64,000 nt of DNA from Alphaproteobacteria bacterium UBA830 (GTDB lineage: Bacteria > Pseudomonadota > Alphaproteobacteria > MPNO01 > UBA830): the NCBI GenBank assembly GCA_002295635.1, contig DBHK01000027.1:5920-69919 (forward strand). Direction: 5' to 3'. This document shows, one piece after another, positions 1 to 64,000 of this stretch. Made by a program: the position numbers and the translations under genes. The notes beneath the pieces are model-generated. The model was not told where the DNA came from and ran no database searches. It saw only the letters and a list, made by a program, of their open reading frames with translations. The stretch's first letter is position 1, and every line of letters begins with the position of its first letter.

Positions 1-1699
1 CTTTTGAAAATAGTTGGGGATCGGCCAGTATGCTACGGTGAGTGTCAATTTGTGACTGTAATTCATCAATTTTCCCGGGTAGGTTTTCGAGTTCATGCTT
101 GTCCTTGAAGGTCAGTTTTTTGGCCGTTGACGCTGTGGGATTTAGGCAGGTCGATGCCACTGGCTTAATTTTTTTTCGTGGCGATTCACTATCAGGTTTC
201 TCAGCTGTTAGATCACTACCCCGCTGGCTTAGCATGTCGCTGTAGCCACCAGCATATTCCGTCCATTTCCCGTTTCCTTCTCCGGCGATGATCGACGTGA
301 CTACCCGGTCAAGAAAATCACGGTCATGGCTCACTAGTAAAACTGTACCTGTATACTCTGCTAGAAGTTCCTGAAGCAGGTCCAAGGTTTCGAGATCAAG
401 GTCGTTGGTCGGTTCATCCAGGACCAGTAGGTTGGACGGTCTGGCAAAGGCCCGGGCCAACATAATTCGACCGCGTTCTCCACCTGATAGAACGGAAACC
501 GGTGACCGCGCCTGGTTTGGCGTGAAAAGAAAATCCTTCATATAACCGATTACGTGGCGCGATTGACCATTAATGGTAACCTTGTCGCCACCCCCGGTCA
601 TCGCATATGCCAATGTGTCAGTCGGGTTGAGTTTTTTTCGTTGCTGATCGAGATTTTCGATTTCGAGGTTCTTACCCAGTCGAATATTCCCTGCATCCGG
701 CTCCAGCTCACCCGTTAGAAGTTTTAGTAACGTAGTCTTTCCTGCTCCATTAGGGCCAACTATTCCAACCCGGTCGCCTCGGGCTATCAGTGTAGAAAAG
801 CGGTCAACAATGACTCGGTCACCGAAAGATTTAGAGACTTCTTTAGCTTGGCCAACCCGTTTCCCCGAAATCTCTGCTTCTGATACAACCATGTTGCCAA
901 CACCAGTCGGGCCATGATCGCTGCGGCGTTTGGTGCGCAGGTCGATTAGCGCGCGCAGGCGTCCCATATTTCGCTTCCGCCTTGCCGTAACGCCCTTATG
1001 CAGCCAATCGGTTTCAGCCGCGATCTTTCGGTCAAGTTTATGTCGTTCTAGCGCTTCGCTTTCGAGAAATTTTTCGCGCCAGGATTCGAAATCTCTAAAC
1101 CCCCTATCAATCCGGTGTGTCCGGCCCTGATTGATCCATAACGTGGAGTTGGAGAGTTTTTCGAGGAACCGTCTATCATGGCTGATTAGGACTAATGCGG
1201 ATCGGATTCTTGAAAGTTCCTCTTCTAACCATTCAATGACTGGCAGATCTAGATGGTTGGTTGGTTCATCCAGAAGCAGTATATCGGGTTGCGGTGCAAG
1301 CGCGCGCGCCAGTGCTGCCCGACGCACTTCGCCGCCTGACAGGTTGGCGGTGTTGGCAGAGCGCAAAAGCCCGAGCCGGTCGACCAACATATTTGCGCGA
1401 TTCGGATCGTCACCACCTTCTAATCCGCTACGAACATAATCGGCGATGGTCTCGAAACCGGATGGGTCTGGTTCCTGCGGCAGGTAACGCAGGGTTGCAC
1501 CTGGCTGAACGAATCGTTCTCCATCGTCTGCCTCTATCTCGCCGGTGGCTATTTTCAGTAGCGTCGACTTACCCGAGCCGTTTCGTCCGACCAGGCACAG
1601 CCGTTCCCCGTCTGAGATGGATAATTCCGCGCCCTCAAGCAGCGGTGTTCCGCCGAAAGTTAGGTGAATATCGCGTAGTAGTAGAAGCGGTGGCGCCAA
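1..1699 (-). CDS. ABC-F family ATPase (Uup/EttA-like, two ABC domains plus C-terminal coiled-coil); C-terminus runs off the window start
   Basis: The minus-strand translation has two Walker A motifs (GRNGSGKST and GPNGAGKTT) and two ABC signatures (LSGGEVRR and LSGGERGRI). It also has a linker and a coiled-coil tail. The open frame contains no ATG or GTG; the only usable start is TTG at 1697-1699, just after an in-frame TAA. The gene is absent from the ORF track because it is truncated by the window edge. Confidence 0.85.
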   Translation of the reverse strand, partial: MAPPLLLLRDIHLTFGGTPLLEGAELSISDGERLCLVGRNGSGKSTLLKIATGEIEADDGERFVQPGATLRYLPQEPDPSGFETIADYVRSGLEGGDDPNRANMLVDRLGLLRSANTANLSGGEVRRAALARALAPQPDILLLDEPTNHLDLPVIEWLEEELSRIRSALVLISHDRRFLEKLSNSTLWINQGRTHRIDRGFRDFESWREKFLESEALERHKLDRKIAAETDWLHKGVTARRKRNMGRLRALIDLRTKRRSDHGPTGVGNMVVSEAEISGKRVGQAKEVSKSFGDRVIVDRFSTLIARGDRVGIVGPNGAGKTTLLKLLTGELEPDAGNIRLGKNLEIENLDQQRKKLNPTDTLAYAMTGGGDKVTINGQSRHVIGYMKDFLFTPNQARSPVSVLSGGERGRIMLARAFARPSNLLVLDEPTNDLDLETLDLLQELLAEYTGTVLLVSHDRDFLDRVVTSIIAGEGNGKWTEYAGGYSDMLSQRGSDLTAEKPDSESPRKKIKPVASTCLNPTASTAKKLTFKDKHELENLPGKIDELQSQIDTHRSILADPQLFSK

Positions 1700-1781
1700 T
1701 TGGACAAATCCAGTCGTTTACAGCTATGCACTATTATAAATTCACCGCAGCAAGATATTGCCTATGAGCGGGATAAGAACT

Positions 1782-3260
1782 CTACCGATACTTTTCCGGC
1801 AGGTGCTTTGCATACTTGGCACGGATACGATCGTCGAGTTCTTGCGAAGATCGCGCAACAGCCGGGAAATCATCGCGTTTTCGGAAAGGGATGCAAGCAT
1901 CAACGACGACACGTGAATTACGGCGGTCGTGATCATCGTCGTAGCACATCGGATCCAGGTGGGTGCTCCAGCAACCGTTTATAATATCTATTCCTTCTCG
2001 CGGGTCATGGCGTGTGCACATTGCCCAGACCACGTCATTCATATTCGCTGGATCTATATCGTCATCCACCACCACTACCCAGCGGTTTGCGTAGGCGCCA
2101 GCGTGGCATTGCGATGCGACTAGTCCTACCTGTTTCGAATGGCCACCATACATCTGTTTGATCGAAACTGTTAGCCACATACGGCTACCGCCTGCTTCAT
2201 GCGCGTAGACACCCTGGACGCCGGGAATACCGGCGGCTTCCAGCTGGTTCCAGACGGCGGCAGCACGGTATGCTCCCATATAGTAAGTGTTGTCATTAGG
2301 TGGAACTGCCGGAATCGCGCCGGTAATAACCGGATTGTCCCGGTGCATAAGTGTTTCGATTCGGATCGCTGGTTCTGGTCGCTGACCGCCAGCATAATAT
2401 CCAGTCCATTCGCCAAGCGGGCCTTCAAGAATCTCGTCATCGACGTCGATGAAGCCCTCGAACGCGATCTCGGCACTGGCGGGAACCGGAAGCCCTGTAG
2501 TTGGCATGTTTATAACTTCTACGCTCTCTCCGAAGATGCCGCCCACTACATCCAATTCGTTAGTTTCATAGGGTACTTCAAACCCCCCGATCATAAACAT
2601 CACTGGGTGGACACCCGCCACCACAGCGACCGGACATTTCTCGCCTCTATCATGATATTTTTTCATGAGGAGACGGGCATGTTTACCGGGAGACATCATC
2701 ACGGTAGCGACGCGAGGTTCATGCGCCTGAACTCGATAAGTACCGTAATTTACCCATCCAGTATCTGGGTCTCGCATAGCCACTATGCAGCCAGTACCAA
2801 TGAAGTTTCCGCCATCGTGTTCATGCCATTTGGGCGACGGTAGGCTCTGGATATTAACAGCTTCTCCTTCTGTGACGTTCTCGACGAGCGGTCCTCCGTT
2901 AACTTCTACCGGCCGATGAGCTGGCGCCTCACCTAGGTAGTGGCGCCACCACCTGATCAAGTCTTCTTCGGTTGCTTCAGGAGGAAGGCCCAGCGCTATC
3001 GCACAACGCGGGCGAGACATGATGATATTGGCAAGGACACGGTGGCCATTGGGGAAGCCGGGAACGTCGTCGAATAACAGCGCCGGATTATCAAGGTCGC
3101 GCATAAAAATATCAACGAGGCCGCCAATATCCTCTTCGGTTTCGGCACCACTTATTCTCTCTAACTCGCCAATTTTATCGATTTCATCGAGAAAATTACG
3201 AAGATCTTTATTTGCCACGTCTAGTCTCCCTACGCTTAGCGCTGTCATCTTACCAGACAA
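1782..3260 (-). CDS. UbiD-family (prFMN-dependent) aromatic acid decarboxylase
   Basis: 492 aa. The N-terminus has the NKDLRNFLDEIDKIGEL motif typical of UbiD/VdcC-like decarboxylases, and length and overall layout fit the family. Confidence 0.85.
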   Translation of the reverse strand: MSGKMTALSVGRLDVANKDLRNFLDEIDKIGELERISGAETEEDIGGLVDIFMRDLDNPALLFDDVPGFPNGHRVLANIIMSRPRCAIALGLPPEATEEDLIRWWRHYLGEAPAHRPVEVNGGPLVENVTEGEAVNIQSLPSPKWHEHDGGNFIGTGCIVAMRDPDTGWVNYGTYRVQAHEPRVATVMMSPGKHARLLMKKYHDRGEKCPVAVVAGVHPVMFMIGGFEVPYETNELDVVGGIFGESVEVINMPTTGLPVPASAEIAFEGFIDVDDEILEGPLGEWTGYYAGGQRPEPAIRIETLMHRDNPVITGAIPAVPPNDNTYYMGAYRAAAVWNQLEAAGIPGVQGVYAHEAGGSRMWLTVSIKQMYGGHSKQVGLVASQCHAGAYANRWVVVVDDDIDPANMNDVVWAMCTRHDPREGIDIINGCWSTHLDPMCYDDDHDRRNSRVVVDACIPFRKRDDFPAVARSSQELDDRIRAKYAKHLPEKYR

Positions 3261-3295
3261 TTGAATCTTCAGAGCCTGCGGTCAAGGCGTGTTAA

Positions 3296-4144
3296 TCAGG
3301 TATGCCAATCGGTTATGGTAAGACGACGCAAAAGCCTCTCCTCTCCCTCTGGAAAATCTGTGCGAGCATGGTTCAGGCATCGATTATCCCAGATTAAGAG
3401 ATCTCGGGCTTTCCATTTGTGGGAGTATACAAAATCAGGATTTTCAGCGTGATCGAACAAAATGTTAAGTAGATCATCGCTCTCATCTCGCTTCATACCG
3501 ATGACGTGGCGCGTCATTAAACGGCTCAGATATAATGATTTACGGTTGGTCACCGGGTGCAACTTAACAAGGCCGTGGGTCGCAGCAGATGTGTCTGGTT
3601 CAGTTTCCTCGGTGGTTTCCTCGCGAAAGGTGTCGTCGTAGCCGTAGAGGTTTCTGACCTGTAATTGGTCAATACGGCTTTTTAGATCTTCATCTAACGC
3701 GTCGTAAGCCATGGCTAGGTTGGCAAACAATGTATCCCCGCCGCGGGATGGCAATTTTATTGCGTAAAGTGTGGTCGCGGCATAGGGCGTATCCCTGTGT
3801 GCGCCATCGGAATGAAATTGCATTTCGCCGTCCGGCAAAGACCCGATAGGCTCACCGTTTTTCCGGATATTACTGACCAGCATTACACCACGATTTCTGA
3901 CTTCTCCCCCCCCATAACCGGATCGAACTCGATATCCTGAATCTACCGGCCCGAAAAGGTCACCAAACCTGATCTGATCGGACGCCGTCAGCTTTTGACC
4001 TCGAATGCATAGAATTGAGTTCTTGTAGAAAGTTTCTCTAATCAATCCCGCAGTGTCATCATCCACTGGTCTTGTTAGATCCACGCCTTCTACCACCGAA
4101 CCGACTATGTTACTCAGAGGTTTAATATTTATCGTTGAAGACAT
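3296..4144 (-). CDS. TauD/TfdA-family Fe(II)/2-oxoglutarate-dependent dioxygenase
   Basis: 282 aa. Putative HxD...H iron-binding residues (HSDGAH...) and overall similarity to taurine dioxygenase-like proteins. Confidence 0.8.
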   Translation of the reverse strand: MSSTINIKPLSNIVGSVVEGVDLTRPVDDDTAGLIRETFYKNSILCIRGQKLTASDQIRFGDLFGPVDSGYRVRSGYGGGEVRNRGVMLVSNIRKNGEPIGSLPDGEMQFHSDGAHRDTPYAATTLYAIKLPSRGGDTLFANLAMAYDALDEDLKSRIDQLQVRNLYGYDDTFREETTEETEPDTSAATHGLVKLHPVTNRKSLYLSRLMTRHVIGMKRDESDDLLNILFDHAENPDFVYSHKWKARDLLIWDNRCLNHARTDFPEGEERLLRRLTITDWHT

Positions 4145-4228
4145 TGTAGAAAACTATGTACCGGCAAGATGATCCCTGTCAAAAGGGAATTTGAAGACAA
4201 ACCGAATACACACAAAGGGATCAAGCCT

Positions 4229-5122
4229 ATGACGAGTTTCAGGTTGCTGAATTATGCGGGTATTGAGGGTGAGCCTCGCCCCGGGATTGTAGTCGGCGAT
4301 TCAGTCATCGATCTTAGTTCCGCAGGTATGAGTGGATCCACATATGAAATGCTTCAGAATTGGGATGCCAATCACGAGAAATTGGTGAAAATCGCTGGTG
4401 ATGCCGAGTTGCACGAGCAGTATCCTCTATCGGATACTGACCTTCTTGCCCCCATTCTATATCCGCCGATCGTATACAATGCCGCTGCCAATTACATTGA
4501 TCACCAAAAGGAAATGTCAGGCGGGAAGCAGCTCGTAAAGGAAGATACCCATCCCTATTTTTTTCTTAAAGCCGGGCCGCATTGCATTATAGGCCCAGGA
4601 GCCGATATCCGATTGCCGGCTGTATCAGATTTTATTGATTGGGAGGCGGAACTAGCGGTCGTGATTGGAAAGCCCGCCCGGAATATTAAGGCGAAAAATG
4701 CCTCACAATACATTGCCGGTTATACCATCTTCAACGACCTGTCGGCGCGTGACATGAAACCCGTTGGGCGGACATTCAACGTGCACTGGTTTGCCCACAA
4801 GAATTTTGATGGTTCTGGTCCGATGGGTCCATGGATGGTGCCCGCCTCGGATATTCCCGATCCACATAATTTAGATATCAAGCTTTGGTTGAACGATGAA
4901 CTGAAGCAGGACTCAAACTCAAAATACTTGTTCTTCAATATCTTCGAGCAGATCGAATACATTTCTGCTCGTATGACTATGCGCCCTGGCGATATAATTG
5001 CCACTGGAACGCCATCCGGTGTAGGGGCCCCCTATGGGGGGCGTTTGAAACCAGGCGATACGGTGACGATAGAAATTGGCGGAATCGGAAAGTTGGTCAA
5101 TCCGGTAGTGCAGGGGGACTGA
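4229..5122 (+). CDS. Fumarylacetoacetate hydrolase (FAH) family protein (hydratase/decarboxylase type)
   Basis: The C-terminal FAH-domain region is recognisable (GTPSGVGAPYGGRLKPGDTVTIEIGGIG). Start chosen at MTSFRLLNY (AAGGGA SD upstream) rather than the upstream ATG at 4169. Confidence 0.75.
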   Translation: MTSFRLLNYAGIEGEPRPGIVVGDSVIDLSSAGMSGSTYEMLQNWDANHEKLVKIAGDAELHEQYPLSDTDLLAPILYPPIVYNAAANYIDHQKEMSGGKQLVKEDTHPYFFLKAGPHCIIGPGADIRLPAVSDFIDWEAELAVVIGKPARNIKAKNASQYIAGYTIFNDLSARDMKPVGRTFNVHWFAHKNFDGSGPMGPWMVPASDIPDPHNLDIKLWLNDELKQDSNSKYLFFNIFEQIEYISARMTMRPGDIIATGTPSGVGAPYGGRLKPGDTVTIEIGGIGKLVNPVVQGD

Positions 5123-5131
5123 ACCTCACTT

Positions 5132-5503
5132 CTAAATAATCGTAGCGGATTGATCCGAATAGTTTATCCTGACATTAAAGCTTCCTTCGTTCATAGACCA
5201 ATTCCAAATGTCGAATTCGCGTAGGCCGGCGGCATGGAGGGGATCCTTCATCGCGATTTCATGCGCGTGTTCGAACGAGTCCGCACGAACTATGATCATG
5301 CCGGTACGCACCTTATCTTCATCCTGCGTTTCCATTGGCCCAGCGGCAAACAGGATTCCTTGTCGTTCTAGTTCCACCTGACGTTCTAGATGTTGTGGCA
5401 AAAGCTCCATTATTTTGTCTTTTGGCGCGGTCGGCCGAGTGAAGATGACATATAAACCTTTCAGCGGTATATCCTTGGTTTTTGGTGTTTTTGTGATCGC
5501 CAT
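5132..5503 (-). CDS. YciI-like / Dabb-type small protein
   Basis: 123 aa. YciI-like ferredoxin-like fold signature (LLPQHLERQVELERQGILFAAGP). Confidence 0.6.
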   Translation of the reverse strand: MAITKTPKTKDIPLKGLYVIFTRPTAPKDKIMELLPQHLERQVELERQGILFAAGPMETQDEDKVRTGMIIVRADSFEHAHEIAMKDPLHAAGLREFDIWNWSMNEGSFNVRINYSDQSATII

Positions 5504-5685
5504 TTAGGACCTTTCTTTTTGTTGGTGGCCTAGACTATTAATGCCATTCAAGGGAATGCATCTGGTGAAGCTGGGTGCCTTAGTCGAACTTGGACCGGTG
5601 ACGTAAACACCGGTACCGACTTCCAAAGCAATTGTTACTGTGCAGCAGATGGCGCGGGTGCGAGGATTGACCTAAGCCTGTGGTA

Positions 5686-6729
5686 TTATCTATCCAATGT
5701 GTTTGGTGAGAATACTTCGCTGAGATCAAGTTTCCGCGGAGTTAGACCCTGTTCATAAGAATAAAGTGTAATGGCTTCGAGTTCTTCGCGGTTGGCAATA
5801 ACACCCTGCCGGACCAACGGGGTACGCAAGGCGGCCTCCGCCTCCCGAGGCAAGAGCCCAGTTTCAAGGTGGTCCATAACCATGGACATGCGCTGATTCT
5901 CCACATATTCAGTTGCTTCCTCGAACGCCTTGAATATGTTTAGGATTACCCAAGGATGTTCCTCCGCAAATTTTCGCTTAATCACCATTCCGTGATTTAT
6001 GGGATAAAGGTTATTTTTAGCGTAGTAGCGTTTTCCTTCGGCATAAGGGTCAGGGAAGAGTGGTGCGAAATCCGGGTGATTGTGGAGATCGGCGGTACTC
6101 CGGTCGACAAGGTTTCCACCTGGTAGATAGAGCAGTGTCGCATCTAGTTCTTTGGCAAGAAGCATCTCGCCCATGTTAGTCTCAGCGGGTATGCGGTGCA
6201 CCTTGACGCCATCGGGCGGCTCGAAACCTGTAGAACCTCCGTGACTTATATCTGGTGTACGTTCCATCCAGAATTCCATGTCCTTCGGAGCAACCCCAAA
6301 TTCATGTTCGAGAATACCGCGAGACCAAAGCGCTGCAGTCTGCTGGTACTCCGGTACGCCAACTCTTTTGCCGGCGAGATCTTCAGGTCTTTGGATCCCG
6401 GAATCCTTCCGGATCAAAATCCAATTCTGGAAAAAATAATGCGTCGAGAAGATCGGCAGGCCAATGAAACGGTCGTCGCCGCTCGCAATTGCCATCAGAA
6501 GCGACGACATCGACATTTCCGATATGTCGAATTCAGAGAACTTAAGCTGCCGCCAAAAAAGTTCAGACGGGTGAAGTTCCACGGGTGCTAGATCGATCCC
6601 CTCGGCATTAAACATTCCGTCGAGTATCGGCCGTGTTCGGAGATTTGGTGTTAGGGCAATACTTAATGACAACCCTTGTCCACTACCACCGCGAGTTCGC
6701 GCCTTAATTGTCTCGGGTCCCATTGATGA
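5686..6729 (-). CDS. NMT1/THI5-like (SsuA/DszB-type periplasmic-binding-fold) cytoplasmic protein
   Basis: Start trimmed to MSSMGPETIK. The longer ORF start at 6870 would overlap the upstream aldolase gene. No signal peptide, so an enzyme role (desulfinase/THI5-like) is more likely than a transport binding protein. Confidence 0.6.
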   Translation of the reverse strand, partial: SSMGPETIKARTRGGSGQGLSLSIALTPNLRTRPILDGMFNAEGIDLAPVELHPSELFWRQLKFSEFDISEMSMSSLLMAIASGDDRFIGLPIFSTHYFFQNWILIRKDSGIQRPEDLAGKRVGVPEYQQTAALWSRGILEHEFGVAPKDMEFWMERTPDISHGGSTGFEPPDGVKVHRIPAETNMGEMLLAKELDATLLYLPGGNLVDRSTADLHNHPDFAPLFPDPYAEGKRYYAKNNLYPINHGMVIKRKFAEEHPWVILNIFKAFEEATEYVENQRMSMVMDHLETGLLPREAEAALRTPLVRQGVIANREELEAITLYSYEQGLTPRKLDLSEVFSPNTLDR

Positions 6730-6748
6730 CATCTTCTTGCTCTCCAAA

Positions 6749-7462
6749 TTACGAATTCTTAGTAGCGCGACGGCACCAGACTTCCCAAGCCCGATCAAGA
6801 CTAATCGGCGCCTGCTGCATACTCGTACACTCCTCGATTTCGATATCCGTAAGGAAGTCAGGCTCGCCAATCATCATGGTTTGAAGTTGTAGTTTAGCGT
6901 TTACCTGCAGATAAATTGCCTTCATCACTGTCTCTTCTACAGTGGCTCCCGTCACGACACAGCCGTGGCGTTTCATCAATGCGATCATACCGCTTCCTAG
7001 TGAAGCCGCCAGGTCTCGGCCCTGTTCCATGGTTACGACAAGATGGTTGGTTTCACCGAATTTATCGCGCATATCCCATACCGGGATGTTCTTTCCGATG
7101 GGGGCGCAAGTGTGTGTGACCGGGCGGAGCGGCGTGCCAGTTGAGGCAAAGGGGATCACTTCGTACGAATGATTATGAATTACCACGTTTACATCTGGCC
7201 GCTGCTCATAAATTGCCCCATGGATCATTCGCTCGCTATAAGGCCGTCGGTCGCCGGCATCGATGGCTTCGCCGTCTAGCCGATAAGTGACTATATCGTC
7301 TGTCTCTATTAGTTCCGGCGCCCGGGCACGCGACAGGAGATATTTCTCCCGATCGCCGGGGTGTCGAAAGCTAATGTGGCCGTATGCGTCAACTACTTCT
7401 TCGTGCGCAAGTATGTGATTGGCGACGACGATATTGTTTAACGTTCCGGCGTCTACATTCAT
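6749..7462 (-). CDS. Class II aldolase/adducin-family protein
   Basis: Start at MNVDAGTLNN. HNHS motif and overall fuculose-phosphate-aldolase-like layout. Confidence 0.8.
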   Translation of the reverse strand: MNVDAGTLNNIVVANHILAHEEVVDAYGHISFRHPGDREKYLLSRARAPELIETDDIVTYRLDGEAIDAGDRRPYSERMIHGAIYEQRPDVNVVIHNHSYEVIPFASTGTPLRPVTHTCAPIGKNIPVWDMRDKFGETNHLVVTMEQGRDLAASLGSGMIALMKRHGCVVTGATVEETVMKAIYLQVNAKLQLQTMMIGEPDFLTDIEIEECTSMQQAPISLDRAWEVWCRRATKNS

Positions 7463-7542
7463 GCGTTGTCCTTTGTTCACACTTGGGCCTTTATGGCCAA
7501 GAAGAGAAATTACAGCGATCGAAATCCCGGTATGGCCCAATA

Positions 7543-7573
7543 CGGCGGGCTGGCATTTTTATGCCGCCCGCCG
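7543..7573 (-). terminator. GC-rich hairpin downstream of the peroxiredoxin-like selenoprotein gene (candidate terminator, weak U-tract)
   Basis: On the minus-strand transcript: CGGCGGGCGGCAU-AAAAA-UGCCAGCCCGCCG, followed only by UAUU. Confidence 0.35.
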
Positions 7574-7581
7574 GATCAGAA

Positions 7582-8049
7582 TCAGCGGGATTCGTAGAAA
7601 TTGATAAGTTTGACCACGTCTTCAGCCTGCATACGACCCAATGGGCCGTCACAGTAGCTAGATGCGATAACATTGTTATCAGGGCCGAGTATAAATTCGG
7701 ACGGCTGGATGATCTGACGGCGGTCCTCCCACCAAGATCCCAAAGCGTCCGCCATATCACGACTTACACCTTCGCCAACAGGGAAGTTAACTTCGTCAGC
7801 GACCTGACTCGATTCTTCTCCCGTGTCGATACTTGCTGCGACGACAGATACACCAATCTTATCTAGTTCTGCCTTTTGGTCTGAAAAGCCGACTAACTGT
7901 CGGCGACAGTAGGGTCACCAATGACCCCGGTAAAATAGAATAACCTTATATTTTGTATCGAGGCCTCTTGGAAGGTCCATCGAACCACCCCCGACAAGAC
8001 CGAGCGTCATGTCGGGGAATGCGTCGCCTATACCAAGTTTATCGGGCAT
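7582..8049 (-). CDS. Peroxiredoxin-like (AhpC/TSA/redoxin thioredoxin-fold) SELENOPROTEIN; in-frame UGA (7915-7917) decoded as Sec in a GHW-U-PYC redox motif
   Basis: AAGGAGG lies 5 nt upstream of the ATG at 8047-8049. The translation is MPDKLGIGDAFPDMTLGLVGGGSMDLPRGLDTKYKVILFYRGHW[U]PYCRRQLVGFSDQKAELDKIGVSVVAASIDTGEESSQVADEVNFPVGEGVSRDMADALGSWWEDRRQIIQPSEFILGPDNNVIASSYCDGPLGRMQAEDVVKLINFYESR, ending at the stop at 7582-7584. The UGA sits at the position of the N-terminal Cys of the W-C-P-x-C motif in Cys homologues. A hairpin follows 10 nt downstream. Confidence 0.8.
7888..7904 (-). promoter_or_regulatory. Candidate bacterial SECIS hairpin for the peroxiredoxin-like selenoprotein
   Basis: GCCGAC-AGUUA-GUCGGC (6-bp stem, G/U-containing loop) starts 10 nt 3' of the UGA. 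The palindrome CUGUCGCCGACAG overlaps it. Confidence 0.5.
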
Positions 8050-8175
8050 ACGTCCTCCTTTTTGTCAAATAATCGCGGCAAGTTTATACTTTAATAGCCA
8101 AACTATGCATGGTGGTGTTTTCCAAAGCAACGACATAGCTGGATGTCGCCAGTTAATTTTTCTTAATGCGGGATA

Positions 8176-9315
8176 TTACTCAGCTGCCGAGTTTATCCCA
8201 ATACTGTCCAGTATCTCCTTCTGCCGGCCAAATTCATCAATACCAATTTCTTTTCGAAGATCGGCACTCATCTCCGCTTTGTCGGCTTCCAATGGCGCAC
8301 CTGTAGCATCGGCCACACGATCGATGGCGTTGAAAAGAGCGGCTACGCCCGCAGAGTCAACTACTGCGTCGGGACCAAGGGCCTTAAGGATTTCCTGCCG
8401 GGCATTGGTAAGGCGAGGCCTATCTTCGCCGAGGATGGCCTCGGCGAATTCAATCATAAGTTCGCCGTATTCAATTCCGGTATTTCCCGCATCGGCGCCG
8501 CCGGTGATGGCATTATAGTCGAGATTGTTTCCAGAGTATTCGCTGCCCGCACGGAGCAGTACCGAGTGGCTAGTCGTTCAATAAGTACATTGATTGAGCG
8601 CCGATACTCGCGCTGCCAGCAATTCGATCTGCAGATGTGTGATTGCGCGAAACTCCTGAGTAAAATCTCGCATCTCGGGGCCGCTTAGATACTGCGCTGC
8701 GACCACGTCAAAGAACCCACGCGCCTCATCAGGTACTAAGGTAAGGGCTCGACGAATATTAGACTCCGGCCCTACAAAGTAATCTGCCTCATTCGGGCCA
8801 TATTCGTCCCAAGCTATGTTAGGTGACCACGCTTGGTGCTGACGTGCCTCAGCCGGGCGATAGTACGAAGGTTCACCGCTCTGGGCTTCTGGCAAAGCGC
8901 GGACTGGCACACCGATCCCATTAGCGAAGGTATCGATCGCGGTAGTATGAGCCACTATGCTGACGATTTCGACGAAGTGCGTTTCCAGAATACCGCTATC
9001 GATGGTTTTCTTGTACCACGTTTGTGTCAAACGACCTGGGTCCGCAACGATCAGATGGATCATATTTACCCAATTTTGGGGTAGGTCAGTCCCGGAATCG
9101 AAGGGTTCGGTAATAGAAAATGGTGATAGTGCTTCCCTGATTTTTGCGTAGCCGGGACAGTCCCGAGCGTGGCGCGCCTCCGCCATCACTTTGAGACGCT
9201 CCTCGCCTGTTAGCCAATTTCCCGCTTTAGATAATCTATCCCAAGCGCGTTGATGGGCTTCGACAATGTCTTCTCGAACGGAATAAGGCGAGTCATCGTA
9301 ATTGATGTTTGACAT
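8176..9315 (-). CDS. AhpD-like / carboxymuconolactone-decarboxylase-family SELENOPROTEIN; UGA at 8578-8580 read as Sec joins ORFs 8578..9315 and 8176..8457
   Basis: The upstream ORF ends ...RVSALNQCTY-TGA. Downstream the same frame is open with no stop for 134 codons, through the track ORF 8176..8457. The motif spanning the UGA is C-T-Y-U-T-T-S-H, which matches the AhpD catalytic C-x-x-C-x-x-x-H exactly. The downstream part carries the CMD C-terminal helix AALFNAIDRVADATG. Confidence 0.65.
8543..8559 (-). promoter_or_regulatory. Possible SECIS-like hairpin for the AhpD-like selenoprotein
   Basis: CUGCUC-CGUGC-GGGCAG (6-bp stem including one G-U pair, GU-containing loop) starts 18 nt 3' of the UGA. 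Confidence 0.3.
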
Positions 9316-9386
9316 GACGTATCTCCACTTCGGAAACGTACCTTATTTTGGTCGACCTCTAGGGTCAAACGTGATCCTAAGATACT

Positions 9387-10382
9387 CTATAGCCCGAATA
9401 ACGCACTTGGGTTTTTCTCGACGATAATTTCTATATCTCTATTACTGAAGCCTGCATCGCGCAGGGTCTTCATCGGATGTGGGTCGCCGGGTGGGAAGGG
9501 GAGGTCGCTACCGAGGAGGATGCGGTCTAAACCCACTAAATCACCTAGATAGTTAAGCGCTCGTCCATCATGCAAGATGGTGTCGTAGTGGAAATGCTTC
9601 AGGTATTGAGAAGGTGGTTTAATCGCTACATTGCCGGTGATCCGTCCGTCTGACGCATGATGCATGCGATCAAAACGGCCGATAAGAAATGGTATTGAGC
9701 CGCCCCCATGTGACAGGATAATTTCTAGTTCTGGAAAACGATCTAATACGCCTGCGGCTATCATTGAGCCAACGGTAAGTGTCGTATCATTGGTGTATGC
9801 GACAATTTGATTAAGGGCAAATTTCCCTGCTCGCGCAGGTGCGATTGGCTGGGCAGGGTGGATAAAAACCGGAGCCTTAAGCTCGACGCAAGTAGCCCAA
9901 TATTCATCAAGTTCGCACTCGCCTAAGTTTTTTCCATCAACATGGGCTGCGATAATCGCACCGACCGCGCCGGCTTTAATACCGCGTTCTAACTCGCGTG
10001 AGGCTGCGGCTGCATCCTGTAGCGCGCCGGAAGCCAGCCAAGAGAAATGGTCTGGATAAGTATTGCAAAGCCGTGTCATGCTATCATTTAACGCGGCGTG
10101 CCAGAGTATGCCCTTTTCGGCAGGTAAATCGTATCCAAAGATGTCTGTCCAGATACTGAGTATCTCACGATCTACGCCCTGTAGGTCCATTTCTTCGAGC
10201 CGGTGATCTGCGTTCGTCAGAGTATCGAAGAAAGGACGGACCTGCATACCACTTTCGAAACGACAACAATGGCACCCGGGTTCTGTCTCAAGCAGATCAA
10301 TACCGAAGTCTTTTCCTCGGGCGGAGAGCGTCTCTATCACGTCCGGGGGGACTAAGTGCGCGTGTACGTCAATTACGTTCAT
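9387..10382 (-). CDS. Amidohydrolase_2 (ACMSD/LigW-like metal-dependent hydrolase/decarboxylase)
   Basis: Start at MNVIDVHAHLVPP (HxH metal motif), 20 bp after the stop of the molybdenum hydroxylase large subunit. Confidence 0.8.
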   Translation of the reverse strand: MNVIDVHAHLVPPDVIETLSARGKDFGIDLLETEPGCHCCRFESGMQVRPFFDTLTNADHRLEEMDLQGVDREILSIWTDIFGYDLPAEKGILWHAALNDSMTRLCNTYPDHFSWLASGALQDAAAASRELERGIKAGAVGAIIAAHVDGKNLGECELDEYWATCVELKAPVFIHPAQPIAPARAGKFALNQIVAYTNDTTLTVGSMIAAGVLDRFPELEIILSHGGGSIPFLIGRFDRMHHASDGRITGNVAIKPPSQYLKHFHYDTILHDGRALNYLGDLVGLDRILLGSDLPFPPGDPHPMKTLRDAGFSNRDIEIIVEKNPSALFGL

Positions 10383-10401
10383 GATCGGACGTCTCCTAGT
10401 T

Positions 10402-12690
10402 TCAATTTCCGTTATCCCGCAATGCATTGCGGAGTCGATCAGGTGTAATAGGCAACTCTTTTATGGAGATACCGTGCGGACGAAGCGCCCGGGAAACCGC
10501 ATTGCTAACGGCGGCGGCAACGGCGACGATCCCGCCTTCACCTGCTCCCTTGAACCCCATCGGATTGAACTCTGATGGTGAATCCTCTAGCGCGATAGCT
10601 GTGATCTCCGGTAATTCAGACGTGGTTGGCAATAGGTAGTCTGCAAAGCTACCGGTCAGAAGCTGACCGTCAGTGTCATAGATAAAATGATCGAGGAACG
10701 TACCACCCAAGCCCTGGACTACGCCGCCAACCGCCTGACCCTGCACCAAAGCGGGATTGAGTGCCCGTCCAATCTCTTCAGTTAGCCAGTACCGTTCGAC
10801 CTCAACGACACCGGTTTCAATATCTACCGCGACCTGTGCCGCATGGGCGCCGTATGAATATGAGATACGTTTTTCATTATCAAAAATAGCATCGGCGGCC
10901 AGGGTTTCGCCCCGGTGTTCCGAGAAAGACGCTAGTTCCTGCAAGCTCAGTCTTTCGTTATATCTATACACTGCACCATCGCTATAACGCAGGTTTTCCG
11001 GGTCGCAGTTCCAGCGCAGCGCTGCAATGCCTACAGCATGGTCTTTCAGTAAATCGGCAGCGATACGCGTTGCATTGCCGGCCATTACAGTATTACGGCT
11101 GTGGAAAGTGCCACCGCCTGTTTTCACCAGCGTCGTGCTGCCGTGGAGAACCTGAACACGGGCGATATCAATATCTAGGTAATCAGCGCAAATCTGTGCA
11201 AGCCCTGTCTCGGTTCCCTGACCAACTGATGAAGCACCGGTACGAATGGTCACTGTGCCGTCTGACGTTGCGGTTATGTTTGCTGACTCCGGTGGTCCGG
11301 CGGCACTACTTTCGATAAAACATGCAATACCGAGGGCGCGAGCCCGACCATCCGAGTCTGGGACGTTGGTGGGCCAGTCCGTGTATCGGCATTCCTTCAA
11401 AAGCCGGTCTAGAGCAGCAGGATAATCGCCCTTATCCAACGTTGCCTCAGTGTCTCCCGGAACGAGCTCACCTATTTTGTATGGCAGATCCGCCGGGGTC
11501 ATCAGATTGCGTCGGCGCAGTTCTGCTGGATCGAGGTCTAGATCATCCGCCATCAGGTCTAAGAGACGTTCGCGGCAGAAATTAGCTTCAAAGCGACCCG
11601 GACCGCGGAATGTGCCCACTGGGGTTTTGTTGGTGATCAAAAACTGCACATCGCAGCTAAAAGAAGGTACCCGATATGGGCCTGGAAGAAACTGTGCGGC
11701 CTTCGACGGTACTACACCGCCATTGGTTCGAACATAGGCTCCCATGTCGCCCCGAACTGTTCCCCGCATACCGAGGATTTCGCCTGTCGCCGTCGCGGCT
11801 ATTTCAAGATCGCAGATGATATCGCGCGAATGGTTGGTTGCGGTCAGGTTTTCTCGCCGATCCTCGATCCATTTTACTGGACGTTCTGTACGCCTACTTG
11901 CAAGAGGAACCAGATAGTCCTCCGGATACAGTTCGCCGCGAGCACCGAAGCCGCCGCCTACATCCGTCTCGATTAGCTCGACGGAACTTTCAGGCATGTC
12001 AAACGCTTCTGCCAGATGCCGGCGATTGAAGAAATTAACCTTTGTGGCACCATGCAATCGTAATAAGGGTTTAGAGATATCGAATTCCGCGATCAGGCCG
12101 CGTGTCTCCATCGGTACGGCGCCGTGACGGTTGGTGATGAAGCGTTCATGCCGGGTATAGGCAGCCCCGTCGAACGCCTCTTTGGTGTTGCCGCGGCTAA
12201 CGGTGTAACGGGTTCCCATATTTTCGCCCGCTGCTTCGTGGATCAATATTTGTCCATCGAAAGCTTGATCAACGGTGGTCACAGCTGACAGCGGGTCAAA
12301 CTCGATCTCGATCAGTTCTAGAGCATCTTCTGCAACATAGCGGTCCTCAGCAATTACGACGGCAATTGGCTCACCTACATATCGCACTTTGTTGACCGCA
12401 ATCGGACATTGCAGAAATCTCTCGAAGCCGTCAAATGGAGCTAGCCTAAGAGGAATAGTCGGCAAATCATTCTCCATATCCGCAGCGCAGAATACGTCGA
12501 TTACCCCTTCAAGCGCACGCGCCGTATCGAGATTGATAGTCTTTATAAGAGCGTGAGCATGGGGACTGCGTAACACTGCCATAATTGCCATACCAGGCAG
12601 TTTGACGTCGTCAATATAGATACCCTCTCCAGTTAGTAAGCGTTGATCTTCCAGCCGCGAAACGGACTTTCCTATATATCTCCGGCTCAA
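10402..12690 (-). CDS. Xanthine dehydrogenase-family molybdopterin-binding large subunit (CoxL/CutL homologue, not a bona fide CO dehydrogenase)
   Basis: 762 aa. N-terminal a/b hammerhead and molybdopterin-binding domains. The active-site loop reads GTFRGPGRFEANF rather than the CoxL form I/II signatures. Confidence 0.85.
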   Translation of the reverse strand: MSRRYIGKSVSRLEDQRLLTGEGIYIDDVKLPGMAIMAVLRSPHAHALIKTINLDTARALEGVIDVFCAADMENDLPTIPLRLAPFDGFERFLQCPIAVNKVRYVGEPIAVVIAEDRYVAEDALELIEIEFDPLSAVTTVDQAFDGQILIHEAAGENMGTRYTVSRGNTKEAFDGAAYTRHERFITNRHGAVPMETRGLIAEFDISKPLLRLHGATKVNFFNRRHLAEAFDMPESSVELIETDVGGGFGARGELYPEDYLVPLASRRTERPVKWIEDRRENLTATNHSRDIICDLEIAATATGEILGMRGTVRGDMGAYVRTNGGVVPSKAAQFLPGPYRVPSFSCDVQFLITNKTPVGTFRGPGRFEANFCRERLLDLMADDLDLDPAELRRRNLMTPADLPYKIGELVPGDTEATLDKGDYPAALDRLLKECRYTDWPTNVPDSDGRARALGIACFIESSAAGPPESANITATSDGTVTIRTGASSVGQGTETGLAQICADYLDIDIARVQVLHGSTTLVKTGGGTFHSRNTVMAGNATRIAADLLKDHAVGIAALRWNCDPENLRYSDGAVYRYNERLSLQELASFSEHRGETLAADAIFDNEKRISYSYGAHAAQVAVDIETGVVEVERYWLTEEIGRALNPALVQGQAVGGVVQGLGGTFLDHFIYDTDGQLLTGSFADYLLPTTSELPEITAIALEDSPSEFNPMGFKGAGEGGIVAVAAAVSNAVSRALRPHGISIKELPITPDRLRNALRDNGN

Positions 12691-13175
12691 ATTGATACCC
12701 CGCCGCTGCGGCGTGCCGCCGCGTCCATAATTGCGTCAACAATTGATACGTACCCCGTACATCGGCAAATATTCCCAGAAATCGCACTTTCGACTTCGGC
12801 ACGGGTTGGTGTCGGGTTCTCGCCTAGGAAAGCTTCCGCAGTCGTTAACATCCCTGGAGTGCAGAAACCGCACTGCAGCGCATGGTTGTCGCGAAACGCC
12901 TCTTGAAGTGGAGACAGGTTCTCACCTTCGGCGAGACCTTCTACTGTTGTGATATCCATTTTGTGGGCTTGGACCGCAAAAATCAGACAAGACCGTATTG
13001 CCGCTCCATCAGCTATTACGGTGCAGGCGCCACACACGCCGTGTTCGCATCCCAGGTGTGTGCCCGTAAGATCTAGTTGTTCGCGCAGGCAATCGGCCAG
13101 TGACATGCGGGCGTCGACATCGCAGCTATACGAGGTGCCGTTTACTTTTAGAGATATGGCATGGCGGTTTGTCAC
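12687..13175 (-). CDS. (2Fe-2S)-binding small subunit of the molybdenum hydroxylase
   Basis: 162 aa. CEHGVCGACTV and CGFCTPGM cluster motifs. 4-bp overlap with the large subunit. Confidence 0.9.
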   Translation of the reverse strand: MTNRHAISLKVNGTSYSCDVDARMSLADCLREQLDLTGTHLGCEHGVCGACTVIADGAAIRSCLIFAVQAHKMDITTVEGLAEGENLSPLQEAFRDNHALQCGFCTPGMLTTAEAFLGENPTPTRAEVESAISGNICRCTGYVSIVDAIMDAAARRSGGVSI

Positions 13176-14041
13176 AGATTACGTTTCCAGGCTTCAGAGA
13201 GAGTTCGCTTTAGGAGGACTGCGGAAACTTCGCGCCGATATGCGATAGAGGCATGGATATCGTCGAATGGATCAATATCGGCATCAATGGTATCTGCGGA
13301 TTCTTTGAATAGGCCGAGGGAGGGTTCAGATCCCATTAGGGTGTTTTCCGCTCTGTGAAGACGAAGCGGTGTATCACCTGCCCCTATTGCTACGCATGCG
13401 CAGTTGGATATGGCGCCGCCGTCATTGATGTCAAACCAAGCTGCGACGCCCACTAGGGCAAAGTCGCCTTCCCGGCGGGAGATTTCTTTGAATCCCCAGT
13501 GACGTTGTGTCGGCCAGGGTGGAAAACAGATTTTTTCGATCAACTCACTACTGTCAGCGGCTGTCGTAAAAACGCCTTGAAAAAAGTCGACTGCAGGAAC
13601 AACCCGAGGGCCGGCCGGTCCGCGTAGGTGAATTTTTGCTTCACAAACTAAAGTAATTCCCGGCAATTCGGCTGCTGGATCCGCGTGAGCGACACTGCCA
13701 CCCAATGTGCCTCGGTTTCGGATTTGGAAATGAGCAATATGGGCTGCGGCTGCGGCCAGCAAGGGATTGTTCTTTTCGATGTCAGGATCTGTTTCAAGCC
13801 GGCGGGTACGTACCATGGGGCCGATTTCTAGGCCGCCATCTGGGCTTATCCGGATATCTGCGAGCTCGGAAACACCGTTAAGGTCAATAAGCGCGGACGG
13901 TGAAGCGACACGAAAGTTCATCATCGGTACGAGGCTTTGTCCGCCCGCAAGATATCGGGCGTCCTCACCATTCTCCCGCATCATAGCGATTGCGCCATCG
14001 ACACTATCTGCAGCAAAGTAGTTGAACTTAGATGGTTTCAT
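13172..14041 (-). CDS. FAD-binding medium subunit of the molybdenum hydroxylase (CoxM-like)
   Basis: 289 aa. FAD-binding region (YLAGGQSLVPMMNFRVASP). 4-bp overlap with the small subunit. Confidence 0.85.
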   Translation of the reverse strand: MKPSKFNYFAADSVDGAIAMMRENGEDARYLAGGQSLVPMMNFRVASPSALIDLNGVSELADIRISPDGGLEIGPMVRTRRLETDPDIEKNNPLLAAAAAHIAHFQIRNRGTLGGSVAHADPAAELPGITLVCEAKIHLRGPAGPRVVPAVDFFQGVFTTAADSSELIEKICFPPWPTQRHWGFKEISRREGDFALVGVAAWFDINDGGAISNCACVAIGAGDTPLRLHRAENTLMGSEPSLGLFKESADTIDADIDPFDDIHASIAYRREVSAVLLKRTLSEAWKRNL

Positions 14042-14268
14042 TACCGGTCACCGGCCATCAGGTGTACGCCCAGTGTAGCTAAAAGAGATGTAAAAGTCCT
14101 CTGGTCACCTCTGATCGGCGAGGCAAGGTTTCCTCGCTTGATTGCTGCGCCGGCCCAATAGCGGTTTCTATCTTTTCTAGCCCCAAAATGGTCGGGCTCA
14201 CTATTCGTGGCCATTTATCTGTTCGCCGAGAAAAATTTTGGAAGCAGACTTTGTTTTGATGTGGGCAC

Positions 14269-15468
14269 TCACCTCTTCTCTCCAGTGGTGGTTATGAGGG
14301 CGCGCTCGATTTGAGCAGCCTGCTTCAAAAGAATCTCATCTCCGTCAGGTGAGCCCATTAATTGAACCCCCGTTGGGATCGTAAAGTGCGACAAGGGATT
14401 TGGTATGCTGACAACTGGATTTCCGGTAATATTTGCAAGGCATGTCAGGATAGTCATCGCAACAACGACTGGTACTTCTTGACCACCGAGCAGGGCTCTA
14501 CGAGCCTCACGATGTGGTGGAGCGATCGGCAGGGTGGGCGACAACAATAGGTCGATTGTCTCTAGGGTTTTTTGTAAGTGGTCGGAGGCAGCGCGGGCCC
14601 ATTCCCAAGCTGCATCGACGCTTTCTACCGACAGATTCTCAGCATGACGAAGGCCCGCAATAGCAGCCGTACCGAGACGGTTACGCTCGGCTTCCGTCAA
14701 TTCCATATATATTTTCCCCGCTTCTGATAGAACGATAACGGCATGCGCCTCTGCGATCTGTTGCCTGGCAGGTATGGTTACTCTCGTAATGTTGTGTCCC
14801 GAGATCTTTAACTGGTGAGCTATCTCATCAAGTTCGGTTGCGATTGATTCAGTGAACAGACCGGCTCGGTCTTCTTCGATAGCGATGCAAAGCCCCTCTG
14901 TGATCTCGGCCGATTCTTCAATTCCGTCGATAAGAACGATGCTGGCCCGGGTCAAAATTTCCAAATTTCGCGCAATCAGACCTACATGGTCGAACTGGGG
15001 TGTCAACGGCCATACACCGTCGTTGGAAACACGCCCGTATGTCGGTTTGAATGAAGTAAGACCAGTACAGGCAGCAGGTATGCGCACGCTACCGCCGGTA
15101 TCCGTACCCACGGCAAAGTCGCAAAACCCTGCTGCCACGGCGGCCGCCGATCCACCAGAGGATCCGCCGATAATAAGATCGGGGGCGATTGGGTTGGAAG
15201 TCTGCTGCGTTGATGCGCCGAAGCCCCCCGCGTCAGTTTGTGTCATGCCGACAAAGTCAGCGCCGGCTGCAAAAAGAGATGCCACGCTTGGTGCCGTTGC
15301 CGAGGCTCGTCTGTCCGCTAGTAATGGGTGGCCGGCGGTGAATGCTCGACCATCAATCGCTACGTTATCCTTTACCGCAAAAGTCAGTCCATCAAGCTCG
15401 CCCGCAGCAGTGGGCTCAATACGCGTCTTTTCAACGAACGCGTTCCAACGGTCTTCCTTTGGAGGCAT
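14269..15468 (-). CDS. Amidase (amidase-signature family)
   Basis: Amidase-signature glycine/serine-rich stretch GGSSGGSAAAVAAG, with a candidate catalytic Lys in FAVKDN. Confidence 0.85.
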   Translation of the reverse strand: MPPKEDRWNAFVEKTRIEPTAAGELDGLTFAVKDNVAIDGRAFTAGHPLLADRRASATAPSVASLFAAGADFVGMTQTDAGGFGASTQQTSNPIAPDLIIGGSSGGSAAAVAAGFCDFAVGTDTGGSVRIPAACTGLTSFKPTYGRVSNDGVWPLTPQFDHVGLIARNLEILTRASIVLIDGIEESAEITEGLCIAIEEDRAGLFTESIATELDEIAHQLKISGHNITRVTIPARQQIAEAHAVIVLSEAGKIYMELTEAERNRLGTAAIAGLRHAENLSVESVDAAWEWARAASDHLQKTLETIDLLLSPTLPIAPPHREARRALLGGQEVPVVVAMTILTCLANITGNPVVSIPNPLSHFTIPTGVQLMGSPDGDEILLKQAAQIERALITTTGEKR

Positions 15469-15490
15469 GATGAGGAACGTACCGACCCCG

Positions 15491-16300
15491 CTATTGGTCT
15501 CGCAGCCTATCCATCAAAGACTTTTCTTGACCACCATCGATCTCGATCTGAGTACCATTGACGAAATGCATCAGCGGCGATGCAAGCATTACGCATAAAT
15601 TAGAAACCTCTTCTGTCTCGGCGATACGTCCCAAAGGAATGGAGGACGGTGCGAGCTTGTCAGCTTCCTCAAATGATAGGTCCATGTCCCGCGCCATCGC
15701 GTTCACGAGGCCGGTCCAACGTTCGGTACGGACAGGCCCCGGATTAACAGCGACAAAGCTGATATTGTTTTTGCCGTATTGTCCCGAAAGCGACATAGTC
15801 AGATTTTGCCCGGCGGCATTGGCGGCACCCGGCGCTATTTCCCAATAAGATGGTTTTACACCGTCATTACCTATCAAGTTTACGACGCGCCCCCCCCCCT
15901 GTTCAACCATGATTGGTAAAACGTAGCGCAAGCAACGGACGTACCCCATGAACTTAAGTTGTAGGGACTGTTCCCAATCATCTTCAGAGAGATGCTCTAT
16001 TACTCCACCCGGCGATGAGCCGGCATTGTTGACCATAATATCGACCCGACCGAGCTGTTTCGCACTTTCTTCGATAAATTTTTTAGCCTGGTCATTATTA
16101 GTTAGATCAGTCGGAATTGCGACGACCTTAACGCTGGTTGCGTCGCGAATTTCTTGTGCTGTCGTTTCCAAAGGCTCAGGGCGCCGAGCGCAGATCGCTA
16201 TGTCGACGCCCTCTTTTGCAAGGCCCCAGGCTATACCTTTGCCGATGCCTTCGCTTCCGCCGGTGATGAGCGCGGTTTTTCCACTCAGTTGTAAATCCAT
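15491..16300 (-). CDS. SDR-family oxidoreductase
   Basis: TGGSEGIGKG Rossmann motif and YxxxK region. Confidence 0.85.
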   Translation of the reverse strand: MDLQLSGKTALITGGSEGIGKGIAWGLAKEGVDIAICARRPEPLETTAQEIRDATSVKVVAIPTDLTNNDQAKKFIEESAKQLGRVDIMVNNAGSSPGGVIEHLSEDDWEQSLQLKFMGYVRCLRYVLPIMVEQGGGRVVNLIGNDGVKPSYWEIAPGAANAAGQNLTMSLSGQYGKNNISFVAVNPGPVRTERWTGLVNAMARDMDLSFEEADKLAPSSIPLGRIAETEEVSNLCVMLASPLMHFVNGTQIEIDGGQEKSLMDRLRDQ

Positions 16301-16329
16301 TTTGTCTCTTCCATTTCTGTTTTTCTAAT

Positions 16330-17187
16330 TCAATGTCTAGGGCTTTTGTGGTTCATCCAATTTCCGTCGGTTGTCGCAGAAAAATATTCTCGAAGCGCCG
16401 TGTTAACGATGTCCGGTTCCTCCATTATGATGGTATGTCCGGTCCGCGGCACAGTCTGAAGGGCCGCAGAGGGGACTGTCCGTTTGAGAAAAAGGCTGCC
16501 ATCCAAACAAGGCTGATCCTCGTCCCCGACAATTACTAGCAGGGGCAGGCTAAAGCTACGGAGGTCTGCCTCCATATCCCACAAGGTGGGGCGGTCTCGC
16601 TGAAGTTTCCGCATTGTGTGAGCGGCACCTTTTGGTGATAGCCCAGCGAGGATTTTTTCAAACGCGGTAAATCCCTCAGGGTCTTTTACTTCGAAAGTGT
16701 GACGCATGGGAAATCGAGCGTATTTGGCTGCGGACTCCGAGATCGGTAATTCTATAAACATTTTCGCAATGTCTTCGCACAACTGACGCGAGGTCTGACG
16801 CTCGTCGGGATGCGACCCCCAGCCACAACCAAGAGCGGAGACTGAAAGGCAACGGTCAGGATACCTGATACCCACATGGAGCGCAGTATATGCACCCATT
16901 GAATGGCCGACGATGTGTGCCTTCTCGATATCAAGCGTATTCATAACTGCGATTGCATCGTCGAGAGCAACATACTGACCATAGCTCTCTTCGCTTTCAG
17001 GTACATCGGACGGGGGGTAGCCGCGCGCGGCGTATGTAATACATCGGTAGACATCGCTCAGTGCAGCGACCTGCTTCGACCAAGTTCGATGATTGCCCGC
17101 GAATTCGTGCATGAAAAGGACGGCGTCGCCCGACCCGACATCCTCATAATACAGTGATGTTCCGTCGATGCTTTCAAGCCTAGGCAA
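16330..17187 (-). CDS. Alpha/beta-fold hydrolase
   Basis: GHSMG nucleophile elbow. 285 aa. Confidence 0.8.
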   Translation of the reverse strand: MPRLESIDGTSLYYEDVGSGDAVLFMHEFAGNHRTWSKQVAALSDVYRCITYAARGYPPSDVPESEESYGQYVALDDAIAVMNTLDIEKAHIVGHSMGAYTALHVGIRYPDRCLSVSALGCGWGSHPDERQTSRQLCEDIAKMFIELPISESAAKYARFPMRHTFEVKDPEGFTAFEKILAGLSPKGAAHTMRKLQRDRPTLWDMEADLRSFSLPLLVIVGDEDQPCLDGSLFLKRTVPSAALQTVPRTGHTIIMEEPDIVNTALREYFSATTDGNWMNHKSPRH

Positions 17188-17332
17188 ACTCGTGCACTCC
17201 TATTTTTGTTGTATGAGCGTACCCGACTAATACGCTTGTATACAGACTTTATGATTGGAAGACTGACGTCCAGAGCTGTCTCCAAAGTGAATTTCTTCTA
17301 TGAATTTTCGTATTCGAAAACAGCCTGATTTA

Positions 17333-17428
17333 TGGCGGAAAAGAGTGGGAGTCGAACCCACCAGGGACGTCTAACGCCCCTCACCGGTTTTGAAGACCGG
17401 GCGCCCCACCGGGGAACGAATCTCTTCC
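17333..17428 (-). tRNA. selC: tRNA-Sec (anticodon UCA)
   Basis: 96 nt: GGAAGAGAUUCGUUCCCCGGUGGGGCGCCCGGUCUUCAAAACCGGUGAGGGGCGUUAGACGUCCCUGGUGGGUUCGACUCCCACUCUUUUCCGCCA. It has an 8-bp acceptor stem, a UCA anticodon in a CUUCAAA loop, a long variable arm and a GGUUCGACUCC T-arm. Its architecture is near-identical to E. coli selC. Confidence 0.85.
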
Positions 17429-17533
17429 GACGGTATACATGCATAGCAAATTCCTATGTTGGGTGACATGCCTATTGTACCAAATTCATTTTCTTCTAAA
17501 GAAACGACTTTTACCAATCTCTGAAGTTTGGCT

Positions 17534-19459
17534 TCAGTCTTTGTTGAAAGCCTCCTCTGCAGGACGGATTATCTCATGCCCGTCGCCTACGCGGCGGGTG
17601 AATTTGACCTTGTCAAAGAATTCTAAAACCTCGATAGATAGGTTCCGGCCTATTCCCGACGCGTCGCGAAAATTTGCTGCGGTCACCATGCCTTCGTCTG
17701 CGGATGCTGCCACTTTTTCCGCGATCTCGCCTAGCTGGCGCAGGGCATCTGGCTGATAAAATCGGTTTTTTGCTATTCGAATAACGAGACCGTGACGTCC
17801 TGCTCGAACCAGCAGAGACTCGATTTTACTAGGCTCTTTGTCGATTGCTTGCGCGATCTCAACAATAACTGGCGGTCGCAGTCCCCCATTGACTAGAAGC
17901 GGTTTTATTTTATTCCAATTCGAGGCGTCGGCCCCTTGCAGTTTTGGCTTATGCGACAGTAGCCGCACGCCCATACCTTCTTTGACTATGACACCTTCAC
18001 GCACCAGCTCAGCACAAATAGAAGCCGTCGCGTTGCCGGGTAGACGAAGACCTGTGCCCACCAGGATACGGTTCTCGCCAGGTCCAACCGTGTCGGGAGA
18101 TTTTTTATGCCAGGCGCCAAGAGCCTCTAAAACCGCGGTACGGAGGATGTCCCAGCGGTTATGGGAGAAACCTAGCAAGCCTTTCTCGGTTGATATCGAT
18201 TTAATTGGAACAAGCTCTTGTAGAGCCTCCATGTCGGAGTCGGTTAGATTGCGTGCTGAAGCGAAGCGGTCGAGGAAGAGACCTTCGGGTGAGGTTTCCA
18301 GCAAGGCAGTCAGTGCGATACCATCGTCTCCCTCCTCCATCGCTTTTAAGAAAGCTATACGCTCAGGTCTGGCCCGTCCTCGCGCAGGTGGGTAGACGTC
18401 TATGACGCGGCCGCCACCTATCGTTCGTTGCGCAGACTGATCACGAATTATTAACCCGTCACTATGAACCGCGGCCATAGGATGATCGAGTACAAGTTGC
18501 GCGAGCTTATTTTCGCCCGCCGCTATACTTTGCTCTCCAAGAATAGCGACCCGTCCGGTGGACTCTGATGCGCCGAGATGGACATGAACCGGGGTCCAGT
18601 GAGCAAGCGGCCGAGCTTCTGACTGAAGAACCTGAAGCCTTACATCTATTTTTCTTACTGCCGGAGGCGGATGGCCGGTAACGATCCAGTCGCCGCGCTG
18701 TATCAGCCGACTGTCGAGATCCGGCCCTGTAAGATTTAGCGCACAGCGTTGACCTGCGTGTCCGGCGTCGGTTTTTGCATTTTGCGCATGAAGGCCGCGC
18801 ACTCTAACGTCGATCTCTGCACCCAAGACCCGGGCGCCTGCGCCGGTTTTCAGATGACCGGAAAAGGCGGTGCCAGTAACCACAAGCCCTGCGCCGGTAA
18901 CCGCAAAGCATCGGTCGATGGCGAGCCGGAAATTTCCTGTCGACGCGCGTGGTGGCATCTGGGCTGCTGCATCGATGAGGTGTTGTTTTAAATCACTGAT
19001 CCCTTCGCCAGTTAGTCCAGATAGCGGGAAAACGGGAGCTCCATCTAGCGATGTACCGAGTAAAAGCTCGTCAATCTGCTCGGATACCTCGACGGCGCGC
19101 ATATCATCAACCCGGTCGATTTTGGTTAGGGCTACCGCGCCATCTGAAACGCCGAGCAAGTCGAGGATTGCTAGGTGTTCTCTGGTTTGCGGCATCGGTC
19201 CGTCGTCAGCGGCGACAGTGAGTAACGCGAAGTCGATACCGACTACGCCACATAACATATTACGAATAAATTTTTCGTGTCCGGGGACGTCTATAAACCC
19301 GATAGTTTCCGCTCCATCTATCGGAAGATAGGCGAAGCCAAGATCGATGGTCAGATTACGTTTCTTTTCTTCAGGCAGCCGATCGGTATCAACCCCGGTC
19401 AACGATTTTATTAGGAGGGTTTTACCGTGATCAACGTGGCCGGCTGTAGCAACAATCAT
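17534..19459 (-). CDS. selB: Selenocysteine-specific translation elongation factor SelB
   Basis: 641 aa. N-terminal MIVATAGHVDHGKTLLIKSLTGVDTDRLPEEKKRNLTIDLGFAY with GTPase G motifs. Long C-terminal winged-helix region. ATGA overlap with selA. Confidence 0.9.
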   Translation of the reverse strand: MIVATAGHVDHGKTLLIKSLTGVDTDRLPEEKKRNLTIDLGFAYLPIDGAETIGFIDVPGHEKFIRNMLCGVVGIDFALLTVAADDGPMPQTREHLAILDLLGVSDGAVALTKIDRVDDMRAVEVSEQIDELLLGTSLDGAPVFPLSGLTGEGISDLKQHLIDAAAQMPPRASTGNFRLAIDRCFAVTGAGLVVTGTAFSGHLKTGAGARVLGAEIDVRVRGLHAQNAKTDAGHAGQRCALNLTGPDLDSRLIQRGDWIVTGHPPPAVRKIDVRLQVLQSEARPLAHWTPVHVHLGASESTGRVAILGEQSIAAGENKLAQLVLDHPMAAVHSDGLIIRDQSAQRTIGGGRVIDVYPPARGRARPERIAFLKAMEEGDDGIALTALLETSPEGLFLDRFASARNLTDSDMEALQELVPIKSISTEKGLLGFSHNRWDILRTAVLEALGAWHKKSPDTVGPGENRILVGTGLRLPGNATASICAELVREGVIVKEGMGVRLLSHKPKLQGADASNWNKIKPLLVNGGLRPPVIVEIAQAIDKEPSKIESLLVRAGRHGLVIRIAKNRFYQPDALRQLGEIAEKVAASADEGMVTAANFRDASGIGRNLSIEVLEFFDKVKFTRRVGDGHEIIRPAEEAFNKD

Positions 19460-20859
19460 TCGAGAATTTCAAGAGTTGAAAGTTGTGAAAGGAATCCGGG
19501 TTCATCTGCCATACAGCGTAGATCAACGATGAAGGCACCTCCCTGAACGCGTCCAATAACTGGCACTGGCAGACCGCGAAAGGCCCGTACGAGTCGTTCA
19601 ACTGCCGCACCGTTCTTAGTTTCAGGAGTGATTGCGAGGCCCGCGCTAGGAAGTTTGCGGGTCGGTAATGTACCCGAACCGACTTGGCTGTCGCAGTCCA
19701 CCTCTTCGACTTTGGCAAACCCTTTTACGGCTCTAGAGATTGCAGGCCGAATCCGGGAGGCTGTTTCCTGAATATCAGTCACTGACCGGGTAAGCGCACG
19801 CAGCGTGGGCAATCGGTCGGATAGACTATCTGGATCGGAATAAAGACGAAGCACGGCGGATAACGCTGCGATAGTCATTTTGTCACAGCGTAGTGCTCGT
19901 TTTATGGGGTTGCTCTTTAAACGAGTGATGCAGTCTTTGGTACCAACGATGATACCTGCCTGCGGTCCACCCAATAGCTTGTCACCCGAAAATGATACCA
20001 TATCGGCACCGTGCTTTAGGGCTTCCATTGGAGTTGGTTCATGTGGAAGTCCAAGCCGCTTTAGTTCCGTCAGAGTGCCGCTGCCCAGATCGATGGCAAA
20101 TGGAATTCCAGTCTCATGACACAGCTTGGCGAGATCAGTTTCCGGCACCTCCGCGGTGAATCCTTCTACTACATAGTTACTGGTATGGACCTTCATGATC
20201 ATTCCGGTATTCGGTCCGATAGCTGCGGCATAATCCTTTAAATGGGTCCGGTTGGTGGTGCCAACCTCGACCAGTTCACATCCTGACTGTGCCATAATAT
20301 CCGGCATACGGAACGAACCCCCGATCTCTATTAACTCTCCTCGAGATGTAGGTGTTTCCTTACCAAGTGCGAAGGTATTGAGGATCAACATAACTGCCGC
20401 GGCATTATTATTGACGACGGTTGCCGCCTCAGCACCGGTGATTTCACAAAGCTGTGCCTCGACATGGTCATCCCGGTCTCCGCGCTTTCCTTCTTCCAAA
20501 CTATACTCGAGGTTGGTTGCGCTGCGCGCCGCCCGGGAGATGGCTTCAATAGCTTCCTCCGGAAGCGCCGCGCGACCCAAGTTCGTATGAATGACCGTTC
20601 CTGTTAGATTATAGACTGGTCGGAGAGACGGCAAATTCTCCTGCGCCAGACACTCCGCCACTGCATACAATATCTCTGTTTCGTGCGGTATCTTGTTACC
20701 GGAAAGCACAGAACCGCGAATTTCTTCTAGCGTCTTTCGGATGCAATCCGTTACTAATTTGCGGCCATATTCCGAAATCAGCTTCACGGCATTATCCGAA
20801 TTCAACAGGCGATCAACAGACGACAGGCCCGCAAGAGGCGAAGAGGTTTTCTTTGGCAT
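19456..20859 (-). CDS. selA: L-seryl-tRNA(Sec) selenium transferase SelA
   Basis: PLP-dependent. LAGLSSVDRLLNSDNAVKLISEYGRKLVTD aligns with the E. coli SelA N-terminus. Start placed at MPKKTSS. An alternative upstream start at 20937 would abut the prfC stop. Confidence 0.85.
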   Translation of the reverse strand: MPKKTSSPLAGLSSVDRLLNSDNAVKLISEYGRKLVTDCIRKTLEEIRGSVLSGNKIPHETEILYAVAECLAQENLPSLRPVYNLTGTVIHTNLGRAALPEEAIEAISRAARSATNLEYSLEEGKRGDRDDHVEAQLCEITGAEAATVVNNNAAAVMLILNTFALGKETPTSRGELIEIGGSFRMPDIMAQSGCELVEVGTTNRTHLKDYAAAIGPNTGMIMKVHTSNYVVEGFTAEVPETDLAKLCHETGIPFAIDLGSGTLTELKRLGLPHEPTPMEALKHGADMVSFSGDKLLGGPQAGIIVGTKDCITRLKSNPIKRALRCDKMTIAALSAVLRLYSDPDSLSDRLPTLRALTRSVTDIQETASRIRPAISRAVKGFAKVEEVDCDSQVGSGTLPTRKLPSAGLAITPETKNGAAVERLVRAFRGLPVPVIGRVQGGAFIVDLRCMADEPGFLSQLSTLEILE

Positions 20860-20938
20860 GACCGTGAGACAATACTGCTTGAAACGGTGTTGGGAAATGT
20901 CTTGTTGAAACGTGGTAGCAGGGAGAATACCAAACACC

Positions 20939-22543
20939 CTATTGTGTCTGTTCCTTGGTCTTCAGAAATTTGATGTCAGGCCACTCTTTCACAGCGTTGT
21001 CTAAATGCCACGTGTTTCGGGCGAGGAAAACCGGCATTGAGTCATGATCATCTGCGATGGAACTGCCATTGTTATCTAGGAATTTTTTCAGAAGACTGGT
21101 ATCGTTTGCTTCAACCCAGCGCGCAGTATGGAGAGAGGTTGCCTCAAACTTTACCGGTACATCGTATTCCGAACGTATACGGTCTGCCATAACATCAAAT
21201 TGAAGCGCTCCTAAGACACCGACGATCCAGTCCGTTCCGATGCGTGGCTTAAATACCCGGGCCACGCCTTCTTCTGCCAATTGTTGTAGCGCTCGGCCAA
21301 GATGTTTGGCACGCATCGGATCCGCCGGATGTACCGAGCGCAGTATTTCAGGTGCGAAGCTTGGGATGCCTGTGAAGCGCAATTCTTCACCATCTGTCAA
21401 AGCATCACCGATCCGCAGATTTCCATGATTTGGGATGCCAATGATGTCACCTGCATATGCATCTTCAGCGGTCTCCCGATCCTGCGCGAGGAATAACATC
21501 GGGTTGTGCAAATTTATTTGTTTACCACTTCGAATATGACGCAGCTTCATGCCTCTCTTGAAATGTCCCGATGATAGTCGAAAGAATGCAATTCGGTCGC
21601 GATGCTTTGGATCCATGTTCGCCTGAATCTTGAATACGAAACCACTGACTTTGTTTTCCTCAGGGTCGACGACACGCTCTTTTGCATTTTGTGGACGTGG
21701 GGGTGGTGCGAGGGACACAAGACCTTTCAGCAATTCTCGGACACCAAAATTATTAATAGCACTGCCGAAGAATACTGGGCTGAGCGAGCCGTCACGATAG
21801 GACTGTAAATCGAGTGGTGGGCAAAGGCCGGTCGCCATCGGTACCTCTTCGCGAAGCTTTTCTACTGCATGACCGGGTAATAGAGCGTCGAGTTTTGGAT
21901 CGTCGACGCCCTCACATATAATATCCTCACCAGGATCATTCGAGATCTTGCCGCTAGCGTGACCTTTTTTCATCAGCACCACCCTGCCGTCAATCACGTC
22001 GTAACAGCCGAGAAAATCCCGTCCCATACCGATCGGCCAGCTTGCAGGCGTTACATCAAGGGCGAGTGTTTCCTCGATTTCTTGTAACAGTTCGAATGGT
22101 TCCTGTGCCTCTCGATCCATCTTATTAATAAAGGTGATGATCGGCATATCCCTCAAGCGACAGACTTCGAACAGTTTCCGAGTCTGTGCTTCGATCCCAC
22201 GTGCTGCATCTATCACCATTACTGCCGAGTCGACAGCTGAAAGTGTCCGGTATGTATCTTCCGAAAAGTCTTCGTGACCAGGTGTATCCAGTAGGTTGAA
22301 GGTGCAGCCGCCAAATTCATATGTCATAACAGATGATGCTACCGAGATGCCCCTTTCTGCCTCGACTTTCATCCAGTCGGAATGTGCGCGCCTAGCCTCG
22401 CCCCGCGCCTTAACGGCACCGGCAGTCTGAATTGCTCCACCGAACAACAAAAGTTTCTCGGTCAGAGTCGTTTTACCCGCATCCGGGTGGGAGATAATGG
22501 CGAATGTTCGCCGGGCGGCAATTTCGCCGCTGTTTATGCCCAT
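20939..22543 (-). CDS. prfC: Peptide chain release factor 3 (RF3)
   Basis: RRTFAIISHPDAGKTTLTEKLLLFGGAIQTAG ... FKIQANMDPKHRDRIAFFR, closely matching E. coli RF3. Start trimmed to MGINSGEIAARR. Confidence 0.9.
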   Translation of the reverse strand: MGINSGEIAARRTFAIISHPDAGKTTLTEKLLLFGGAIQTAGAVKARGEARRAHSDWMKVEAERGISVASSVMTYEFGGCTFNLLDTPGHEDFSEDTYRTLSAVDSAVMVIDAARGIEAQTRKLFEVCRLRDMPIITFINKMDREAQEPFELLQEIEETLALDVTPASWPIGMGRDFLGCYDVIDGRVVLMKKGHASGKISNDPGEDIICEGVDDPKLDALLPGHAVEKLREEVPMATGLCPPLDLQSYRDGSLSPVFFGSAINNFGVRELLKGLVSLAPPPRPQNAKERVVDPEENKVSGFVFKIQANMDPKHRDRIAFFRLSSGHFKRGMKLRHIRSGKQINLHNPMLFLAQDRETAEDAYAGDIIGIPNHGNLRIGDALTDGEELRFTGIPSFAPEILRSVHPADPMRAKHLGRALQQLAEEGVARVFKPRIGTDWIVGVLGALQFDVMADRIRSEYDVPVKFEATSLHTARWVEANDTSLLKKFLDNNGSSIADDHDSMPVFLARNTWHLDNAVKEWPDIKFLKTKEQTQ

Positions 22544-22698
22544 TGATGAGTCCAAAAAACTTTTTAGCACTATCCGCGCCGACTCGATGCAATATAAGGC
22601 TGTTTTATCGTAATTCCAGTACAGCTTGCCTGTCGCCATGCTAATCTCTGGCGTTTAGGATAGGTGGGAAGGATGGCAAAAATAGGGAGGGCGGGTCG

Positions 22699-24009
22699 AT
22701 GGAAATGCAGACCGCCACCAAGGTTGGTTACCAGTCTGGTTTCGGAAATGAATTTGCGACCGAAGCACTACCCGGTGCATTACCGGAGGGTCGGAATTCT
22801 CCACAGAAAACGCCGTACGGCCTTTATACGGAACTGATCAGCGGTACAGCCTTTACACAGCCTCGTAACGATAATCTACGGACTTGGCTCTACCGGATAC
22901 GGCCATCGTCTCAGCACGGAAAATTCAAGAAGATTGATAAAAAATTATGGCGCACCCCTACCTTTGATGAAGGAGTGTTGACGCCACAGCAAATACGTTG
23001 GGATCCAATACCTATCCCGGCGGAAGCAACAGATTTGATCGCCGGCATAAAGACCTTGGCGGGTAATGGAGATTCTAAAATCCAATCGGGGATCGGTATC
23101 CACGTTTATTGCGCAAACGTCTCGATGAGTGATCGCTATTTCTACAATGCCGATGGGGAGATGCTGTTCGTTCCCCAGCAGGGCTGCTTGCGACTCGTAA
23201 CAGAAATGGGTGTAGTTGAGGTGGTGCCAGGCCAGATTGCAGTGGTGCCCCGAGGGATAAGATTCTGCGTCGGCCTACCAAATGGGCCATCGCGCGGTTA
23301 TGTATGCGAAAACTTTGGAGCGCCCCTACGACTACCCGATCTCGGACCTATCGGATCTAATGGTCTTGCCAATCCCCGGGATTTTCTTGCACCGGTAGCG
23401 TCGTTTGAAGATCTTGATGGTGATTTTGAACTTGTCGTAAAATTTGGGGGAGATCTCTGGGCTTCTGATATCGACCATTCGCCTTTAGATGTCGTTGCAT
23501 GGCACGGAAATTTGACACCATATAAGTATGATCTCGATAATTTCATGTCTATCGGGTCTATATCCTTCGATCACCCAGACCCGTCTATCTTCACTGTGCT
23601 TACGTCTCCATCTGGCCCGGCAGGGCTGGCCAATGTAGACTTCGTCATTTTTCCGCCACGGTGGCTGGTTGCGGAAAATACCTTCCGGCCACCCTGGTAT
23701 CACCGCAACTTTATGTCGGAATTCATGGGATTGGTGCACGGTCATTACGACGCCAAAGAGGAGGGCTTTGTGCCTGGGGGGGCCAGCTTACACAATATGC
23801 ATTCCGCTCACGGACCTGATCGAGAGACCTATGAAAAGGCGACAAAGTCTGATTTGAAACCGATGCATTTAGCAGACACGATGGCTTTTATGTTTGAGAC
23901 CCGCTATCCGATCAAGTTGACGGAATGGGGTGCGAATGTCCCCCAGATCCAACCGGATTATCAAGATTGCTGGCAAGGACTAAGTAAAAACTTCGACGGG
24001 AAAAGATAA
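22699..24009 (+). CDS. hmgA: Homogentisate 1,2-dioxygenase
   Basis: 436 aa. The N-terminal [19 protein letters not shown] motif is diagnostic of homogentisate 1,2-dioxygenase. Confidence 0.9.
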
Positions 24010-24011
24010 TA

Positions 24012-25334
24012 ATGACGATTCTTAATGAAACCCACGACCCTGCGCTTAATAGCTGGGTTAATAGCGCAAATGAGAATGGCTCCGACTTTCCAGTACAGAA
24101 TCTACCCTTTGGCGTGTACACGGACCCTCAAACTGATGCGGGCAAAATAGGTATTGCCATTGGCGATATGATTTTAGATGTAACGGCCGCCCGGATAGAG
24201 GGCCTAATCAGCGGCGCTGCAGATGATGCTGCGGGGGCCTGTGCCGGCGATACCCTTAACCATTTGATGGCGCTGGGTGGTCGGCACTGGTCGGCGCTGC
24301 GCGCGGCCGCATCTAAAGTATTGCGAAACGATACGGATGAGGGCGAGATCGCTAGAACGGTCGCCGAGGATATTCTTGTTTCTCAGTCCGATGTTGCAAT
24401 GCAACTACCGGCTCGGATAGGAGATTATACCGATTTCTATTCATCGATCTTTCATGCGACTAATGTCGGAAAAATGCTCCGGCCGGATAATCCGTTAATG
24501 CCGAATTATAAATATATCCCTGTTGCTTACCATAGCCGGGCGTCGTCGATTGTTCCAAGCGGCGAAGTATGTAAGCGCCCAGTAGGTCAAACCAAGGCGG
24601 CGGATTTGGATGCACCTTCCTTTGGCCCTTCGAGGGCGATCGATTACGAGACTGAGATCGGGTTTTTCATCGGCCCTGGCAATCCGCTGGGCCAGCCTAT
24701 CGATATATCCGAGGCAGAAGATCATATTTTCGGCCTATGTATCTTGAACGATTGGTCCGCTCGAGACATACAAGCATGGGAATACCAGCCTCTAGGGCCA
24801 TTTCTTGCCAAAAGCTTCTCGTCGCATATATCGCCTTGGGTGGTGACGATGGAGGCCTTATCGCCGTTCCGTTGTGCTGCTTATGAGCGTCCGGAATCCG
24901 ACCCCAACCCGTTACCTTACCTATCGTCAGCAGAGAATGAGACTAAAGGTGGATTCGATGTCCACATCGAAGTATCGATCGCATCGGAACAGATGCGGGA
25001 TGCCGGCATGAGTCCCCATCTTTTGGCGAAGACCAACATGCGTCATCTTTATTGGAATGTTTTCCAAATGTTAGTTCACCATACCTCTAACGGATGCAAC
25101 ACGCGGCCCGGTGACATGATGGGGACCGGAACGATATCGGGGCCGAATAAGGATTCTCTTGGATCGATCTTGGAAATCACCAAGCGTGGTTCTGAGCCGG
25201 TGCCTTTACCATCCGGCGAGGAGCGCAAATTCCTTGCCGATGGCGATGAGGTGATCATGCGGGCCTGGTGCGAGGCCGAGGGGTCGCGGCGAATCGGATT
25301 CGGCGATTGCCGCGGATTAATTGAGGGTGCTTAG
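24012..25334 (+). CDS. fahA: Fumarylacetoacetase
   Basis: 440 aa. N-terminal FAA-hydrolase domain (FPVQNLPFGVY) followed by the catalytic FAH domain. Placed immediately downstream of hmgA. Confidence 0.9.
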   Translation: MTILNETHDPALNSWVNSANENGSDFPVQNLPFGVYTDPQTDAGKIGIAIGDMILDVTAARIEGLISGAADDAAGACAGDTLNHLMALGGRHWSALRAAASKVLRNDTDEGEIARTVAEDILVSQSDVAMQLPARIGDYTDFYSSIFHATNVGKMLRPDNPLMPNYKYIPVAYHSRASSIVPSGEVCKRPVGQTKAADLDAPSFGPSRAIDYETEIGFFIGPGNPLGQPIDISEAEDHIFGLCILNDWSARDIQAWEYQPLGPFLAKSFSSHISPWVVTMEALSPFRCAAYERPESDPNPLPYLSSAENETKGGFDVHIEVSIASEQMRDAGMSPHLLAKTNMRHLYWNVFQMLVHHTSNGCNTRPGDMMGTGTISGPNKDSLGSILEITKRGSEPVPLPSGEERKFLADGDEVIMRAWCEAEGSRRIGFGDCRGLIEGA

Positions 25335-25530
25335 ATTTTTTATTGTACACTCGGATGAGTTGTCCCACGCTGGAACAATCTTCCTCGGTTTTTAACCCGG
25401 CGGCGTGCATAATTTGAGCAGTCATATCTTCGTCGACATTCTGTCGGCTCCCGGTGACACCCACCGCGACAATCACCCCATCTCTTTGGTTTCGTATGCT
25501 CCGCACTTCACCTTCCGAAGACACCTGGTG

Positions 25531-25806
25531 TTAGGAAACGTCGTCGATGACTTTCGTGAACACCGGGCGCTCGTTGTCTTGAGCCGAAGATCGACTGGAC
25601 GAATGGCCTACCGGTAGCGCAGCGTATGTTTTCCCTAACGGGATCTTGAAGCGTAGCGCCGCGGCGCGGTTTTCCTTGCCGAAAACCTTGACGATATTTC
25701 TCGGCCCGACGACGGAGAAACTTATGGGGTACGATTTTATTTTCTGACTCCTCTCGAATTTGGCGGTTTGGGTGATATTCGCATGTTCAAACAAGATGAT
25801 GTTCAT
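25531..25806 (-). CDS. Hypothetical small protein (weak)
   Basis: 91-aa ORF in the 536-bp gap after fahA. No recognisable family, so it may be non-coding. Confidence 0.2.
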   Translation of the reverse strand: MNIILFEHANITQTAKFERSQKIKSYPISFSVVGPRNIVKVFGKENRAAALRFKIPLGKTYAALPVGHSSSRSSAQDNERPVFTKVIDDVS

Positions 25807-25898
25807 GGATGAGCCCTTAGGAAAATTCTTATCTACCGGTTATGGGGTAGTGCTCACCTGTATGTTAGTCTTTGCGCCATCGAACAATGGGGATCTAT

Positions 25899-28211
25899 AT
25901 GATCGGAGAACGGATAAAACGCATCGAAGATCCAGCGCTATTGCGCGGTGCAGCTATTTTCGTGGACGACATACATTTACCGGGAATGCTGCACGTAGCA
26001 TTCCTGCGTAGCCCCCATCCGCATGCAAAGATCCAATCGATCGATGCAAGGGCGGCGAATGCAATGTCCGGTGTTAAAGCAGTATATACGCTGGCCGACT
26101 TATCGCCGCATTTGCAAATGGATCGTCTTCCCCTCCAATTCCCAACAACAGCATTCCGCCCTGATGTAACCCCCTGGGTACTGGCGGGTGAAGAGGTGTG
26201 CCATGTTGGAGAGGCCATCGCTATGGTTGTTGCCGATACACGTTACATTGCGGAAGACGCGGTAACAGTGATTGAGGTGGACTACGACCCGCTACCGTCC
26301 GTCGCAGGCTGTGCAGCGGCGTTCTTGGAAGATGCCCCACGGGTGCATGATGATCAGGATGACAATGTTTTGCTGCGGTTCGGGCAATCCTACGGTAATG
26401 CTAGCGCGGCATTCGCAAATGCACCTCATGTCTTTTGCGAACGCTTTATACAGCACCGGGGCGCTGCTCATCCGATAGAGGGACGCGGCGCGGTGGCGCG
26501 CTACGATGTCTTGAATGATTCCACAACATTGTGGTCGTCAACCCAGATGTCGCATGAAGTAAGGTCGGCAATAGTCCAAATGTTTGGGGTAGATGAAGGG
26601 CGTATCCGAGTTGTTGCACCGGATGTCGGCGGTGGTTTCGGGTCAAAATTTATTGCTTATTCGGAAGAAGTCTTGATTGCGCTGGCCGCTCGCCTTCTGG
26701 ACACCCCAATAAAATGGATTGAGGACAGGCGTGAACATTTTACATCAGCGATCCAAGAGCGTGAACAGGACTGGACGATGGAAATCGCCGTTGATGATGA
26801 AGGCCGTATTCTCGGCGTACGCGGTTCCATGCTGTCAGACCAAGGCGCGTATACCCCACAAGGTGTAAATATGGCGTATAATGCGTCGACTGGGGTGCCT
26901 GGCCCCTACATAGTGCCAAACTACGAAATTGATGTGCATGTTATTGAGACTAACGCGGTCGCGGCGGCGCCGGTAAGAGGCGCTGGCTATCCTGAGGGTA
27001 ATTATACGATGGAGCGCCTTCTGGACCGTGTAGCACAAGGGCTTGACCTTGATCGAGCAGAAATCAGGCGGCGTAATCTAATCCCTGCGGAGAAGATGCC
27101 TTACGAAACACCTCTAAAGACCCGTGCCGGGTCGCCGGTGATGGCTGACAGTGGCGATTTTTTGAAATGCCAACAGATCGCGTTAGATCGCATTGACTAT
27201 GCTGGATTTTCAAAACGCCAGATAGCGGCGCGTATGGAGGGAAGGTATCTCGGTATTGGTCTTGCAAACAGCCTGAAAGGAACAGGGCGCGGACCTTTCG
27301 AGTCCGGAGCTGTCCGGATTGAGCGGTCTGGAAAAGTGCGGGTATTTACCGGCGCGCTTGCGATGGGGCAGGGGCTAAAAACCATGCTTGCGCAGGTGAC
27401 ATCTGAGCAGCTCGGTATTCCGGCAGACGAAATAGAAGTTATAGCCGGAGATACCGGCACGATTGCACTTGGGCTTGGCGGATTTGCTAGCCGCCAGACC
27501 GTCACGGCTGGATCATCAGTCCATGGTGCAGCTAAAGAGGTCCGCGGAAAGCTACTAAAAATGGCAGCGCATTTATTGGAAGCTGCCGAAGAAGATCTAG
27601 AGATTTCCGACAGCGTTGTTCGGGTAATCGGCTCAGATGTAAATATATCGGTCCGGGAAATAGCGGAAGCTAGCTCTGGTGCACCAGGATATTCTATGCC
27701 TGGCGGTATCGAACCAGGTCTTGAGGCATCGGAAAACTTCAAGCCGCCAGCTTTGACCTATAGTAACGGAGTACAGGCGGTCGAGGTTGAAGTGGACATT
27801 GGTACCGGCGAGGTCAGGTTTTTGAATTACGTCGTAGTTAGCGATTGCGGGACGTTGATCAACCCCATGATAGTTGATGGACAGATCGCCGGCGGGGTGG
27901 TCCATGGAATAGGTAACGCGTTGTTCGAATGGATGGGTTATGATGATAGTGGGCAACCGCTTACCACAAATTTTGGTGAGTACACCATGCCTACCGCTAC
28001 TGAGCTTATCGAACTAGATTTACAGTATCAGCATTCGCCGACACCGTTGAACCCGCTTGGCGTGAAGGGTGTGGGAGAGACTGGGACGGTGCCGGCTGCT
28101 GCTGCCATCGTGTCAGCTGTTGAAAATGCGCTAGAGCCATTTGGAGCACGGATTACCGATTATCCGGTTATGCCCTCATCGATCGTGAACATCGTGCGAG
28201 CGGCCGGATGA
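25899..28211 (+). CDS. Xanthine dehydrogenase-family molybdopterin-binding large subunit (orphan; no adjacent small/medium subunits)
   Basis: Start at MIGERIKRIEDPALLRG, by alignment with the first large-subunit gene. Molybdopterin-binding domains are present, including the PVRGAGYPEG loop. Confidence 0.85.
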   Translation: MIGERIKRIEDPALLRGAAIFVDDIHLPGMLHVAFLRSPHPHAKIQSIDARAANAMSGVKAVYTLADLSPHLQMDRLPLQFPTTAFRPDVTPWVLAGEEVCHVGEAIAMVVADTRYIAEDAVTVIEVDYDPLPSVAGCAAAFLEDAPRVHDDQDDNVLLRFGQSYGNASAAFANAPHVFCERFIQHRGAAHPIEGRGAVARYDVLNDSTTLWSSTQMSHEVRSAIVQMFGVDEGRIRVVAPDVGGGFGSKFIAYSEEVLIALAARLLDTPIKWIEDRREHFTSAIQEREQDWTMEIAVDDEGRILGVRGSMLSDQGAYTPQGVNMAYNASTGVPGPYIVPNYEIDVHVIETNAVAAAPVRGAGYPEGNYTMERLLDRVAQGLDLDRAEIRRRNLIPAEKMPYETPLKTRAGSPVMADSGDFLKCQQIALDRIDYAGFSKRQIAARMEGRYLGIGLANSLKGTGRGPFESGAVRIERSGKVRVFTGALAMGQGLKTMLAQVTSEQLGIPADEIEVIAGDTGTIALGLGGFASRQTVTAGSSVHGAAKEVRGKLLKMAAHLLEAAEEDLEISDSVVRVIGSDVNISVREIAEASSGAPGYSMPGGIEPGLEASENFKPPALTYSNGVQAVEVEVDIGTGEVRFLNYVVVSDCGTLINPMIVDGQIAGGVVHGIGNALFEWMGYDDSGQPLTTNFGEYTMPTATELIELDLQYQHSPTPLNPLGVKGVGETGTVPAAAAIVSAVENALEPFGARITDYPVMPSSIVNIVRAAG

Positions 28212-28608
28212 ATTATTTAGCGGACGCGCTTATTTCCAAATTCGGCACCTTCAGATAAGTGGAGGAATATCCAATTATTTTGCGAGGCTTTTAAGATTTT
28301 CTAGTAGGCTAGCATTTACTAGTGCTCCGTTGGCCTCAGAATCTGAGATGTTTATGGTTCTCCCATCGTCTGGGATGCAAACTGCATCACCGCTTTACAT
28401 CGGCGTTTCTCTCATCTTTGTATTGGCCACCTCGCCGACCCGAGAAGCCAATTCCAGCGCTTCACCGAACCTAGCTATTTATATCGAAGAGCATAACGTC
28501 CTGGTGCCGGATAGGGATAGTACTATGAAGAAACCGGATCTTTTGAGGTGAATAACCTTATCTAAACCCTTTTATCTGTCGGCCGTGGTGCGTATTCTTA
28601 GTGTCAAC

Positions 28609-28695
28609 GCGGACGTGGTGGAATTGGTATACACAACAGACTTAAAATCTGTCGGTCGCAAGGCCATGCGGGTTCAAGTCCCGCCGTCCGCACCA
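28609..28695 (+). tRNA. tRNA-Leu (anticodon UAA)
   Basis: GCGGACGUGGUGGAAUUGGUAUACACAACAGACUUAAAAUCUGUCGGUCGCAAGGCCAUGCGGGUUCAAGUCCCGCCGUCCGCACCA. Long variable arm, 7-bp acceptor stem, GGUUCAAGUCC T-arm, encoded CCA. Confidence 0.9.
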
Positions 28696-28743
28696 ATTGA
28701 CGGAGATTAATTCCCAGGCTGGTAAGCTGGCTCAATCTCCTTC

Positions 28744-29166
28744 TTAAAAGTAGTTTCTCTTAAATCTACCGGCCTCATCTCGTATCTTCTGCCGAATTTC
28801 TAGAGAAAGCAGCCCTATAAAAATAGCAACCAGTGACAGGTGGTACAATTTTTCTACTTCAATATTTTCTCTATAACCGATTATCAATCCACCGATCAGG
28901 TAAAATATGCCGTAGTAGAGGACGATACCTAGGGATGATATTGCCTTAAAAACAAAAAGATATCTGAATACCGCGTATGCTAAGAGGCATCCGACTGCTA
29001 ACCGACAAGTTTTAAATCTGAATAGCTGCTCATCTTGGTCTATTCGCATGTCAAAAGGAAAAAATAACTCTGTGCCAAAGACCGTCATGATTACGGCAAT
29101 ACAGAACCATATAAATAGGAGAAATATGCAAACCTTTCGAAAAATACCCAAGTCTACTCCTCCCAA
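28744..29166 (-). CDS. Small multi-pass membrane protein, hypothetical, in a low-GC (about 38%) insert next to tRNA-Leu
   Basis: 140 aa with about 4 hydrophobic helices. The composition is distinctly more AT-rich than the flanking sequence. Confidence 0.45.
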   Translation of the reverse strand: MGGVDLGIFRKVCIFLLFIWFCIAVIMTVFGTELFFPFDMRIDQDEQLFRFKTCRLAVGCLLAYAVFRYLFVFKAISSLGIVLYYGIFYLIGGLIIGYRENIEVEKLYHLSLVAIFIGLLSLEIRQKIRDEAGRFKRNYF

Positions 29167-29212
29167 TCTCTCTTGATCAAAGCGTCAGATTTTAGTGATA
29201 GAATAATTCGAA

Positions 29213-30694
29213 TTAATCGATCGGTACAAGCTTGTCTTCTAACTCCTTTTTGAGGATCTTGCCCACGCCACTCTTCGGCAATTTTTCAACTGGGAAAATC
29301 TCACGGGGCAACTTGTATTTGGTAAGCTGTTGGGCGCACCAGTCCTTAATGTCATCCAAATCCACATTCTCATCGCGGAGGATAATAAAGGCGGCGACCT
29401 CCTCTCCAAACTCCCGAGACGGCCACGCAACTACTGCAGCCTCTCTAATACCACTGTGCTGGCTAAGAACGTATTCGATCTCTGCCGGATAAATGTTCAC
29501 GCCGCCGCGGATAATCATATCCTTCGCGCGCCCCGCGATAAATAAATACCCCGCTTCATCACGCCAACCTAGGTCGCCAGGGTAGTACCAACCGTCTCGA
29601 AACGCCTCGCGGCTTGCCTTCGGATCATTATAATAGCCAGTAGCCGTGCCAGGGTGCTTGTAACGGATGTTTCCGATTTCTCCTGGCGGGAGTAAACAGC
29701 CGTCGTCATCGGCAATTTCAATTTCTGCTCCAAACACCGGTCGACCCACGGAACCAGATACTTCCGGTGGGTCGTGCCAAAATAGCGCCGTCGCTCCCCC
29801 ACCATCAGTCGATCCGTAAAAGTTTAGATACCGAGGGCACACGTTGCGCATTACCGCTTTCCGCTCCTCTGGATGCAGTATTGATCCAGTTGAAAAAAGC
29901 ATATCTAGGCTTGGCATCAGGAGCTGGTCATCGTTGCGTGGCGGTATTTCCAAAATGCGGCGCAGAAGCGTCGGAACTAAGAACATCTTTGTAGCGCCAT
30001 GACGATCTGCAAACTCTAACAGGTCCGACATTTCATATGGTGGCGGAAAAAGTAAAGCGGCTCCCCCTGCAAATACCGAGCACATCGAGTATCCTCTAGA
30101 GCCCCCAAAATATAAAGGTGTCGCGCATAGATATTTAGTTCGTTCGGTAAACCCGAGGGTCGCGAAATAGATCATGAAACGGGCGAAGAACTGTTTGTGA
30201 GTTATTAGAGGCCCCTTCGGGATACCTGTGGTACCCGATGAAAGTGCCAAAAGTAGTGGAGGATCACCTTCCTCGAGGGAGGTGAAATCGGGATCGGAAT
30301 CATTGACTTTGTGCTGCCAAGCCTCATCGATTTTGATCGATTGCCAGTTACCGTGTACATCCGCGAAAAGGTCTTTAGGCTCTGAAAGAACCAACTTGGG
30401 GGAGAAAAAGTCCGTCAAACGCGATTTTTCCTCAATTGTCCAGCGCCAGTCCATTGGTAACGCCGCGGCACCAATTCTAGCAAGCGCGAAGAGGGCCGCT
30501 AGATGCTCGGGATTGTCCTTTAAATTAATGCCAACGATATCTCCTCGGGTGACCCCAATTTCGGCGAGATGAGTTGCCCGGCGACATACAATTTCGCGAA
30601 ATTCTTTATGCGAGATGACAATTTCGTGAGTAATGACGGCGGGCTGATCCGGCCGTCTTAAGGCATTAGTATCGAGTGCTTTTGCAAGGTTCAT
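29213..30694 (-). CDS. AMP-dependent synthetase/ligase (acyl-CoA synthetase family)
   Basis: LSSGTTGIPKG AMP-binding motif and the C-terminal GKILK lysine. Confidence 0.85.
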   Translation of the reverse strand: MNLAKALDTNALRRPDQPAVITHEIVISHKEFREIVCRRATHLAEIGVTRGDIVGINLKDNPEHLAALFALARIGAAALPMDWRWTIEEKSRLTDFFSPKLVLSEPKDLFADVHGNWQSIKIDEAWQHKVNDSDPDFTSLEEGDPPLLLALSSGTTGIPKGPLITHKQFFARFMIYFATLGFTERTKYLCATPLYFGGSRGYSMCSVFAGGAALLFPPPYEMSDLLEFADRHGATKMFLVPTLLRRILEIPPRNDDQLLMPSLDMLFSTGSILHPEERKAVMRNVCPRYLNFYGSTDGGGATALFWHDPPEVSGSVGRPVFGAEIEIADDDGCLLPPGEIGNIRYKHPGTATGYYNDPKASREAFRDGWYYPGDLGWRDEAGYLFIAGRAKDMIIRGGVNIYPAEIEYVLSQHSGIREAAVVAWPSREFGEEVAAFIILRDENVDLDDIKDWCAQQLTKYKLPREIFPVEKLPKSGVGKILKKELEDKLVPID

Positions 30695-31012
30695 GATAAA
30701 ATCATAGACATTTTTATCTCGACTTGTGAGGGAGCGGAGGAGACGGACCTCATCTTAAGCGTACCGGTCGTTTCGATGTCTTGGAACCGACCGGTATTGG
30801 GTCACAGATAAGTCCATAGGTCAGTATTATAGTTGAATCCTGTCGACGTCGTCGTATGAAATTTTCAACCGATTTGGCTCTTTGTACCCATCAGCTTAGA
30901 GGTCCTAATACTCACGTCATCACGCCCGGATTCTTTACTAAAGAAAGTACCCGATAGTTTTCAACCTGACGGAATGAGAAATTTTAGAATCTTCGCCACT
31001 GTATGCGAAACA

Positions 31013-32503
31013 TCAATTACCTGATGCGCGCCGACCCGCCGCTGTTCCTGCTTGCTTCCCGAAAACCGATCCTGAAGTAAGCCCAGATCCGCCCGGATAG
31101 TTAAAGTAAAAGATACCACCGACGAGTTCACCGGCCGCGAACAAGCCCCTAATGGGTTTCATATCATTGTTTAAAACTTCGCCTTCGTCGTTGATGCGCA
31201 ATCCGCCAAACGTGAATGTGACACCGCAGGTAACCGCATAACCTTCATACGGAGGCTCATCGATGGTATTCGCCCAGTTGGTCTTATCAACCGCAAGGCC
31301 CTCGGTGCAGCGTCCATCCTTTATGTTCGGATTAAATTCGGTATCTTGATTAACCGCAGCATTATAATCCTCAATTTCGGCGATGAACGCATCAGGGTCT
31401 ACCCCCTCAAGCTTGCCGGCTAGTTCCTCAATTGTATTCGCGGTTACCTTCGTGATCTGGCGGATATTATACTCATCCCGCTGCAGGTGCTTTGTTTTTT
31501 GATCGAATATTTGCCACGCAAATTGACCGGGCTGTTCGAGTATTACTCGGCCATACTTGGCATAAGTATAGTTCCGGAAGTCTGCTCCTTCATCGACAAA
31601 ACGTCGTCCGGTAGAGTTGACCATTATGGCGAATGGATAAGAGTGTTTCTGAAATTGGTCCCCGACGGCAAGGTCGCCGAATTCCGGAGCATTCATCTCC
31701 CATCCGACAGCGTGGCAGCCGGACCAATTTCCGTAGGGGCTAGCACCGATATTCATGGCCATACGAATACCCTCGCCCGTATTGAATCGGGTGCCGCGCA
31801 CCTTCGCAAGGTCCCAACTCGGGCCCAAGTACCGGGTTCGCATTTCTGAGTTAGCCTGGAATCCCCCGCAAGCGAGGATAACCGTTTTTCCGGCTAACTC
31901 ATATTCTCCGTCATTATCTCTAACTTTAACGCCAGTAATACGGTTATTTTCTGCGATCAGGTCCAGCGCACGGGTCTCATATCGTACTTCAATTCCTTCG
32001 CGCTTAGCGATTTCTGTCCACATTTCAATTAAGCCGGGGCCTCCACCAACAGTTTCCAGTGTTAGACCGCCCCAGAATTTGAATTTCCCGTCAATTTTGA
32101 ATGCTTGTCGACCATATATTGGAACGAACCGGACACCCTTTTCTCTCATCCAAACCAATGTATCCAAGCTCTGTGTTACCAGAGTTTCTACCAAATCAGG
32201 ATCCGCTCGATATTGGGTAACGCGCGCCATATCGTCGAAAAACTGCTCCTCCGTATACGTACCAAAATCCGTCGTTTCAATTTCTGTCTCTGATAGATCT
32301 GGAACCAGCCTCTTAATATCCTCAACTCCATTATAGGCTACCCGCATAGCTCCTGCAGTGAACGCACTATTCCCACCGGCTTCATCCTCTGGTGCTGCTT
32401 CCAACATTACTACAGATGCGCCTTGCTCCTGTGCGGCTAACGCGGCGCAGAACGCTGCGTTTCCGCCGCCTACTACAACTACATCCCAGTTCGACTGGCT
32501 CAT
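31013..32503 (-). CDS. FAD-dependent tricarballylate dehydrogenase-like flavoprotein (TcuA / fumarate-reductase flavoprotein family)
   Basis: N-terminal WDVVVVGGGNAAFCAALAA dinucleotide fold. About 500 aa, with a TcuA-like overall layout. Confidence 0.75.
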   Translation of the reverse strand: MSQSNWDVVVVGGGNAAFCAALAAQEQGASVVMLEAAPEDEAGGNSAFTAGAMRVAYNGVEDIKRLVPDLSETEIETTDFGTYTEEQFFDDMARVTQYRADPDLVETLVTQSLDTLVWMREKGVRFVPIYGRQAFKIDGKFKFWGGLTLETVGGGPGLIEMWTEIAKREGIEVRYETRALDLIAENNRITGVKVRDNDGEYELAGKTVILACGGFQANSEMRTRYLGPSWDLAKVRGTRFNTGEGIRMAMNIGASPYGNWSGCHAVGWEMNAPEFGDLAVGDQFQKHSYPFAIMVNSTGRRFVDEGADFRNYTYAKYGRVILEQPGQFAWQIFDQKTKHLQRDEYNIRQITKVTANTIEELAGKLEGVDPDAFIAEIEDYNAAVNQDTEFNPNIKDGRCTEGLAVDKTNWANTIDEPPYEGYAVTCGVTFTFGGLRINDEGEVLNNDMKPIRGLFAAGELVGGIFYFNYPGGSGLTSGSVFGKQAGTAAGRRASGN

Positions 32504-32640
32504 GATTACCGTCCCGTTCTATGAATATTTCTACACGTTTTATCAGCTTGAAATTCACTTGGCGATATTAAGAACTAATCAAGTGTGACTTAATCTCCAT
32601 ATCAATGGTATCCATTAGAAAAACTCGAGAGATAAATTCT

Positions 32641-33750
32641 ATGCAAACATCTATTCCCGCGATTCTCATGCGCGGGGGCACGTCGCGCGGCCTGTATTTT
32701 AACCGCACTGATTTACCAGACGATCAAAGTCTGTGGGACGATATTTTGCTGAAGGCATTCGGTTCGCCCGATCCGCGACAAGTAGACGGGGTTGGCGGCA
32801 CGACGTCTGTCACAAGTAAAAGTTGTATCTTGTCTCTATCAGACCGCGAAGATTGTGATATCGACTATTTCTTTGCCCAGCTTTCAGTTGAAGAGGCAAA
32901 AGTAGATTATACCCCGTCTTGCGGAAATATGCTAGCGGGCGTCGGGCCTTATGCCATCGAGACGGGAATGATTACTGCTCAGGTTGGTGAGACCCGGGTA
33001 CGTATTCACCAGGTCAATACGGGCGGTTTAGTAGAGGCCGTAGTTCCTACGCCGGCTGGGCAGGTCGAGTACGAAGGTGAGGTTGCGATTGATGGTGTGC
33101 CAGGGGTAGCAGCACCCATTCTTCTTAATTTCATGAATGTTGTGGGGGCTCGGACAGGACAGTTATTCCCGACTGGAAAGAAAATAGAAACCATCGACGA
33201 CGTTGAAGCGACTATTATCGATGCGGCTATGCCTTGCCTGATCATGCGTGCTTCCGATGTTGGAAAAACTGGCTACGAGTCCGCCGCGGAACTCGACGCC
33301 GACACCTCGTTCTTCGAATTCATCGAGGACAAGCGGATTAAAGCAGGCCGCCGGATGGGCCTGGGTGATGTGACGGGACAGGTTCAACCCAAGATAATTA
33401 TTCTCTCCCCACCGCGCGACGGCGGCGCTATCACCTCACGATATTTTGTACCCGACAAAACACACCAAACCCACGCGATTACTGGCGGCATCGCAGTGGC
33501 TTATGCGTCGATCACCCCCGGTACGATCGCCGAACCTATGGTCAATATGTCTCCAGATAAACCCGGTCCGCATTTTTCAATTGAACATCCGGCGGGTCAG
33601 TTACATCTGTCACTGACACTGAAGCGAACCGATGAAGGCGTCAAACTGGAGGCAGCGGGTATCGTCCGCACGGCTCGTTTGATCATGCAGGGGTCTGTGA
33701 TGGTTCCTAAGAGGCTACTTTCCCCCAATACTTCGGAAGATAAGGGATAA
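32641..33750 (+). CDS. PrpF/AcnD-accessory (methylaconitate isomerase-like) family protein
   Basis: Start at MQTSIPAILMRGGTSRG, the canonical PrpF N-terminus. About 370 aa. Confidence 0.8.
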   Translation: MQTSIPAILMRGGTSRGLYFNRTDLPDDQSLWDDILLKAFGSPDPRQVDGVGGTTSVTSKSCILSLSDREDCDIDYFFAQLSVEEAKVDYTPSCGNMLAGVGPYAIETGMITAQVGETRVRIHQVNTGGLVEAVVPTPAGQVEYEGEVAIDGVPGVAAPILLNFMNVVGARTGQLFPTGKKIETIDDVEATIIDAAMPCLIMRASDVGKTGYESAAELDADTSFFEFIEDKRIKAGRRMGLGDVTGQVQPKIIILSPPRDGGAITSRYFVPDKTHQTHAITGGIAVAYASITPGTIAEPMVNMSPDKPGPHFSIEHPAGQLHLSLTLKRTDEGVKLEAAGIVRTARLIMQGSVMVPKRLLSPNTSEDKG

Positions 33751-34040
33751 GATGTGGTTTCTGATAAAAGGAAAACCCGGTGGCCGGTAAGTTAGTCTTC
33801 CCCGTCAGGCGAGCAACCGCCTTTTGACCCCAACTCCTATCCGATCCGTTCGAACATATTCGTGTGCTTTCTCACACCAGCGCTAACGTGACGTAAATTC
33901 TGGTCCCCCGTTAAAAGCACGAAGCAACGCGCGTTTGCCATCAAGTCCGAGGGCCAAAATTATCTTGTCGGAATAAGTTCGGGCGGTCTCCAACTGACGA
34001 CCGCCCTTATGCAGATCTTTTTAAAAATTCTCTGGCATAG

Positions 34041-34775
34041 CTATTTTAACGGAGAAAATGGTGCGGCCAGAATAATCTTGTTCGCTTGGGTCTGGAGCGT
34101 CTCCTTACGTCCCTTCGGAGGCCAAAGTCCCTTGTTTACCGCCTCCGCCCGGACCTCGGCGCGGTGCTGAAGGCTCTCGTATGACCAGATATGGACGAAC
34201 TTGTTCAAATCACCCGCATCTGTATGCATTGCCATAACCAGCTCTGACATTTCAGTGCGCTTGCCTATCGCTTTTTCCCAGCTTTTGTATAGTTCCGGGA
34301 TCATTCCTGGAATAATTTGGTATTCCCGCCATTCAAAGATAGGCCCTTTGTTACCCTTTGCAAAAGTCGGTGTAAAAGGTGACGGAACAAAAAGCTCCGA
34401 CTGCATATATTCCTGAAGGTGGGCTACTTTCGGCGGCCAAGTGTATTTCTTTTCTTTGACCGATCGTACACGTTTCTTGTCACGTTCGTCGGCATTTTTG
34501 TATGGCCATATATGGATAACTTCGTTCAGTGGCCCGATTTCGGTATGAAAAAAAGCGGCAATCTTCGAGAGGTTCTGGCGGTTCTTATAAGCTTTTCCAA
34601 ACTTATCAATAAACTCCGGGACGCCACGTGGTATTAGTCGGTAGGTTCTTACTTCATAAATCATGGGATTCTCCCTAAACATCATAGTTTTATCCGAAAT
34701 TTCTTTCAGTGTGCAGTAGAAAAGCTTTTGTGTCACGTTACAGTATGTTGCCTTGGTGAGGGTCCCGTCCTTCAT
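34041..34775 (-). CDS. NIPSNAP-family protein (tandem NIPSNAP domains)
   Basis: Two repeats of the hIW.Y.sleeR/EYqI-type motif (IYEVRTYRL...IHIWPYKNADER and IFEWREYQI...VHIWSYESLQHR). The true start may be the internal MIYEV. Confidence 0.7.
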   Translation of the reverse strand: MKDGTLTKATYCNVTQKLFYCTLKEISDKTMMFRENPMIYEVRTYRLIPRGVPEFIDKFGKAYKNRQNLSKIAAFFHTEIGPLNEVIHIWPYKNADERDKKRVRSVKEKKYTWPPKVAHLQEYMQSELFVPSPFTPTFAKGNKGPIFEWREYQIIPGMIPELYKSWEKAIGKRTEMSELVMAMHTDAGDLNKFVHIWSYESLQHRAEVRAEAVNKGLWPPKGRKETLQTQANKIILAAPFSPLK

Positions 34776-34830
34776 AATTCACGTTTCTTCATGAAAGTGA
34801 TAAAAAGTTTCCAATATAGGGAGGGATCAA

Positions 34831-35442
34831 ATGCCGGATACAGGAACCAAGCCCGTTACTCGGTCCACTGCGACAGCCTTGCCGTTGCGCGGTATTCATC
34901 ATCTCGCTCTAACCACTGAAGACATGCAGATGACAACTGATTTTCTGGTCAATGTGGTAGGCATGCCGCTCATTCATGCAATGAAGGTACCGCCGGGCGT
35001 TGGGACGGGGCCAGGAAATCGCGGTAATCCACCTTATGAGGAAATTCGCCATTATTTCTTCGACATGGGTAATGACAGTCTCCTCGCCTACTTCGAAATA
35101 CCAAAAGGGAAGAAAAATCAATCGGACCGAGATGATATTGGCGGCATGCAACATTGCGCATTTTCAGTAACGCCCAAGCAACTCGAATCTCTGCGGCAAC
35201 GACTGGGTGCTGCTGGCGTAGAATACGATGGGCCTGTAGACATTTTGCCGGGGCTGGTATCAATGTATTTCAAAGACCCGAACGGTGTCCGAATGGAAGC
35301 TTGTTGCCAGCCGGAAGAGGGCGATAGCCCCAACGTTGTGGGTTCCGTCCTCCAAACTAAAACAGAGGCGGAAGCCGAACTAAAAACTACCGGTGCTTCC
35401 GATGAATGGGTACGGCAGGTCACTGCTTGTCTCCCCGATTAG
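34831..35442 (+). CDS. VOC (glyoxalase/bleomycin-resistance/extradiol dioxygenase) family protein
   Basis: GIHHLALTTEDMQMTTDFLVNVVGM and a second repeat HCAFSV...MYFKDPNGVRME. Confidence 0.7.
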   Translation: MPDTGTKPVTRSTATALPLRGIHHLALTTEDMQMTTDFLVNVVGMPLIHAMKVPPGVGTGPGNRGNPPYEEIRHYFFDMGNDSLLAYFEIPKGKKNQSDRDDIGGMQHCAFSVTPKQLESLRQRLGAAGVEYDGPVDILPGLVSMYFKDPNGVRMEACCQPEEGDSPNVVGSVLQTKTEAEAELKTTGASDEWVRQVTACLPD

Positions 35443-35543
35443 GGATAGAGATTTTCCATTTGTGATTTCTGATTTGAGCTCGGATACACCGTGTTATCTA
35501 TATTCGTAATTTTGCCGTCTCAAATCGGCTACTCGAGCCTCTC

Positions 35544-36122
35544 CTAGGCGCCCACCGTTTCTTTTCTGAACCGATAGAATTCGGTTGGTGGGGCTGGCCG
35601 GGTGTCGGTCCAAGACTTTAACGCGGCATGCGCATCGTTCCGATGCTCTTGGCGTTTCGATTCGCCGATTGTCTCACAGGTAATTTCAAGGCGAATGCCG
35701 TTTGGATCAAAGAAATATATCGATTTGACGAAACCGTGATCTGTGACACCTACGACTTTGATATCTGCATCTTCAAGTCTCACCTTCCAGGTCTCTACCT
35801 CGTCAACCGTATCCACATGCATAGCGAAGTGGTTGACCCAAGACGGGGTCTGCGGGTCCGGGATAGATGCGGTTTCGTCGCCAAGATCGAAAAACGCTAT
35901 ATAGCTACCGTTAGCGAATTCGAAAAACAGATGCACATACGGGTCGGACGCCCCTGTGGATGGCACCTCGTTAGCTTGGATCACATGAGCAAGAGGGAGG
36001 CAAAGAAGGTCTTCGTAAAAGCTTCGCGTTTCTTCGGCGTTGCGGCAACGATAAGCGTAATGGTGCAGCCCACTGATCCGATTCAGTGCTGTCATTTGAT
36101 CCTCTCTTTCATAATGCGGCAT
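35544..36122 (-). CDS. VOC family protein
   Basis: ISGLHHYAYRCRNAEETRSFYEDLL ... IYFFDPNGIRLEI. Confidence 0.7.
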   Translation of the reverse strand: MPHYEREDQMTALNRISGLHHYAYRCRNAEETRSFYEDLLCLPLAHVIQANEVPSTGASDPYVHLFFEFANGSYIAFFDLGDETASIPDPQTPSWVNHFAMHVDTVDEVETWKVRLEDADIKVVGVTDHGFVKSIYFFDPNGIRLEITCETIGESKRQEHRNDAHAALKSWTDTRPAPPTEFYRFRKETVGA

Positions 36123-36628
36123 GCAGTTCCGCGGTGGAGACTCTTAGGCGATTTCCGGCCAGTTTGGATCCTGACCTCTGAGAGTAGTTTTCAAAAATTC
36201 AGTCGATTGACGCCTTTTCCTCTGGACTTCCATCTTCAAGAACCTTCACATCCAAACAGAATGTATAACGGGGCCAATATCCCTTTTTTTATATTAACAA
36301 TTTCATTCGGTCCTGCATATTCACGCACCGTAGCGTGAAATCACCTTAAAACTTGTTAGCGCCGCTATCGTGCATGTTGCAAGCCCCCATCGAAGCTGGA
36401 AAAGGGACAGGATCCTATGCTTTTAGTATTAGGCCTTGAAAAACTATGGTTTTGTACAAGCTCGGTTCGTTATCGTTTATGAAGACCGTTTGGTTTACAG
36501 CGAACATAGCCCGTGCAAAAAAAACACAATGTTGTTCACCGGTTCAAGGCACTGCAAGAGGCAAGGAATTGGAGCGCATCATCCGCAGCGTCCTCAGTTG
36601 CTTTAAAATCGGGTATCCTGAAAATATC

Positions 36629-37858
36629 TTATTTGATAGCTTCTTCCTTTCGGACACTATCGAGTAGGGAAGACCGCATGAGCCAAGCCTTGGCTTTAAC
36701 TGGGTCTTCCGCGGCAGCCCGTAGCTGTATTTGGTTGGAGCGGATGGCTTCTGGGTCTTTTTCCTCGATGCGTTTTTTGTTTTCAATAGTCACGCTTTGA
36801 AGAAACTCGGTAGCTAGCTGATGCCGCTGACGATGGTAGCGTTCGAAAATATCGTCGTTTGCGCGTCCGAACCACACGTCTCCTATTTTTTTTGTAATAT
36901 TCATGCAGTCGTGGATGCCGGTATTCAGGCCAAGACCGCCGAGCGGGTTATTCAGATGCGCCGCGTCGCCGGCCAGGAAGATGCGTTCAACCCGGAATCT
37001 GTCGGCCACTCTTTGGTTTACCGTGTAAAGATTGCGATGCAGGATGTCATTGTAATCCATGTCTTCTCGTAGTCCGCGAATACGCTTAGTGACACCATTA
37101 TCAGAGAGCAGGTCTTCATCCTCTTCGTGTCCCTCCGTCGGGAACAGCGTTCGCCATATTCCCTCGTCTTCGTCGCCCGGAACTTTAAAAACAGCAAACC
37201 ACTCATCTGGATCCATAACGTAATTTCTATGTAGGTATCCATCACTTGTAGCGAAATCATGTTCCGAGGTCAGAACTAGGAAACGTTCGTCCCATGTGAA
37301 CCCTGACATGAACACACCCAATCCAATACGGATGGTGGACCGGCCACCATCGCAGGCCAAAAGGTAACGGCCTTCGACCTTTTGTATGTCGCTCTCTGGG
37401 TCCTTGTAGATGACAGTGACGCCGTCGTAGTCTTGAGAAAATGCGATTACTTCCGACCCTAAGCGCACGTCAGCGATATCATGGGTCTTTACCGCTACTA
37501 GCGCGTCGCGGGTCAGCTTCCACTGTTCATACTGAATCGCGAAAGGGAAATCGGTTTCGTCACTGATGTGTTTCATATCAAAAACTGCGATGATTTCTTG
37601 AGAATTGCGGTCACGAAACTGGAAGGCAGGTGCCATTAAACCCCGACTTTTAAGTCCATCAGCAAGATCCAGGGAGTCGAGCATTTCTAGCGTTGACGCG
37701 TGAATCGTTGCGGCTCGAGGGTCCCGGGGGGGCTCTTTGAAAGCCTCTAACACAGTTACGGGAACGCCTTGGCGGACGAGGGAAAGGGCCGCAACCATAC
37801 CGACCGGCCCACCACCGCAAATGATCACACGTTCATTCTTGCTCATACTATGCAACAT
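36629..37858 (-). CDS. FAD-dependent aromatic-ring monooxygenase (PHBH-like, PF01494 type)
   Basis: VIICGGGPVGMVAALSL GxGxxG motif, internal DG fingerprint (LLACDGGRS) and C-terminal GD motif (FLAGDAAH). Confidence 0.85.
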   Translation of the reverse strand: MLHSMSKNERVIICGGGPVGMVAALSLVRQGVPVTVLEAFKEPPRDPRAATIHASTLEMLDSLDLADGLKSRGLMAPAFQFRDRNSQEIIAVFDMKHISDETDFPFAIQYEQWKLTRDALVAVKTHDIADVRLGSEVIAFSQDYDGVTVIYKDPESDIQKVEGRYLLACDGGRSTIRIGLGVFMSGFTWDERFLVLTSEHDFATSDGYLHRNYVMDPDEWFAVFKVPGDEDEGIWRTLFPTEGHEEDEDLLSDNGVTKRIRGLREDMDYNDILHRNLYTVNQRVADRFRVERIFLAGDAAHLNNPLGGLGLNTGIHDCMNITKKIGDVWFGRANDDIFERYHRQRHQLATEFLQSVTIENKKRIEEKDPEAIRSNQIQLRAAAEDPVKAKAWLMRSSLLDSVRKEEAIK

Positions 37859-37910
37859 AACGAACCGGCCGTGTCATTAATAGGAAATGGTTCTTACGCT
37901 TGAGAAGATT

Positions 37911-38555
37911 TTATTTGGTGCCGAACATCCTGTCGCCGGCATCTCCCAGACCAGGTCGAATATATGAATCATCATCTAACTCTCGGTCGATCGCGCTGGT
38001 GATTACCTGAACATCAGGATGCGCCTGGGTAAACGCCTTCAAACCCTCAGGGGCCGCCACGACGCAAACGAATTTTATTCGCTCCGCTCCGCACTGTTTG
38101 AGACGGTGGACTGCAGCTATAGCGGAACCCCCGGTTGCGAGCATTGGATCCACGACGATACATCGTCTCTCGTTCAGATTATCTGGTAATTTTAAGTAGT
38201 ATTCCACCGGTACTTTCGTATCTGGATCACGATACAACCCGATATGCCCTACCCGAGCCGCCGGGATTAGATCCAACATGCCATCGAGCAAACCGTTACC
38301 CGCACGGAGAATCGAAATGATGCAGAGTTTTCGCCCTTCCAGCTTTGGACCGGTGGTAACCTCCAGCGGAGTTTCGATTGTGACTGTTTCGGTTTCAAAG
38401 TCACGGCAAACTTCGTAAGCGAGTAGATGGCTTATCTCGCGAAGGAGCTGACGAAAGTCAGCTGCACCGGTTCCTTGATCGCGTATCATCGTCAGCTTGT
38501 GCTGTATTAGCGGGTGATCAACTACCTCTACAGAGGCATTTGTTTTTTTTTCCAA
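37911..38555 (-). CDS. upp: Uracil phosphoribosyltransferase (URC6 equivalent)
   Basis: 214 aa. [13 protein letters not shown] ... ILRAGNGL ... PRPP-binding [11 protein letters not shown]. Confidence 0.9.
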
Positions 38556-38567
38556 GTTGATTCCTCC

Positions 38568-39800
38568 TTAAAAAACTGTAGCGTCGCTATCTAAGCGGAT
38601 CGGGGGACTGCCATCCGACCTAAGTTCCCATGCGATTTTGCGTCCGGCCGACCATGTACCCCCCTGCAGAATATGACCGAGTGTTAGACCCCCGATGTCC
38701 AAATTCAGTGACTTTCGAACCTCTTCCGCTAGTAAGTCTAAAAGTGCAACAGTCAAAGCTCTCCACTCAACGATTAGTTCGCTTTCAGGCTTATGCGCTA
38801 CAGAGAGTAGGGATTCATCTTTTAGACGCAAAACCCCAGTATCGATAAAAAGCCCACCATTTCGATATTCTGCGAGGCCAGTCAGCCCATCCAAGTTTGA
38901 GACTGTTGCTTCCATCTGTTCAAGAGGTTCGACTAGGGAATAAGAGAGCCATTGTGACAACTTATGGAACGGCACAATACAATCTGTCTCATCCTCGCGC
39001 GATAACGCACGGTGATGACCGACATCACCAAGCGCGTTGCCAGCTATCCTCACTGGCGATGGCCAGATATCCATAAGAGATCCAAGTACGGCGACGAGTA
39101 TATCGCGAGCCTCTAGATTCGGACGTGCGGCCAATTTCAGTATCAGGTTGCCGGGACGGATCTCATTGTCACGGGCATAAAAAGAAGAATGTTTTTCTAT
39201 CGCGTACCCGAGTTTTTGAAGTAACCCAGCCCGCTGTTGGAGACCAACAAGGGGATTAGTACCAGTTACTTGAAATGCGTCAGCTAGCATTCGTGCCGAT
39301 ATCTTCGTGAGCGCCGCCGCGTCCGCTCGAAGCGGGTCATCTCCATAATCGCTGAGCATACCAGATTCAAACAACCTTAGACTGGCTAACGCCAGCCCTT
39401 CTGACCTGCCGATTTTCAGGCCGGTAGAGTCATCGGCATAAACCCAATCCGGACCGGCTCCGGCATCCAGCAATACTGAGACGACAGCAAGATCGCCGGC
39501 AGCGATTGCTAAACGGTCTCCTGACAACCCAAACGACATTGAAAGGTCTTCCCAAAGATCAGTCCCGCCGAGTTCGAAGTGCCGCCAGCGGCTATGAAGG
39601 GGGATTTCGAGGGTTGGATAATTTGACTCTATTTCTCCGACAACACGGGATGTTGGATTATGTAAGTTCGCTATGTCCACCTGGAACCAGGGCAGGCCGC
39701 CATCTAACCCGATACGGAATAGATCATTACAGCGCTCACGCACGGCCTCCGGCGTCAGTAGTCCGTTTACAGGATTAGGGGTAGGTACCGCCAACGTCAA
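38568..39800 (-). CDS. DUF1688 / URC4-like protein of the URC uracil-catabolism pathway
   Basis: 410 aa of unknown biochemistry. Operonic (overlapping start and stop) with the URC1-like gene and upp. Family assignment is from recalled architecture, not a search. Confidence 0.55.
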   Translation of the reverse strand: MTLAVPTPNPVNGLLTPEAVRERCNDLFRIGLDGGLPWFQVDIANLHNPTSRVVGEIESNYPTLEIPLHSRWRHFELGGTDLWEDLSMSFGLSGDRLAIAAGDLAVVSVLLDAGAGPDWVYADDSTGLKIGRSEGLALASLRLFESGMLSDYGDDPLRADAAALTKISARMLADAFQVTGTNPLVGLQQRAGLLQKLGYAIEKHSSFYARDNEIRPGNLILKLAARPNLEARDILVAVLGSLMDIWPSPVRIAGNALGDVGHHRALSREDETDCIVPFHKLSQWLSYSLVEPLEQMEATVSNLDGLTGLAEYRNGGLFIDTGVLRLKDESLLSVAHKPESELIVEWRALTVALLDLLAEEVRKSLNLDIGGLTLGHILQGGTWSAGRKIAWELRSDGSPPIRLDSDATVF

Positions 39801-41041
39801 AACAACGCGCGTCCTTTTGTGGCTTTCAGCCCCTTTTCGTCCTTTATTTTGGTGCTCGTGAAATAGCCCGCCGCTTTTTTGGCCTCCATCTCCACTTTCG
39901 CGTCGTCGGGGATCAGCTCCTCGGGCAGATCTATGCGCTCACCGATCTCGATCCCTTGTCCGGCAAGAGCGTCATGTTTCATGTCGCTCATTGAGGCGAA
40001 CCGGTCAATTCGTTCGACTCCTAGCCAGTGGAATATATCGGGCATCAGTTCCTGGAATCGCGCATCCTGAACCCCAGCGACGCATTCTGTGCGTTCAAAA
40101 TATTTTGCCGCGTTGTCACCCTCTTCTTGCCGTTTTCGGGCATTGTAGACCAAAAACTTGGTGACCTCGCCGAGAGCCCGACCTTCCTTACGATTGTAAA
40201 TGACGAGGCCGTTACCGCCTGCCTGCGCCATCTCGACACAAATCTCGATACCGTGTGTTAGATAGGGTCGGCAAGTACAGATGTCGGATCCGAAAACATC
40301 CGAACCATTACATTCATCGTGGACCCGACAGGCTAACGGAATGGATCTATCCGATAGCGTGGTGGGAATACCGAAAATATAGGCCGACAGACCGCCTATG
40401 GGGGGTAGGAAAACCTCAAGGTCGCTTCGGGTAACGAGTTCTGGGTACATGCCACCCGTGTATGTGAATAAAGCCTGGCGCAGGGTCGCTATATCGCAAC
40501 CCAGGCGTGTAGCCATTCCAGGCAGGTGCCATACCGGATCGACCGCTATCTTAGTAACATGTACGTCCCCATTTCCCATCAGAATTTTGCCATCGGCCTT
40601 GAGTCGCCCGAGCTCAATAGCTTCGCGAAGCTCAAGCATTGAGAGACGTGCCTGCGTGACTGCAATGGTAGGTCTAATATTAAGTCCCGCCTCTAGCTGT
40701 TCGCTAAAGCACTCGGTAATCATGTGTCCGAACGGATCTAACGAGACGATCTTTCCATGATCCGACCATTGTGGATAGGGACCAATTTTTGCGACCGGCA
40801 TAGTGTTGTGTAAATCGGGTCGGAAATCAGGGTCTAGCCGTCCCGCGGCGACGGAAGCCGCGAGATAGACTGAGTAACTACCCGAATGGGTGCCGATGGT
40901 ATTCCGCATCGCCGGGTCTGTTACAGTGCCGATAACCGGGCCGCGTTTGGTCGGATCGGTGGCACCCCAATTAATTACGGGTTGGTCGTTACCGCGCGTG
41001 GAAGGGTGCGATGTAAGTACGATATGCTCGTGAGCGCTCAT
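39797..41041 (-). CDS. URC1-like GTP cyclohydrolase II homologue (N-terminal GTP_CH_N domain plus GCH II domain)
   Basis: The zinc-binding motif CRVHDECNGSDVFGSDICTCRPYL matches RibA [20 protein letters not shown]. The 414-aa length with an about 200-aa N-terminal extension is typical of URC1, not RibA. Confidence 0.8.
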   Translation of the reverse strand: MSAHEHIVLTSHPSTRGNDQPVINWGATDPTKRGPVIGTVTDPAMRNTIGTHSGSYSVYLAASVAAGRLDPDFRPDLHNTMPVAKIGPYPQWSDHGKIVSLDPFGHMITECFSEQLEAGLNIRPTIAVTQARLSMLELREAIELGRLKADGKILMGNGDVHVTKIAVDPVWHLPGMATRLGCDIATLRQALFTYTGGMYPELVTRSDLEVFLPPIGGLSAYIFGIPTTLSDRSIPLACRVHDECNGSDVFGSDICTCRPYLTHGIEICVEMAQAGGNGLVIYNRKEGRALGEVTKFLVYNARKRQEEGDNAAKYFERTECVAGVQDARFQELMPDIFHWLGVERIDRFASMSDMKHDALAGQGIEIGERIDLPEELIPDDAKVEMEAKKAAGYFTSTKIKDEKGLKATKGRALF

Positions 41042-41204
41042 TACGACAACTCATTTTTCAAAATAAGCTAACTATAATAGTCTAAAAAATAAGTTTTTTG
41101 GCTAAATTTTATTGGCACAGCGGAAATAGTACCCATTGAAGAGGTTTCGCTCTTCGAACAGCACGCTATAATTATTAGTAACCAAACAGAAATGGGGAAC
41201 GGCA

Positions 41205-42377
41205 ATGCAGTGCTTCCTATTCCATCTAATGCCCTACGCCAGCTTGGATCTGGACTACGACAAGGAATACAAAGCCTCTTGGGTAGTCTATCCCAATTCT
41301 AATTTTGACCCGAAGGTTGGGCACTATCTCTATAATACTTACCTTGATGAGCTAGAGATGGGCGATGAGCTGGGCTTTGATGGGCTCGTAGTCAATGAAC
41401 ATCATCAAAATGCTTATGGGTTGATGCCATCACCGATTGTGCCGGCTGCCGCATTAGCACGACGAACGTCAAAAGCGAAAATAGCAGTTCTTGGTAACGC
41501 ATTTGGTATACGCGAACACCCTCTGACCCTTGCGGAGGAACACGCGATGATTGATTGCATTACCGGCGGCCGCCTGATCAGCGGCATGGTTCGGGGCATT
41601 GGGGCGGAATATTATTCTATGGGCGCTAACCCAGCCTTTAGTCATGAGAGATTTAACGAAGCCCATGATTTAGTTGTTCGGGCTTGGACTGACGAAGGTC
41701 CCTTTGCTTTTGAAGGCAAACATTATCACTTTGAGTATGTGAACGTGTGGCCACGTCCGTTCCAGAAACCGCATCCACCTATTTGGTGTCCCTCTCAGGG
41801 ATCTCTGGAAACCATTGAATGGGCATCACACGCCGATCGCAAGTATACCTATCTGCAAACTTATAGCCCTTTCGAGGCAGTAAAGAAGTTTCTGAATCTT
41901 TATCGAGAGATTGCGCGAGACATGCACGGTTATGAGGCGGCTGATTCTCAAGTAGGATGGGCCGCTCCTATTTATGTCGGCGAGACTGACAAAAAGGCTA
42001 TAGAAGAGGCGGGTCCGCATATGGAAGCGTTCTTCAACAAATTTCTGCGAATGACACCGGAAATGTTGTTACCGCCGGGTTACTTAAGTCTCCGTTCCTA
42101 CAAGAATGTGATGAAGCATAAAGGCGGTTTGTCTAAGGTGCGCTCAATAGAAGAACTGATGGAAACGGGGATTGTTATTTGCGGCGGTCCAGACACCGTT
42201 CGTGAGCGTCTGGAATACTGCCACCGCGAAGCGGGTTTCGGCACTTTCCTCGGGATGTTCCAGATAGCATCTATGCCGCATGAGATGACGGTTAACAGCA
42301 TGAGACGTTTCGCAGAAGATGTAATGCCGGCCGCAAAGCAATTTGGAGCGGTTGGTGACAGGATTGCGGCTGAGTAA
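41205..42377 (+). CDS. LLM-class (luciferase-like) flavin-dependent oxidoreductase, paralogue 1
   Basis: 390 aa. LFHLMPY...GFDGLVVNEHHQNAYGLMPSP TIM-barrel LLM signature. Confidence 0.8.
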   Translation: MQCFLFHLMPYASLDLDYDKEYKASWVVYPNSNFDPKVGHYLYNTYLDELEMGDELGFDGLVVNEHHQNAYGLMPSPIVPAAALARRTSKAKIAVLGNAFGIREHPLTLAEEHAMIDCITGGRLISGMVRGIGAEYYSMGANPAFSHERFNEAHDLVVRAWTDEGPFAFEGKHYHFEYVNVWPRPFQKPHPPIWCPSQGSLETIEWASHADRKYTYLQTYSPFEAVKKFLNLYREIARDMHGYEAADSQVGWAAPIYVGETDKKAIEEAGPHMEAFFNKFLRMTPEMLLPPGYLSLRSYKNVMKHKGGLSKVRSIEELMETGIVICGGPDTVRERLEYCHREAGFGTFLGMFQIASMPHEMTVNSMRRFAEDVMPAAKQFGAVGDRIAAE

Positions 42378-42403
42378 AGGCATTATACCCGGCAGGAGAA
42401 CCC

Positions 42404-43600
42404 ATGAAAATCTTTCTTTTTCACCTTATGCCCTATGCTTATGTCGACCCAGAATACGACAAGGAATACGATACCTGCTGGGTAACTTACCCGAATAGTA
42501 AATTTGACCCTGAAAAAGGTCACGAGCTCTATAATAGGTATTTGGACGAACTGGAATACGCCGAAGAACTTGGCTTCGACGGCGTTTGCGTTAACGAGCA
42601 TCATCAGAATGCATACGGACTGATGCCGTCGCCCGTTGTGATGGCGTCTGCGCTGGCGACCAAGACAGAGCGAGTAAAAATAGCAATCCTCGGTAATGCG
42701 TTCGGGATCCGGGACCATCCTCAGACCTTGGCTGAAGAACACGCGATGATTGACTGTATCACCGGTGGCCGGCTGATAAGCGGCATGGTACGAGGCTTGG
42801 GAGCGGAATATTATTCGCTTGGTTCCAACCCTGCATTTAGCCATGAGCGATTTCATGAGGCTCACGATCTAGTTATCCGCGCATGGACCGAGGAGGGACC
42901 ATTCCCATTTGAAGGTAAGCATTATCACTTCGATTATGTAAACACCTGGCCGCGTCCATTCCAAGACCCGCATCCACCGATTTGGGTACCCAGCCAAGGG
43001 TCCACCGAGACGATCGAATGGTCAGCCCATCCCGACCGTAAATACACCTACCTGCAAACGTATTCGCCGTTTCAAAACGTTGTGCGTTTTCATAACGCTT
43101 ATCGAGACGTAGCGCACAGGCATGGGTACGCCGCAAATTCTGAACAGCTCGGATGGGCGGCACCGGTCTATGTTGGTGAGACAGATAAAAAGGCTATTGA
43201 AGAAGTCAGGCCACACGTGGAGCTTTTTTTCAATAAGCTACTGCGGTACTCAATCTCAATGCTCTTGCCGCCAGGCTACATGTCTGTTGAGTCATATAAA
43301 CGTGTTCTGAAAACAAAATCGAGTTTGGTCTCCACCCACACAGTGGAGTCTCTGATGGAGCGGGGAGTTATCATTGTTGGTAGCCCGGATACTGTCCGCA
43401 AAAAACTTTCAGAATGTCACGAACAGGTTGGCCTTGGATATTTCCTTGGGATGTTCCAGATTGCAAGCATGTCTCATGATTTGGCTACGGCTTCTATGAG
43501 ACGTTTTGCCGAGGAAGTTATGCCGGCCGCTATGGATTTGGAAGGTGCCGGCCAGTGGGAGCCTAATTCAGAAGAGGTGCCGAGCCAGGCGGCGGAATGA
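42404..43600 (+). CDS. LLM-class flavin-dependent oxidoreductase, paralogue 2
   Basis: 398 aa. Roughly 60-65% identical by eye to the upstream paralogue and co-linear with it. Confidence 0.8.
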   Translation: MKIFLFHLMPYAYVDPEYDKEYDTCWVTYPNSKFDPEKGHELYNRYLDELEYAEELGFDGVCVNEHHQNAYGLMPSPVVMASALATKTERVKIAILGNAFGIRDHPQTLAEEHAMIDCITGGRLISGMVRGLGAEYYSLGSNPAFSHERFHEAHDLVIRAWTEEGPFPFEGKHYHFDYVNTWPRPFQDPHPPIWVPSQGSTETIEWSAHPDRKYTYLQTYSPFQNVVRFHNAYRDVAHRHGYAANSEQLGWAAPVYVGETDKKAIEEVRPHVELFFNKLLRYSISMLLPPGYMSVESYKRVLKTKSSLVSTHTVESLMERGVIIVGSPDTVRKKLSECHEQVGLGYFLGMFQIASMSHDLATASMRRFAEEVMPAAMDLEGAGQWEPNSEEVPSQAAE

Positions 43601-43681
43601 TCGTGGGTAATGATTCTGTATTTTCCGCTCACCTTTTTTGCGTTGGAAAACAGCCTTCTCAGGTGAAGGGTATTTCAGATA

Positions 43682-44596
43682 TTAGCGCGTCGGGAGCGGT
43701 GTTTCGCCCGAGTAGTCGTAGAACCCTTTGCCGGCCTTGCGACCTAACCAGCCCGCTTCGACGTATTTTACTAGCAGCGGGCAGGGCCGGTACTTGGTGT
43801 CGGCAAGACCGTCATACAGCACCTGCATGACGGCGAGGCAGGTATCTAATCCAATGAAGTCAGCTAGCTCGAGTGGACCCATAGGGTGATTGGCGCCTAG
43901 CTTCATGGCGGTATCGATGTCATTCACTGATCCGATACCTTCGTGTAGCGTGTATACAGCTTCATTGATCATTGGGAGTAAAATTCGGTTAACAATGAAC
44001 GCCGGGAAATCCTCCGAGATTACGGGCGTTTTCCCCATGCGATAGGTCAGGCCCTCGACCACCCTATGGGTGGCATCGTCGGTCGCAATCCCCGGGATAA
44101 GTTCAACCAGCTGCATAATCGGAACAGGGTTCATAAAGTGCATGCCCATGAACTTTTCCGGCCTATCAGTGGTTGCGCCGAGCCGGGTGATCGAAATCGA
44201 TGAAGTATTCGACGCGATAATGGCATCCGGGCGAAGACAAGGAATAACGACCTTGTAAATTTGCCGTTTGATATCTTCGTCTTCTGTCGCAGCTTCTATA
44301 ACGATGTCACAATCGCCCAACGCAGCATGGTCTGTTGACGTGGTTAGCCGGTCCAGCGCACCCTGTCTGTCAGTTGTGCTTATTTTCTCGCGGTTTACCT
44401 GACGCTCCAGATTCTTGTCGATTGAGGTTATAGCTTTATTAAGCTGCTCTTGGCCGATATCGTTGAGTACTACGCTGATACCTGTTGTAGCGGCAACGTG
44501 GGCAATCCCTGATCCCATTTGTCCTGCGCCAATAACCCCAATTTTCTTTATACCTAGTGCTTCGGGGGTCGCGCCCGGATCTTGGATGTCAGTCAC
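43682..44596 (-). CDS. 3-hydroxyacyl-CoA / 3-hydroxybutyryl-CoA dehydrogenase
   Basis: [21 protein letters not shown]-binding motif. 304 aa. Confidence 0.85.
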
Positions 44597-44650
44597 TCAA
44601 AAACTCCTTAAAAATATCGACTTGGCCCGTAGCGCCGCGCCGAGTCGCGA

Positions 44651-45604
44651 TCAACGCGGCTTGATTTCCTGTTGTTCCAATTCCTCGTCGAGTTCCGGAA
44701 TAATTTTAAATAGATCCCCGACGATGCCGTAGTCGGCAACCGAAAAGATTGGAGCTTCTTCATCCTTATTGATCGCAACTATAACCTTGGAATCTTTCAT
44801 GCCGGCGAGATGTTGGATTGCGCCTGAAATGCCGACTGCAATGTATAATTCGGGGGCTACCACCTTACCGGTTTGTCCGACCTGGTAGTCGTTGGGTTTA
44901 TAGCCGGCGTCGACGGCCGCGCGAGATGCTCCAACGGCAGCACCGAGCTTGTCTGCGATTTTCTCAATCATCTCAAAGTTTTCACCGGACTGCATTCCTC
45001 GTCCACCAGAAATGATGACCCGTGCGGCTGTGAGTTCAGGGCGTTCGGATTTGGTTAGCTCATCGCCGACAAAGGCGGAAATACTGGGGTTTTCGGCTGT
45101 TTCTACGGATTCGACTATACCCGATACGTCTTGGGTCTCTGCGGCGGCAAACGCAGTGCCGCGAACTGTAATTACCTTAACCGGGTCAGATGACTGAACT
45201 GTAGCTATTGCATTACCGGCGTATATAGGTCGCACGAACGTGTTATCAGAGACGACTTCGACGATGTCGGAAATCTGTGCCACATCCAAAAGGGCCGCTA
45301 CTCGTGGTGCGACGTTTTTCCCGGTGGTATTTGAAGGAAAGAGAATATGGCTGTAATTTTTGCCTTGGGCAATGACGACTGGCGCGAGCGCTTCTGCAAG
45401 CTGATGTTCGTACGCCGCACCCTCCGCATGTAGTACTTTGGCGACGCCAGAAATCATACTTGCGGCCTCCGCAACACCAGCGGAATTATTACCGGCAACT
45501 AAGACGTGTACATCTGCGGTGATCTCGGCCGCAGCGGTAACCGTGTTGAAGGTGATGGGGGCAAGAGCCGAATTGTCGTGATCGGCAACGACGAGAACAG
45601 GCAT
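44651..45604 (-). CDS. etfA: Electron transfer flavoprotein alpha subunit
   Basis: C-terminal FAD-binding region [30 protein letters not shown]. Confidence 0.9.
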
Positions 45605-46353
45605 CAGATGACCCCCGCTTCGCTTTTAAGTTTGGAGATAAGTTCTGTAACGGTTTCTACCTTTATGCCCCCTTCGCGTTTTGCTGGCTCAGATACCTTC
45701 AGAGTAGTAAGACGAGGCGTAATATCGACGTCAAGTTCCTCTGGCGTCATCTCAACGATTTCTTTCTTTTTTGCCTTCATTATGTTTGGAAGTGATGCGT
45801 AGCGTGGCTCGTTCAGGCGAAGGTCAGTGGTGATGATCGCAGGGAGGTCTATAGCGATAGTCTGCAGCCCGCCGTCGATTTCTCGGGTGACGTTTACTTT
45901 ACCTTCGGCCAGAGCAATTTCCGAGGCAAATGTGCCCTGTGACCAACCCAACAGGCCCGCCAACATTTGACCGGTCTGATTCGAGTCGTCATCAATGGCC
46001 TGTTTCCCTAAAATAACCATATCAGGTGATTCTTTTTTTACGATCTTGGCTAAGAGTTTTGCGACCGCAAGCGGCTGGAGTTCTTCATCAGATTTTATGT
46101 GGATGCCCCGGTCCACCCCCATGGCCAGAGCGGTGCGAATTGTTTCTTGGCACTGCTGAACGCCAAGCGATACGGCGACAACCTCGGTCGCTGTACCAGC
46201 TTCTAAAAGGCGCACTGCCTCTTCAACGGCAATTTCGTCAAATGGGTTCATAGACATCTTGACGTTGGCAGTTTCGACGCCAGTTTCATCTCCCTTGACG
46301 CGAACCTTGACGTTATAATCTATCACCCTTTTGACGGCGACGAGTAGCTTCAT
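45604..46353 (-). CDS. etfB: Electron transfer flavoprotein beta subunit
   Basis: Start at [19 protein letters not shown]. About 250 aa. Confidence 0.9.
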
Positions 46354-46617
46354 CGGTCGGACTCTCTCATTCTGGGGGCAGCCACATGATGTAAATCCTC
46401 TCCGAGCACGCGAGGCTGCCATTCTGGATGCTTTGGGAGAGAACAAATCTTGCGGTTGCGAAACCTACCCGAGTCACGCCCGATGTCAAGTTTCGGGCAG
46501 GTATGTTGCAACGCGAAGAGCTTTTCCACCTCGGACCTTGTAACGAATACTTGAGGCCACTTGTAACGCAAATCGCTCGGAAAACGAGAAAGTGCAGAAA
46601 ATAGATGCATGGCGTAT

Positions 46618-46815
46618 TTATTTCGATGAGAACAGGAACAAAAGAGCCAGAAAAATAATAGCAGCGAATTGCAAGATCACCCTCGCCCGCATAAATTTAT
46701 TTGAATGTTTGGCATTGAAGTCTCCGCCACGGACCATCGCGAACAGCCCCAGCGCTAGGGCGAAAAGGGTGGCTATCATCGCGACGACGATAAGGATTGG
46801 TAATACAGTGCTCAC
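46618..46815 (-). CDS. Twin-transmembrane-helix small protein (HIG1-like)
   Basis: 65 aa with two hydrophobic helices separated by RGGDFNAKHSNKFMRARV. Confidence 0.45.
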   Translation of the reverse strand: MSTVLPILIVVAMIATLFALALGLFAMVRGGDFNAKHSNKFMRARVILQFAAIIFLALLFLFSSK

Positions 46816-47171
46816 TTGGCGAATATGGTACCAATGACTTGGAGTGGCAATGTAAGTTTTTAATGGGCTGGTTCGTCAGTGTTTGCCATATCTGGTCCAC
46901 TACCAAACTGTCTTGTGAGGCAAATCAAGTTTTTGTGGTCCTTGTCTATTATTCTGCCGACTACAGTATCTTTTTTCGATGGGTATTAAGTCACCCCTCT
47001 CTTGAGACGTGAGGGGATGAAAATATCCTAGAGGTTGAGGCTAAGTATATTTTTAGCTCTTCCTTCCCACACATCGGTTGTTGGAATTCTCTCTCGAAAA
47101 CGTTTAGATATTGGTTTTGGGATTCCAAATCGTTTCATATTAGAGTCCCATAATTTGATATTTTACTATCC

Positions 47172-48032
47172 ATGGCGCATATCAGTTTGAGTTTTCTCGA
47201 TCATATTGCCCGCTGTAACAACCACGACATGAAAAAATTTCTGCCGTTTGTTGTTGATAACGAAACGGTAGGAAATATCCGCAGAGATCACATCAGCCTT
47301 TTAGAAAAATTCCCTGACGTTTTTGATCTTTCCGATACGTTTATTGGCCTCGCTAAAGGGCTTAATTCCTATTCGGATCGTACTGATGCCTTTAGCCTAG
47401 TGATCCATAAGTTGTTCGAGAATGGAGTGCTGAATGGCTGGAGGGGTGAACCTTATCCCGTCGGAGGACCGTGGGGCGGGCCTCACGCTTTCGAAATCGA
47501 ACGTGCGGCGGCACCATTCTTTGGTAGTCGGGCCTACGGAGTGCACATCAACGGATTTGTTCACAAGGAAGATGGGATCTACATGTGGATCGGCCGCCGC
47601 GCTGAAGATAGGCCAGTCTGTCCAGGTGAACTGGACAACATGATAGCCGGCGGACAACCGGTAACGCTGAGCTTGCAGGATAATGTCATCAAAGAAGCGG
47701 GTGAAGAGGCAGGCGTGCCATCTGATTTGGCCGCAACCGCCATTTCTACAGGTGCCATAACCTATCGTATGGAAAACGAAACTGGCTTGAAGCAGGACAC
47801 TATATTCTGCTGGGACCTTGAATTGCCGACTGACTTTATCCCCTCGAGTGTCGATGGCGAGATCTCTGAATTTTTCCTCCTACCCGCGGCGGAGGTTATG
47901 GAGATCGTAGACGTTAGTTTCGACTTCAAATTTAACTGCAACCTAGTCAATATCGACTTCTTTATTCGCCATGGTCTTCTACCACCATCGCATCCCGACT
48001 ATGAAAAATTAATAAAAGGCCTAGGGCAATAA
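47172..48032 (+). CDS. NUDIX hydrolase with N-terminal DUF4743-like domain
   Basis: Nudix-box-like GGQPVTLSLQDNVIKEAGEEAGV. Confidence 0.65.
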   Translation: MAHISLSFLDHIARCNNHDMKKFLPFVVDNETVGNIRRDHISLLEKFPDVFDLSDTFIGLAKGLNSYSDRTDAFSLVIHKLFENGVLNGWRGEPYPVGGPWGGPHAFEIERAAAPFFGSRAYGVHINGFVHKEDGIYMWIGRRAEDRPVCPGELDNMIAGGQPVTLSLQDNVIKEAGEEAGVPSDLAATAISTGAITYRMENETGLKQDTIFCWDLELPTDFIPSSVDGEISEFFLLPAAEVMEIVDVSFDFKFNCNLVNIDFFIRHGLLPPSHPDYEKLIKGLGQ

Positions 48033-48285
48033 AGCCTCGATATTCGAGACGGCCAAGACCAGAAAATATAAGTATTTTATTGACCTCGCTTTTGTGGAGG
48101 CCCATACACCCGTTTATAATTGTCTCGCGATTGCGCGAAAGGCCGATTATTAGGCGGCATTTTCCCGGGAACAAATAATTAAGAACACCCCCGTGTCGGC
48201 CGCGCCCGATACCCGGAAACAGCCTGTGTCGAGAGGCGGGTGAGATGCCCAATGTATTTTACGCACAGCAGAAAGAAGTAACTTA

Positions 48286-49578
48286 GTGATCACTAATAAA
48301 TTCATGGACCTCGGCCTAGCCGACCCGATCCTACGTGCGCTGGAGGCCCGCAACCACGTGACACCCACCCCGGTTCAAGCCCAAGCAATTCCCGGCCTGA
48401 TGAAGGGAAATGACATGTTAGGTATAGCCCAGACCGGCACTGGAAAGACCGGTGCATTCGCTCTGCCTATCCTCCAAAGATTTTGCAATTCCGGCGATAC
48501 GTTGAAGAGGGGGAGGCCACAGGCGTTGGTTCTGGCACCCACGCGAGAACTTGCAATTCAGATTGGCGAGGAATTCACCGCCTATGCCGCACAAATGAAA
48601 CTTCGCCAAACCGTTATCTTCGGCGGTGTGAAAGAGAACCGCCAGATCAGTGCTCTGAAACGAGGGCTGGATGTCGTAATTGCGACGCCTGGCCGCCTGC
48701 TCGATCTTTATGGGCGTAAGTTTGTTGATCTATCGGGCATAGAGTATTTCGTCCTTGATGAGGCCGACCGCATGCTCGATATGGGGTTTGTACGCGATGT
48801 TAGAAAAATCGTCGCCGCTCTACCGGCAGATCGTCAGTCCTTATTGTTCTCTGCTACGATGCCTGACCAGATAGCGAATTTGGCAGAGGAGATACTGAAA
48901 AAACCGCTCCGCGTGGAAGTAACACCCCGGGCAACCCCGGTAAAACGGGTCCAACAAAGCGTGCGCCACGTCACTGCCGGAGGCGGTAAGACGAATGCGC
49001 TTCGCGACATATTCGCTGATCCCGATTTGTCCAAGGTGATTGTATTCACCCGGACCAAGCACCGAGCTAACCGCGTAGCCGAGCAGCTTGAAAGAATGGG
49101 CATCGCTGCAGCTGCTATTCATGGAAATAAATCTCAACCTGCGCGCCAAAGGGCGTTGAGGCAGTTTCGGGCTGGTGAATGCCGTGTTCTAGTGGCGACC
49201 GATATTGCGGCACGTGGCATCGATATCGAGGCTGTCACACACGTCATTAACTACGAACTGCCTGACGAGGCCGAAAGCTACGTACATCGGATCGGACGCA
49301 CGGCGAGGGCTGGTGCCAGCGGAATAGCTATCGCCCTCTGTGATCCCTCTGAACGCAAAAAACTACGTGACATAGAGCGGCTTTTAAAAATGTCGCTCAC
49401 GATTGTGGGCGATGGCCCAAAGGGCGAGGAGACAGCCCCAAAAAAGCGTCAAGGCGGTAAAGGTCGAAGTGATAACCAGGGCAGAAACCGGCAAGGTCGC
49501 AAACCTGCTAACGCCAACGGTAAACCTCGTCGACGTGGTGGCAAGCGGGGCGGCAGAAATCGCAAGAGGGCGGCTTAA
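48286..49578 (+). CDS. DEAD-box ATP-dependent RNA helicase (RhlE-like) with Arg/Gly/Lys-rich C-terminal tail
   Basis: Q-motif, AQTGTGKT, DEAD, SAT and HRIGRTAR motifs are all present. Confidence 0.9.
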   Translation: MITNKFMDLGLADPILRALEARNHVTPTPVQAQAIPGLMKGNDMLGIAQTGTGKTGAFALPILQRFCNSGDTLKRGRPQALVLAPTRELAIQIGEEFTAYAAQMKLRQTVIFGGVKENRQISALKRGLDVVIATPGRLLDLYGRKFVDLSGIEYFVLDEADRMLDMGFVRDVRKIVAALPADRQSLLFSATMPDQIANLAEEILKKPLRVEVTPRATPVKRVQQSVRHVTAGGGKTNALRDIFADPDLSKVIVFTRTKHRANRVAEQLERMGIAAAAIHGNKSQPARQRALRQFRAGECRVLVATDIAARGIDIEAVTHVINYELPDEAESYVHRIGRTARAGASGIAIALCDPSERKKLRDIERLLKMSLTIVGDGPKGEETAPKKRQGGKGRSDNQGRNRQGRKPANANGKPRRRGGKRGGRNRKRAA

Positions 49579-49593
49579 AGAAACCTAAAAACT

Positions 49594-50454
49594 CTATATC
49601 CCCTCAAATCCGGTTAGGGCGATCACGTCTTCCGGACTGTAGCCGCGCTCGCGAAGTGAACGGATAGTCATGTCTTGGTCGCGTTTTGCCAGGCGACGCC
49701 CCTTCATATCGCGAATTAAGTGATGATGGTTATATGTCGGAGAACTGTAGCCGAGTAGCTCTTGTAACAGGCGGTGTATGTCCGTAGAGGGTGCCAGATC
49801 TACACCGCGAGTTACCATCGTGATGCCTTGTATATGATCGTCCACCGTGACCGCGAGGTGATAGCTGGTCCTTATATCTTTCCGCGCCAAGACGATATCA
49901 CCAAAAAGCTCGGGCTTTGCGTTTACGAGGCTCTGATTTTCATCATTCCAATCTATTGGACCAGCGTTTGTAGCCGCGCCGTGCATATCGAGGCGATATA
50001 CATGGGGATCGCCTAATTGCATGCGGTTTAGGCGGTTTTCGTTGGATAGATGTCTACAGGTGCCGGGGTAAATTGGTCCGTCGGGGCCGTGCGGCGCACA
50101 GCTAGATTTTTCAATCTCGGTCTTTATTTCAGAGCGAGTGCAAAAGCAAGGATACAGCAGCCCCTGCATTTCAATTCTGTGCAGGGCGTTATCATAATCG
50201 CCCATGTGTTCAGATTGTTTTCGGACTGGCGTTTCCCAGCCGAGTCCCAGCCATTTTAGGTCTTCAAAAATGGCGTCAGTGAACTCCGGTTTGCATCGCA
50301 ATGGATCAATGTCTTCGATCCGCAGGTGAAAGGTGCCGTTTATTCCCCGCGCATTAAATGCCGTCAGGGCAGAAAAAGCATGCCCCACATGAAGGTACCC
50401 CGTGGGGCTTGGTGCAAATCGAGTGATCTGCCCACCTGTTCTAGACTTTACCAT
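49594..50454 (-). CDS. gluQ: Glutamyl-Q tRNA(Asp) synthetase (truncated GluRS paralogue)
   Basis: 286 aa. RFAPSPTGYLHVGHAFSAL class-I HIGH region. No anticodon-binding domain. Confidence 0.8.
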   Translation of the reverse strand: MVKSRTGGQITRFAPSPTGYLHVGHAFSALTAFNARGINGTFHLRIEDIDPLRCKPEFTDAIFEDLKWLGLGWETPVRKQSEHMGDYDNALHRIEMQGLLYPCFCTRSEIKTEIEKSSCAPHGPDGPIYPGTCRHLSNENRLNRMQLGDPHVYRLDMHGAATNAGPIDWNDENQSLVNAKPELFGDIVLARKDIRTSYHLAVTVDDHIQGITMVTRGVDLAPSTDIHRLLQELLGYSSPTYNHHHLIRDMKGRRLAKRDQDMTIRSLRERGYSPEDVIALTGFEGI

Positions 50455-50543
50455 GCAATCACTCCTGTGAGATAGAGACAGGGTTTCAAACCAGCTGACG
50501 TGCTAATCGATAAATTTACGTTGGCTGTTCCGATAGGGCTCCT

Positions 50544-51203
50544 ATGACGAAACGACTTACAACCGAGGCCTTTAATGAAGCGTTGATTATACTTGCACAG
50601 CGTGACGCAGATCTTGGAAAGATTATCAAAGAATTTGATAATCCACCAATGTTGCGTCGGTCCGGTGGTTTCCGAACGCTGGTTTTATTGATCCTCGAGC
50701 AGCAGGTTTCGGTATCATCTGCCCGCGCTACTTTTGATCGATTAATTATGATTGCTGGCAAGTTGACACCTCGTCGGGCGATAGAACTGAGTGATGAGGA
50801 GTTTCGTGGATCCGGGATTAGTCGCCAGAAAACTCGGTATATTCGGCACCTTTCACATTGCCTTCTTGATAAGACTTTACGCATCCAGAGACTGCCCTAT
50901 CTAGACGATGATAGCGTTCGCGAACAACTCACGCAGGTAAAAGGGATCGGGTCTTGGACTGCCGAAGTTTATCTACTTATGTGCCTACAACGTCCAGACG
51001 TGTGGCCGGTCGGTGATATAGCTTTACAGGCTGCGGCACATGAAATCAAAGGCCTTCAGATGCGGCCTGGTCCTCAAGAGTTGATGAATATAGGTGACCG
51101 TTGGCGTCCTTGGCGTGGCGTAGCTGCAAGAATTCTCTGGCATCACTATCTGAATTCTCCGAGACTGAGTAAACCGCGTACTAAGCGATATCGAGACTTA
51201 TAG
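50544..51203 (+). CDS. HhH-GPD DNA glycosylase (AlkA / 3-methyladenine glycosylase II-like)
   Basis: GIGSWTAEVYLLMCL helix-hairpin-helix and a downstream catalytic Asp (PVGD). Confidence 0.8.
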   Translation: MTKRLTTEAFNEALIILAQRDADLGKIIKEFDNPPMLRRSGGFRTLVLLILEQQVSVSSARATFDRLIMIAGKLTPRRAIELSDEEFRGSGISRQKTRYIRHLSHCLLDKTLRIQRLPYLDDDSVREQLTQVKGIGSWTAEVYLLMCLQRPDVWPVGDIALQAAAHEIKGLQMRPGPQELMNIGDRWRPWRGVAARILWHHYLNSPRLSKPRTKRYRDL

Positions 51204-51225
51204 TGAAATAGATACGGAATTCGTT

Positions 51226-51888
51226 ATGACCAAACTTCCTGAGCTTTCTGGCCCTGAAACCCCACCCCTCTCCGGCGGCTCCGCAAAAAAGCTAATTATA
51301 TTTGTTCACGGTTATGGCGCCGACGGAAATGATTTGATTGCGCTTAGCCAACATTTTGGCCATGTCGTGCCCGACGCGGCGTTCATCTCACCAAACGCTC
51401 CTTATCGCTGTGATGGGTCACCTTTCGGATATCAATGGTATGACGTTTGGATGCAAGACAGCGATGAGAGACTAAGGGCAATCCGGTCGACTGCTGCGAT
51501 TTTTGATAATTTTATCGATGAGCAACTCAAGCGACACGAACTTGCGGAAAAAGACCTTGTGCTGATCGGTTTTTCGCAGGGTACGATGATTTCGCTGTTC
51601 ACAGCGCCACGCCGTGCAAACCCAGTGGCGGGTTTGATTGGCTACTCGGGGCGAATGGAAGCACCGGAGCTAATGGAGGCTGAGATCTGTTCAAAACCGC
51701 CGGTGGTTATGGTGCACGGTGACTCCGACGAACTACTAGCGGTCTCGGAAATGGAAACCGCGGCGGCGACGCTCCGGGAGAATGGCGTGTCGATTGATAC
51801 ATATGTGCGGCCCGGTCTCGGCCACGGGATCGACGAGGAGGGTATTCAGATTGGTGTGGAATTTGTGAAGAATGTGTTAGGTAGTTGA
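51226..51888 (+). CDS. Phospholipase/carboxylesterase-family alpha/beta hydrolase
   Basis: FVHGYGADGND ... GFSQGTM nucleophile elbow ... GHGI. Confidence 0.8.
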   Translation: MTKLPELSGPETPPLSGGSAKKLIIFVHGYGADGNDLIALSQHFGHVVPDAAFISPNAPYRCDGSPFGYQWYDVWMQDSDERLRAIRSTAAIFDNFIDEQLKRHELAEKDLVLIGFSQGTMISLFTAPRRANPVAGLIGYSGRMEAPELMEAEICSKPPVVMVHGDSDELLAVSEMETAAATLRENGVSIDTYVRPGLGHGIDEEGIQIGVEFVKNVLGS

Positions 51889-52018
51889 TATACAAGGACT
51901 ACAAACATTTGGGCCATAATCAGATTTCACAAAACCTTTACATTATGCCGGTTGCTCCGAGAATCATGGAGGGATAGGCTATTCTGATTGTGAGCGATTA
52001 TCGAACTTCTAGTGCACA

Positions 52019-52603
52019 ATGCAGGCTGGACCGGTGGAGAAAAGCCGCGTGAGGGGGGAGTCGCCCGCCCTAGTTCTTAACGCTGATTTCCGGCCACTCA
52101 GTTATTTTCCTCTTTCAATTTGGTGCTGGCAGGACACTATAAAGGCAGTCTTTCTTGATCGAGTAAATATCGTTTCAGAATATGAAGACGAAGTTCATTC
52201 TCCGACACTTTCAATTCGTCTTCCAAGTGTGATCGCACTGAAGCAATATGTACCGCTGTCGCGGCGACCAGCGTTCACCCGGTTCAATGTCTTTCTACGC
52301 GACCATTTTTTGTGCCAGTACTGTGGTTATGCTCCGGGCACATCTGAGCTAACATTCGATCACGTGATACCGAAGTCACGTGGCGGTCATACTGCGTGGG
52401 ATAACGTAGTCGCTGCATGTTCCGAATGTAATTTAGTAAAGGGAAATAAGATGCCGAGAGACTGCGGGATGACTCCGGCGGCCCCGCCAATGGAGCCAAC
52501 CAATTATCAACTCCAGACTAATGGTCGGTCATTTCCTCCGAATTACCTGCATGAAAGCTGGCGTGATTTCCTTTATTGGGACAGCGAATTAGACCAGAAC
52601 TGA
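52019..52603 (+). CDS. HNH endonuclease family protein (standalone)
   Basis: CQYCGY...FDHVIPKSRGG...NVVAACSECNLVKGN. Confidence 0.8.
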   Translation: MQAGPVEKSRVRGESPALVLNADFRPLSYFPLSIWCWQDTIKAVFLDRVNIVSEYEDEVHSPTLSIRLPSVIALKQYVPLSRRPAFTRFNVFLRDHFLCQYCGYAPGTSELTFDHVIPKSRGGHTAWDNVVAACSECNLVKGNKMPRDCGMTPAAPPMEPTNYQLQTNGRSFPPNYLHESWRDFLYWDSELDQN

Positions 52604-52720
52604 ACCTTCTCTTCGGAACCGGTATTCAAGATTAAGAATTTGTAACCTTGCGGACATTAGGCCGTAACGCTGTCATCCATATATTGGACACATAAGGTAA
52701 CCGCCTACAGGAGTTTAGAG

Positions 52721-53932
52721 ATGCCGCAATCCAGAAGACTTATATCCTTAAAATCACTAATTATAATATTTGCTGTGGCAATGACCGCAGCTGCTATTGG
52801 TGTGTTTGCGAGTAAAGGCCTGTCCGCCTCAAATACGGTTAAAGAGCGCACAAACAATATCTCAACGATTGCCCTACCGGGCAGCTTCTCTGTGATAATC
52901 GACAGGGTCGGCCCGGCGGTCGTTTCTATCCGAGTAACCCGTAAGGTGCCTCAGACTACAGAGATACCGGAGCCATTTAAACGCTTTTTTGGTGACAATT
53001 TCGGTTTCCAATTCGGTAAACCTGGGCAGCTCAGGCCGCATCCGTTACCTAGCGTCCAAGGCATAGGATCGGGATTTTTTATCGATGATGACGGACATAT
53101 TGTGACAAATAATCATGTTGTCGGAGATGCTGAGAAAATTGAAGTCACTCTAAAAGACGGTAAAACCTACCAAGCAAAACTTGTAGGCCGCGATCGCAAG
53201 ACCGACCTTGCTTTATTAAAAGTTGATGCACGAAAAAAGTTTCCGTTTGTCAGGTTTGGAATATCGGCAAAAACAAAGGTTGGGGATTGGGTAATTGCTC
53301 TTGGTAGCCCGTTCGGACTTGGCCACACGGCGACGACTGGTATTGTCTCAGCGAGAGGGCGTGATATTGGTTCTGGCCCCTATGACGACTTCCTTCAGAT
53401 TGATGCTCCAATAAACAGGGGAAATTCCGGAGGCCCTACCTTTAATGTTAGCGGTGAGGTGATTGGTGTGAATACCGCGATTATTTCGCCCACCGGGGTG
53501 AGTGCGGGGATCGGTTTTGCGGTACCTTCGGACATGGCTAAATCAGTGATTGCGCAGCTGAGGGAAAAAGGCGCTGTTTCGCGCGGCTGGCTGGGTGTGG
53601 AAATCCAACAGGTCACAGAAGATCTGGCCGCAGGCCTCAGAATGAAAAAGCCTGAAGGTGCTCTCATTTCTAATGTGAGTAAGGGAAGCCCGGCCGAGCG
53701 TGCTGGGTTGAACGTCGGGGACGTGATAGTCGCGGTGAATGACGAGCGGATCGAAAAAATGCGCGAGCTACCGAGGCGGATTGCCGGCCTGATAAATGGG
53801 AGGATCACCAAATTCGGGATATTTCGCGATGGTAAAGAACGCATAATAAAGGTGATCATTGGCAGAATGCCTACCACCAAAAAGATTGCATCCGTCAACC
53901 GGGGGAATCTGGAAAGCCGGAGCTTGGTATGA
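52721..53932 (+). CDS. DegP/HtrA-family periplasmic serine protease (protease domain plus PDZ1), interrupted by a frameshift before PDZ2
   Basis: N-terminal signal/TM segment. Catalytic residues in HVVGDAE (His), DLALLKV (Asp) and GNSGGP (Ser). PDZ1 follows. Confidence 0.8.
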   Translation: MPQSRRLISLKSLIIIFAVAMTAAAIGVFASKGLSASNTVKERTNNISTIALPGSFSVIIDRVGPAVVSIRVTRKVPQTTEIPEPFKRFFGDNFGFQFGKPGQLRPHPLPSVQGIGSGFFIDDDGHIVTNNHVVGDAEKIEVTLKDGKTYQAKLVGRDRKTDLALLKVDARKKFPFVRFGISAKTKVGDWVIALGSPFGLGHTATTGIVSARGRDIGSGPYDDFLQIDAPINRGNSGGPTFNVSGEVIGVNTAIISPTGVSAGIGFAVPSDMAKSVIAQLREKGAVSRGWLGVEIQQVTEDLAAGLRMKKPEGALISNVSKGSPAERAGLNVGDVIVAVNDERIEKMRELPRRIAGLINGRITKFGIFRDGKERIIKVIIGRMPTTKKIASVNRGNLESRSLV

Positions 53933-54225
53933 CGCTTACGGCGATCAGTGAGAGCCTGCGAGCACGCCGTAATGTCGGTCAGGACGTAGATAGCGTCATC
54001 GTTAACGTGGATGATTCAGACAGCTTTACAGCAGCGACTGGTATCCGACCGGGTGATGTATTACGCCGCATTGATGGCGACGAGTCCTCTGTCCCTTCAG
54101 AATCATACGGTCTACTTGATGCGCCGATTGCAGAGGCACAGAAACGACAAACAACAATGATTCTTCTTCTCGTTCAACGTATGGAAAAGGACCGCTATTT
54201 CGCGCCCCCACTGCAAGACACCTGA
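53929..54225 (+). CDS. PDZ2-domain fragment of the same DegP-like gene (shifted frame)
   Basis: LGMTLTAISESLRARRNV...GIRPGDVLRRIDGD is a typical second PDZ domain. Its frame is open back to 53836. Confidence 0.6.
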   Translation: MTLTAISESLRARRNVGQDVDSVIVNVDDSDSFTAATGIRPGDVLRRIDGDESSVPSESYGLLDAPIAEAQKRQTTMILLLVQRMEKDRYFAPPLQDT

Positions 54226-54369
54226 TTTGATCTGTTAACCCGTACGTGGTGAAACCAATGCTCAAGATCCCCAACGTAACTTTTTTCCAGGGAGATTTAA
54301 CCTTGAACCATTAAAATAGCCCTCACGGTATTTTATAAGTAATTTTTGGGCCCAAAAAGGGGAGAAGAT

Positions 54370-55266
54370 ATGTCATTGAAAACGGTTGCTATCCTCAGTC
54401 CCGGCGATATGGGTGAAGGTGTAGGGGCTTCGATTAAAGAACAAAATGTAAATGTCATTACCGTCCTGACTGGGCGTAGCGAGGAAACTCGTAAGAGGTC
54501 AGCGAGGGCTGGCTTCCAGGATATTGTCGATCTAGACGCCCTTGTAACGGCAGCGGATCTGGTGATGTCTATAATGCCGCCAGAATATGCGGAGGCGACT
54601 GCGTCCGATGTGGCTTCTGCAATGAGGCGGACCAGAAAAACACCTCCTTTTGCCGACATGAACGCTATTGCCCCGACGACATCGAAGCGCATCGCTGCCG
54701 CTATGAAAAATGTGGGCGCTAACTTCATAGACGGCGGTATTATAGGTTTGCCACCGCTAAAGAGTGGCACACCCACTAAATTATATGTATCCGGCCCCGA
54801 AGCGTCGCTGCTCGATGAACTCGATGGAAACGGCAAGGCCGTGATACAGCTTGGAGATAAGATTGGTCACGCCTCGGCGGTTAAGATGGTCTACGCGTCC
54901 ATCACGAAAGGTACGGACTCTTTGTTGACAGCCGCATACACAGCGGCAGAGGCGCTGGGTGTCCGAGAAATTTTGGAGGACGAATGGGAAAAAAGTCAGC
55001 CGGATGCTCTTGCTCGGATGGGTCGCCGAATTCCTGTTTTACCGGCTGATGCTGCGCGCTGGATAGGTGAAATGGAACAGATTTCAGAGACCTTTGCCTC
55101 TGTTGGGGTAACGCCAAATTACCACAAGGGAGCGGCGGAAATGTATCGTTTGCTGGACTTAACGCCGTTTGCCCGGGAGAGCCGGGAGACAATAGATAAA
55201 ACACGGACCATGCAGGAGGCGGTGAGGGTCTATGTTGAGTATCTCAATAAAAACAAATCCCAGTAA
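54370..55266 (+). CDS. NAD(P)-binding 6-phosphogluconate-dehydrogenase-like protein (DUF1932 type)
   Basis: Start at MSLKTVAILSPGDMG (GGGAGA SD upstream). Rossmann fold followed by a helical C-terminal domain. Confidence 0.6.
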   Translation: MSLKTVAILSPGDMGEGVGASIKEQNVNVITVLTGRSEETRKRSARAGFQDIVDLDALVTAADLVMSIMPPEYAEATASDVASAMRRTRKTPPFADMNAIAPTTSKRIAAAMKNVGANFIDGGIIGLPPLKSGTPTKLYVSGPEASLLDELDGNGKAVIQLGDKIGHASAVKMVYASITKGTDSLLTAAYTAAEALGVREILEDEWEKSQPDALARMGRRIPVLPADAARWIGEMEQISETFASVGVTPNYHKGAAEMYRLLDLTPFARESRETIDKTRTMQEAVRVYVEYLNKNKSQ

Positions 55267-55342
55267 TAGAAAATCTGTTCTAGGTCGGGCACCGTATTCG
55301 CTTCTATAAATCGTCATAATTGTATAACGGGGAGAGGAGGCT

Positions 55343-56125
55343 ATGGCCGCCGATCTATATGTCGGCGAAGTAATGCATCGGCGATCACGGCCGAAGGCAT
55401 ACACCTTCGTCTATCGAGTCTTTAATATTTTAGTGGATATAGACACCTTGGAAAAGGACGCGCGAGCGCGGCGCCTCTTTTCATATAATCGGTTCAACCT
55501 ATTTTCTTTCTTCGACCGTGATCATGGCGCCCGAGACGGATCGACACTACGCCCTTGGGTAGAGAATCATCTGGCTGCCGCAGGTTTGAGCCACGCATCT
55601 GCAAATATCAGATTGCTGTGCATGCCCCGGGTGCTCGGTTACGGGTTCGACCCTCTCTCAATCTACTACTGCAGCGATGATGCCGGTCAACTCGCGGCCA
55701 TTTTGTATGAGGTAAAAAATACGTTCGGCGACCAGCACGGATATCTGTTTGGGGTGGATAACAGTATCAAGGTTCCTCAGAAACATGTCGCTAATAAGGT
55801 TTTGCACGTGTCGCCATTAATCTCCATGAACGCACGTTATCAGCTTCGAACACAGTTGCCAGATGATAAGCTTGCTGTACTTATCCAGGAGTCGGATGAG
55901 GCGGGTGAATTTCTGGTGGCCTCCCTGACAGGGGAACGGCGGGATATGACCGACGGAGCTATGCTGAGTTGGTTTTTCAAAATTCCTTTGCTGACATTCA
56001 AGATAATTCTTGCGATTCATTTCGAGGCTATTCGGCTGATGTTGCGGGGTGTGAAGTATACAAAAAGGCCAGAACCGCCAGCACAGGATGTATCTCTGCC
56101 ACCCTCCCGAAGAGATATTGTTTAA
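55343..56125 (+). CDS. DUF1365-family protein (companion of cyclopropane-fatty-acyl-phospholipid-synthase-like methyltransferases)
   Basis: LYVGEVMHRRSRPKAYTFVYRVFNILVDIDTLEK matches the family N-terminus as recalled. TAATG overlap with the next gene. Confidence 0.7.
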   Translation: MAADLYVGEVMHRRSRPKAYTFVYRVFNILVDIDTLEKDARARRLFSYNRFNLFSFFDRDHGARDGSTLRPWVENHLAAAGLSHASANIRLLCMPRVLGYGFDPLSIYYCSDDAGQLAAILYEVKNTFGDQHGYLFGVDNSIKVPQKHVANKVLHVSPLISMNARYQLRTQLPDDKLAVLIQESDEAGEFLVASLTGERRDMTDGAMLSWFFKIPLLTFKIILAIHFEAIRLMLRGVKYTKRPEPPAQDVSLPPSRRDIV

Positions 56126-57306
56126 TGGGGACAAGTATCCGACTGGACGGCCGGTTGCGTGTGGGTTCTCTTGAGATTGAGCTCCCGAACAGTATATTTG
56201 TCTGCTTGACCGGTAAGGAAGATGGTCCGATAGCACGTCTTAAGCTAAATCGTTGGCGTGCCCTGACTAGGTTTCTCAGTGGTGGGACGGTTTCATTCGG
56301 CGAAGCCTTTATGGACGGTGACTGGGAATCTCCGAATCTGGCTAATGTGATCGAACTCGCAGCGCGCAATCTTCCGAGCAAACCAATGATGTTTCGTTCT
56401 CTATCACCGTGGCGCATAGGGGATCGAATTAAACACGTGGTACGACCAAATACCCCGGAGGGATCTCGAGAAAACGTCGCCGCGCATTACGACCTCGGCA
56501 ATGATTTCTATGCCGAATGGCTCGATCCCAGTATGACCTATTCATCTGCAATTTTTAAAGATGAGAATGCAGATCTGGAGAATGCCCAGACAGAAAAGAA
56601 CCGGCGACTGCTCGATCTCGCGATGGTAAAATCAGGAGATCGGGTGCTTGAACTCGGCTGTGGGTGGGGTGGTTTTGCTATTCAGGCGGCCCGGGATCGG
56701 GGAGTGCACGTCACTGGAATCACTGCTAGCAGGGCCCAGTTTGAAGAGGCCCGTCGGCGCGTTCAGATTGCAGGTTTGACCGAGCGTATTGATATTCAGC
56801 TGTGTGACTATCGTGATCTTAATGGCGAATGGGACCACGCGGTTTCCATCGAAATGATCGAAGCCGTTGGCGAAAAATATTGGGATACATACTTTGAGCG
56901 GGTAGCCGCCAGCGTTAAACTTGGCGGGACCTTTGCTCTACAGGCAATCGTGATTGATCACAACCGTTTTGATGCCTATCGTAAAAGCGCGGATTTTTTA
57001 CAGAAGCATATATTTCCGGGCGGGGCTTTGTTGAGCCCTGATGTGATGAAGGATAGGGCTACTTCCGCAGGGTTCTCGTGGAGAACCTCTAGAGGGTATG
57101 GATTAGATTACGCTACTACCCTGAGCCACTGGCGAAGACGCTTCGAGGATGCCTCAGAAAAAGTTGCAGCTCTCGGATTTGATGACAGGTTCCAGCGTTG
57201 TTGGTCATTTTATTTGTCCTATTGTGAAGGCGGGTTCCGGGCTGGAAATATAGATGTACTCCAAGTAGCCTTGGTTAGGGGTTCCAAAATTATTGGCTCT
57301 CATTAG
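56126..57306 (+). CDS. Cyclopropane-fatty-acyl-phospholipid synthase-family SAM-dependent methyltransferase
   Basis: VLELGCGWGGFA SAM motif and a CFA-synthase-like C-terminus (SFYLSYCEGGF). Confidence 0.85.
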
Positions 57307-58079
57307 CTTTTCTTTTTTGTAAGCCGATCCATTAAGGGCAAGTACAAGGCGTAGGGAAGGTGGCGTAATAACTTAACCGCCCAAGTGAACCGCTTGGGAA
57401 ATGTTACTTCAAAACGTCCACTTTTGAGGCCTTGGTAAAATGCCTCTGCAGCTTTGTCGACAGGCATTAGCGCCGGCATTCGGAAATCGTTCTTGTCTGT
57501 TAGAGGCGTTTCGATGAAGCCCGGATTAACGACCTGAACTTTCACACCGTAATCTCCGAGTTCCATGTGGAGCGCTTCGCACATATTGATCAGCGCCGCC
57601 TTGGTCGCGCCATATGCTGACGCAGTCCTCAAGCCTCGATACCCGGAAACGGATCCGACGACTGCAATATGCCCTGATCCACGGTCTACCATACTGGGAA
57701 TCACGGCATCTAGAACACGAATCACACCCATCCAGTTAATGTCGATCTGTTTCGAAAATACTTCCTTGGAAAAGATAGAGCCGTCTATCGGAATGTAGGT
57801 ACCAGCATTAAGAACGCAAAGATCAGGCTCGCCTTTATTGGCGACTAAATTTTTGTACGCCTTATTAACCCCGGCGGTATCGGTGACGTCGAGAGGAAGC
57901 GGAATGATGCTACCGGGATAGTCCTTCACCTCATTTGCTAGAGTGGCTAATTTTCTTTCCCCCCGGGCACTAGCGAAAACGACGGACCCTGACTTGGCTA
58001 GACGAAGCGCCAAGGCGCGACCAATCCCCGTGCTCGCGCCCGTGATCCATACTACGTTAAAATCAGCGTCTCCAACCAT
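57303..58079 (-). CDS. SDR-family oxidoreductase
   Basis: ITGASTGIGRALA ... YGATKAA. Confidence 0.85.
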   Translation of the reverse strand: MVGDADFNVVWITGASTGIGRALALRLAKSGSVVFASARGERKLATLANEVKDYPGSIIPLPLDVTDTAGVNKAYKNLVANKGEPDLCVLNAGTYIPIDGSIFSKEVFSKQIDINWMGVIRVLDAVIPSMVDRGSGHIAVVGSVSGYRGLRTASAYGATKAALINMCEALHMELGDYGVKVQVVNPGFIETPLTDKNDFRMPALMPVDKAAEAFYQGLKSGRFEVTFPKRFTWAVKLLRHLPYALYLPLMDRLTKKKS

Positions 58080-58143
58080 GTCCGATCATACGCTATAAGC
58101 CTAGGAATAGATCAACCCTCGCCTGCTTACTCTGTGATATCTT

Positions 58144-58494
58144 ATGTTCATGATGAGCGAGCCGCGTCTTAAGACCGATATATGGATACGAGCGCAAATT
58201 CGCTTGTGTGATATCAATTTTATTCCTGCGGTTGTAACTCGTCGGGGAGACAGCGACGCAGGGCAGGTTTTGATAAATCTTAACCGTCTCAACGGTACGT
58301 TTGAGCTATTTGCCAGAACTTCGACTCTCGACGGTACGCCGGCTTGGCGAAGCGTAACTGGCGGAAACCCCATGGATGAAAAAGCCGCTCTCACATTTAT
58401 CGAGCGCGAAGCGAACGTCGATCCTGATATATGGGTCCTTGAGATTGAGGATAGGGACCGGAAATACCAGCTCGATGGACCGGTTATCGTCTGA
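58144..58494 (+). CDS. DUF1491-family protein
   Basis: EPRLKTDIWIRAQIRLCDINFIPAVVTRRGDSDAGQVLINL is a conserved alphaproteobacterial family. Confidence 0.6.
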   Translation: MFMMSEPRLKTDIWIRAQIRLCDINFIPAVVTRRGDSDAGQVLINLNRLNGTFELFARTSTLDGTPAWRSVTGGNPMDEKAALTFIEREANVDPDIWVLEIEDRDRKYQLDGPVIV

Positions 58495-58571
58495 AGTTTC
58501 GTCAGTCTCTGTATTGGGCCCAACCCGCCTATGCTGTTTCCCTCATATCATGGTAGCAGATTTGAGTTTTC

Positions 58572-60014
58572 TTAATCCGGCTCTATGTCGGGGGACGCGA
58601 CCGGGGATCCTGTTCTGATTGCTATCGTCTTATTTGCGGTCATTTCCCACAGCGTGCATGGAACATTTCCCATTCCCAGACCTGACTGTCGCAATCCCGC
58701 GAGAGGCATCCAGTCAGCACGGAACGCTGAGTGGTCGTTTATCATCACCGCCGATGCATCGAGTTGATTACTTATCTCCATCGCCAATTTGACGTCTCGA
58801 GTAAATACAGCGGCCTGAAATGCTGTTGGAAGGGCATTAGCCCGGTTAACAGCATCTTCAGTATTAAACCATGGGTCGATACAGACAACGGGCCCGAATG
58901 CCTCTTCGGTCATGAGACGGCAATCGCTTGGAGGGTTGAAGATTACGGTCGGTGCATAAATTGTCTCCGATAATTGCTCGCCACCGGTCAATAGCTGTCC
59001 GCCTCCGTTGACCGCCTCCGTTACCCATTCATGTATTCTGCTCACCTCCTCCGGGTGGATCAGTGGGCCGACCTCCGTTTCCGGGTTCATCGGATTGCCG
59101 AGCCGAAGTCCCGCCGCTTTCATTGCGAGCTGGGTAGAAAATCGTGTGGCGACGTTGGTATGAGCGAATATACGCTGAACGGATTCACCCGCCTGACCGG
59201 CATGGTAAAAGCATCCCTTCAAGATTGCCTCACTAACCTCGTAAATGTCGGTGTCGCCGGTCATAATAACTGGGGCCGCACCGCCGTGTTTTAGCGCACA
59301 TCGGGCGCCAGGCGTGAGTTTGGAACGTAGAGACCAGCCCACACCAGCGCTGCCAACAAAGCTAAGGAAGCCGACGCGATGGTCCGTCGCTAGCCTTTCC
59401 GTCAATCCGTGGTCTGAAGTTACGATTGCTTGTGCCCAATCTTTTGGCAATCCGGCGTCATACAGTATTTCTAAAAAGGCTAGGCATGATAGCGGTGTCG
59501 AGGCTGCTGGTTTGACGATTACCGGACATCCCGCGGCCACCGCCGGTGCGACCTGATGCACGATAAGATTAATTGGGTGATTAAATGCACTGATCGCAAC
59601 CACGACTCCAAGGGGTTCCGTCCGGGTAAATGCTGTATGATGCTCTGTAGCCGGAGTCAGGCCGGCCGGCATTGATTGGCCATGATGACTACGTAGCGCG
59701 GCGATAACGCTTTTTATCGTATCAATCGAGCGAACTACTTCGACCCTTGTATCGATCAAGGGCTTACCCCCCTCAAGCACGGCAACTTTAGTAAGTTGAT
59801 CGAACCGTTTTTCCATAAGCAGGGCACAATGTTCCAGAATATCAATGCGTTGGTGTAGTGGTAACCAAGTATCACGCTGCCGGAATAACGCGTACGACGC
59901 CTCGAGGAGGGCGTCGATATCATCGGCAGTTTGTTCTGAAATGCTATCGACTGGGGTCAAATCGAAAGGGTTTAGGACAGTCAAAGTTTGTGGAGCCATA
60001 TCGGAGTATGTCAT
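58572..60014 (-). CDS. Aldehyde dehydrogenase-superfamily protein with both catalytic residues substituted (Glu to Lys, Cys to Gly)
   Basis: Overall ALDH fold motifs are present. The Glu signature reads ALKHGGAAP where xELGGKSP is expected. The Cys signature reads FYHAGQAGESVQR where xxxxGQxCxAxxR is expected. Confidence 0.75.
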   Translation of the reverse strand: MTYSDMAPQTLTVLNPFDLTPVDSISEQTADDIDALLEASYALFRQRDTWLPLHQRIDILEHCALLMEKRFDQLTKVAVLEGGKPLIDTRVEVVRSIDTIKSVIAALRSHHGQSMPAGLTPATEHHTAFTRTEPLGVVVAISAFNHPINLIVHQVAPAVAAGCPVIVKPAASTPLSCLAFLEILYDAGLPKDWAQAIVTSDHGLTERLATDHRVGFLSFVGSAGVGWSLRSKLTPGARCALKHGGAAPVIMTGDTDIYEVSEAILKGCFYHAGQAGESVQRIFAHTNVATRFSTQLAMKAAGLRLGNPMNPETEVGPLIHPEEVSRIHEWVTEAVNGGGQLLTGGEQLSETIYAPTVIFNPPSDCRLMTEEAFGPVVCIDPWFNTEDAVNRANALPTAFQAAVFTRDVKLAMEISNQLDASAVMINDHSAFRADWMPLAGLRQSGLGMGNVPCTLWEMTANKTIAIRTGSPVASPDIEPD

Positions 60015-60427
60015 TCTCTATCGAACCTGGGTGAGGTCGGTCACGTATCGGACCAACAACGCTTTAGTCAAATGCCGCGCGACAAGTATAGCGTTGGTTC
60101 CCGATATACGGAAAAGGTTAGGTTGTTGGCGGAAAGAGTGGGGTGTGCGTGCATACTAAATTGCGATTGCGGTATATATTCGGACGAAAAAAAAGTCTGG
60201 ACACTTCAGTTCAGCCGAGTTCTGAAAAGCCTGAGTGAGGGTCGCTCTCGAAACGACTTCCGCGATTTATGTCTAGGAAGTCGAGGGTCTTGATCACTTG
60301 TTTGAGCAATCCACCAAGCGCAGGCCTTTTTTGGTGAATTCATACTAGTCCCGCAGAGAAAGGTGGGTTTCCCCATTGCCCGAAATTGCTCTAAACTCAG
60401 AAGAAGCTTGAGGAGTTTTAATTTGCC

Positions 60428-61450
60428 ATGACTGGCATCGATCGCGCGAACGGCCATAAACCGGCCAGTATTTCTCCATTATATCATCCTGCGTTGGCAG
60501 ATGCGCCGCGTCCAGATCCCGCCGAACTTGCCTATGATTTGAACGAAGCGCTTTCAGCGGTAGTACCGTTGCAGGCGCGAGCGCCGGACGACGCTTTCTC
60601 CGCTTCCTATCTGGGAACTGAGAGAGAAGGTAATGCGGTCCTGATTTCCGAGGACGGGTTGCTTCTTACGATTGGTTACCTGATCAATGAGTGTGATTTG
60701 ATCACCGTCGGAACCCGCATTGGTGGTGTAGCCCAAGCGCATATTGTCGCATATGACTATGAAACTGGCTTCGGCCTGATTCGCACATATGAAGATCTTG
60801 GTGTTAAGCCGCTTGAGCTTGGTCATTCGGCGGCCGTTCGAGAGGGCGACAACCTAACCGTGGGCGCACATGGCGGAGCGGCACAAGCACTAGCCGCCAA
60901 AGTGTCGTCGGTTCGCGAATTTGCAGGATACTGGGAATATTTGATTTCTGGAGCGATTTTTACTGAACCACCACATCCAATTTGGTCTGGTGCCGCACTA
61001 CTCGACGTCCACGGCAAGTTGGTCGGGATAGGTTCCCTATTCGTACAAGATGCGGAGGAAGAAAACATCGATAAACAGCCGGGGAATATGTTCGTGCCGG
61101 TTGATTTGCTGAGACCGATATTCGAGATTCTCATCGAAAAAGGTAAGCCGGAGCATCCCCCGCGCCCATGGTTGGGAATTTATACAGTAGAGGCGATGGG
61201 CCACCTGCTAATTACGTCGGTCTCGGAGCAAGGTCCTGCGGTTGATGCGGGGGTAGAACCCGGAGACGTTTTACTATCAGTGAATGGGCAGGAAGTGAAA
61301 ACCTTGGCTGGTTTATACCGAGAAATCTGGGGATCCGGCGAAGCCGGAGTACCTATAGATTTGGCGGTACTACGTGACCGGAAGATGATCGAGTTGTCTA
61401 TTATAACCGTTGACCGCGGAAAAATTATGCGGCGGAGTGCCCGCCACTAA
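60428..61450 (+). CDS. Trypsin-like serine protease with C-terminal PDZ domain
   Basis: His (HIVAYD), Asp and Ser (IWSGAAL) regions, then a PDZ domain (GVEPGDVLLSVNGQEV). Confidence 0.65.
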   Translation: MTGIDRANGHKPASISPLYHPALADAPRPDPAELAYDLNEALSAVVPLQARAPDDAFSASYLGTEREGNAVLISEDGLLLTIGYLINECDLITVGTRIGGVAQAHIVAYDYETGFGLIRTYEDLGVKPLELGHSAAVREGDNLTVGAHGGAAQALAAKVSSVREFAGYWEYLISGAIFTEPPHPIWSGAALLDVHGKLVGIGSLFVQDAEEENIDKQPGNMFVPVDLLRPIFEILIEKGKPEHPPRPWLGIYTVEAMGHLLITSVSEQGPAVDAGVEPGDVLLSVNGQEVKTLAGLYREIWGSGEAGVPIDLAVLRDRKMIELSIITVDRGKIMRRSARH

Positions 61451-61529
61451 CGCCTTACTTGTTCGATTTTATGCCTATCCGGTCCCTGATCGGTTTCTAA
61501 CGGCCGATACGAAGGTTTAGAGCGCAGTT

Positions 61530-62405
61530 ATGATTCAAAATCACGATATTCCCTCGTATGATGGTATGCAGGCGATTGCTGATCTCTACGATGCGTTTAT
61601 CCTTGATGTCTGGGGTGTCCTTCACGACGGGGTCACGTTGTACCCTGGAGTAGTCGATGTCCTCGAAAGGCTGACCGCGGCGGGTAAACCATTTGTAATG
61701 CTGACTAATGCACCGCGCAGGAGCAGCGCCGTTGCCGATTCTATGATCTCTATGGGGATGCCTAGCGAATTTTGCGGGAAAATCCTTTCTTCGGGGGAAG
61801 CCACCTTCTTAGATTTAAAAGAGCGTGTAGACGCATTCTATGACCCCCTTGGGAGTCGATTCTTGCATGTCGGCCCTGATCGTGACCGTAATTTATTTGT
61901 CGGGTTAGACTGGGAAGAGGTAATGCGGGTCGGAGATTGCGATCTAATTATAAATACCGGTCCCTGGGAGGACGGTGAGATAGTGGCTGATTATGAAGAC
62001 CTGCTGCAACAGGGCGCTTCATTAGGCCTGCCGATGATCTGTGCCAATCCGGACCTCGTTGTAGTCCGCGGTGGACGAGAGATCATCTGCGCTGGTTCTC
62101 TCGCGCTCCGCTACGAGGAACTCGGTGGCACTGTACGTTGGTTCGGAAAACCGCGGTTGGAAATCTATGATTATTGTTTTCGGGAATTAAAAAAGTTCGA
62201 TAAATCGCAGATTGCGGCGATAGGAGATTCTTTCCGAACTGATCTCGCAGGTGCAACTAAGGCCGGGATTTCACCTGTTTTTGTAGCCGGTGGCATTCAT
62301 GCCGAAGAACTTGGCGGCTACCCTCCTGACCCGAGCGCGCTGGCGCTGCTTGTCGAAAAATGGCAAGTGCGACCCGTCGGCTCTATTCCCGGTTTTTCCT
62401 GGTAG
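61530..62405 (+). CDS. HAD-superfamily class IIA hydrolase (TIGR01459-like)
   Basis: ILDVWGVLHDG motif I ... MLTNAPR ... GDSFRTDLAGA. Confidence 0.75.
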   Translation: MIQNHDIPSYDGMQAIADLYDAFILDVWGVLHDGVTLYPGVVDVLERLTAAGKPFVMLTNAPRRSSAVADSMISMGMPSEFCGKILSSGEATFLDLKERVDAFYDPLGSRFLHVGPDRDRNLFVGLDWEEVMRVGDCDLIINTGPWEDGEIVADYEDLLQQGASLGLPMICANPDLVVVRGGREIICAGSLALRYEELGGTVRWFGKPRLEIYDYCFRELKKFDKSQIAAIGDSFRTDLAGATKAGISPVFVAGGIHAEELGGYPPDPSALALLVEKWQVRPVGSIPGFSW

Positions 62406-62502
62406 TACACTGTGAAGAAACGCGAGAAACGAATTCTAGCAATCGCTTTGCCATCCTAAGAAGCCGTCTAAGACGGTCGCTGTAAATAAGGGGATAAAGT
62501 TT

Positions 62503-63687
62503 TTGTACGCCCTAATATTGATCGTCTTCGTCGATACGGTTGGCTTTGGTATCGTGCTGCCATTACTACCGCTTTATGCTCAAAAATTTGGCGCATCACC
62601 AGAGATGGTTACTTTGGTGGCTGTCAGTTTCACGTTCGGTCAGGCTGTCTTCGGACCTTTCTGGGGTTGGATTAGCGATCGTCTGGGGCGGAAGCCGGTG
62701 CTATTGCTGACTATAACTGGCACGTTGTGCGCTTATATTCTTTTGGCATTCTCAAGCTCACTCGTGATTCTTTTCATCGTCCGATTCCTAGCCGGTGCTA
62801 TGGCGGCAAATATGAGTGTGGCTCATGCGTTAGTCGCAGACATAACCCGCGCAGAGGACCGCACCCGTAATATCGCACGACTGAGTGGGGCGGCTGGTCT
62901 CGGCTTTGTAGCTGGACCGGCGATTGGCGGGTTGCTGGCGGGTGTAGACGCCGGCGGGTCAGTGTTTCTACTGCCATATCTGGCTGCTGCAGTTTTCTCA
63001 GCTATCGCACTTATCCTTACCCTGATCCTGATTCGTGAGTCGGTTACGTCGGACCGAAAAGAAAGGGCTCGAGTATCTTATGGCCTCGACACGTGGCGAA
63101 GCGCACTTGCGCATGGGCAGACGCGGCTGATTCTTTTTCTAAGTTTGTTACCGCCCTTCGTCTTCGCCGGAATAGAAGTGATAATCGTTCTTTGGTCTGA
63201 GCGAGCTTGGGGCTGGGGCCCACTGCAGAATGGATATTTCTACGCTTGGATGGGCGCCTGCCACGTGGTTATCCAATGGGTATTAATTGGACCGTTGGCG
63301 CGATGGATGGGAGAAAAAATCTTGATCACGTTTGGCGCCTTTTCCTTGGGAATGGGCGTTCTTTTGATGCCTTTGGCAGGAGACCAAATCCTTTTGTACT
63401 TTGCCGCCTTTCTCATGATCTTCGGGACATCTAGCTGCGCTTCGCCTCTCAGCAGCTTACTGTCGCAATATGCGGACCCGGCCAGCCGCGGCAGTGTATT
63501 AGGACTAGGTCAGGCCTTCGCCGGATCCGGCCGCATTGTTGGTCCTGCGCTGGCGGGCTTCGTTTTCGCGTCGGTTGGAATCGATTGGCCCTTCTATTTT
63601 GGAGCGGCTACTATGGTGATTATGGCACTAGGTAGCCGTTTTATTCTTGTTAAGCGCGCCTCCGATATTGCGTCTGAGGATCCTTGA
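62503..63687 (+). CDS. MFS transporter
   Basis: About 12 TM helices. GRKPVLL and LSDRLGRKP MFS loop motifs. TTG start. Confidence 0.85.
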   Translation: MYALILIVFVDTVGFGIVLPLLPLYAQKFGASPEMVTLVAVSFTFGQAVFGPFWGWISDRLGRKPVLLLTITGTLCAYILLAFSSSLVILFIVRFLAGAMAANMSVAHALVADITRAEDRTRNIARLSGAAGLGFVAGPAIGGLLAGVDAGGSVFLLPYLAAAVFSAIALILTLILIRESVTSDRKERARVSYGLDTWRSALAHGQTRLILFLSLLPPFVFAGIEVIIVLWSERAWGWGPLQNGYFYAWMGACHVVIQWVLIGPLARWMGEKILITFGAFSLGMGVLLMPLAGDQILLYFAAFLMIFGTSSCASPLSSLLSQYADPASRGSVLGLGQAFAGSGRIVGPALAGFVFASVGIDWPFYFGAATMVIMALGSRFILVKRASDIASEDP

Positions 63688-63723
63688 CTTCAGATTTATG
63701 GGAGATTAGTTATTCGCGCCTTA

Positions 63724-63752
63724 CGGGTAGCAGTCTGCCCGTTTTGTGTTTT
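63724..63752 (+). terminator. Rho-independent terminator after the MFS gene
   Basis: CGGGUAG-CAGU-CUGCCCG stem followed by UUUUGUGUUUU. Confidence 0.5.
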
Positions 63753-63775
63753 ATATGGTGCCTAGGAGCCAGACG

Positions 63776-64000
63776 ATGTCCAGACGATGCGCTATGACCG
63801 GGAAGGGTGTGCAAGCCGGAAACAATGTAAGTCACGCCCATAATAAAACACGCCGGCGGTTCCTTCCCAATCTCCAAGATACGTCGCTGCTCTCCGACGT
63901 ACTTGGCAAGACCGTGCGACTGCGCTTATCGGCTCGCGCAATCCGCACCATTGAACATAAAGGGGGCCTCGACGCGTTTCTGCTCGGAACCGCTAACTCA
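63776..64000 (+). CDS. rpmB: 50S ribosomal protein L28 (3' end beyond window)
   Basis: [34 protein letters not shown], with an AGGAG SD upstream. Confidence 0.85.

Follow-up and report, generated by a model that had tools for sequence, protein, structure and literature searches.

In E. coli, the gene for selenocysteine tRNA (tRNA-Sec), selC, stands apart from selAB. Bacterial tRNA-Sec has an 8+5 architecture (Santesmasses et al. 2017, Secmarker, PMC5330540), with 7-bp acceptor stems and 12-bp acceptor/T variants in some alpha- and gammaproteobacteria, whereas in tRNA-Ser the helix is 7+5, the D stem has 3–4 bp and the D loop is large (PMC5330540). In the crystal structure of A. aeolicus tRNA-Sec, the D stem and the anticodon stem each have 6 bp and one bulged nucleotide, C11a and U43a, respectively, and the D loop has 4 nt; bulges of this kind are common among bacterial tRNA-Sec (Itoh et al. 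2013, PMC3711452). Among the selenoproteins that such tRNAs serve, the AhpD-like (CxxU) and Prx-like 1 (UxxC) families are long-known marine ones (Zhang and Gladyshev 2008, PMC2398784).

Here, we describe a selC gene in a 64-kb stretch of DNA (the window, meaning the whole stretch analysed) and compare it with these systems. We conclude with high confidence that it is a functional bacterial tRNA-Sec gene, placed at the end of a selA–selB–selC cluster in an uncultured marine alphaproteobacterium (Table 1). The gene is of an already known kind, an ordinary member of a textbook family; standard tRNA finders detect it at once, and it holds nothing to surprise a specialist in selenocysteine decoding; an identical tRNA sequence already exists in a public metagenome-assembled genome (MAG). 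Its importance is for annotation quality only: selA, selB and selC together mark the genome as a selenocysteine user, so that in-frame TGA codons need checking, and such checking rescues two genes, for an AhpD-related and a Prx-like selenoprotein, which an ORF caller splits or truncates while leaving spurious ORFs on the opposite strand.

Table 1. Positions of the selenocysteine genes, their flanking gene and spacer, the client genes and the second tRNA gene within the window.
Feature	Position	Strand	Evidence
Prx-like (AhpC/TSA fold) selenoprotein, 155 codons	7582..8049	minus	translation, Pfam AhpC-TSA
AhpD-related (seleno)protein, 379 codons	8176..9315	minus	read-through translation, NF041238
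selC, tRNA-Sec gene, 96 nt including encoded CCA, anticodon UCA, 8/5 fold	17333..17428	minus	ARAGORN, RF01852, MFE cloverleaf, covariation
selB–selC spacer, 105 nt	17429..17533	minus	spacer alignment and upstream sequences of 55 loci
selB, selenocysteine-specific elongation factor, 641 aa	17534..19459	minus	TIGR00475, 425.5 bits (cutoff 242), full length
selA, L-seryl-tRNA(Sec) selenium transferase, 493 aa, GTG start	19456..20937	minus	TIGR00474, 580.5 bits (cutoff 268)
prfC (RF3)	20939..22639	minus	NF001964, 742 bits
tRNA-Leu(UAA), ordinary	28609..28695	plus	ARAGORN, Rfam 63.3 bits

Read on the minus strand, the selC gene is GGAAGAGAUUCGUUCCCCGGUGGGGCGCCCGGUCUUCAAAACCGGUGAGGGGCGUUAGACGUCCCUGGUGGGUUCGACUCCCACUCUUUUCCGCCA. 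ARAGORN called a tRNA-SeC with anticodon tca (at position 36) and placed both ends exactly as in Table 1. Infernal matched the Rfam tRNA-Sec family RF01852 at 17428..17337 over model positions 1–91 of 91, scoring 75.7 bits (E 9.8e-14) against a gathering score of 47; the general tRNA model also overlapped here but was outcompeted by RF01852 within the tRNA clan. The tRNA-Sec score thus stood above its threshold, with no other isotype ahead of it.

At minimum free energy, the sequence folded into an 8/5 cloverleaf whose variable arm is long. Its energy was only modestly better than that of shuffled sequences (z = −2.05), and we therefore place the weight on the covariance model and on covariation among relatives.

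A sequence-only reading of this DNA had described an 8-bp acceptor stem with one G–U pair, a CUUCAAA anticodon loop with UCA, a long variable arm and a T-arm, and had called the architecture E. coli selC-like, with a 5′ half of near-identical layout; all of its statements about the sequence were borne out, although it had left the strand, minus, unsaid. Its remark that ORF-based annotation misses the gene holds trivially for every tRNA. The acceptor stem pairs GGAAGAGA with UCUUUUCC (G1–A8 with U85–C92, including G5.U88) and is followed by the discriminator G93, equivalent to G73, and a gene-encoded CCA. G93, C94 and C95 were invariant across the 46 aligned tRNA-Sec sequences described below. 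U9 and U10 link the acceptor stem to a D arm of the form CGU(U)CCC-CGGU-GGGGCG, in which six pairs (C11–G27, G12–C26, U13–G25, C15–G24, C16–G23 and C17–G22) leave U14 bulged and close a 4-nt loop, CGGU.

The anticodon stem likewise has six pairs, C28–G47 and C29–G45 through U33–A41, with U46 bulged and a 7-nt loop in which ARAGORN and the Rfam match agreed on UCA. A version with C28 paired to U46, giving a 5-bp stem and a C.U mismatch, was rejected, as that pair failed in 37 of 40 sequences; C28–G47 with U46 bulged was paired in 39 of the 40, and we dropped the former because the re-pairing agrees with the A. aeolicus structure. The variable arm is an 8-bp stem, AGGGGCGU/ACGUCCCU (A48–U55 with A59–U66), within the 6–9 bp of this stem in bacterial tRNA-Sec, with a 3-nt loop, and is followed by the linker G67. 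The T arm, GUGGG-UUCGACU-CCCAC, pairs G68–G72 with C80–C84 around a UUCGACU loop. The acceptor and T stems together make a helix of 13 bp (8 + 5).

For comparison with E. coli, we used a selC sequence that matched annotated tRNA-Sec at 100% in E. coli genomes. The two genes had 69 of 96 aligned columns in common. Shared features were an acceptor stem of 8 bp that begins with GGAAG, the CGGU loop on a D stem of 6 bp, the CUUCAAA anticodon loop, a long variable arm, UUCGACU on a 5-bp T stem, and G73 with an encoded CCA. E. coli selC has 95 nt, and the window tRNA is one nucleotide longer, with an extra U bulged out on the 5′ side of the D stem.

Features in common with the A. aeolicus tRNA were the 8+5 fold, the UU acceptor–D linker, six pairs in the D stem with one bulge (flipped out in the crystal), a D loop of 4 nt, an anticodon stem of 6 bp that is closed by C:G and has a bulged U (U43a) on its 3′ side, and a lone linker G following the variable arm. 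The variable stem has 8 bp in the window tRNA versus 9 bp in A. aeolicus. The D-stem bulge also differs in place, lying after the third pair in the window tRNA, where the fold is a predicted one, and at C11a in A. aeolicus; its position shifts among the relatives of the window tRNA.

At the junction of the acceptor and T stems, three successive pairs (acceptor pair 8 and T-stem pairs 1 and 2) read A–U, G–C and U–A in the window tRNA and C–G, G.U and C–G in E. coli. The E. coli trio is reportedly (Rudinger et al. 1996) the antideterminant by which its tRNA-Sec avoids EF-Tu. Rejection of the window tRNA by EF-Tu is thus something that we assume. Could the gene instead encode another tRNA with a long variable arm, a UGA suppressor derived from tRNA-Ser or an allo-tRNA, that inserts serine or a different residue at UGA by way of EF-Tu? 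Failure to conserve the antideterminant pairs in sequence would suit such a tRNA, as would the long variable arm and G73, which are as in tRNA-Ser. Yet the Sec-specific model outscored the general tRNA model with its 75.7 bits, the 13-bp 8+5 helix and the D arm, with its 6-bp stem and 4-nt loop, are specific to tRNA-Sec when set against tRNA-Ser (PMC5330540), and the gene directly follows selA and selB in 54 related loci. We consider a suppressor or allo-tRNA hardly credible, and tRNA-Sec remains the reading that we follow.

The comparison set consisted of 80 loci encoding SelB relatives (numbered with the prefix L), drawn from a collection of genomes at species level. Of the 80, 55 had a tRNA-Sec according to ARAGORN, and in 54 selC came after selB on the same strand, with a gap of 11–108 nt in 47 of those 54, so that the arrangement and spacing in the window are typical. 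An alignment of 46 tRNA-Sec sequences, 40 of them distinct, was built from 44 related loci, the window and E. coli selC. Across the 40 distinct sequences, the 8/5 structure placed standard pairs in 96.9% of cells; when the 3′ partners were slid by 1–3 columns, paired cells fell to 46–59%. Both sides had changed in a compensatory manner in 22 of 33 pairs, and none of 500 column shuffles reached any of five pairing measures.

The support extended over the separate helices. Among relatives, the acceptor helix was 93.7% paired and the T helix 100%, both with compensatory changes; the D helix was 97.9% paired, with both-side changes in three of its six pairs; and compensatory changes were seen in seven of the eight variable-stem pairs. 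Acceptor pair 8 was non-standard in 15 of the 40 distinct sequences (related loci L034–L065 and others; for example, G.G in L034), leaving a 7-bp acceptor stem that resembles the short-stem variants described previously (PMC5330540). The window tRNA keeps the canonical 8 bp, with A–U at this pair.

The best SelB match was 79% identical, and all close matches were from MAGs of uncultured marine Alphaproteobacteria. The window tRNA was 100% identical to that of MAG UBA7314 (L002), where SelB is 75% identical, and 98–99% identical to the tRNAs of L001, L003, L005 and L017, where SelB is 71–79% identical. That the tRNAs are nearly identical despite this divergence of SelB indicates strong purifying selection on the selC tRNA.

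The proteins encoded upstream were both full-length equivalog matches. SelB carries the Pfam domains GTP_EFTU, Beta-barrel_SelB and SelB-wing_3, and the selA product matched Pfam SelA with 529.5 bits; the two genes overlap by 4 nt at the selB start. Unlike E. coli selC, the window gene follows selB, which ends 105 nt before the 5′ end of the tRNA in the same orientation, as the sequence-only reading had put it.

prfC ends one nucleotide before the selA start codon, completing a tight prfC–selA–selB–selC array; in this, the window clade differs from the selABC clusters known across bacteria (PMC5330540), as RF3 abuts the upstream side of selA. prfC also adjoins selA in L002 and L005, and 1–3.8 kb is inserted between the two genes in L001 and L007; no prfC match was found in the available sequence upstream of selA in the remaining related loci. 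With prfC near selA in only a few related loci, the linkage is clade-specific and probably incidental. In L001, the 3.8-kb insert holds two large ORFs on the opposite strand that by eye resemble indolepyruvate-oxidoreductase subunits.

How selC is transcribed was approached through the spacer and flanks. A consensus scan of the minus strand around the tRNA found no sigma-70-like promoter, and no canonical intrinsic terminator was found there. Just upstream of the tRNA lies a block, GGAATTTGCTATGCAT (17454..17439), common to the closest relatives, which could be part of a promoter (a −10 element) or a signal for processing. Where relatives have a conserved TATGCA or TATGTA, the window carries TAGGCA. 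Inspection by eye showed a TTGAC(G/A) box in L001, L002 and L005, a candidate for part of a dedicated sigma-70 promoter in the spacer, but the box is 23–24 nt from TATGCA/TATGTA, which is too far. The spacer is only 11–30 nt long in many relatives, suggesting co-transcription with selAB or a promoter located within selB. In the window, selC could accordingly be transcribed with selAB, or could have a dedicated promoter in its 105-nt spacer.

Downstream of the tRNA, an imperfect, long, G.U-rich hairpin (17271..17327, minus) starts 6 nt past the CCA, and the fold of the 149-nt downstream sequence gave z = −2.25. The hairpin is not a canonical intrinsic terminator because no U-run follows it.

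The genes beyond (alpha/beta hydrolase, SDR, amidase and Mo-hydroxylase subunits) are syntenic with those of L001, L002 and L005. Insertions of about 2.5–3 kb lie between selC and the alpha/beta-hydrolase gene in L003 (8048..10994) and L017 (about 8049..10513); the one in L003, which alone was inspected, carries no integrase, and its large ORFs run on the opposite strand and are repeat-rich (cadherin/RTX-like). Neither this insert nor the one between prfC and selA in L001 affects the reading of selC.

In enterobacteria, selC is a known integration site for islands. The idea that the window sequence is a tRNA-derived attachment-site remnant of an integrated element, or a chance tRNA-like fold, draws on that precedent and on the insertions just after selC in L003 and L017, but it has to contend with a full-length gene where a mere 3′ fragment would be expected, with the downstream synteny, and with the lack of any integrase among the Pfam-scanned ORFs of the window. 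A search of the 64-kb window for a second copy of the 3′ 30 nt of selC, allowing up to three mismatches, found none. Shared synteny and an unduplicated 3′ end led us to reject selC as an island attachment site, and nothing suggests an island here; a chance match is excluded by the Rfam E-value of 9.8e-14. We give a remnant or a chance fold a negligible probability.

Six-frame scans of the window for frames interrupted by a single TGA, and for CxxU- or UxxC-type motifs, yielded only two convincing TGA-interrupted genes; a further candidate at 46677 (minus) is unlikely. The two genes neighbour each other on the minus strand, some 9 kb away from selC, and in both the TGA takes the place of a redox cysteine. 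In the first, AhpD-related gene, the UGA (8580..8578) is codon 246, within the motif NQCTY-U-TTSH (CxxU). With U read as Cys, the product matched NF041238, ‘alkylhydroperoxidase-related (seleno)protein’, with 437.1 bits (cutoff 175) over residues 13–363, a match that spans the UGA; the motif is CTYUT in the window versus CFYUT in the name of the model. In the second, Prx-like gene, the UGA (7917..7915) is codon 45, within GHW-U-PYC (UxxC), and is spanned by a Pfam AhpC-TSA match of 69.7 bits over residues 7–128. Both share their motifs, folds and marine setting with the AhpD-like and Prx-like 1 families, from which they differ in nothing substantive.

The TGA was conserved at the aligned codon in all homologues from related loci, six of six for the AhpD-related protein (44–65% identity) and three of three for the Prx-like protein (61–64% identity), with protein similarity on both sides of the TGA in all nine. 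As the codon is kept in all nine, the tRNA has client genes in the window. At the Prx-like UGA, a 6-bp hairpin, GCCGAC-AGUUA-GUCGGC, begins 13 nt downstream of the first base of the codon; the AhpD-related UGA has a hairpin too, beginning 21 nt downstream of its first base. These are plausible distances for SECIS elements, and the hairpins are energetically not distinctive (z = −1.7 and +0.4).

ORF callers report only fragments of the two TGA-split client genes. Three plus-strand ORFs of 105–169 aa, 7384..7866, 8009..8518 and 17439..17756, lie opposite the clients or the 3′ end of selB and the spacer. The first two had no Pfam match, and all three are probably shadow ORFs that can be called in place of the real genes.

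Conservation of the clients also bears on whether selC is a silent or decaying relic, a tRNA-Sec by descent in an organism that no longer uses selenocysteine. Such a state would agree with the lack of a recognisable promoter or terminator, and with the absence of selD from the Pfam and NCBIfam matches of about 50 ORFs in the 64-kb window. It is difficult to square with client genes that both keep open frames on either side of a conserved TGA, with full-length selA and selB, with five intact helices plus G73 and CCA, or with a tRNA identical to that of a relative despite 25% SelB divergence, which suggests purifying selection. We regard a relic as very unlikely; selC is very probably in use by the organism.

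One or both client genes were found within about 6 kb of selB in 9 of the 80 related loci, directly after selC in L006 and L008. We entertain, as an improbable but not fanciful idea, that selA–selB–selC and the AhpD-related and Prx-like clients form a recurrent ‘selenium redox module’, co-inherited or co-transferred in this marine lineage and its neighbours. Were this true, the abutment of prfC on selA could be functional and not accidental. RF3 acts in termination alongside RF2, and RF2 is the competitor at UGA.

Charging, conversion and delivery by SelB can be inferred from the established bacterial selenocysteine pathway (Bock and co-workers; Itoh et al. 2013). On that model, the transcript would be trimmed to a 96-nt tRNA, which SerRS would charge with serine, guided by the long variable arm and G73. 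SelA, whose gene lies two genes upstream, would recognise the 6-bp D stem with its 4-nt loop and convert Ser-tRNA(Sec) to Sec-tRNA(Sec), with selenophosphate supplied by SelD. SelB, encoded immediately upstream, is predicted to take the place of EF-Tu by binding the 13-bp (8+5) acceptor/T helix and to bring the tRNA to those UGA codons that have an mRNA hairpin (SECIS) after them. Its targets would include at least two genes in the window, those for the AhpD-related CxxU protein and the Prx-like UxxC protein.

Besides selC, the only RNA-family match in the window was the tRNA-Leu(UAA) gene. At one end of the window, neither strand of 1..1781 had a convincing complete ORF in a listing of ORFs that do not cross the window ends, and this segment may hold a truncated gene. 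Genes for aromatic and heterocycle catabolism, none with an in-frame TGA, occupy 10402..14041 (minus), 22699..25334 (plus) and 25872..28211 (plus). They include two genes for molybdenum-hydroxylase large subunits, one with adjacent genes for 2Fe-2S and FAD subunits, and the homogentisate pathway genes hmgA and fumarylacetoacetase.

Follow-up and report, generated by a model that had tools for sequence, protein, structure and literature searches.

The DNA analysed here, a stretch of 64,000 nt from Alphaproteobacteria bacterium UBA830 (GCA_002295635.1 DBHK01000027.1:5920-69919; hereafter the window), carries an ordinary example of the widespread three-gene bacterial operon for uracil breakdown; it is quite probable that this standard URC operon, URC1-URC4-upp, occupies a variable genomic slot beside flavoenzyme genes that are unrelated to it. 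As a locus it is routine, and extends the long list of bacteria with a URC1-URC4-upp operon by one marine alphaproteobacterial lineage; the more useful result, which extends to the whole family, is a model of the DUF1688/URC4 protein that has the fold of Qng1, together with matching conserved residues and an obligatory aromatic residue at the C-terminus. The direct results concern family memberships, operon structure, comparative distribution and this fold relationship. An earlier note on this DNA had listed six ORFs, all of which are present with exact coordinates; they are given below with the intergenic region between the divergent genes:

36629..37858, minus strand: group A FAD monooxygenase, PnpA/HspB-like (PF01494)
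37911..38555, minus strand: uracil phosphoribosyltransferase (UPRT; URC6/upp), third operon gene (PF14681, NF001097)
38568..39800, minus strand: DUF1688/URC4 homologue, predicted Qng1-fold N-glycosidase for (phospho)ribosylurea (PF07958)
39797..41041, minus strand: URC1-type cyclohydrolase, first gene of the URC operon (PF12471 and PF00925, NF005536)
41042..41204, no strand: divergent intergenic region, 163 bp, AT-rich; promoter-like elements, one each for URC1 and LLM1
41205..42377, plus strand: LLM flavin oxidoreductase 1 (LLM1; PF00296)
42404..43600, plus strand: LLM flavin oxidoreductase 2 (LLM2), tandem paralogue of LLM1 (PF00296)

That the URC1-like, DUF1688/URC4 and UPRT genes form one operon, the URC core, is fully supported by their profile matches and by a widely conserved bacterial linkage. 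Overlapping start and stop codons, which had been ascribed to the entire operon, occur only where the URC1 stop meets the DUF1688 start (TTGA, 4 nt); the remaining junctions are gapped. The spacer between DUF1688 and UPRT measures 12 nt and contains a GGAGGA ribosome-binding site; the gap between UPRT and the FAD monooxygenase measures 52 nt and lacks an obvious Shine-Dalgarno sequence. Since the latter gene lies on the same strand across a gap of this size, and no terminator was predicted downstream of upp and before it, the FAD monooxygenase may be co-transcribed with the URC operon.

The comparison set comprised 80 genome loci from diverse Alphaproteobacteria and Cyanobacteria, with 79 loci outside the marine clade; the order URC1-DUF1688-UPRT was found in nearly all of them, and also in the marine clade. 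URC1 precedes DUF1688 in nearly all of the 80 loci and UPRT follows DUF1688 in most, a linkage of URC1, URC4 and URC6 that is conserved across taxa. According to PMC3869809, both URC1 and URC4 are conserved among bacteria and fungi, and in the fission yeast S. pombe the URC trio is clustered and uracil-induced (PMC2174524). The same three families (PF12471 with PF00925, PF07958, and UPRT) constitute URC1/urg1, URC4/urg3 and URC6/urg2 of Lachancea kluyveri and S. pombe; gene clustering is shared with S. pombe, uracil induction is a feature of S. pombe, and the window version differs in being a bacterial, translationally coupled operon. Pfam scans of the window ORFs also found no full yeast-type URC cluster; the URC2-type regulator, URC3,5 urea amidolyase and URC8 reductase that would accompany the core, as well as a uracil permease, are not present in the 64-kb window. 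Genes for the accompanying functions may be located in other parts of the genome.

The first operon gene encodes an N-terminal GTP_CH_N domain (PF12471, 1.3e-76) fused to a GCH II domain (PF00925 GTP_cyclohydro2, 4.3e-13), the architecture of URC1 proteins; the product scores 715 bits against NCBIfam NF005536 (cut-off 403) and shares 62% identity with PDB 7EJ3/7EEV across 412 aligned positions (E 8.5e-167). A C-x10-C-x-C motif is present, with the spacing of the RibA zinc ligands. The protein is a probable UTP cyclohydrolase: its likeness to the bacterial UTP cyclohydrolase (probably 7EJ3/7EEV) comprises full-length identity, two-domain architecture and Zn motif, whereas the PDB entries were deposited under the name 'GTP cyclohydrolase II'. 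These entries probably represent the enzyme of the UTP cyclohydrolase paper (Zhang et al., ACS Catal 2021;11:8895), which PMC12507026 cites for the URC pathway; given this paper, as cited there, and the solved structures of the close homologues 7EJ3 and 7EEV, the statement of the earlier note that Urc1 chemistry is largely unresolved is dated.

It is very improbable that the trio is non-catabolic, with the GCH II homologue a variant of riboflavin-pathway RibA, upp serving salvage, and DUF1688 a mere passenger. PDB depositors and NCBIfam apply the name 'GTP cyclohydrolase II' to the closest relatives, and the Zn-site motif is kept; yet RibA models yield no more than 43-56 bits, well short of their cut-offs, against the 715 bits of NF005536, and PF12471 at the N-terminus is a domain found specifically in URC1-type proteins. 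The near-universal linkage of URC1 to DUF1688 and upp, the uracil induction of the trio in S. pombe and the genetic evidence for urea release in L. kluyveri likewise argue against a RibA variant, and the N-glycosylase fold predicted for DUF1688 would suit a nucleotide-derived substrate.

The third operon gene encodes a uracil phosphoribosyltransferase of the URC6 type, as indicated by its matches to PF14681 (UPRTase, 2.7e-77), NF001097 (286 bits, cut-off 114) and TIGR01091 (267 bits, cut-off 208). For the URC operon as a whole, we infer the following enzymatic steps. UPRT would convert uracil and PRPP to UMP, which housekeeping kinases would phosphorylate to UTP; the URC1-type Zn cyclohydrolase would then open the uracil ring hydrolytically and take off its C4-C5-C6 part, with release of pyrophosphate, leaving ribosylurea 5'-phosphate and a three-carbon fragment that would become 3-hydroxypropionate. 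DUF1688/URC4, with its predicted Qng1 nucleotide N-glycosylase fold, would cut the C1'-N bond to yield urea and ribose 5-phosphate, and enzymes encoded in other parts of the genome would then use the urea. A Pfam scan of ORFs of at least 150 aa across the 64 kb found neither a urease nor a urea carboxylase or allophanate hydrolase, and no regulator next to the operon, in agreement with the earlier observation that a regulator and a urea amidolyase (URC3,5) are lacking.

Of the URC steps, that of DUF1688/URC4 is the last to lack both an assigned mechanism and a solved structure. The 410-aa window protein is indeed a DUF1688 protein, matching PF07958 over its full length (1.4e-129; residues 14-410, profile positions 2-420 of 420), as URC4 proteins do. 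Its model has the two-lobe HhH glycosylase fold of the nucleoside-5'-phosphate N-glycosylase Qng1, and DUF1688 is predicted to be an N-glycosidase acting on (phospho)ribosylurea. The Qng1 profile PF10343 is matched weakly by 25 of 43 DUF1688 family members, two of which exceed its gathering score (P0185 and P0186, 27.3 bits, cut-off 25); the window protein has no match to it at E <= 1. By these profile comparisons, DUF1688 is a sister family of PF10343 and not a member. The link between DUF1688 and Qng1 was not mentioned in the literature searched, a body of work that excluded most subscription journals.

Qng1 works with an HhH lysine (K199), the catalytic dyad D231-Y232 and W302, and its active site is completed by the free carboxylate at the C-terminus, contributed by the invariant Tyr323 (PMC9881137). 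DUF1688 proteins contain a conserved K280 (42/43 sequences), E311-Y312 (43/43) and W383, with matching spacings of 31 and 72 residues, versus 32 and 71 in Qng1. All 43 diverse DUF1688 proteins end in Phe (F410 in the window protein), an invariant aromatic C-terminus comparable to that of Qng1. By motif spacing, K280, E311, W383 and F410 would be the equivalents of the Qng1 catalytic residues; by the same spacing, Glu (E311) stands where Qng1 has its catalytic Asp, and the position of the base-recognising D298 of Qng1 is Gln or Glu, so that the queuine-binding Asp is not retained. C-terminal tags would probably inactivate DUF1688, as with Qng1.

Could DUF1688 instead resemble Qng1 in function, as a glycosylase that salvages a modified nucleotide with a queuosine-like or other base, and not act on ribosylurea? 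This is improbable: identity to Qng1/DUF2419, the queuosine-5'-monophosphate N-glycosylase (PDB 7UK3, 7U91, 7UGK), is only 14-19%, DUF1688 is about 90 residues longer, and the D298 position is changed by motif spacing. The genomic context of DUF1688 is URC and not queuosine salvage, with linkage to URC1 and upp in nearly all genome loci. Mutants in urc4 reportedly accumulate ribosylurea, the predicted substrate. URC4 has been stated to degrade ribosylurea to urea (PMC7530994).

It is only in a single marine lineage that the flavin oxygenase genes lie beside URC, and they probably have no relation to it. LLM1 and LLM2 both match PF00296 (Bac_luciferase) and are 70% identical to each other; LLM1 has no specific NCBIfam match. 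The earlier note had suggested an extended, hybrid or novel pyrimidine pathway with extra oxygenation steps. On this reading, which is unsupported and unlikely, the LLM pair (as a heterodimer, perhaps of the LuxAB kind) and the FAD monooxygenase would be integral to a URC/Rut-like route and co-regulated with URC from a shared divergent promoter. RutA, itself an LLM enzyme of the same PF00296 TIM-barrel superfamily, opens the uracil ring in the Rut pathway; however, the RutA model TIGR03612 gives only 23.5 bits for LLM1 and 18.8 bits for LLM2 against a cut-off of 498.3, and the two were rejected as RutA equivalogs. Genes for rutB-G and a flavin reductase do not adjoin the LLM pair; a Pfam scan found no isochorismatase, RidA, RutD-type, nitroreductase or RutF gene beside it. 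Moreover, ring removal and urea release in the proposed URC route are understood to be hydrolytic and require no oxygenase for those steps. The LuxAB subunit families were also rejected for the pair, with NF052254/NF052255 reaching only 52-66 bits against cut-offs of 500-600.

The comparative distribution speaks in the same direction. Neither the LLM pair nor the FAD monooxygenase was found within 10 kb of URC in loci outside the marine clade (0/79 for each). Conversely, no URC genes were found beside LLM homologues at <=73% identity in about 55 loci, orthologues of the LLM proteins with 85% identity have no URC neighbours (loci L001, L002, L089), and tandem pairs of the LLM1/LLM2 family recur in URC-free lineages (L126, L145, L147, L160, L163, L167). 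The recurrent partners of the wider LLM family are different ones: alpha/beta-hydrolase (38 of 68 loci), SDR (30/68), enoyl-CoA hydratase (20/68), MarR (15/68) and CoA-transferase (15/68). It is therefore probable that LLM1 and LLM2 adjoin the URC operon but are not part of the URC module; we infer that they would constitute a separate, independently transcribed unit.

The FAD monooxygenase is a group A flavoprotein monooxygenase with a full-length FAD_binding_3 domain (PF01494, 2.2e-61, 208 bits, residues 10-354), and its best PDB matches, again full length, are PnpA (6AIN, 7e-50) and HspB (7DA9, 4e-42). The hybrid reading can point to its place 52 nt 3' of upp, in the same orientation and with no terminator predicted between them; against this, the gene is absent from marine-clade members in which URC and the LLM pair persist (L006, L110, L112, L115), and it occurs alone elsewhere, with orthologues at 74% identity in an unrelated setting among PsiE, Rieske and CobW genes. 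Homologues at 50-58% identity lie in amidohydrolase/amidase/GntR clusters, which suggests N-heterocycle or aromatic catabolism and not URC. The FAD monooxygenase is variably present and probably independent of URC, and appears to have a separate phenol- or hydroxypyridine-type function; it and the LLM pair would be neighbours of URC through lineage-specific gene order and not as pathway members.

Within the marine clade, the divergent junction between LLM and URC genes is kept in every locus with upstream DNA (about 20, metagenomic and MAG), including loci in which identity has fallen to 71% for ETF-alpha and to 52% for DUF1688. The synteny in relatives on which the earlier reading depended thus holds inside the clade and is absent outside it. 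Hbd, ETF, NIPSNAP, glyoxalase and PrpF genes are also conserved around the junction, and since the whole 20-kb neighbourhood is syntenic within the clade, the LLM-URC adjacency is functionally uninformative; the case illustrates that genes kept together throughout a clade can be misread as a functional cluster. Three different sets of genes occupy the slot that lies between the glyoxalase(-AtaL) gene and the LLM genes: URC with the FAD monooxygenase in the window locus, MaoC/CoA-transferase/LLM/FAD_binding_3 in L089, and CDP-OH-transferase/MMPL/epimerase in L002. As a caveat, persistence of the junction at such low ETF-alpha and DUF1688 identities leaves room for a clade-specific functional or regulatory link. 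There is thus a slight chance that the marine clade recruited the LLM pair, and the FAD monooxygenase where present, to URC, co-regulated from the conserved divergent promoter and oxidising a pyrimidine-derived or related N-heterocyclic intermediate; candidate substrates would be a 5-substituted uracil or a URC product (C3 fragment, ureido compound), and the result, if true, would be a clade-specific, oxygenase-extended URC variant.

Finally, the divergent region, reported earlier as AT-rich and about 160 bp long, measures 163 bp and has a G+C content of 34%, compared to 51% for the whole window. URC1 and LLM1 each have a separate promoter-like element in it. A perfect TATAAT is located at 41167-41172(+), 33 nt 5' of the LLM1 ATG; it lies within a core, ATTATA (complementary to TATAAT), which 5/5 aligned relatives share without change, and the adjoining block GCGAAACC is mostly conserved.

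The six open reading frames named in the earlier note are all present in the window, and the profile-HMM assignment it proposed yields the same domain calls for each of them:

36629-37858 (-), group A FAD monooxygenase (PF01494)
37911-38555 (-), uracil phosphoribosyltransferase, upp (NF001097, 286 bits against a cut-off of 114)
38568-39800 (-), DUF1688 (full-length PF07958, 1.4e-129)
39797-41041 (-), URC1 homologue (PF12471 GTP_CH_N, 1.3e-76, and PF00925 GCH II, 4.3e-13)
41205-42377 (+), luciferase-like LLM1 (PF00296)
42404-43600 (+), luciferase-like LLM2 (PF00296), sharing 70% identity with LLM1

The frame at 39797-41041 (-) also passes the NCBIfam model NF005536 (715 bits vs. a cut-off of 403), and the RibA models score far under their cut-offs on it. 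Overlapping start and stop codons, ascribed to the operon as a whole, are confined to the URC1 stop and DUF1688 start (TTGA); the other junctions are spaced, with a 12-nt spacer containing a GGAGGA ribosome-binding site before upp and a 52-nt spacer before the FAD monooxygenase gene. The divergent region, estimated as AT-rich and about 160 bp long, measures 163 bp at 34% G+C, and the ORFs of at least 150 aa scanned across the 64-kb window include neither a urea-utilisation gene nor an adjacent regulator, as the absence of a regulator and a urea amidolyase had been read. Megablast gave no match of the region to plasmids; its closest counterparts come from marine metagenomes, as contigs and MAGs labelled Alphaproteobacteria, and a 30-kb JGI/Tara contig encodes an identical DUF1688 protein.

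The reading of URC1-like, DUF1688/URC4 and UPRT genes as a URC core is borne out by these domain models and by conserved gene order. An alignment of 43 diverse DUF1688 proteins, drawn from a family of 2,223 clusters (50% identity, E ≤ 0.001), served as the query for a scan of one genome per species. Of the 79 URC loci found outside the marine clade to which the window belongs, nearly all have a URC1 homologue (60-68% identity) immediately upstream of DUF1688, and most have upp immediately downstream; among the hosts are Bradyrhizobium, Bosea, Microvirga, Kaistia, Brevundimonas, Microcoleus, Nostoc and others. Apart from the trio itself, no gene is broadly recurrent across the 79 loci, where real clusters comprise at most about nine loci each; many antisense, Arg-rich artefacts were set aside from the longest-ORF clustering of the high-GC loci. 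The most relevant recurrent neighbour is a putative cytosine-deaminase-like amidohydrolase, identified by eye in seven loci. The bacterial trio agrees with published statements on URC genes, including the clustering and uracil induction of URC1, URC4 and UPRT in S. pombe (PMC2174524); the URC core here is an already known kind of locus.

The URC1 homologue contains a C-x10-C-x-C motif, with the spacing of the RibA zinc ligands. Its alignment to PDB 7EJ3/7EEV covers 412 positions at 62% identity, and these structures appear to belong to the UTP cyclohydrolase study in ACS Catalysis. In the published route, uracil yields ribosylurea and 3-hydroxypropionate through URC1 and URC6, and URC4 turns the ribosylurea into urea (PMC7530994).

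The main value of the locus is a testable hypothesis for URC4. Ribosylurea was reportedly seen by Björnberg and colleagues in 2010 to build up in urc4 mutants. Sequence and profile searches of the PDB returned no significant relative of DUF1688; the relation to Qng1 (DUF2419, Q_salvage, PF10343) emerged in the PDB from fold comparison only. A confident AlphaFold2 model (pLDDT 94.5, pTM 0.93) retrieved in Foldseek only Qng1/DUF2419 chains (11 matches, E 7e-10 to 5e-8), the next match lying at E 0.47, and the Pfam Q_salvage model weakly matches 25 of the 43 family members, two of them above the gathering score. Qng1 cleaves the N-glycosidic bond of queuosine 5'-monophosphate with an active site formed by K199, D231-Y232, W302 and the carboxylate of an invariant C-terminal Tyr, and C-terminal tags abolish its activity; DUF1688/URC4 is not mentioned in that study (PMC9881137). 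By motif spacing, DUF1688 residues K280, E311-Y312 and W383 match K199, D231-Y232 and W302 of Qng1; K280 and W383 are conserved in 42/43 sequences and E311-Y312 in 43/43, and Phe is the last residue in all 43. Given the Qng1 fold and the matching conserved residues, URC4 is proposed to act as a (phospho)ribosylurea N-glycosidase, which would yield urea and ribose (5-phosphate). Judging by titles and abstracts, none of the four papers found to mention DUF1688 appears to deal with Qng1 or its enzymology. As a separate observation, DUF1688 diverges far more quickly than the other operon genes and the genes around the operon in the same relatives (L003, L004, L006, L009), with identities of 52-70% for DUF1688, 78-90% for URC1, 71-86% for UPRT, 87-93% for LLM1 and 76-91% for Hbd.

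The earlier note further suggested that the LLM pair and the FAD monooxygenase may extend URC into a hybrid or novel pyrimidine pathway with extra oxygenation steps. The proposed neighbourhood comparison does recover the LLM-URC association inside the marine clade: in the metagenome scan, every locus with an LLM1 of at least 85% identity and upstream DNA present carries URC1-DUF1688-UPRT, with Hbd and ETF on the opposite side in each. This adjacency is best described as clade-level synteny, since the window and its marine relatives share gene order over about 20 kb (AMP-ligase, FAD_binding_2, PrpF, NIPSNAP, two glyoxalases and URC, followed by the LLM pair, Hbd, ETF-alpha/beta, DUF4743 and a DEAD helicase). 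Outside the clade the association fails: neither the LLM pair nor the FAD monooxygenase occurs within 10 kb of any of the 79 URC loci, and the metagenome scan found no URC genes in about 55 loci with LLM homologues of at most 73% identity. LLM orthologues of 85% identity also occur without URC, as a pair adjoining a trypsin-PDZ protease in loci L001 and L089 and as a single gene adjoining an epimerase/MMPL cluster in L002. What lies between the conserved glyoxalase(-AtaL) gene and the LLM genes varies, with three or more alternatives: FAD monooxygenase and URC in the window, in L089 MaoC/CoA-transferase/LLM/FAD_binding_3, and in L002 CDP-OH-transferase/MMPL/epimerase. Neither LLM protein is like RutA, the LLM monooxygenase of the Rut pathway: on the RutA model they score only 23.5 bits (LLM1) and 18.8 bits (LLM2) against a cut-off of 498. 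From these gene contexts, the LLM pair and the FAD monooxygenase do not appear to travel with URC and are not supported as its members; the extended pathway is unsupported and very improbable.

In the wider LLM family, where tandem pairs also recur, partners across 68 loci are alpha/beta-hydrolase (38/68), SDR (30/68), enoyl-CoA hydratase (20/68), MarR and family III CoA-transferase (15/68 each) and sometimes molybdenum hydroxylase. The family is highly conserved, the best 120 matches all reaching at least 62% identity. Homologues of 61-71% identity (L090-L093, L119, L162 and others) lie in a repeated MarR/enoyl-CoA hydratase/alpha/beta-hydrolase/LLM/SDR cluster that looks like a conserved catabolic module; clusters of this type often also include family III CoA-transferase and molybdenum hydroxylase. 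An alpha/beta-hydrolase and SDR in the window (15491-17187) were considered as displaced partners of this family and rejected, being only 25-28% identical to the partners found there.

The FAD monooxygenase is likewise, judging by its genomic contexts, separable from URC: it is missing from clade members L006, L110, L112 and L115, its orthologues of 74% identity have PsiE, Rieske and CobW genes as neighbours, and homologues of 50-58% identity are found in amidohydrolase/amidase/GntR clusters. Among known structures it is closest to PnpA and HspB. The homologue clusters in L097-L099 comprise Amidohydro_1, AA_synth (PF06684), amidase, aldehyde dehydrogenase, GntR and NMT1-type binding proteins, and may serve N-heterocycle degradation. 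An ancestral FAD monooxygenase-LLM module into which URC was inserted was considered, since in L089 an FAD_binding_3 gene immediately precedes the LLM pair, and rejected, because that gene has no match to the window monooxygenase at ≥ 50% coverage. Between the glyoxalase and FAD monooxygenase genes lies a degraded AtaL-like (PF08982) pseudogene (36115-36507, (-)), which shares 37% identity with its intact counterpart in L004 and has four in-frame stops and an internal deletion; intact copies, one or two per locus, persist in relatives L003, L004 and L089.

In the divergent intergenic region, aligned for five clade members (alignment A2), a TATAAT box precedes the LLM1 start by 33 nt, inside an invariant ATTATA core. 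About 20 nt upstream of this box, in the stretch 41139-41172 (+), is a largely conserved block, GAGGTTTCGC (reverse complement GCGAAACC), which may serve the LLM pair as a regulator site. The URC1 side has its own, separate AT-rich elements, and the five-member alignment gives no indication of a shared URC1/LLM operator. Promoter and terminator consensus scans were at or below shuffled-sequence expectation, and Rfam identified no RNA elements in the cluster.

Elsewhere in the window are a selenocysteine-insertion set, two molybdenum-hydroxylase loci (9387-17187 (-) and 25872-28211 (+)) and genes for homogentisate dioxygenase and fumarylacetoacetase:

10402-14041 (-), three-subunit molybdenum hydroxylase, flanked by amidohydrolase, amidase, SDR and alpha/beta-hydrolase
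17333-17428 (-), tRNA-Sec
17534-19459 (-), SelB
19456-20937 (-), SelA
22699-25334, homogentisate dioxygenase and fumarylacetoacetase
25872-28211 (+), lone molybdenum-hydroxylase large subunit, 779 aa

The neighbourhood is rich in predicted aromatic/heterocycle catabolism genes.

Follow-up and report, generated by a model that had tools for sequence, protein, structure and literature searches.

Pseudoenzymes are already known in the aldehyde dehydrogenase (ALDH) superfamily. Vertebrate ALDH16A1 is one of them, and the bacterial ALDH16 from Loktanella is active (PMC12041015); ALDH16A1 has been proposed to act via protein-protein interaction (PMC12041015; PMC12405490). In the taxon-specific ALDH crystallins (ALDH1 and ALDH3 proteins of lens and cornea), the ALDH scaffold has been put to structural or binding use (PMC12041015; PMC10211241). 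Among the active members, the NADP+-dependent ALDH21 of moss oxidises succinic semialdehyde (bioRxiv 10.64898/2026.01.13.699213), and a review of the ALDHs places the group of ALDH21, Burkholderia ALDHs, and lactaldehyde dehydrogenase under cd07094.

We analyzed the ALDH-like protein (the query) encoded in a 64-kb stretch of alphaproteobacterial DNA (the window), a probable bacterial addition to these pseudoenzymes. ALDH16A1 is its closest precedent: like the query, it has a full-length ALDH fold without the catalytic-triad residues, and active orthologues exist elsewhere. It differs from the query in belonging to another family (cd07111), in carrying an extra C-terminal domain, and in being eukaryotic, whereas the query is bacterial, lost its residues stepwise (Cys, then Glu), retains both its Asn and its cofactor motifs, and shows a loss that coincides with the loss of an operon partner. 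The ALDH crystallins are also unlike the query, being eukaryotic and abundant tissue proteins, many of which keep the triad; we see no sign of a bulk structural role for the query. Its nearest enzymes form a family of ALDHs linked to a ThDP enzyme, which occupies the same position in a marine alphaproteobacterial clade and shares 150 of 164 invariant residues with it. Members of that family have Asn, Glu, and Cys and usually adjoin a PRK08322-type gene, whereas the query has neither the Glu, nor the Cys, nor the partner. The structures closest to the query (ALDH21, 5mz5; 5jry, 5kf0, and 5j6b; and 3pqa) are all catalytic, unlike the query itself.

An ALDH fold lacking the nucleophile and the general base

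Codon 6 of the open reading frame (Table 1) is a further ATG, from which a 475-aa form would start. Its product matches PF00171 (Aldedh) end to end (381.6 bits, E = 5.6e-114, residues 9-464 against profile positions 7-461 of 461), and the AF2 model (pLDDT 88.6, pTM 0.86, with confidence falling only over residues 111-130 and 431-450 and towards the termini) predicts the three-domain fold of the ALDH superfamily. The model reaches a TM of 0.90 to moss ALDH21 (5mz5), Burkholderia ALDHs, and the M. jannaschii lactaldehyde dehydrogenase 3pqa; identity to the closest solved structures is only 29-32% (phmmer E 1e-70 to 1e-77). The best NCBIfam match is lactaldehyde dehydrogenase (327 bits vs. a cut-off of 650 bits), and the query reaches none of the NCBIfam equivalog cut-offs. 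The nearest nonidentical database proteins are 71-73% identical, come from other species, and have Asn, Glu, and Cys all present. Full-length identity to the ThDP-enzyme-linked family is 49-73%, and the residues of the family-specific motifs (xLEHGG, FYHAGQ, and MINDH) are found in the query as H243, F269-Q274, and N426-H428; catalytic orthologues of this family (e.g., P0011, P0020, and P0032) carry ALEHGGAAP, FYHAGQVCVSVQR, and MINDH.

HMMER alignments to 5jry, 5kf0, and 5j6b place ALKHGGAAP of the query on vLELGGNAA and FYHAGQAGESVQR on FYQSGQSCIGVQR, and a MAFFT alignment with the best 120 database homologues returned the same register, with 105 of the 120 reading ALEHGG and FYHAGQVCVSVQR. 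In this register, the nucleophile Cys of the G-Q-x-C loop is absent, its position being taken by Gly276 (GGT, 59187-59189, minus strand), where 5jry, 5kf0, 5j6b, and the 105 family members have an aligned Cys; the general-base Glu of the L-E-x-G-G motif is absent too, with Lys242 in its place. The adjoining Glu277 is new and specific to the query species. In the alignments to solved ALDHs and to homologues, neither a Cys nor a Glu has moved into the catalytic loop, and the only Cys residues of the query not common to the family, C63 (also in P0012, a sister species) and C453, both lie outside that loop. A tRNA-Sec is encoded within the window, so checking for a masked UGA was sensible; the two codons read GGT and AAA. 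Asn145 of the oxyanion hole is kept, as are the residues of the cofactor site (K168, G221-S222...G226, E371, F373, G374, and P375). The query is, in short, homologous to active enzymes and without their catalytic residues, as a pseudoenzyme should be.

These results bear out most of what the sequence-only reading had seen by eye. It had described a protein with the length and scaffolding of an ALDH, which agrees with the end-to-end PF00171 match, and had read Glu to Lys and Cys to Gly at the active-site signatures, a mapping that HMMER and MAFFT both reproduce. Its remark that the Gly codon is GGT and hides no UGA was correct, and the possibility it had raised that a shifted alignment concealed a catalytic Cys or Glu did not materialise in the profile alignment.

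Table 1 Features of the query locus, with positions counted from the first nucleotide of the window
Feature	Position	Strand	Remark
SDR	57303-58079	-	
DUF1491	58144-58494	+	Convergent with ALDH
77-bp gap, ALDH stop to convergent DUF1491 stop	58495..58571	.	552-aa ALS-like ThDP gene here in L002, L092, L094
ALDH-fold ORF, 480 aa, ATG start	58572..60014	-	Putative catalytically disabled orthologue of the ThDP-enzyme-linked ALDH family
Codons 371-373, E-A-F of EEAFGP motif (cofactor/nicotinamide side)	58896..58904	-	Kept
Codons 275-277, GCG GGT GAA = Ala-Gly-Glu	59184..59192	-	Val-Cys-Val in the family; from alignments and codon reading
Codon 242, AAA = Lys, general-base Glu position	59289..59291	-	GAA in P0012; Glu in the family
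Codons 220-226, V-G-S-A-G-V-G, cofactor-binding G-S-x-x-x-G turn	59337..59357	-	Kept save Ile220 to Val
Codon 168, AAA = Lys of VKPA motif (cofactor ribose-binding Lys of ALDHs)	59511..59513	-	Kept
Codon 145, AAT = oxyanion-hole Asn of SAFNHP motif	59580..59582	-	Kept
413-bp region upstream of ALDH, divergent from Trypsin/PDZ gene	60015..60427	.	

Independent assemblies and the deposited name

The source is a metagenome-assembled genome that uses selenocysteine (tRNA-Sec), two circumstances that would suit an artefact of sequencing, assembly, or binning, or a recoded codon. However, 24 or more contigs from 35 data blocks carry the exact query protein, the DNA is identical in two further assemblies (L001 and L089), the codons concerned are GGT and AAA rather than TGA, and the sister species has the same GGT. 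With so many independent contigs carrying the same protein, we discarded this reading, which the independent assemblies have already refuted and to which we attach practically no weight. The window differs from L001 at one position in 11.4 kb and is identical to L089; the query species is essentially clonal in public data, and a scan of metagenomes returned only the identical gene.

In the public databases, an identical protein from Alphaproteobacteria bacterium MarineAlpha11_Bin1 bears the name "Sulfoacetaldehyde dehydrogenase" (PPR12214.1). Judged by its residues and profile scores, this name (SafD) is an over-annotation: SafD belongs to the same superfamily, but the query scores far below the equivalog cut-off of the SafD model NF047626 (267.7 bits vs. 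700 bits) and has neither the catalytic Cys nor the catalytic Glu, and it almost certainly has no sulfoacetaldehyde dehydrogenase activity.

A conserved position without the ThDP-enzyme partner

The query is syntenic with Asn/Glu/Cys orthologues (71-73% identity) in L002, L003, L092, L094, and L095, and because it occupies the same chromosomal position as these competent ALDHs of related marine alphaproteobacteria, it is their positional orthologue. The conserved order is MFS-HAD-Trypsin/PDZ-(variable)-ALDH-DUF1491 (convergent)-SDR-CMAS (CFA synthase)-DUF1365-DUF1932. The DUF1491 and SDR genes that the sequence-only reading had named as flanks are both present, but they do not serve as functional context: they represent clade-specific synteny on other transcription units and are not functional partners. 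As DUF1491 is convergent with ALDH, the DUF1491, ALDH, and SDR genes form no operon. The informative context of the query is instead its missing ThDP partner.

We found the ALDH family in at least 80 species-representative genomes of GTDB from many phyla; nearly all of these sequences are 49-57% identical to the query, so they say little about close relatives. Among the matches listed, a gene for an ALS-like ThDP enzyme (~550 aa) lies directly beside the ALDH gene on the same strand in 46 of the 80 loci. This partner matches NCBIfam NF006187/PRK08322, "acetolactate synthase large subunit" (745 bits), and its closest solved relative is the catabolic AlsS. Within the marine clade, L002, L092, and L094 retain the order CCG-protein / ALDH / ThDP enzyme / DUF1491, and the triad is intact in all three. 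Together with the GTDB loci that have the partner (45/45 with an intact triad, among the matches listed), this makes 48 intact triads in the 48 partnered loci examined. The ThDP gene is missing and the triad intact in L095 and L003, and the gene is missing in all six triad-defective lineages, i.e., the query (NKG), P0012 (NEG), P0127 (NEP), P0061 (NMS), P0059 (SGG), and P0053 (SEC). Loss of catalytic residues is thus associated with loss of the partner.

At the query locus itself there is no adjacent same-strand gene of the PRK08322 type, and tblastn returned no match to a ThDP-enzyme gene or remnant within the 64-kb window, including the 77-bp gap. No ALDH paralogue was detectable within the window either; a relocated partner or a catalytic paralogue may lie beyond these 64 kb. 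None of the best 120 database matches for the ThDP-enzyme orthologue stands under the name of the query's MAG, as judged by record names. In relatives, the CCG-domain gene sits in the region upstream of ALDH; here that region (60015..60427) holds no remnant of it, no Rfam match or riboswitch, no unusual folding (z = 0.38), and no match to the sigma-70 consensus, and no clear Shine-Dalgarno sequence was seen for ALDH.

The nucleophile was lost before the general base

The query and P0012 are sisters in the NJ tree (96% bootstrap), and no other pair has a lower dS for any of the four genes in common (ALDH: 1.19; MFS: 1.25; HAD: 1.50; Trypsin/PDZ: 1.68). Long-branch attraction as the cause of this grouping was considered and rejected, given the lowest dS in four of four genes and rare states with identical codons. 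Gly276 is common to both species with the same codon (GGT, vs. TGC in relatives), and so is Ser96 (A96S, TCG in both); A96S, A293S, and D307N, all shared by the two, fall on sites at least 97% invariant in 105 catalytic members. Because the Gly276 codon and these three rare substitutions are common to both species, the Cys was lost before they split. Cys63 was gained in these two species only.

States specific to the query are Lys242 (AAA vs. GAA in P0012), Glu277 (GAA vs. GTA), Ala275, Leu438, and Asn450. Whether orthologues share the Lys and the Gly, a check proposed along with the initial reading, therefore has a divided answer: the Gly was inherited together with the sister species, in the same GGT codon, and the Glu-to-Lys change is unique to the query species.

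The Cys-less gene is under purifying selection

For the pair of the query and P0012, dN/dS is 0.146 (NG86), 0.170 (LWL85), 0.193 (YN00), or 0.169 (ML), with dS ranging from 0.94 to 1.19. Three flanking genes of the same pair have omega values of 0.05-0.13, so that of ALDH is 1.5-3 times theirs, and a catalytic ALDH pair has 0.05-0.10. Split by region, omega of the Cys-less pair is 0.091 for the catalytic domain and 0.106 for the cofactor domain, values that cannot be told apart from those of three catalytic pairs (0.04-0.13); it is 0.15 for the oligomerisation segment. The Cys-less gene is under purifying selection that is at most mildly relaxed, as tested on the Cys-less pair, in which the Glu-to-Lys change is confined to the query. 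Both sisters are full length with intact ORFs, and within other triad-defective clusters the members agree with one another (14/14 in NEP and 3/3 in NEG). Selective maintenance, a further mark of a pseudoenzyme, is accordingly found in the Cys-less sisters.

Single-base changes in the query ORF create stops in 3.3% of cases, and neutral drift over 25% of the lineage predicts 6.5 stops (probability of none: P = 0.0015). In a relative-rate test against the outgroup, the query stands at 0.67 vs. 0.52-0.59, and this apparent acceleration arises because the whole query genome is on a long branch. We do not claim an ALDH-specific acceleration, as the flanking genes show the same genome-wide long branch; the ALDH/neighbour terminal-branch ratio of the query is 1.28 (0.93-1.65), and catalytic lineages range from 0.61 to 1.69.

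Kept and changed sites across triad-defective lineages

We defined a family-invariant set of 164 positions that are at least 97% conserved in the 105 catalytic members, which deviate from it at 1.05 positions per sequence on average and at 8 at most. The query deviates at 14 of the 164 (A96S, L148I, I220V, A234T, E242K, V275A, C276G, V277E, A293S, D307N, R320H, F438L, G450N, and V465A). It keeps the polar residues H146, N149, H153, K266, Y270, and H271, which we take, by ALDH2 numbering, to line the substrate tunnel.

The other triad-defective lineages have 13-33 deviations among the family-invariant positions, with recurrent changes at 142-155, K168, I220, S222, K266, V275, F399/Q400, D434, A439, T454, and M458. 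As mapped in the alignment, these recurrent changes affect the predicted active site and tunnel and, in the end, the cofactor site as well, and the remaining scaffold is conserved. Position 220 presumably matches Thr244 of ALDHs, which orients the nicotinamide for hydride transfer. Of the 13 triad-defective sequences, 12 differ from the family here; only P0053, in which Glu and Cys survive, has retained the Ile. Older Cys-less lineages lose the cofactor-site residues K168, S222, and F373, which suggests that selection in the long run preserves something other than cofactor binding.

Discussion

Our favoured explanation, which we hold with moderate confidence, is that the query is an intact pseudoenzyme with a selected noncatalytic role, descended from a normal NAD(P)-dependent ALDH. 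The ancestral ALDH would have been paired in a two-gene unit with a ThDP enzyme resembling acetolactate synthase, the presumed source of its aldehyde substrate. The ThDP gene has gone from the locus in the query lineage, Gly took the place of the nucleophile Cys before the query species and its sister separated, and later, in the query species only, the general-base Glu changed to Lys and the neighbouring Val to Glu; K242 and E277 may now be joined by a salt bridge where the active site used to be. No thiohemiacetal should form without the thiol and no deacylation should follow without the Glu, so that canonical ALDH chemistry would be excluded. The ALDH scaffold, in contrast to these residues, has been kept intact. 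The conserved cofactor motifs, the oxyanion Asn, and most of the pocket residues suggest binding of NAD(P)(H) and possibly of the former ligand, and the query probably still binds NAD(P)(H) or a ligand. Its role is most likely such binding of NAD(P)(H) or the former ligand, or that of a subunit with a structural or regulatory task; partnering some other protein is a further candidate.

Succinic semialdehyde as the ancestral substrate, in a 2-oxoglutarate decarboxylase/SSADH bypass, is a lead only; the one observation that points to it is the SSADH activity of ALDH21, which is a structural neighbour of the query, though a distant one.

The query could still be an enzyme, with a cofactor site, Asn145, and a polar pocket that support an altered chemistry without the thiohemiacetal (e.g., direct hydride transfer to or from a different carbonyl), or one that uses a relocated nucleophile such as Cys63. 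The strong constraint on the catalytic domain (omega 0.091) would agree with this, as would the retention of the pocket residues H146 to H271 listed above and of the cofactor residues, the novelty of Cys63 in the query and P0012, and the K242/E277 charge swap, which resembles changes at remodelled sites. Cys63, however, is predicted by the AF2 model to lie in the N-terminal helix H53-69, which, going by general ALDH architecture, we assume to be far from the catalytic loop. Position 220 has changed in every triad-defective sequence but P0053, other Cys-less lineages also lose pocket and cofactor residues, and we know of no precedent for Cys-independent redox catalysis in the ALDH fold; we consider an altered enzyme unlikely. 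ALDHs are obligate dimers or tetramers, and a more specific version of the pseudoenzyme explanation makes the query a noncatalytic subunit that hetero-oligomerises with a catalytic ALDH paralogue elsewhere in the genome and regulates or stabilises it. Constraint over the whole protein, including the oligomerisation segment (omega 0.15), fits such a subunit, and a review of pseudoenzymes names an inactive ALDH2 variant that modulates the wild-type enzyme in heterotetramers (PMC10211241). But the window holds no ALDH paralogue and the nearest database relative (73% identical) is from another species, which leaves this version improbable in our judgement.

A gene on its way out would also lack its partner, and the active-site missense changes might be the first stage of pseudogenisation, with too little time elapsed since the ThDP enzyme was lost. 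The query has 14 deviations at family-invariant sites vs. about one in catalytic members, its omega is somewhat above that of the flanking genes, Glu to Lys, Val277 to Glu, and Phe438 to Leu are species-specific and could be recent, and catalytic residues have been lost repeatedly in partner-less lineages. Set against this, the Cys loss is older than a split at dS ~1 whose two descendants are both full length, the overall omega of 0.15-0.19 falls to 0.09 in the catalytic domain, the level of catalytic pairs, and neutrality over a quarter of the lineage would have left the predicted 6.5 stops. NEP (45 cluster members), SGG, and NMS, which are triad-defective too, are likewise intact and internally conserved. 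We therefore regard decay as quite unlikely. The sequence-only reading had deduced a nondehydrogenase role (a pseudo-enzyme, a binding protein, or different chemistry), and the omega of 0.15-0.19 sides with it in favouring a retained pseudoenzyme or an altered function over decay; the role itself we infer.

Returning to the pseudoenzyme explanation, a broader form of it is tentative and, on balance, doubtful: the ALDH of the widespread ThDP-enzyme/ALDH module may have been converted several times, and independently, to a noncatalytic protein maintained by selection, each time after loss of the ThDP partner. These conversions would have occurred in at least three or four marine alphaproteobacterial lineages (NKG/NEG, NEP, SGG/AEP/HDP, and NMS). 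If this is true, the scaffold has a second function that needs no catalysis and, in the older lineages, not even the cofactor site, and the query protein represents an early-to-middle stage of the conversion trajectory.

The lineages compared here offer a natural series from enzyme to pseudoenzyme: partner and triad present; partner lost and triad intact; Cys lost; Cys and Glu lost; and cofactor site lost. They also draw attention to an uncharacterised and phylogenetically widespread two-gene unit of ThDP enzyme and ALDH. Because the public record says sulfoacetaldehyde dehydrogenase, metabolic reconstructions of this abundant marine lineage would credit the query with an activity that it almost certainly does not have. 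If a defined noncatalytic function is found for the query, it would be among the few documented bacterial ALDH pseudoenzymes.

Degenerate active sites among orthologues of the query ALDH

Some other positional orthologues of the query, carried by related marine alphaproteobacteria, have triads that degenerated independently: the residues at their Asn/Glu/Cys positions read NEP, SGG, NMS, AEP, HDP or SEC. The ORF is intact in every one of these triad-defective orthologues, although each departs from the family at 13-33 otherwise invariant sites. In the NEP cluster, with its 45 members, GQDP is kept in all of those read that cover the motif (14/14).

The query and its sister-species protein P0012, both of which lack Cys276, have in common a derived cysteine, Cys63, found only in these two proteins; the family residue at this position is Thr or Ala. 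Cys63 lies in an N-terminal helix in the predicted model of the query, and is probably unrelated to catalysis. A second ALDH ORF in L035 has Phe aligned at the catalytic Cys column (NEF); this ORF may encode a dead paralogue in tandem with the family ALDH, or else a distant ALDH that is misaligned.

Features of the window and of related loci (L numbers)
Feature	Location	Strand	Remarks
Second ALDH ORF	L035 10458-11879	+	GTDB alphaproteobacterial MAG; directly downstream of family ALDH
Triad-defective positional orthologues	P0041/P0049/P0050/P0127 (L007, L008); P0057/P0059/P0060 (L096); P0058/P0061 (L093); P0056; P0062; P0053 (L091)
Cys63 codon of ALDH	window 59826-59828
Trypsin/PDZ-ALDH interval	window 60015-60427; L003 4620-5153; L006 3565-7811; L091 2032-6750; L094/L095 upstream
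DUF1365 and cyclopropane-fatty-acyl-phospholipid-synthase (CFA synthase) genes	window 55343-57306	+	overlapping or abutting
ThDP-enzyme gene beside family ALDH	L002 7618-9276; L092 8640-10298; L094 6496-8154
Selenocysteine tRNA	window 17337-17428	-	Rfam RF01852, 75.7 bits
Second tRNA	window 28609-28692	+

Gene neighborhood

The interval that separates the ALDH from the Trypsin/PDZ gene is a hot spot for insertion and deletion among relatives. It is a 413-bp spacer without insert in the window, and the inserts of relatives include carbonic anhydrase, a CCG-domain protein, dienelactone hydrolase, Sbt_1 (adjoined by a P-II gene in L094), and a salicylyl-CoA 5-hydroxylase-like FAD/OYE fusion accompanied by a PaaK-like ligase, to which a MarR regulator is added in L006. 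On the other side of the ALDH, the mechanical ORF call for CFA synthase (445 aa, TTG start) runs ~150 bp into DUF1365, whereas the called gene is 393 aa; an amine oxidase gene joins this cluster in relatives L094 and L095. The window also carries a selenocysteine tRNA, and UGA is therefore read as Sec somewhere in the same genome.

An ALS-like ThDP enzyme (NF006187/PRK08322) is paired with the ALDH family in 46 of the 80 GTDB loci among the matches listed, and the two-gene unit spans Proteobacteria, Planctomycetota, Bacteroidota, Gemmatimonadota and others. Identity between the ThDP enzymes of Rhodospirillales-like MAGs is 72-92%, exceeding the conservation of the ALDH. The label "acetolactate synthase" is probably not the true role of this enzyme, and the role of the two-gene unit appears to be uncharacterized so far.
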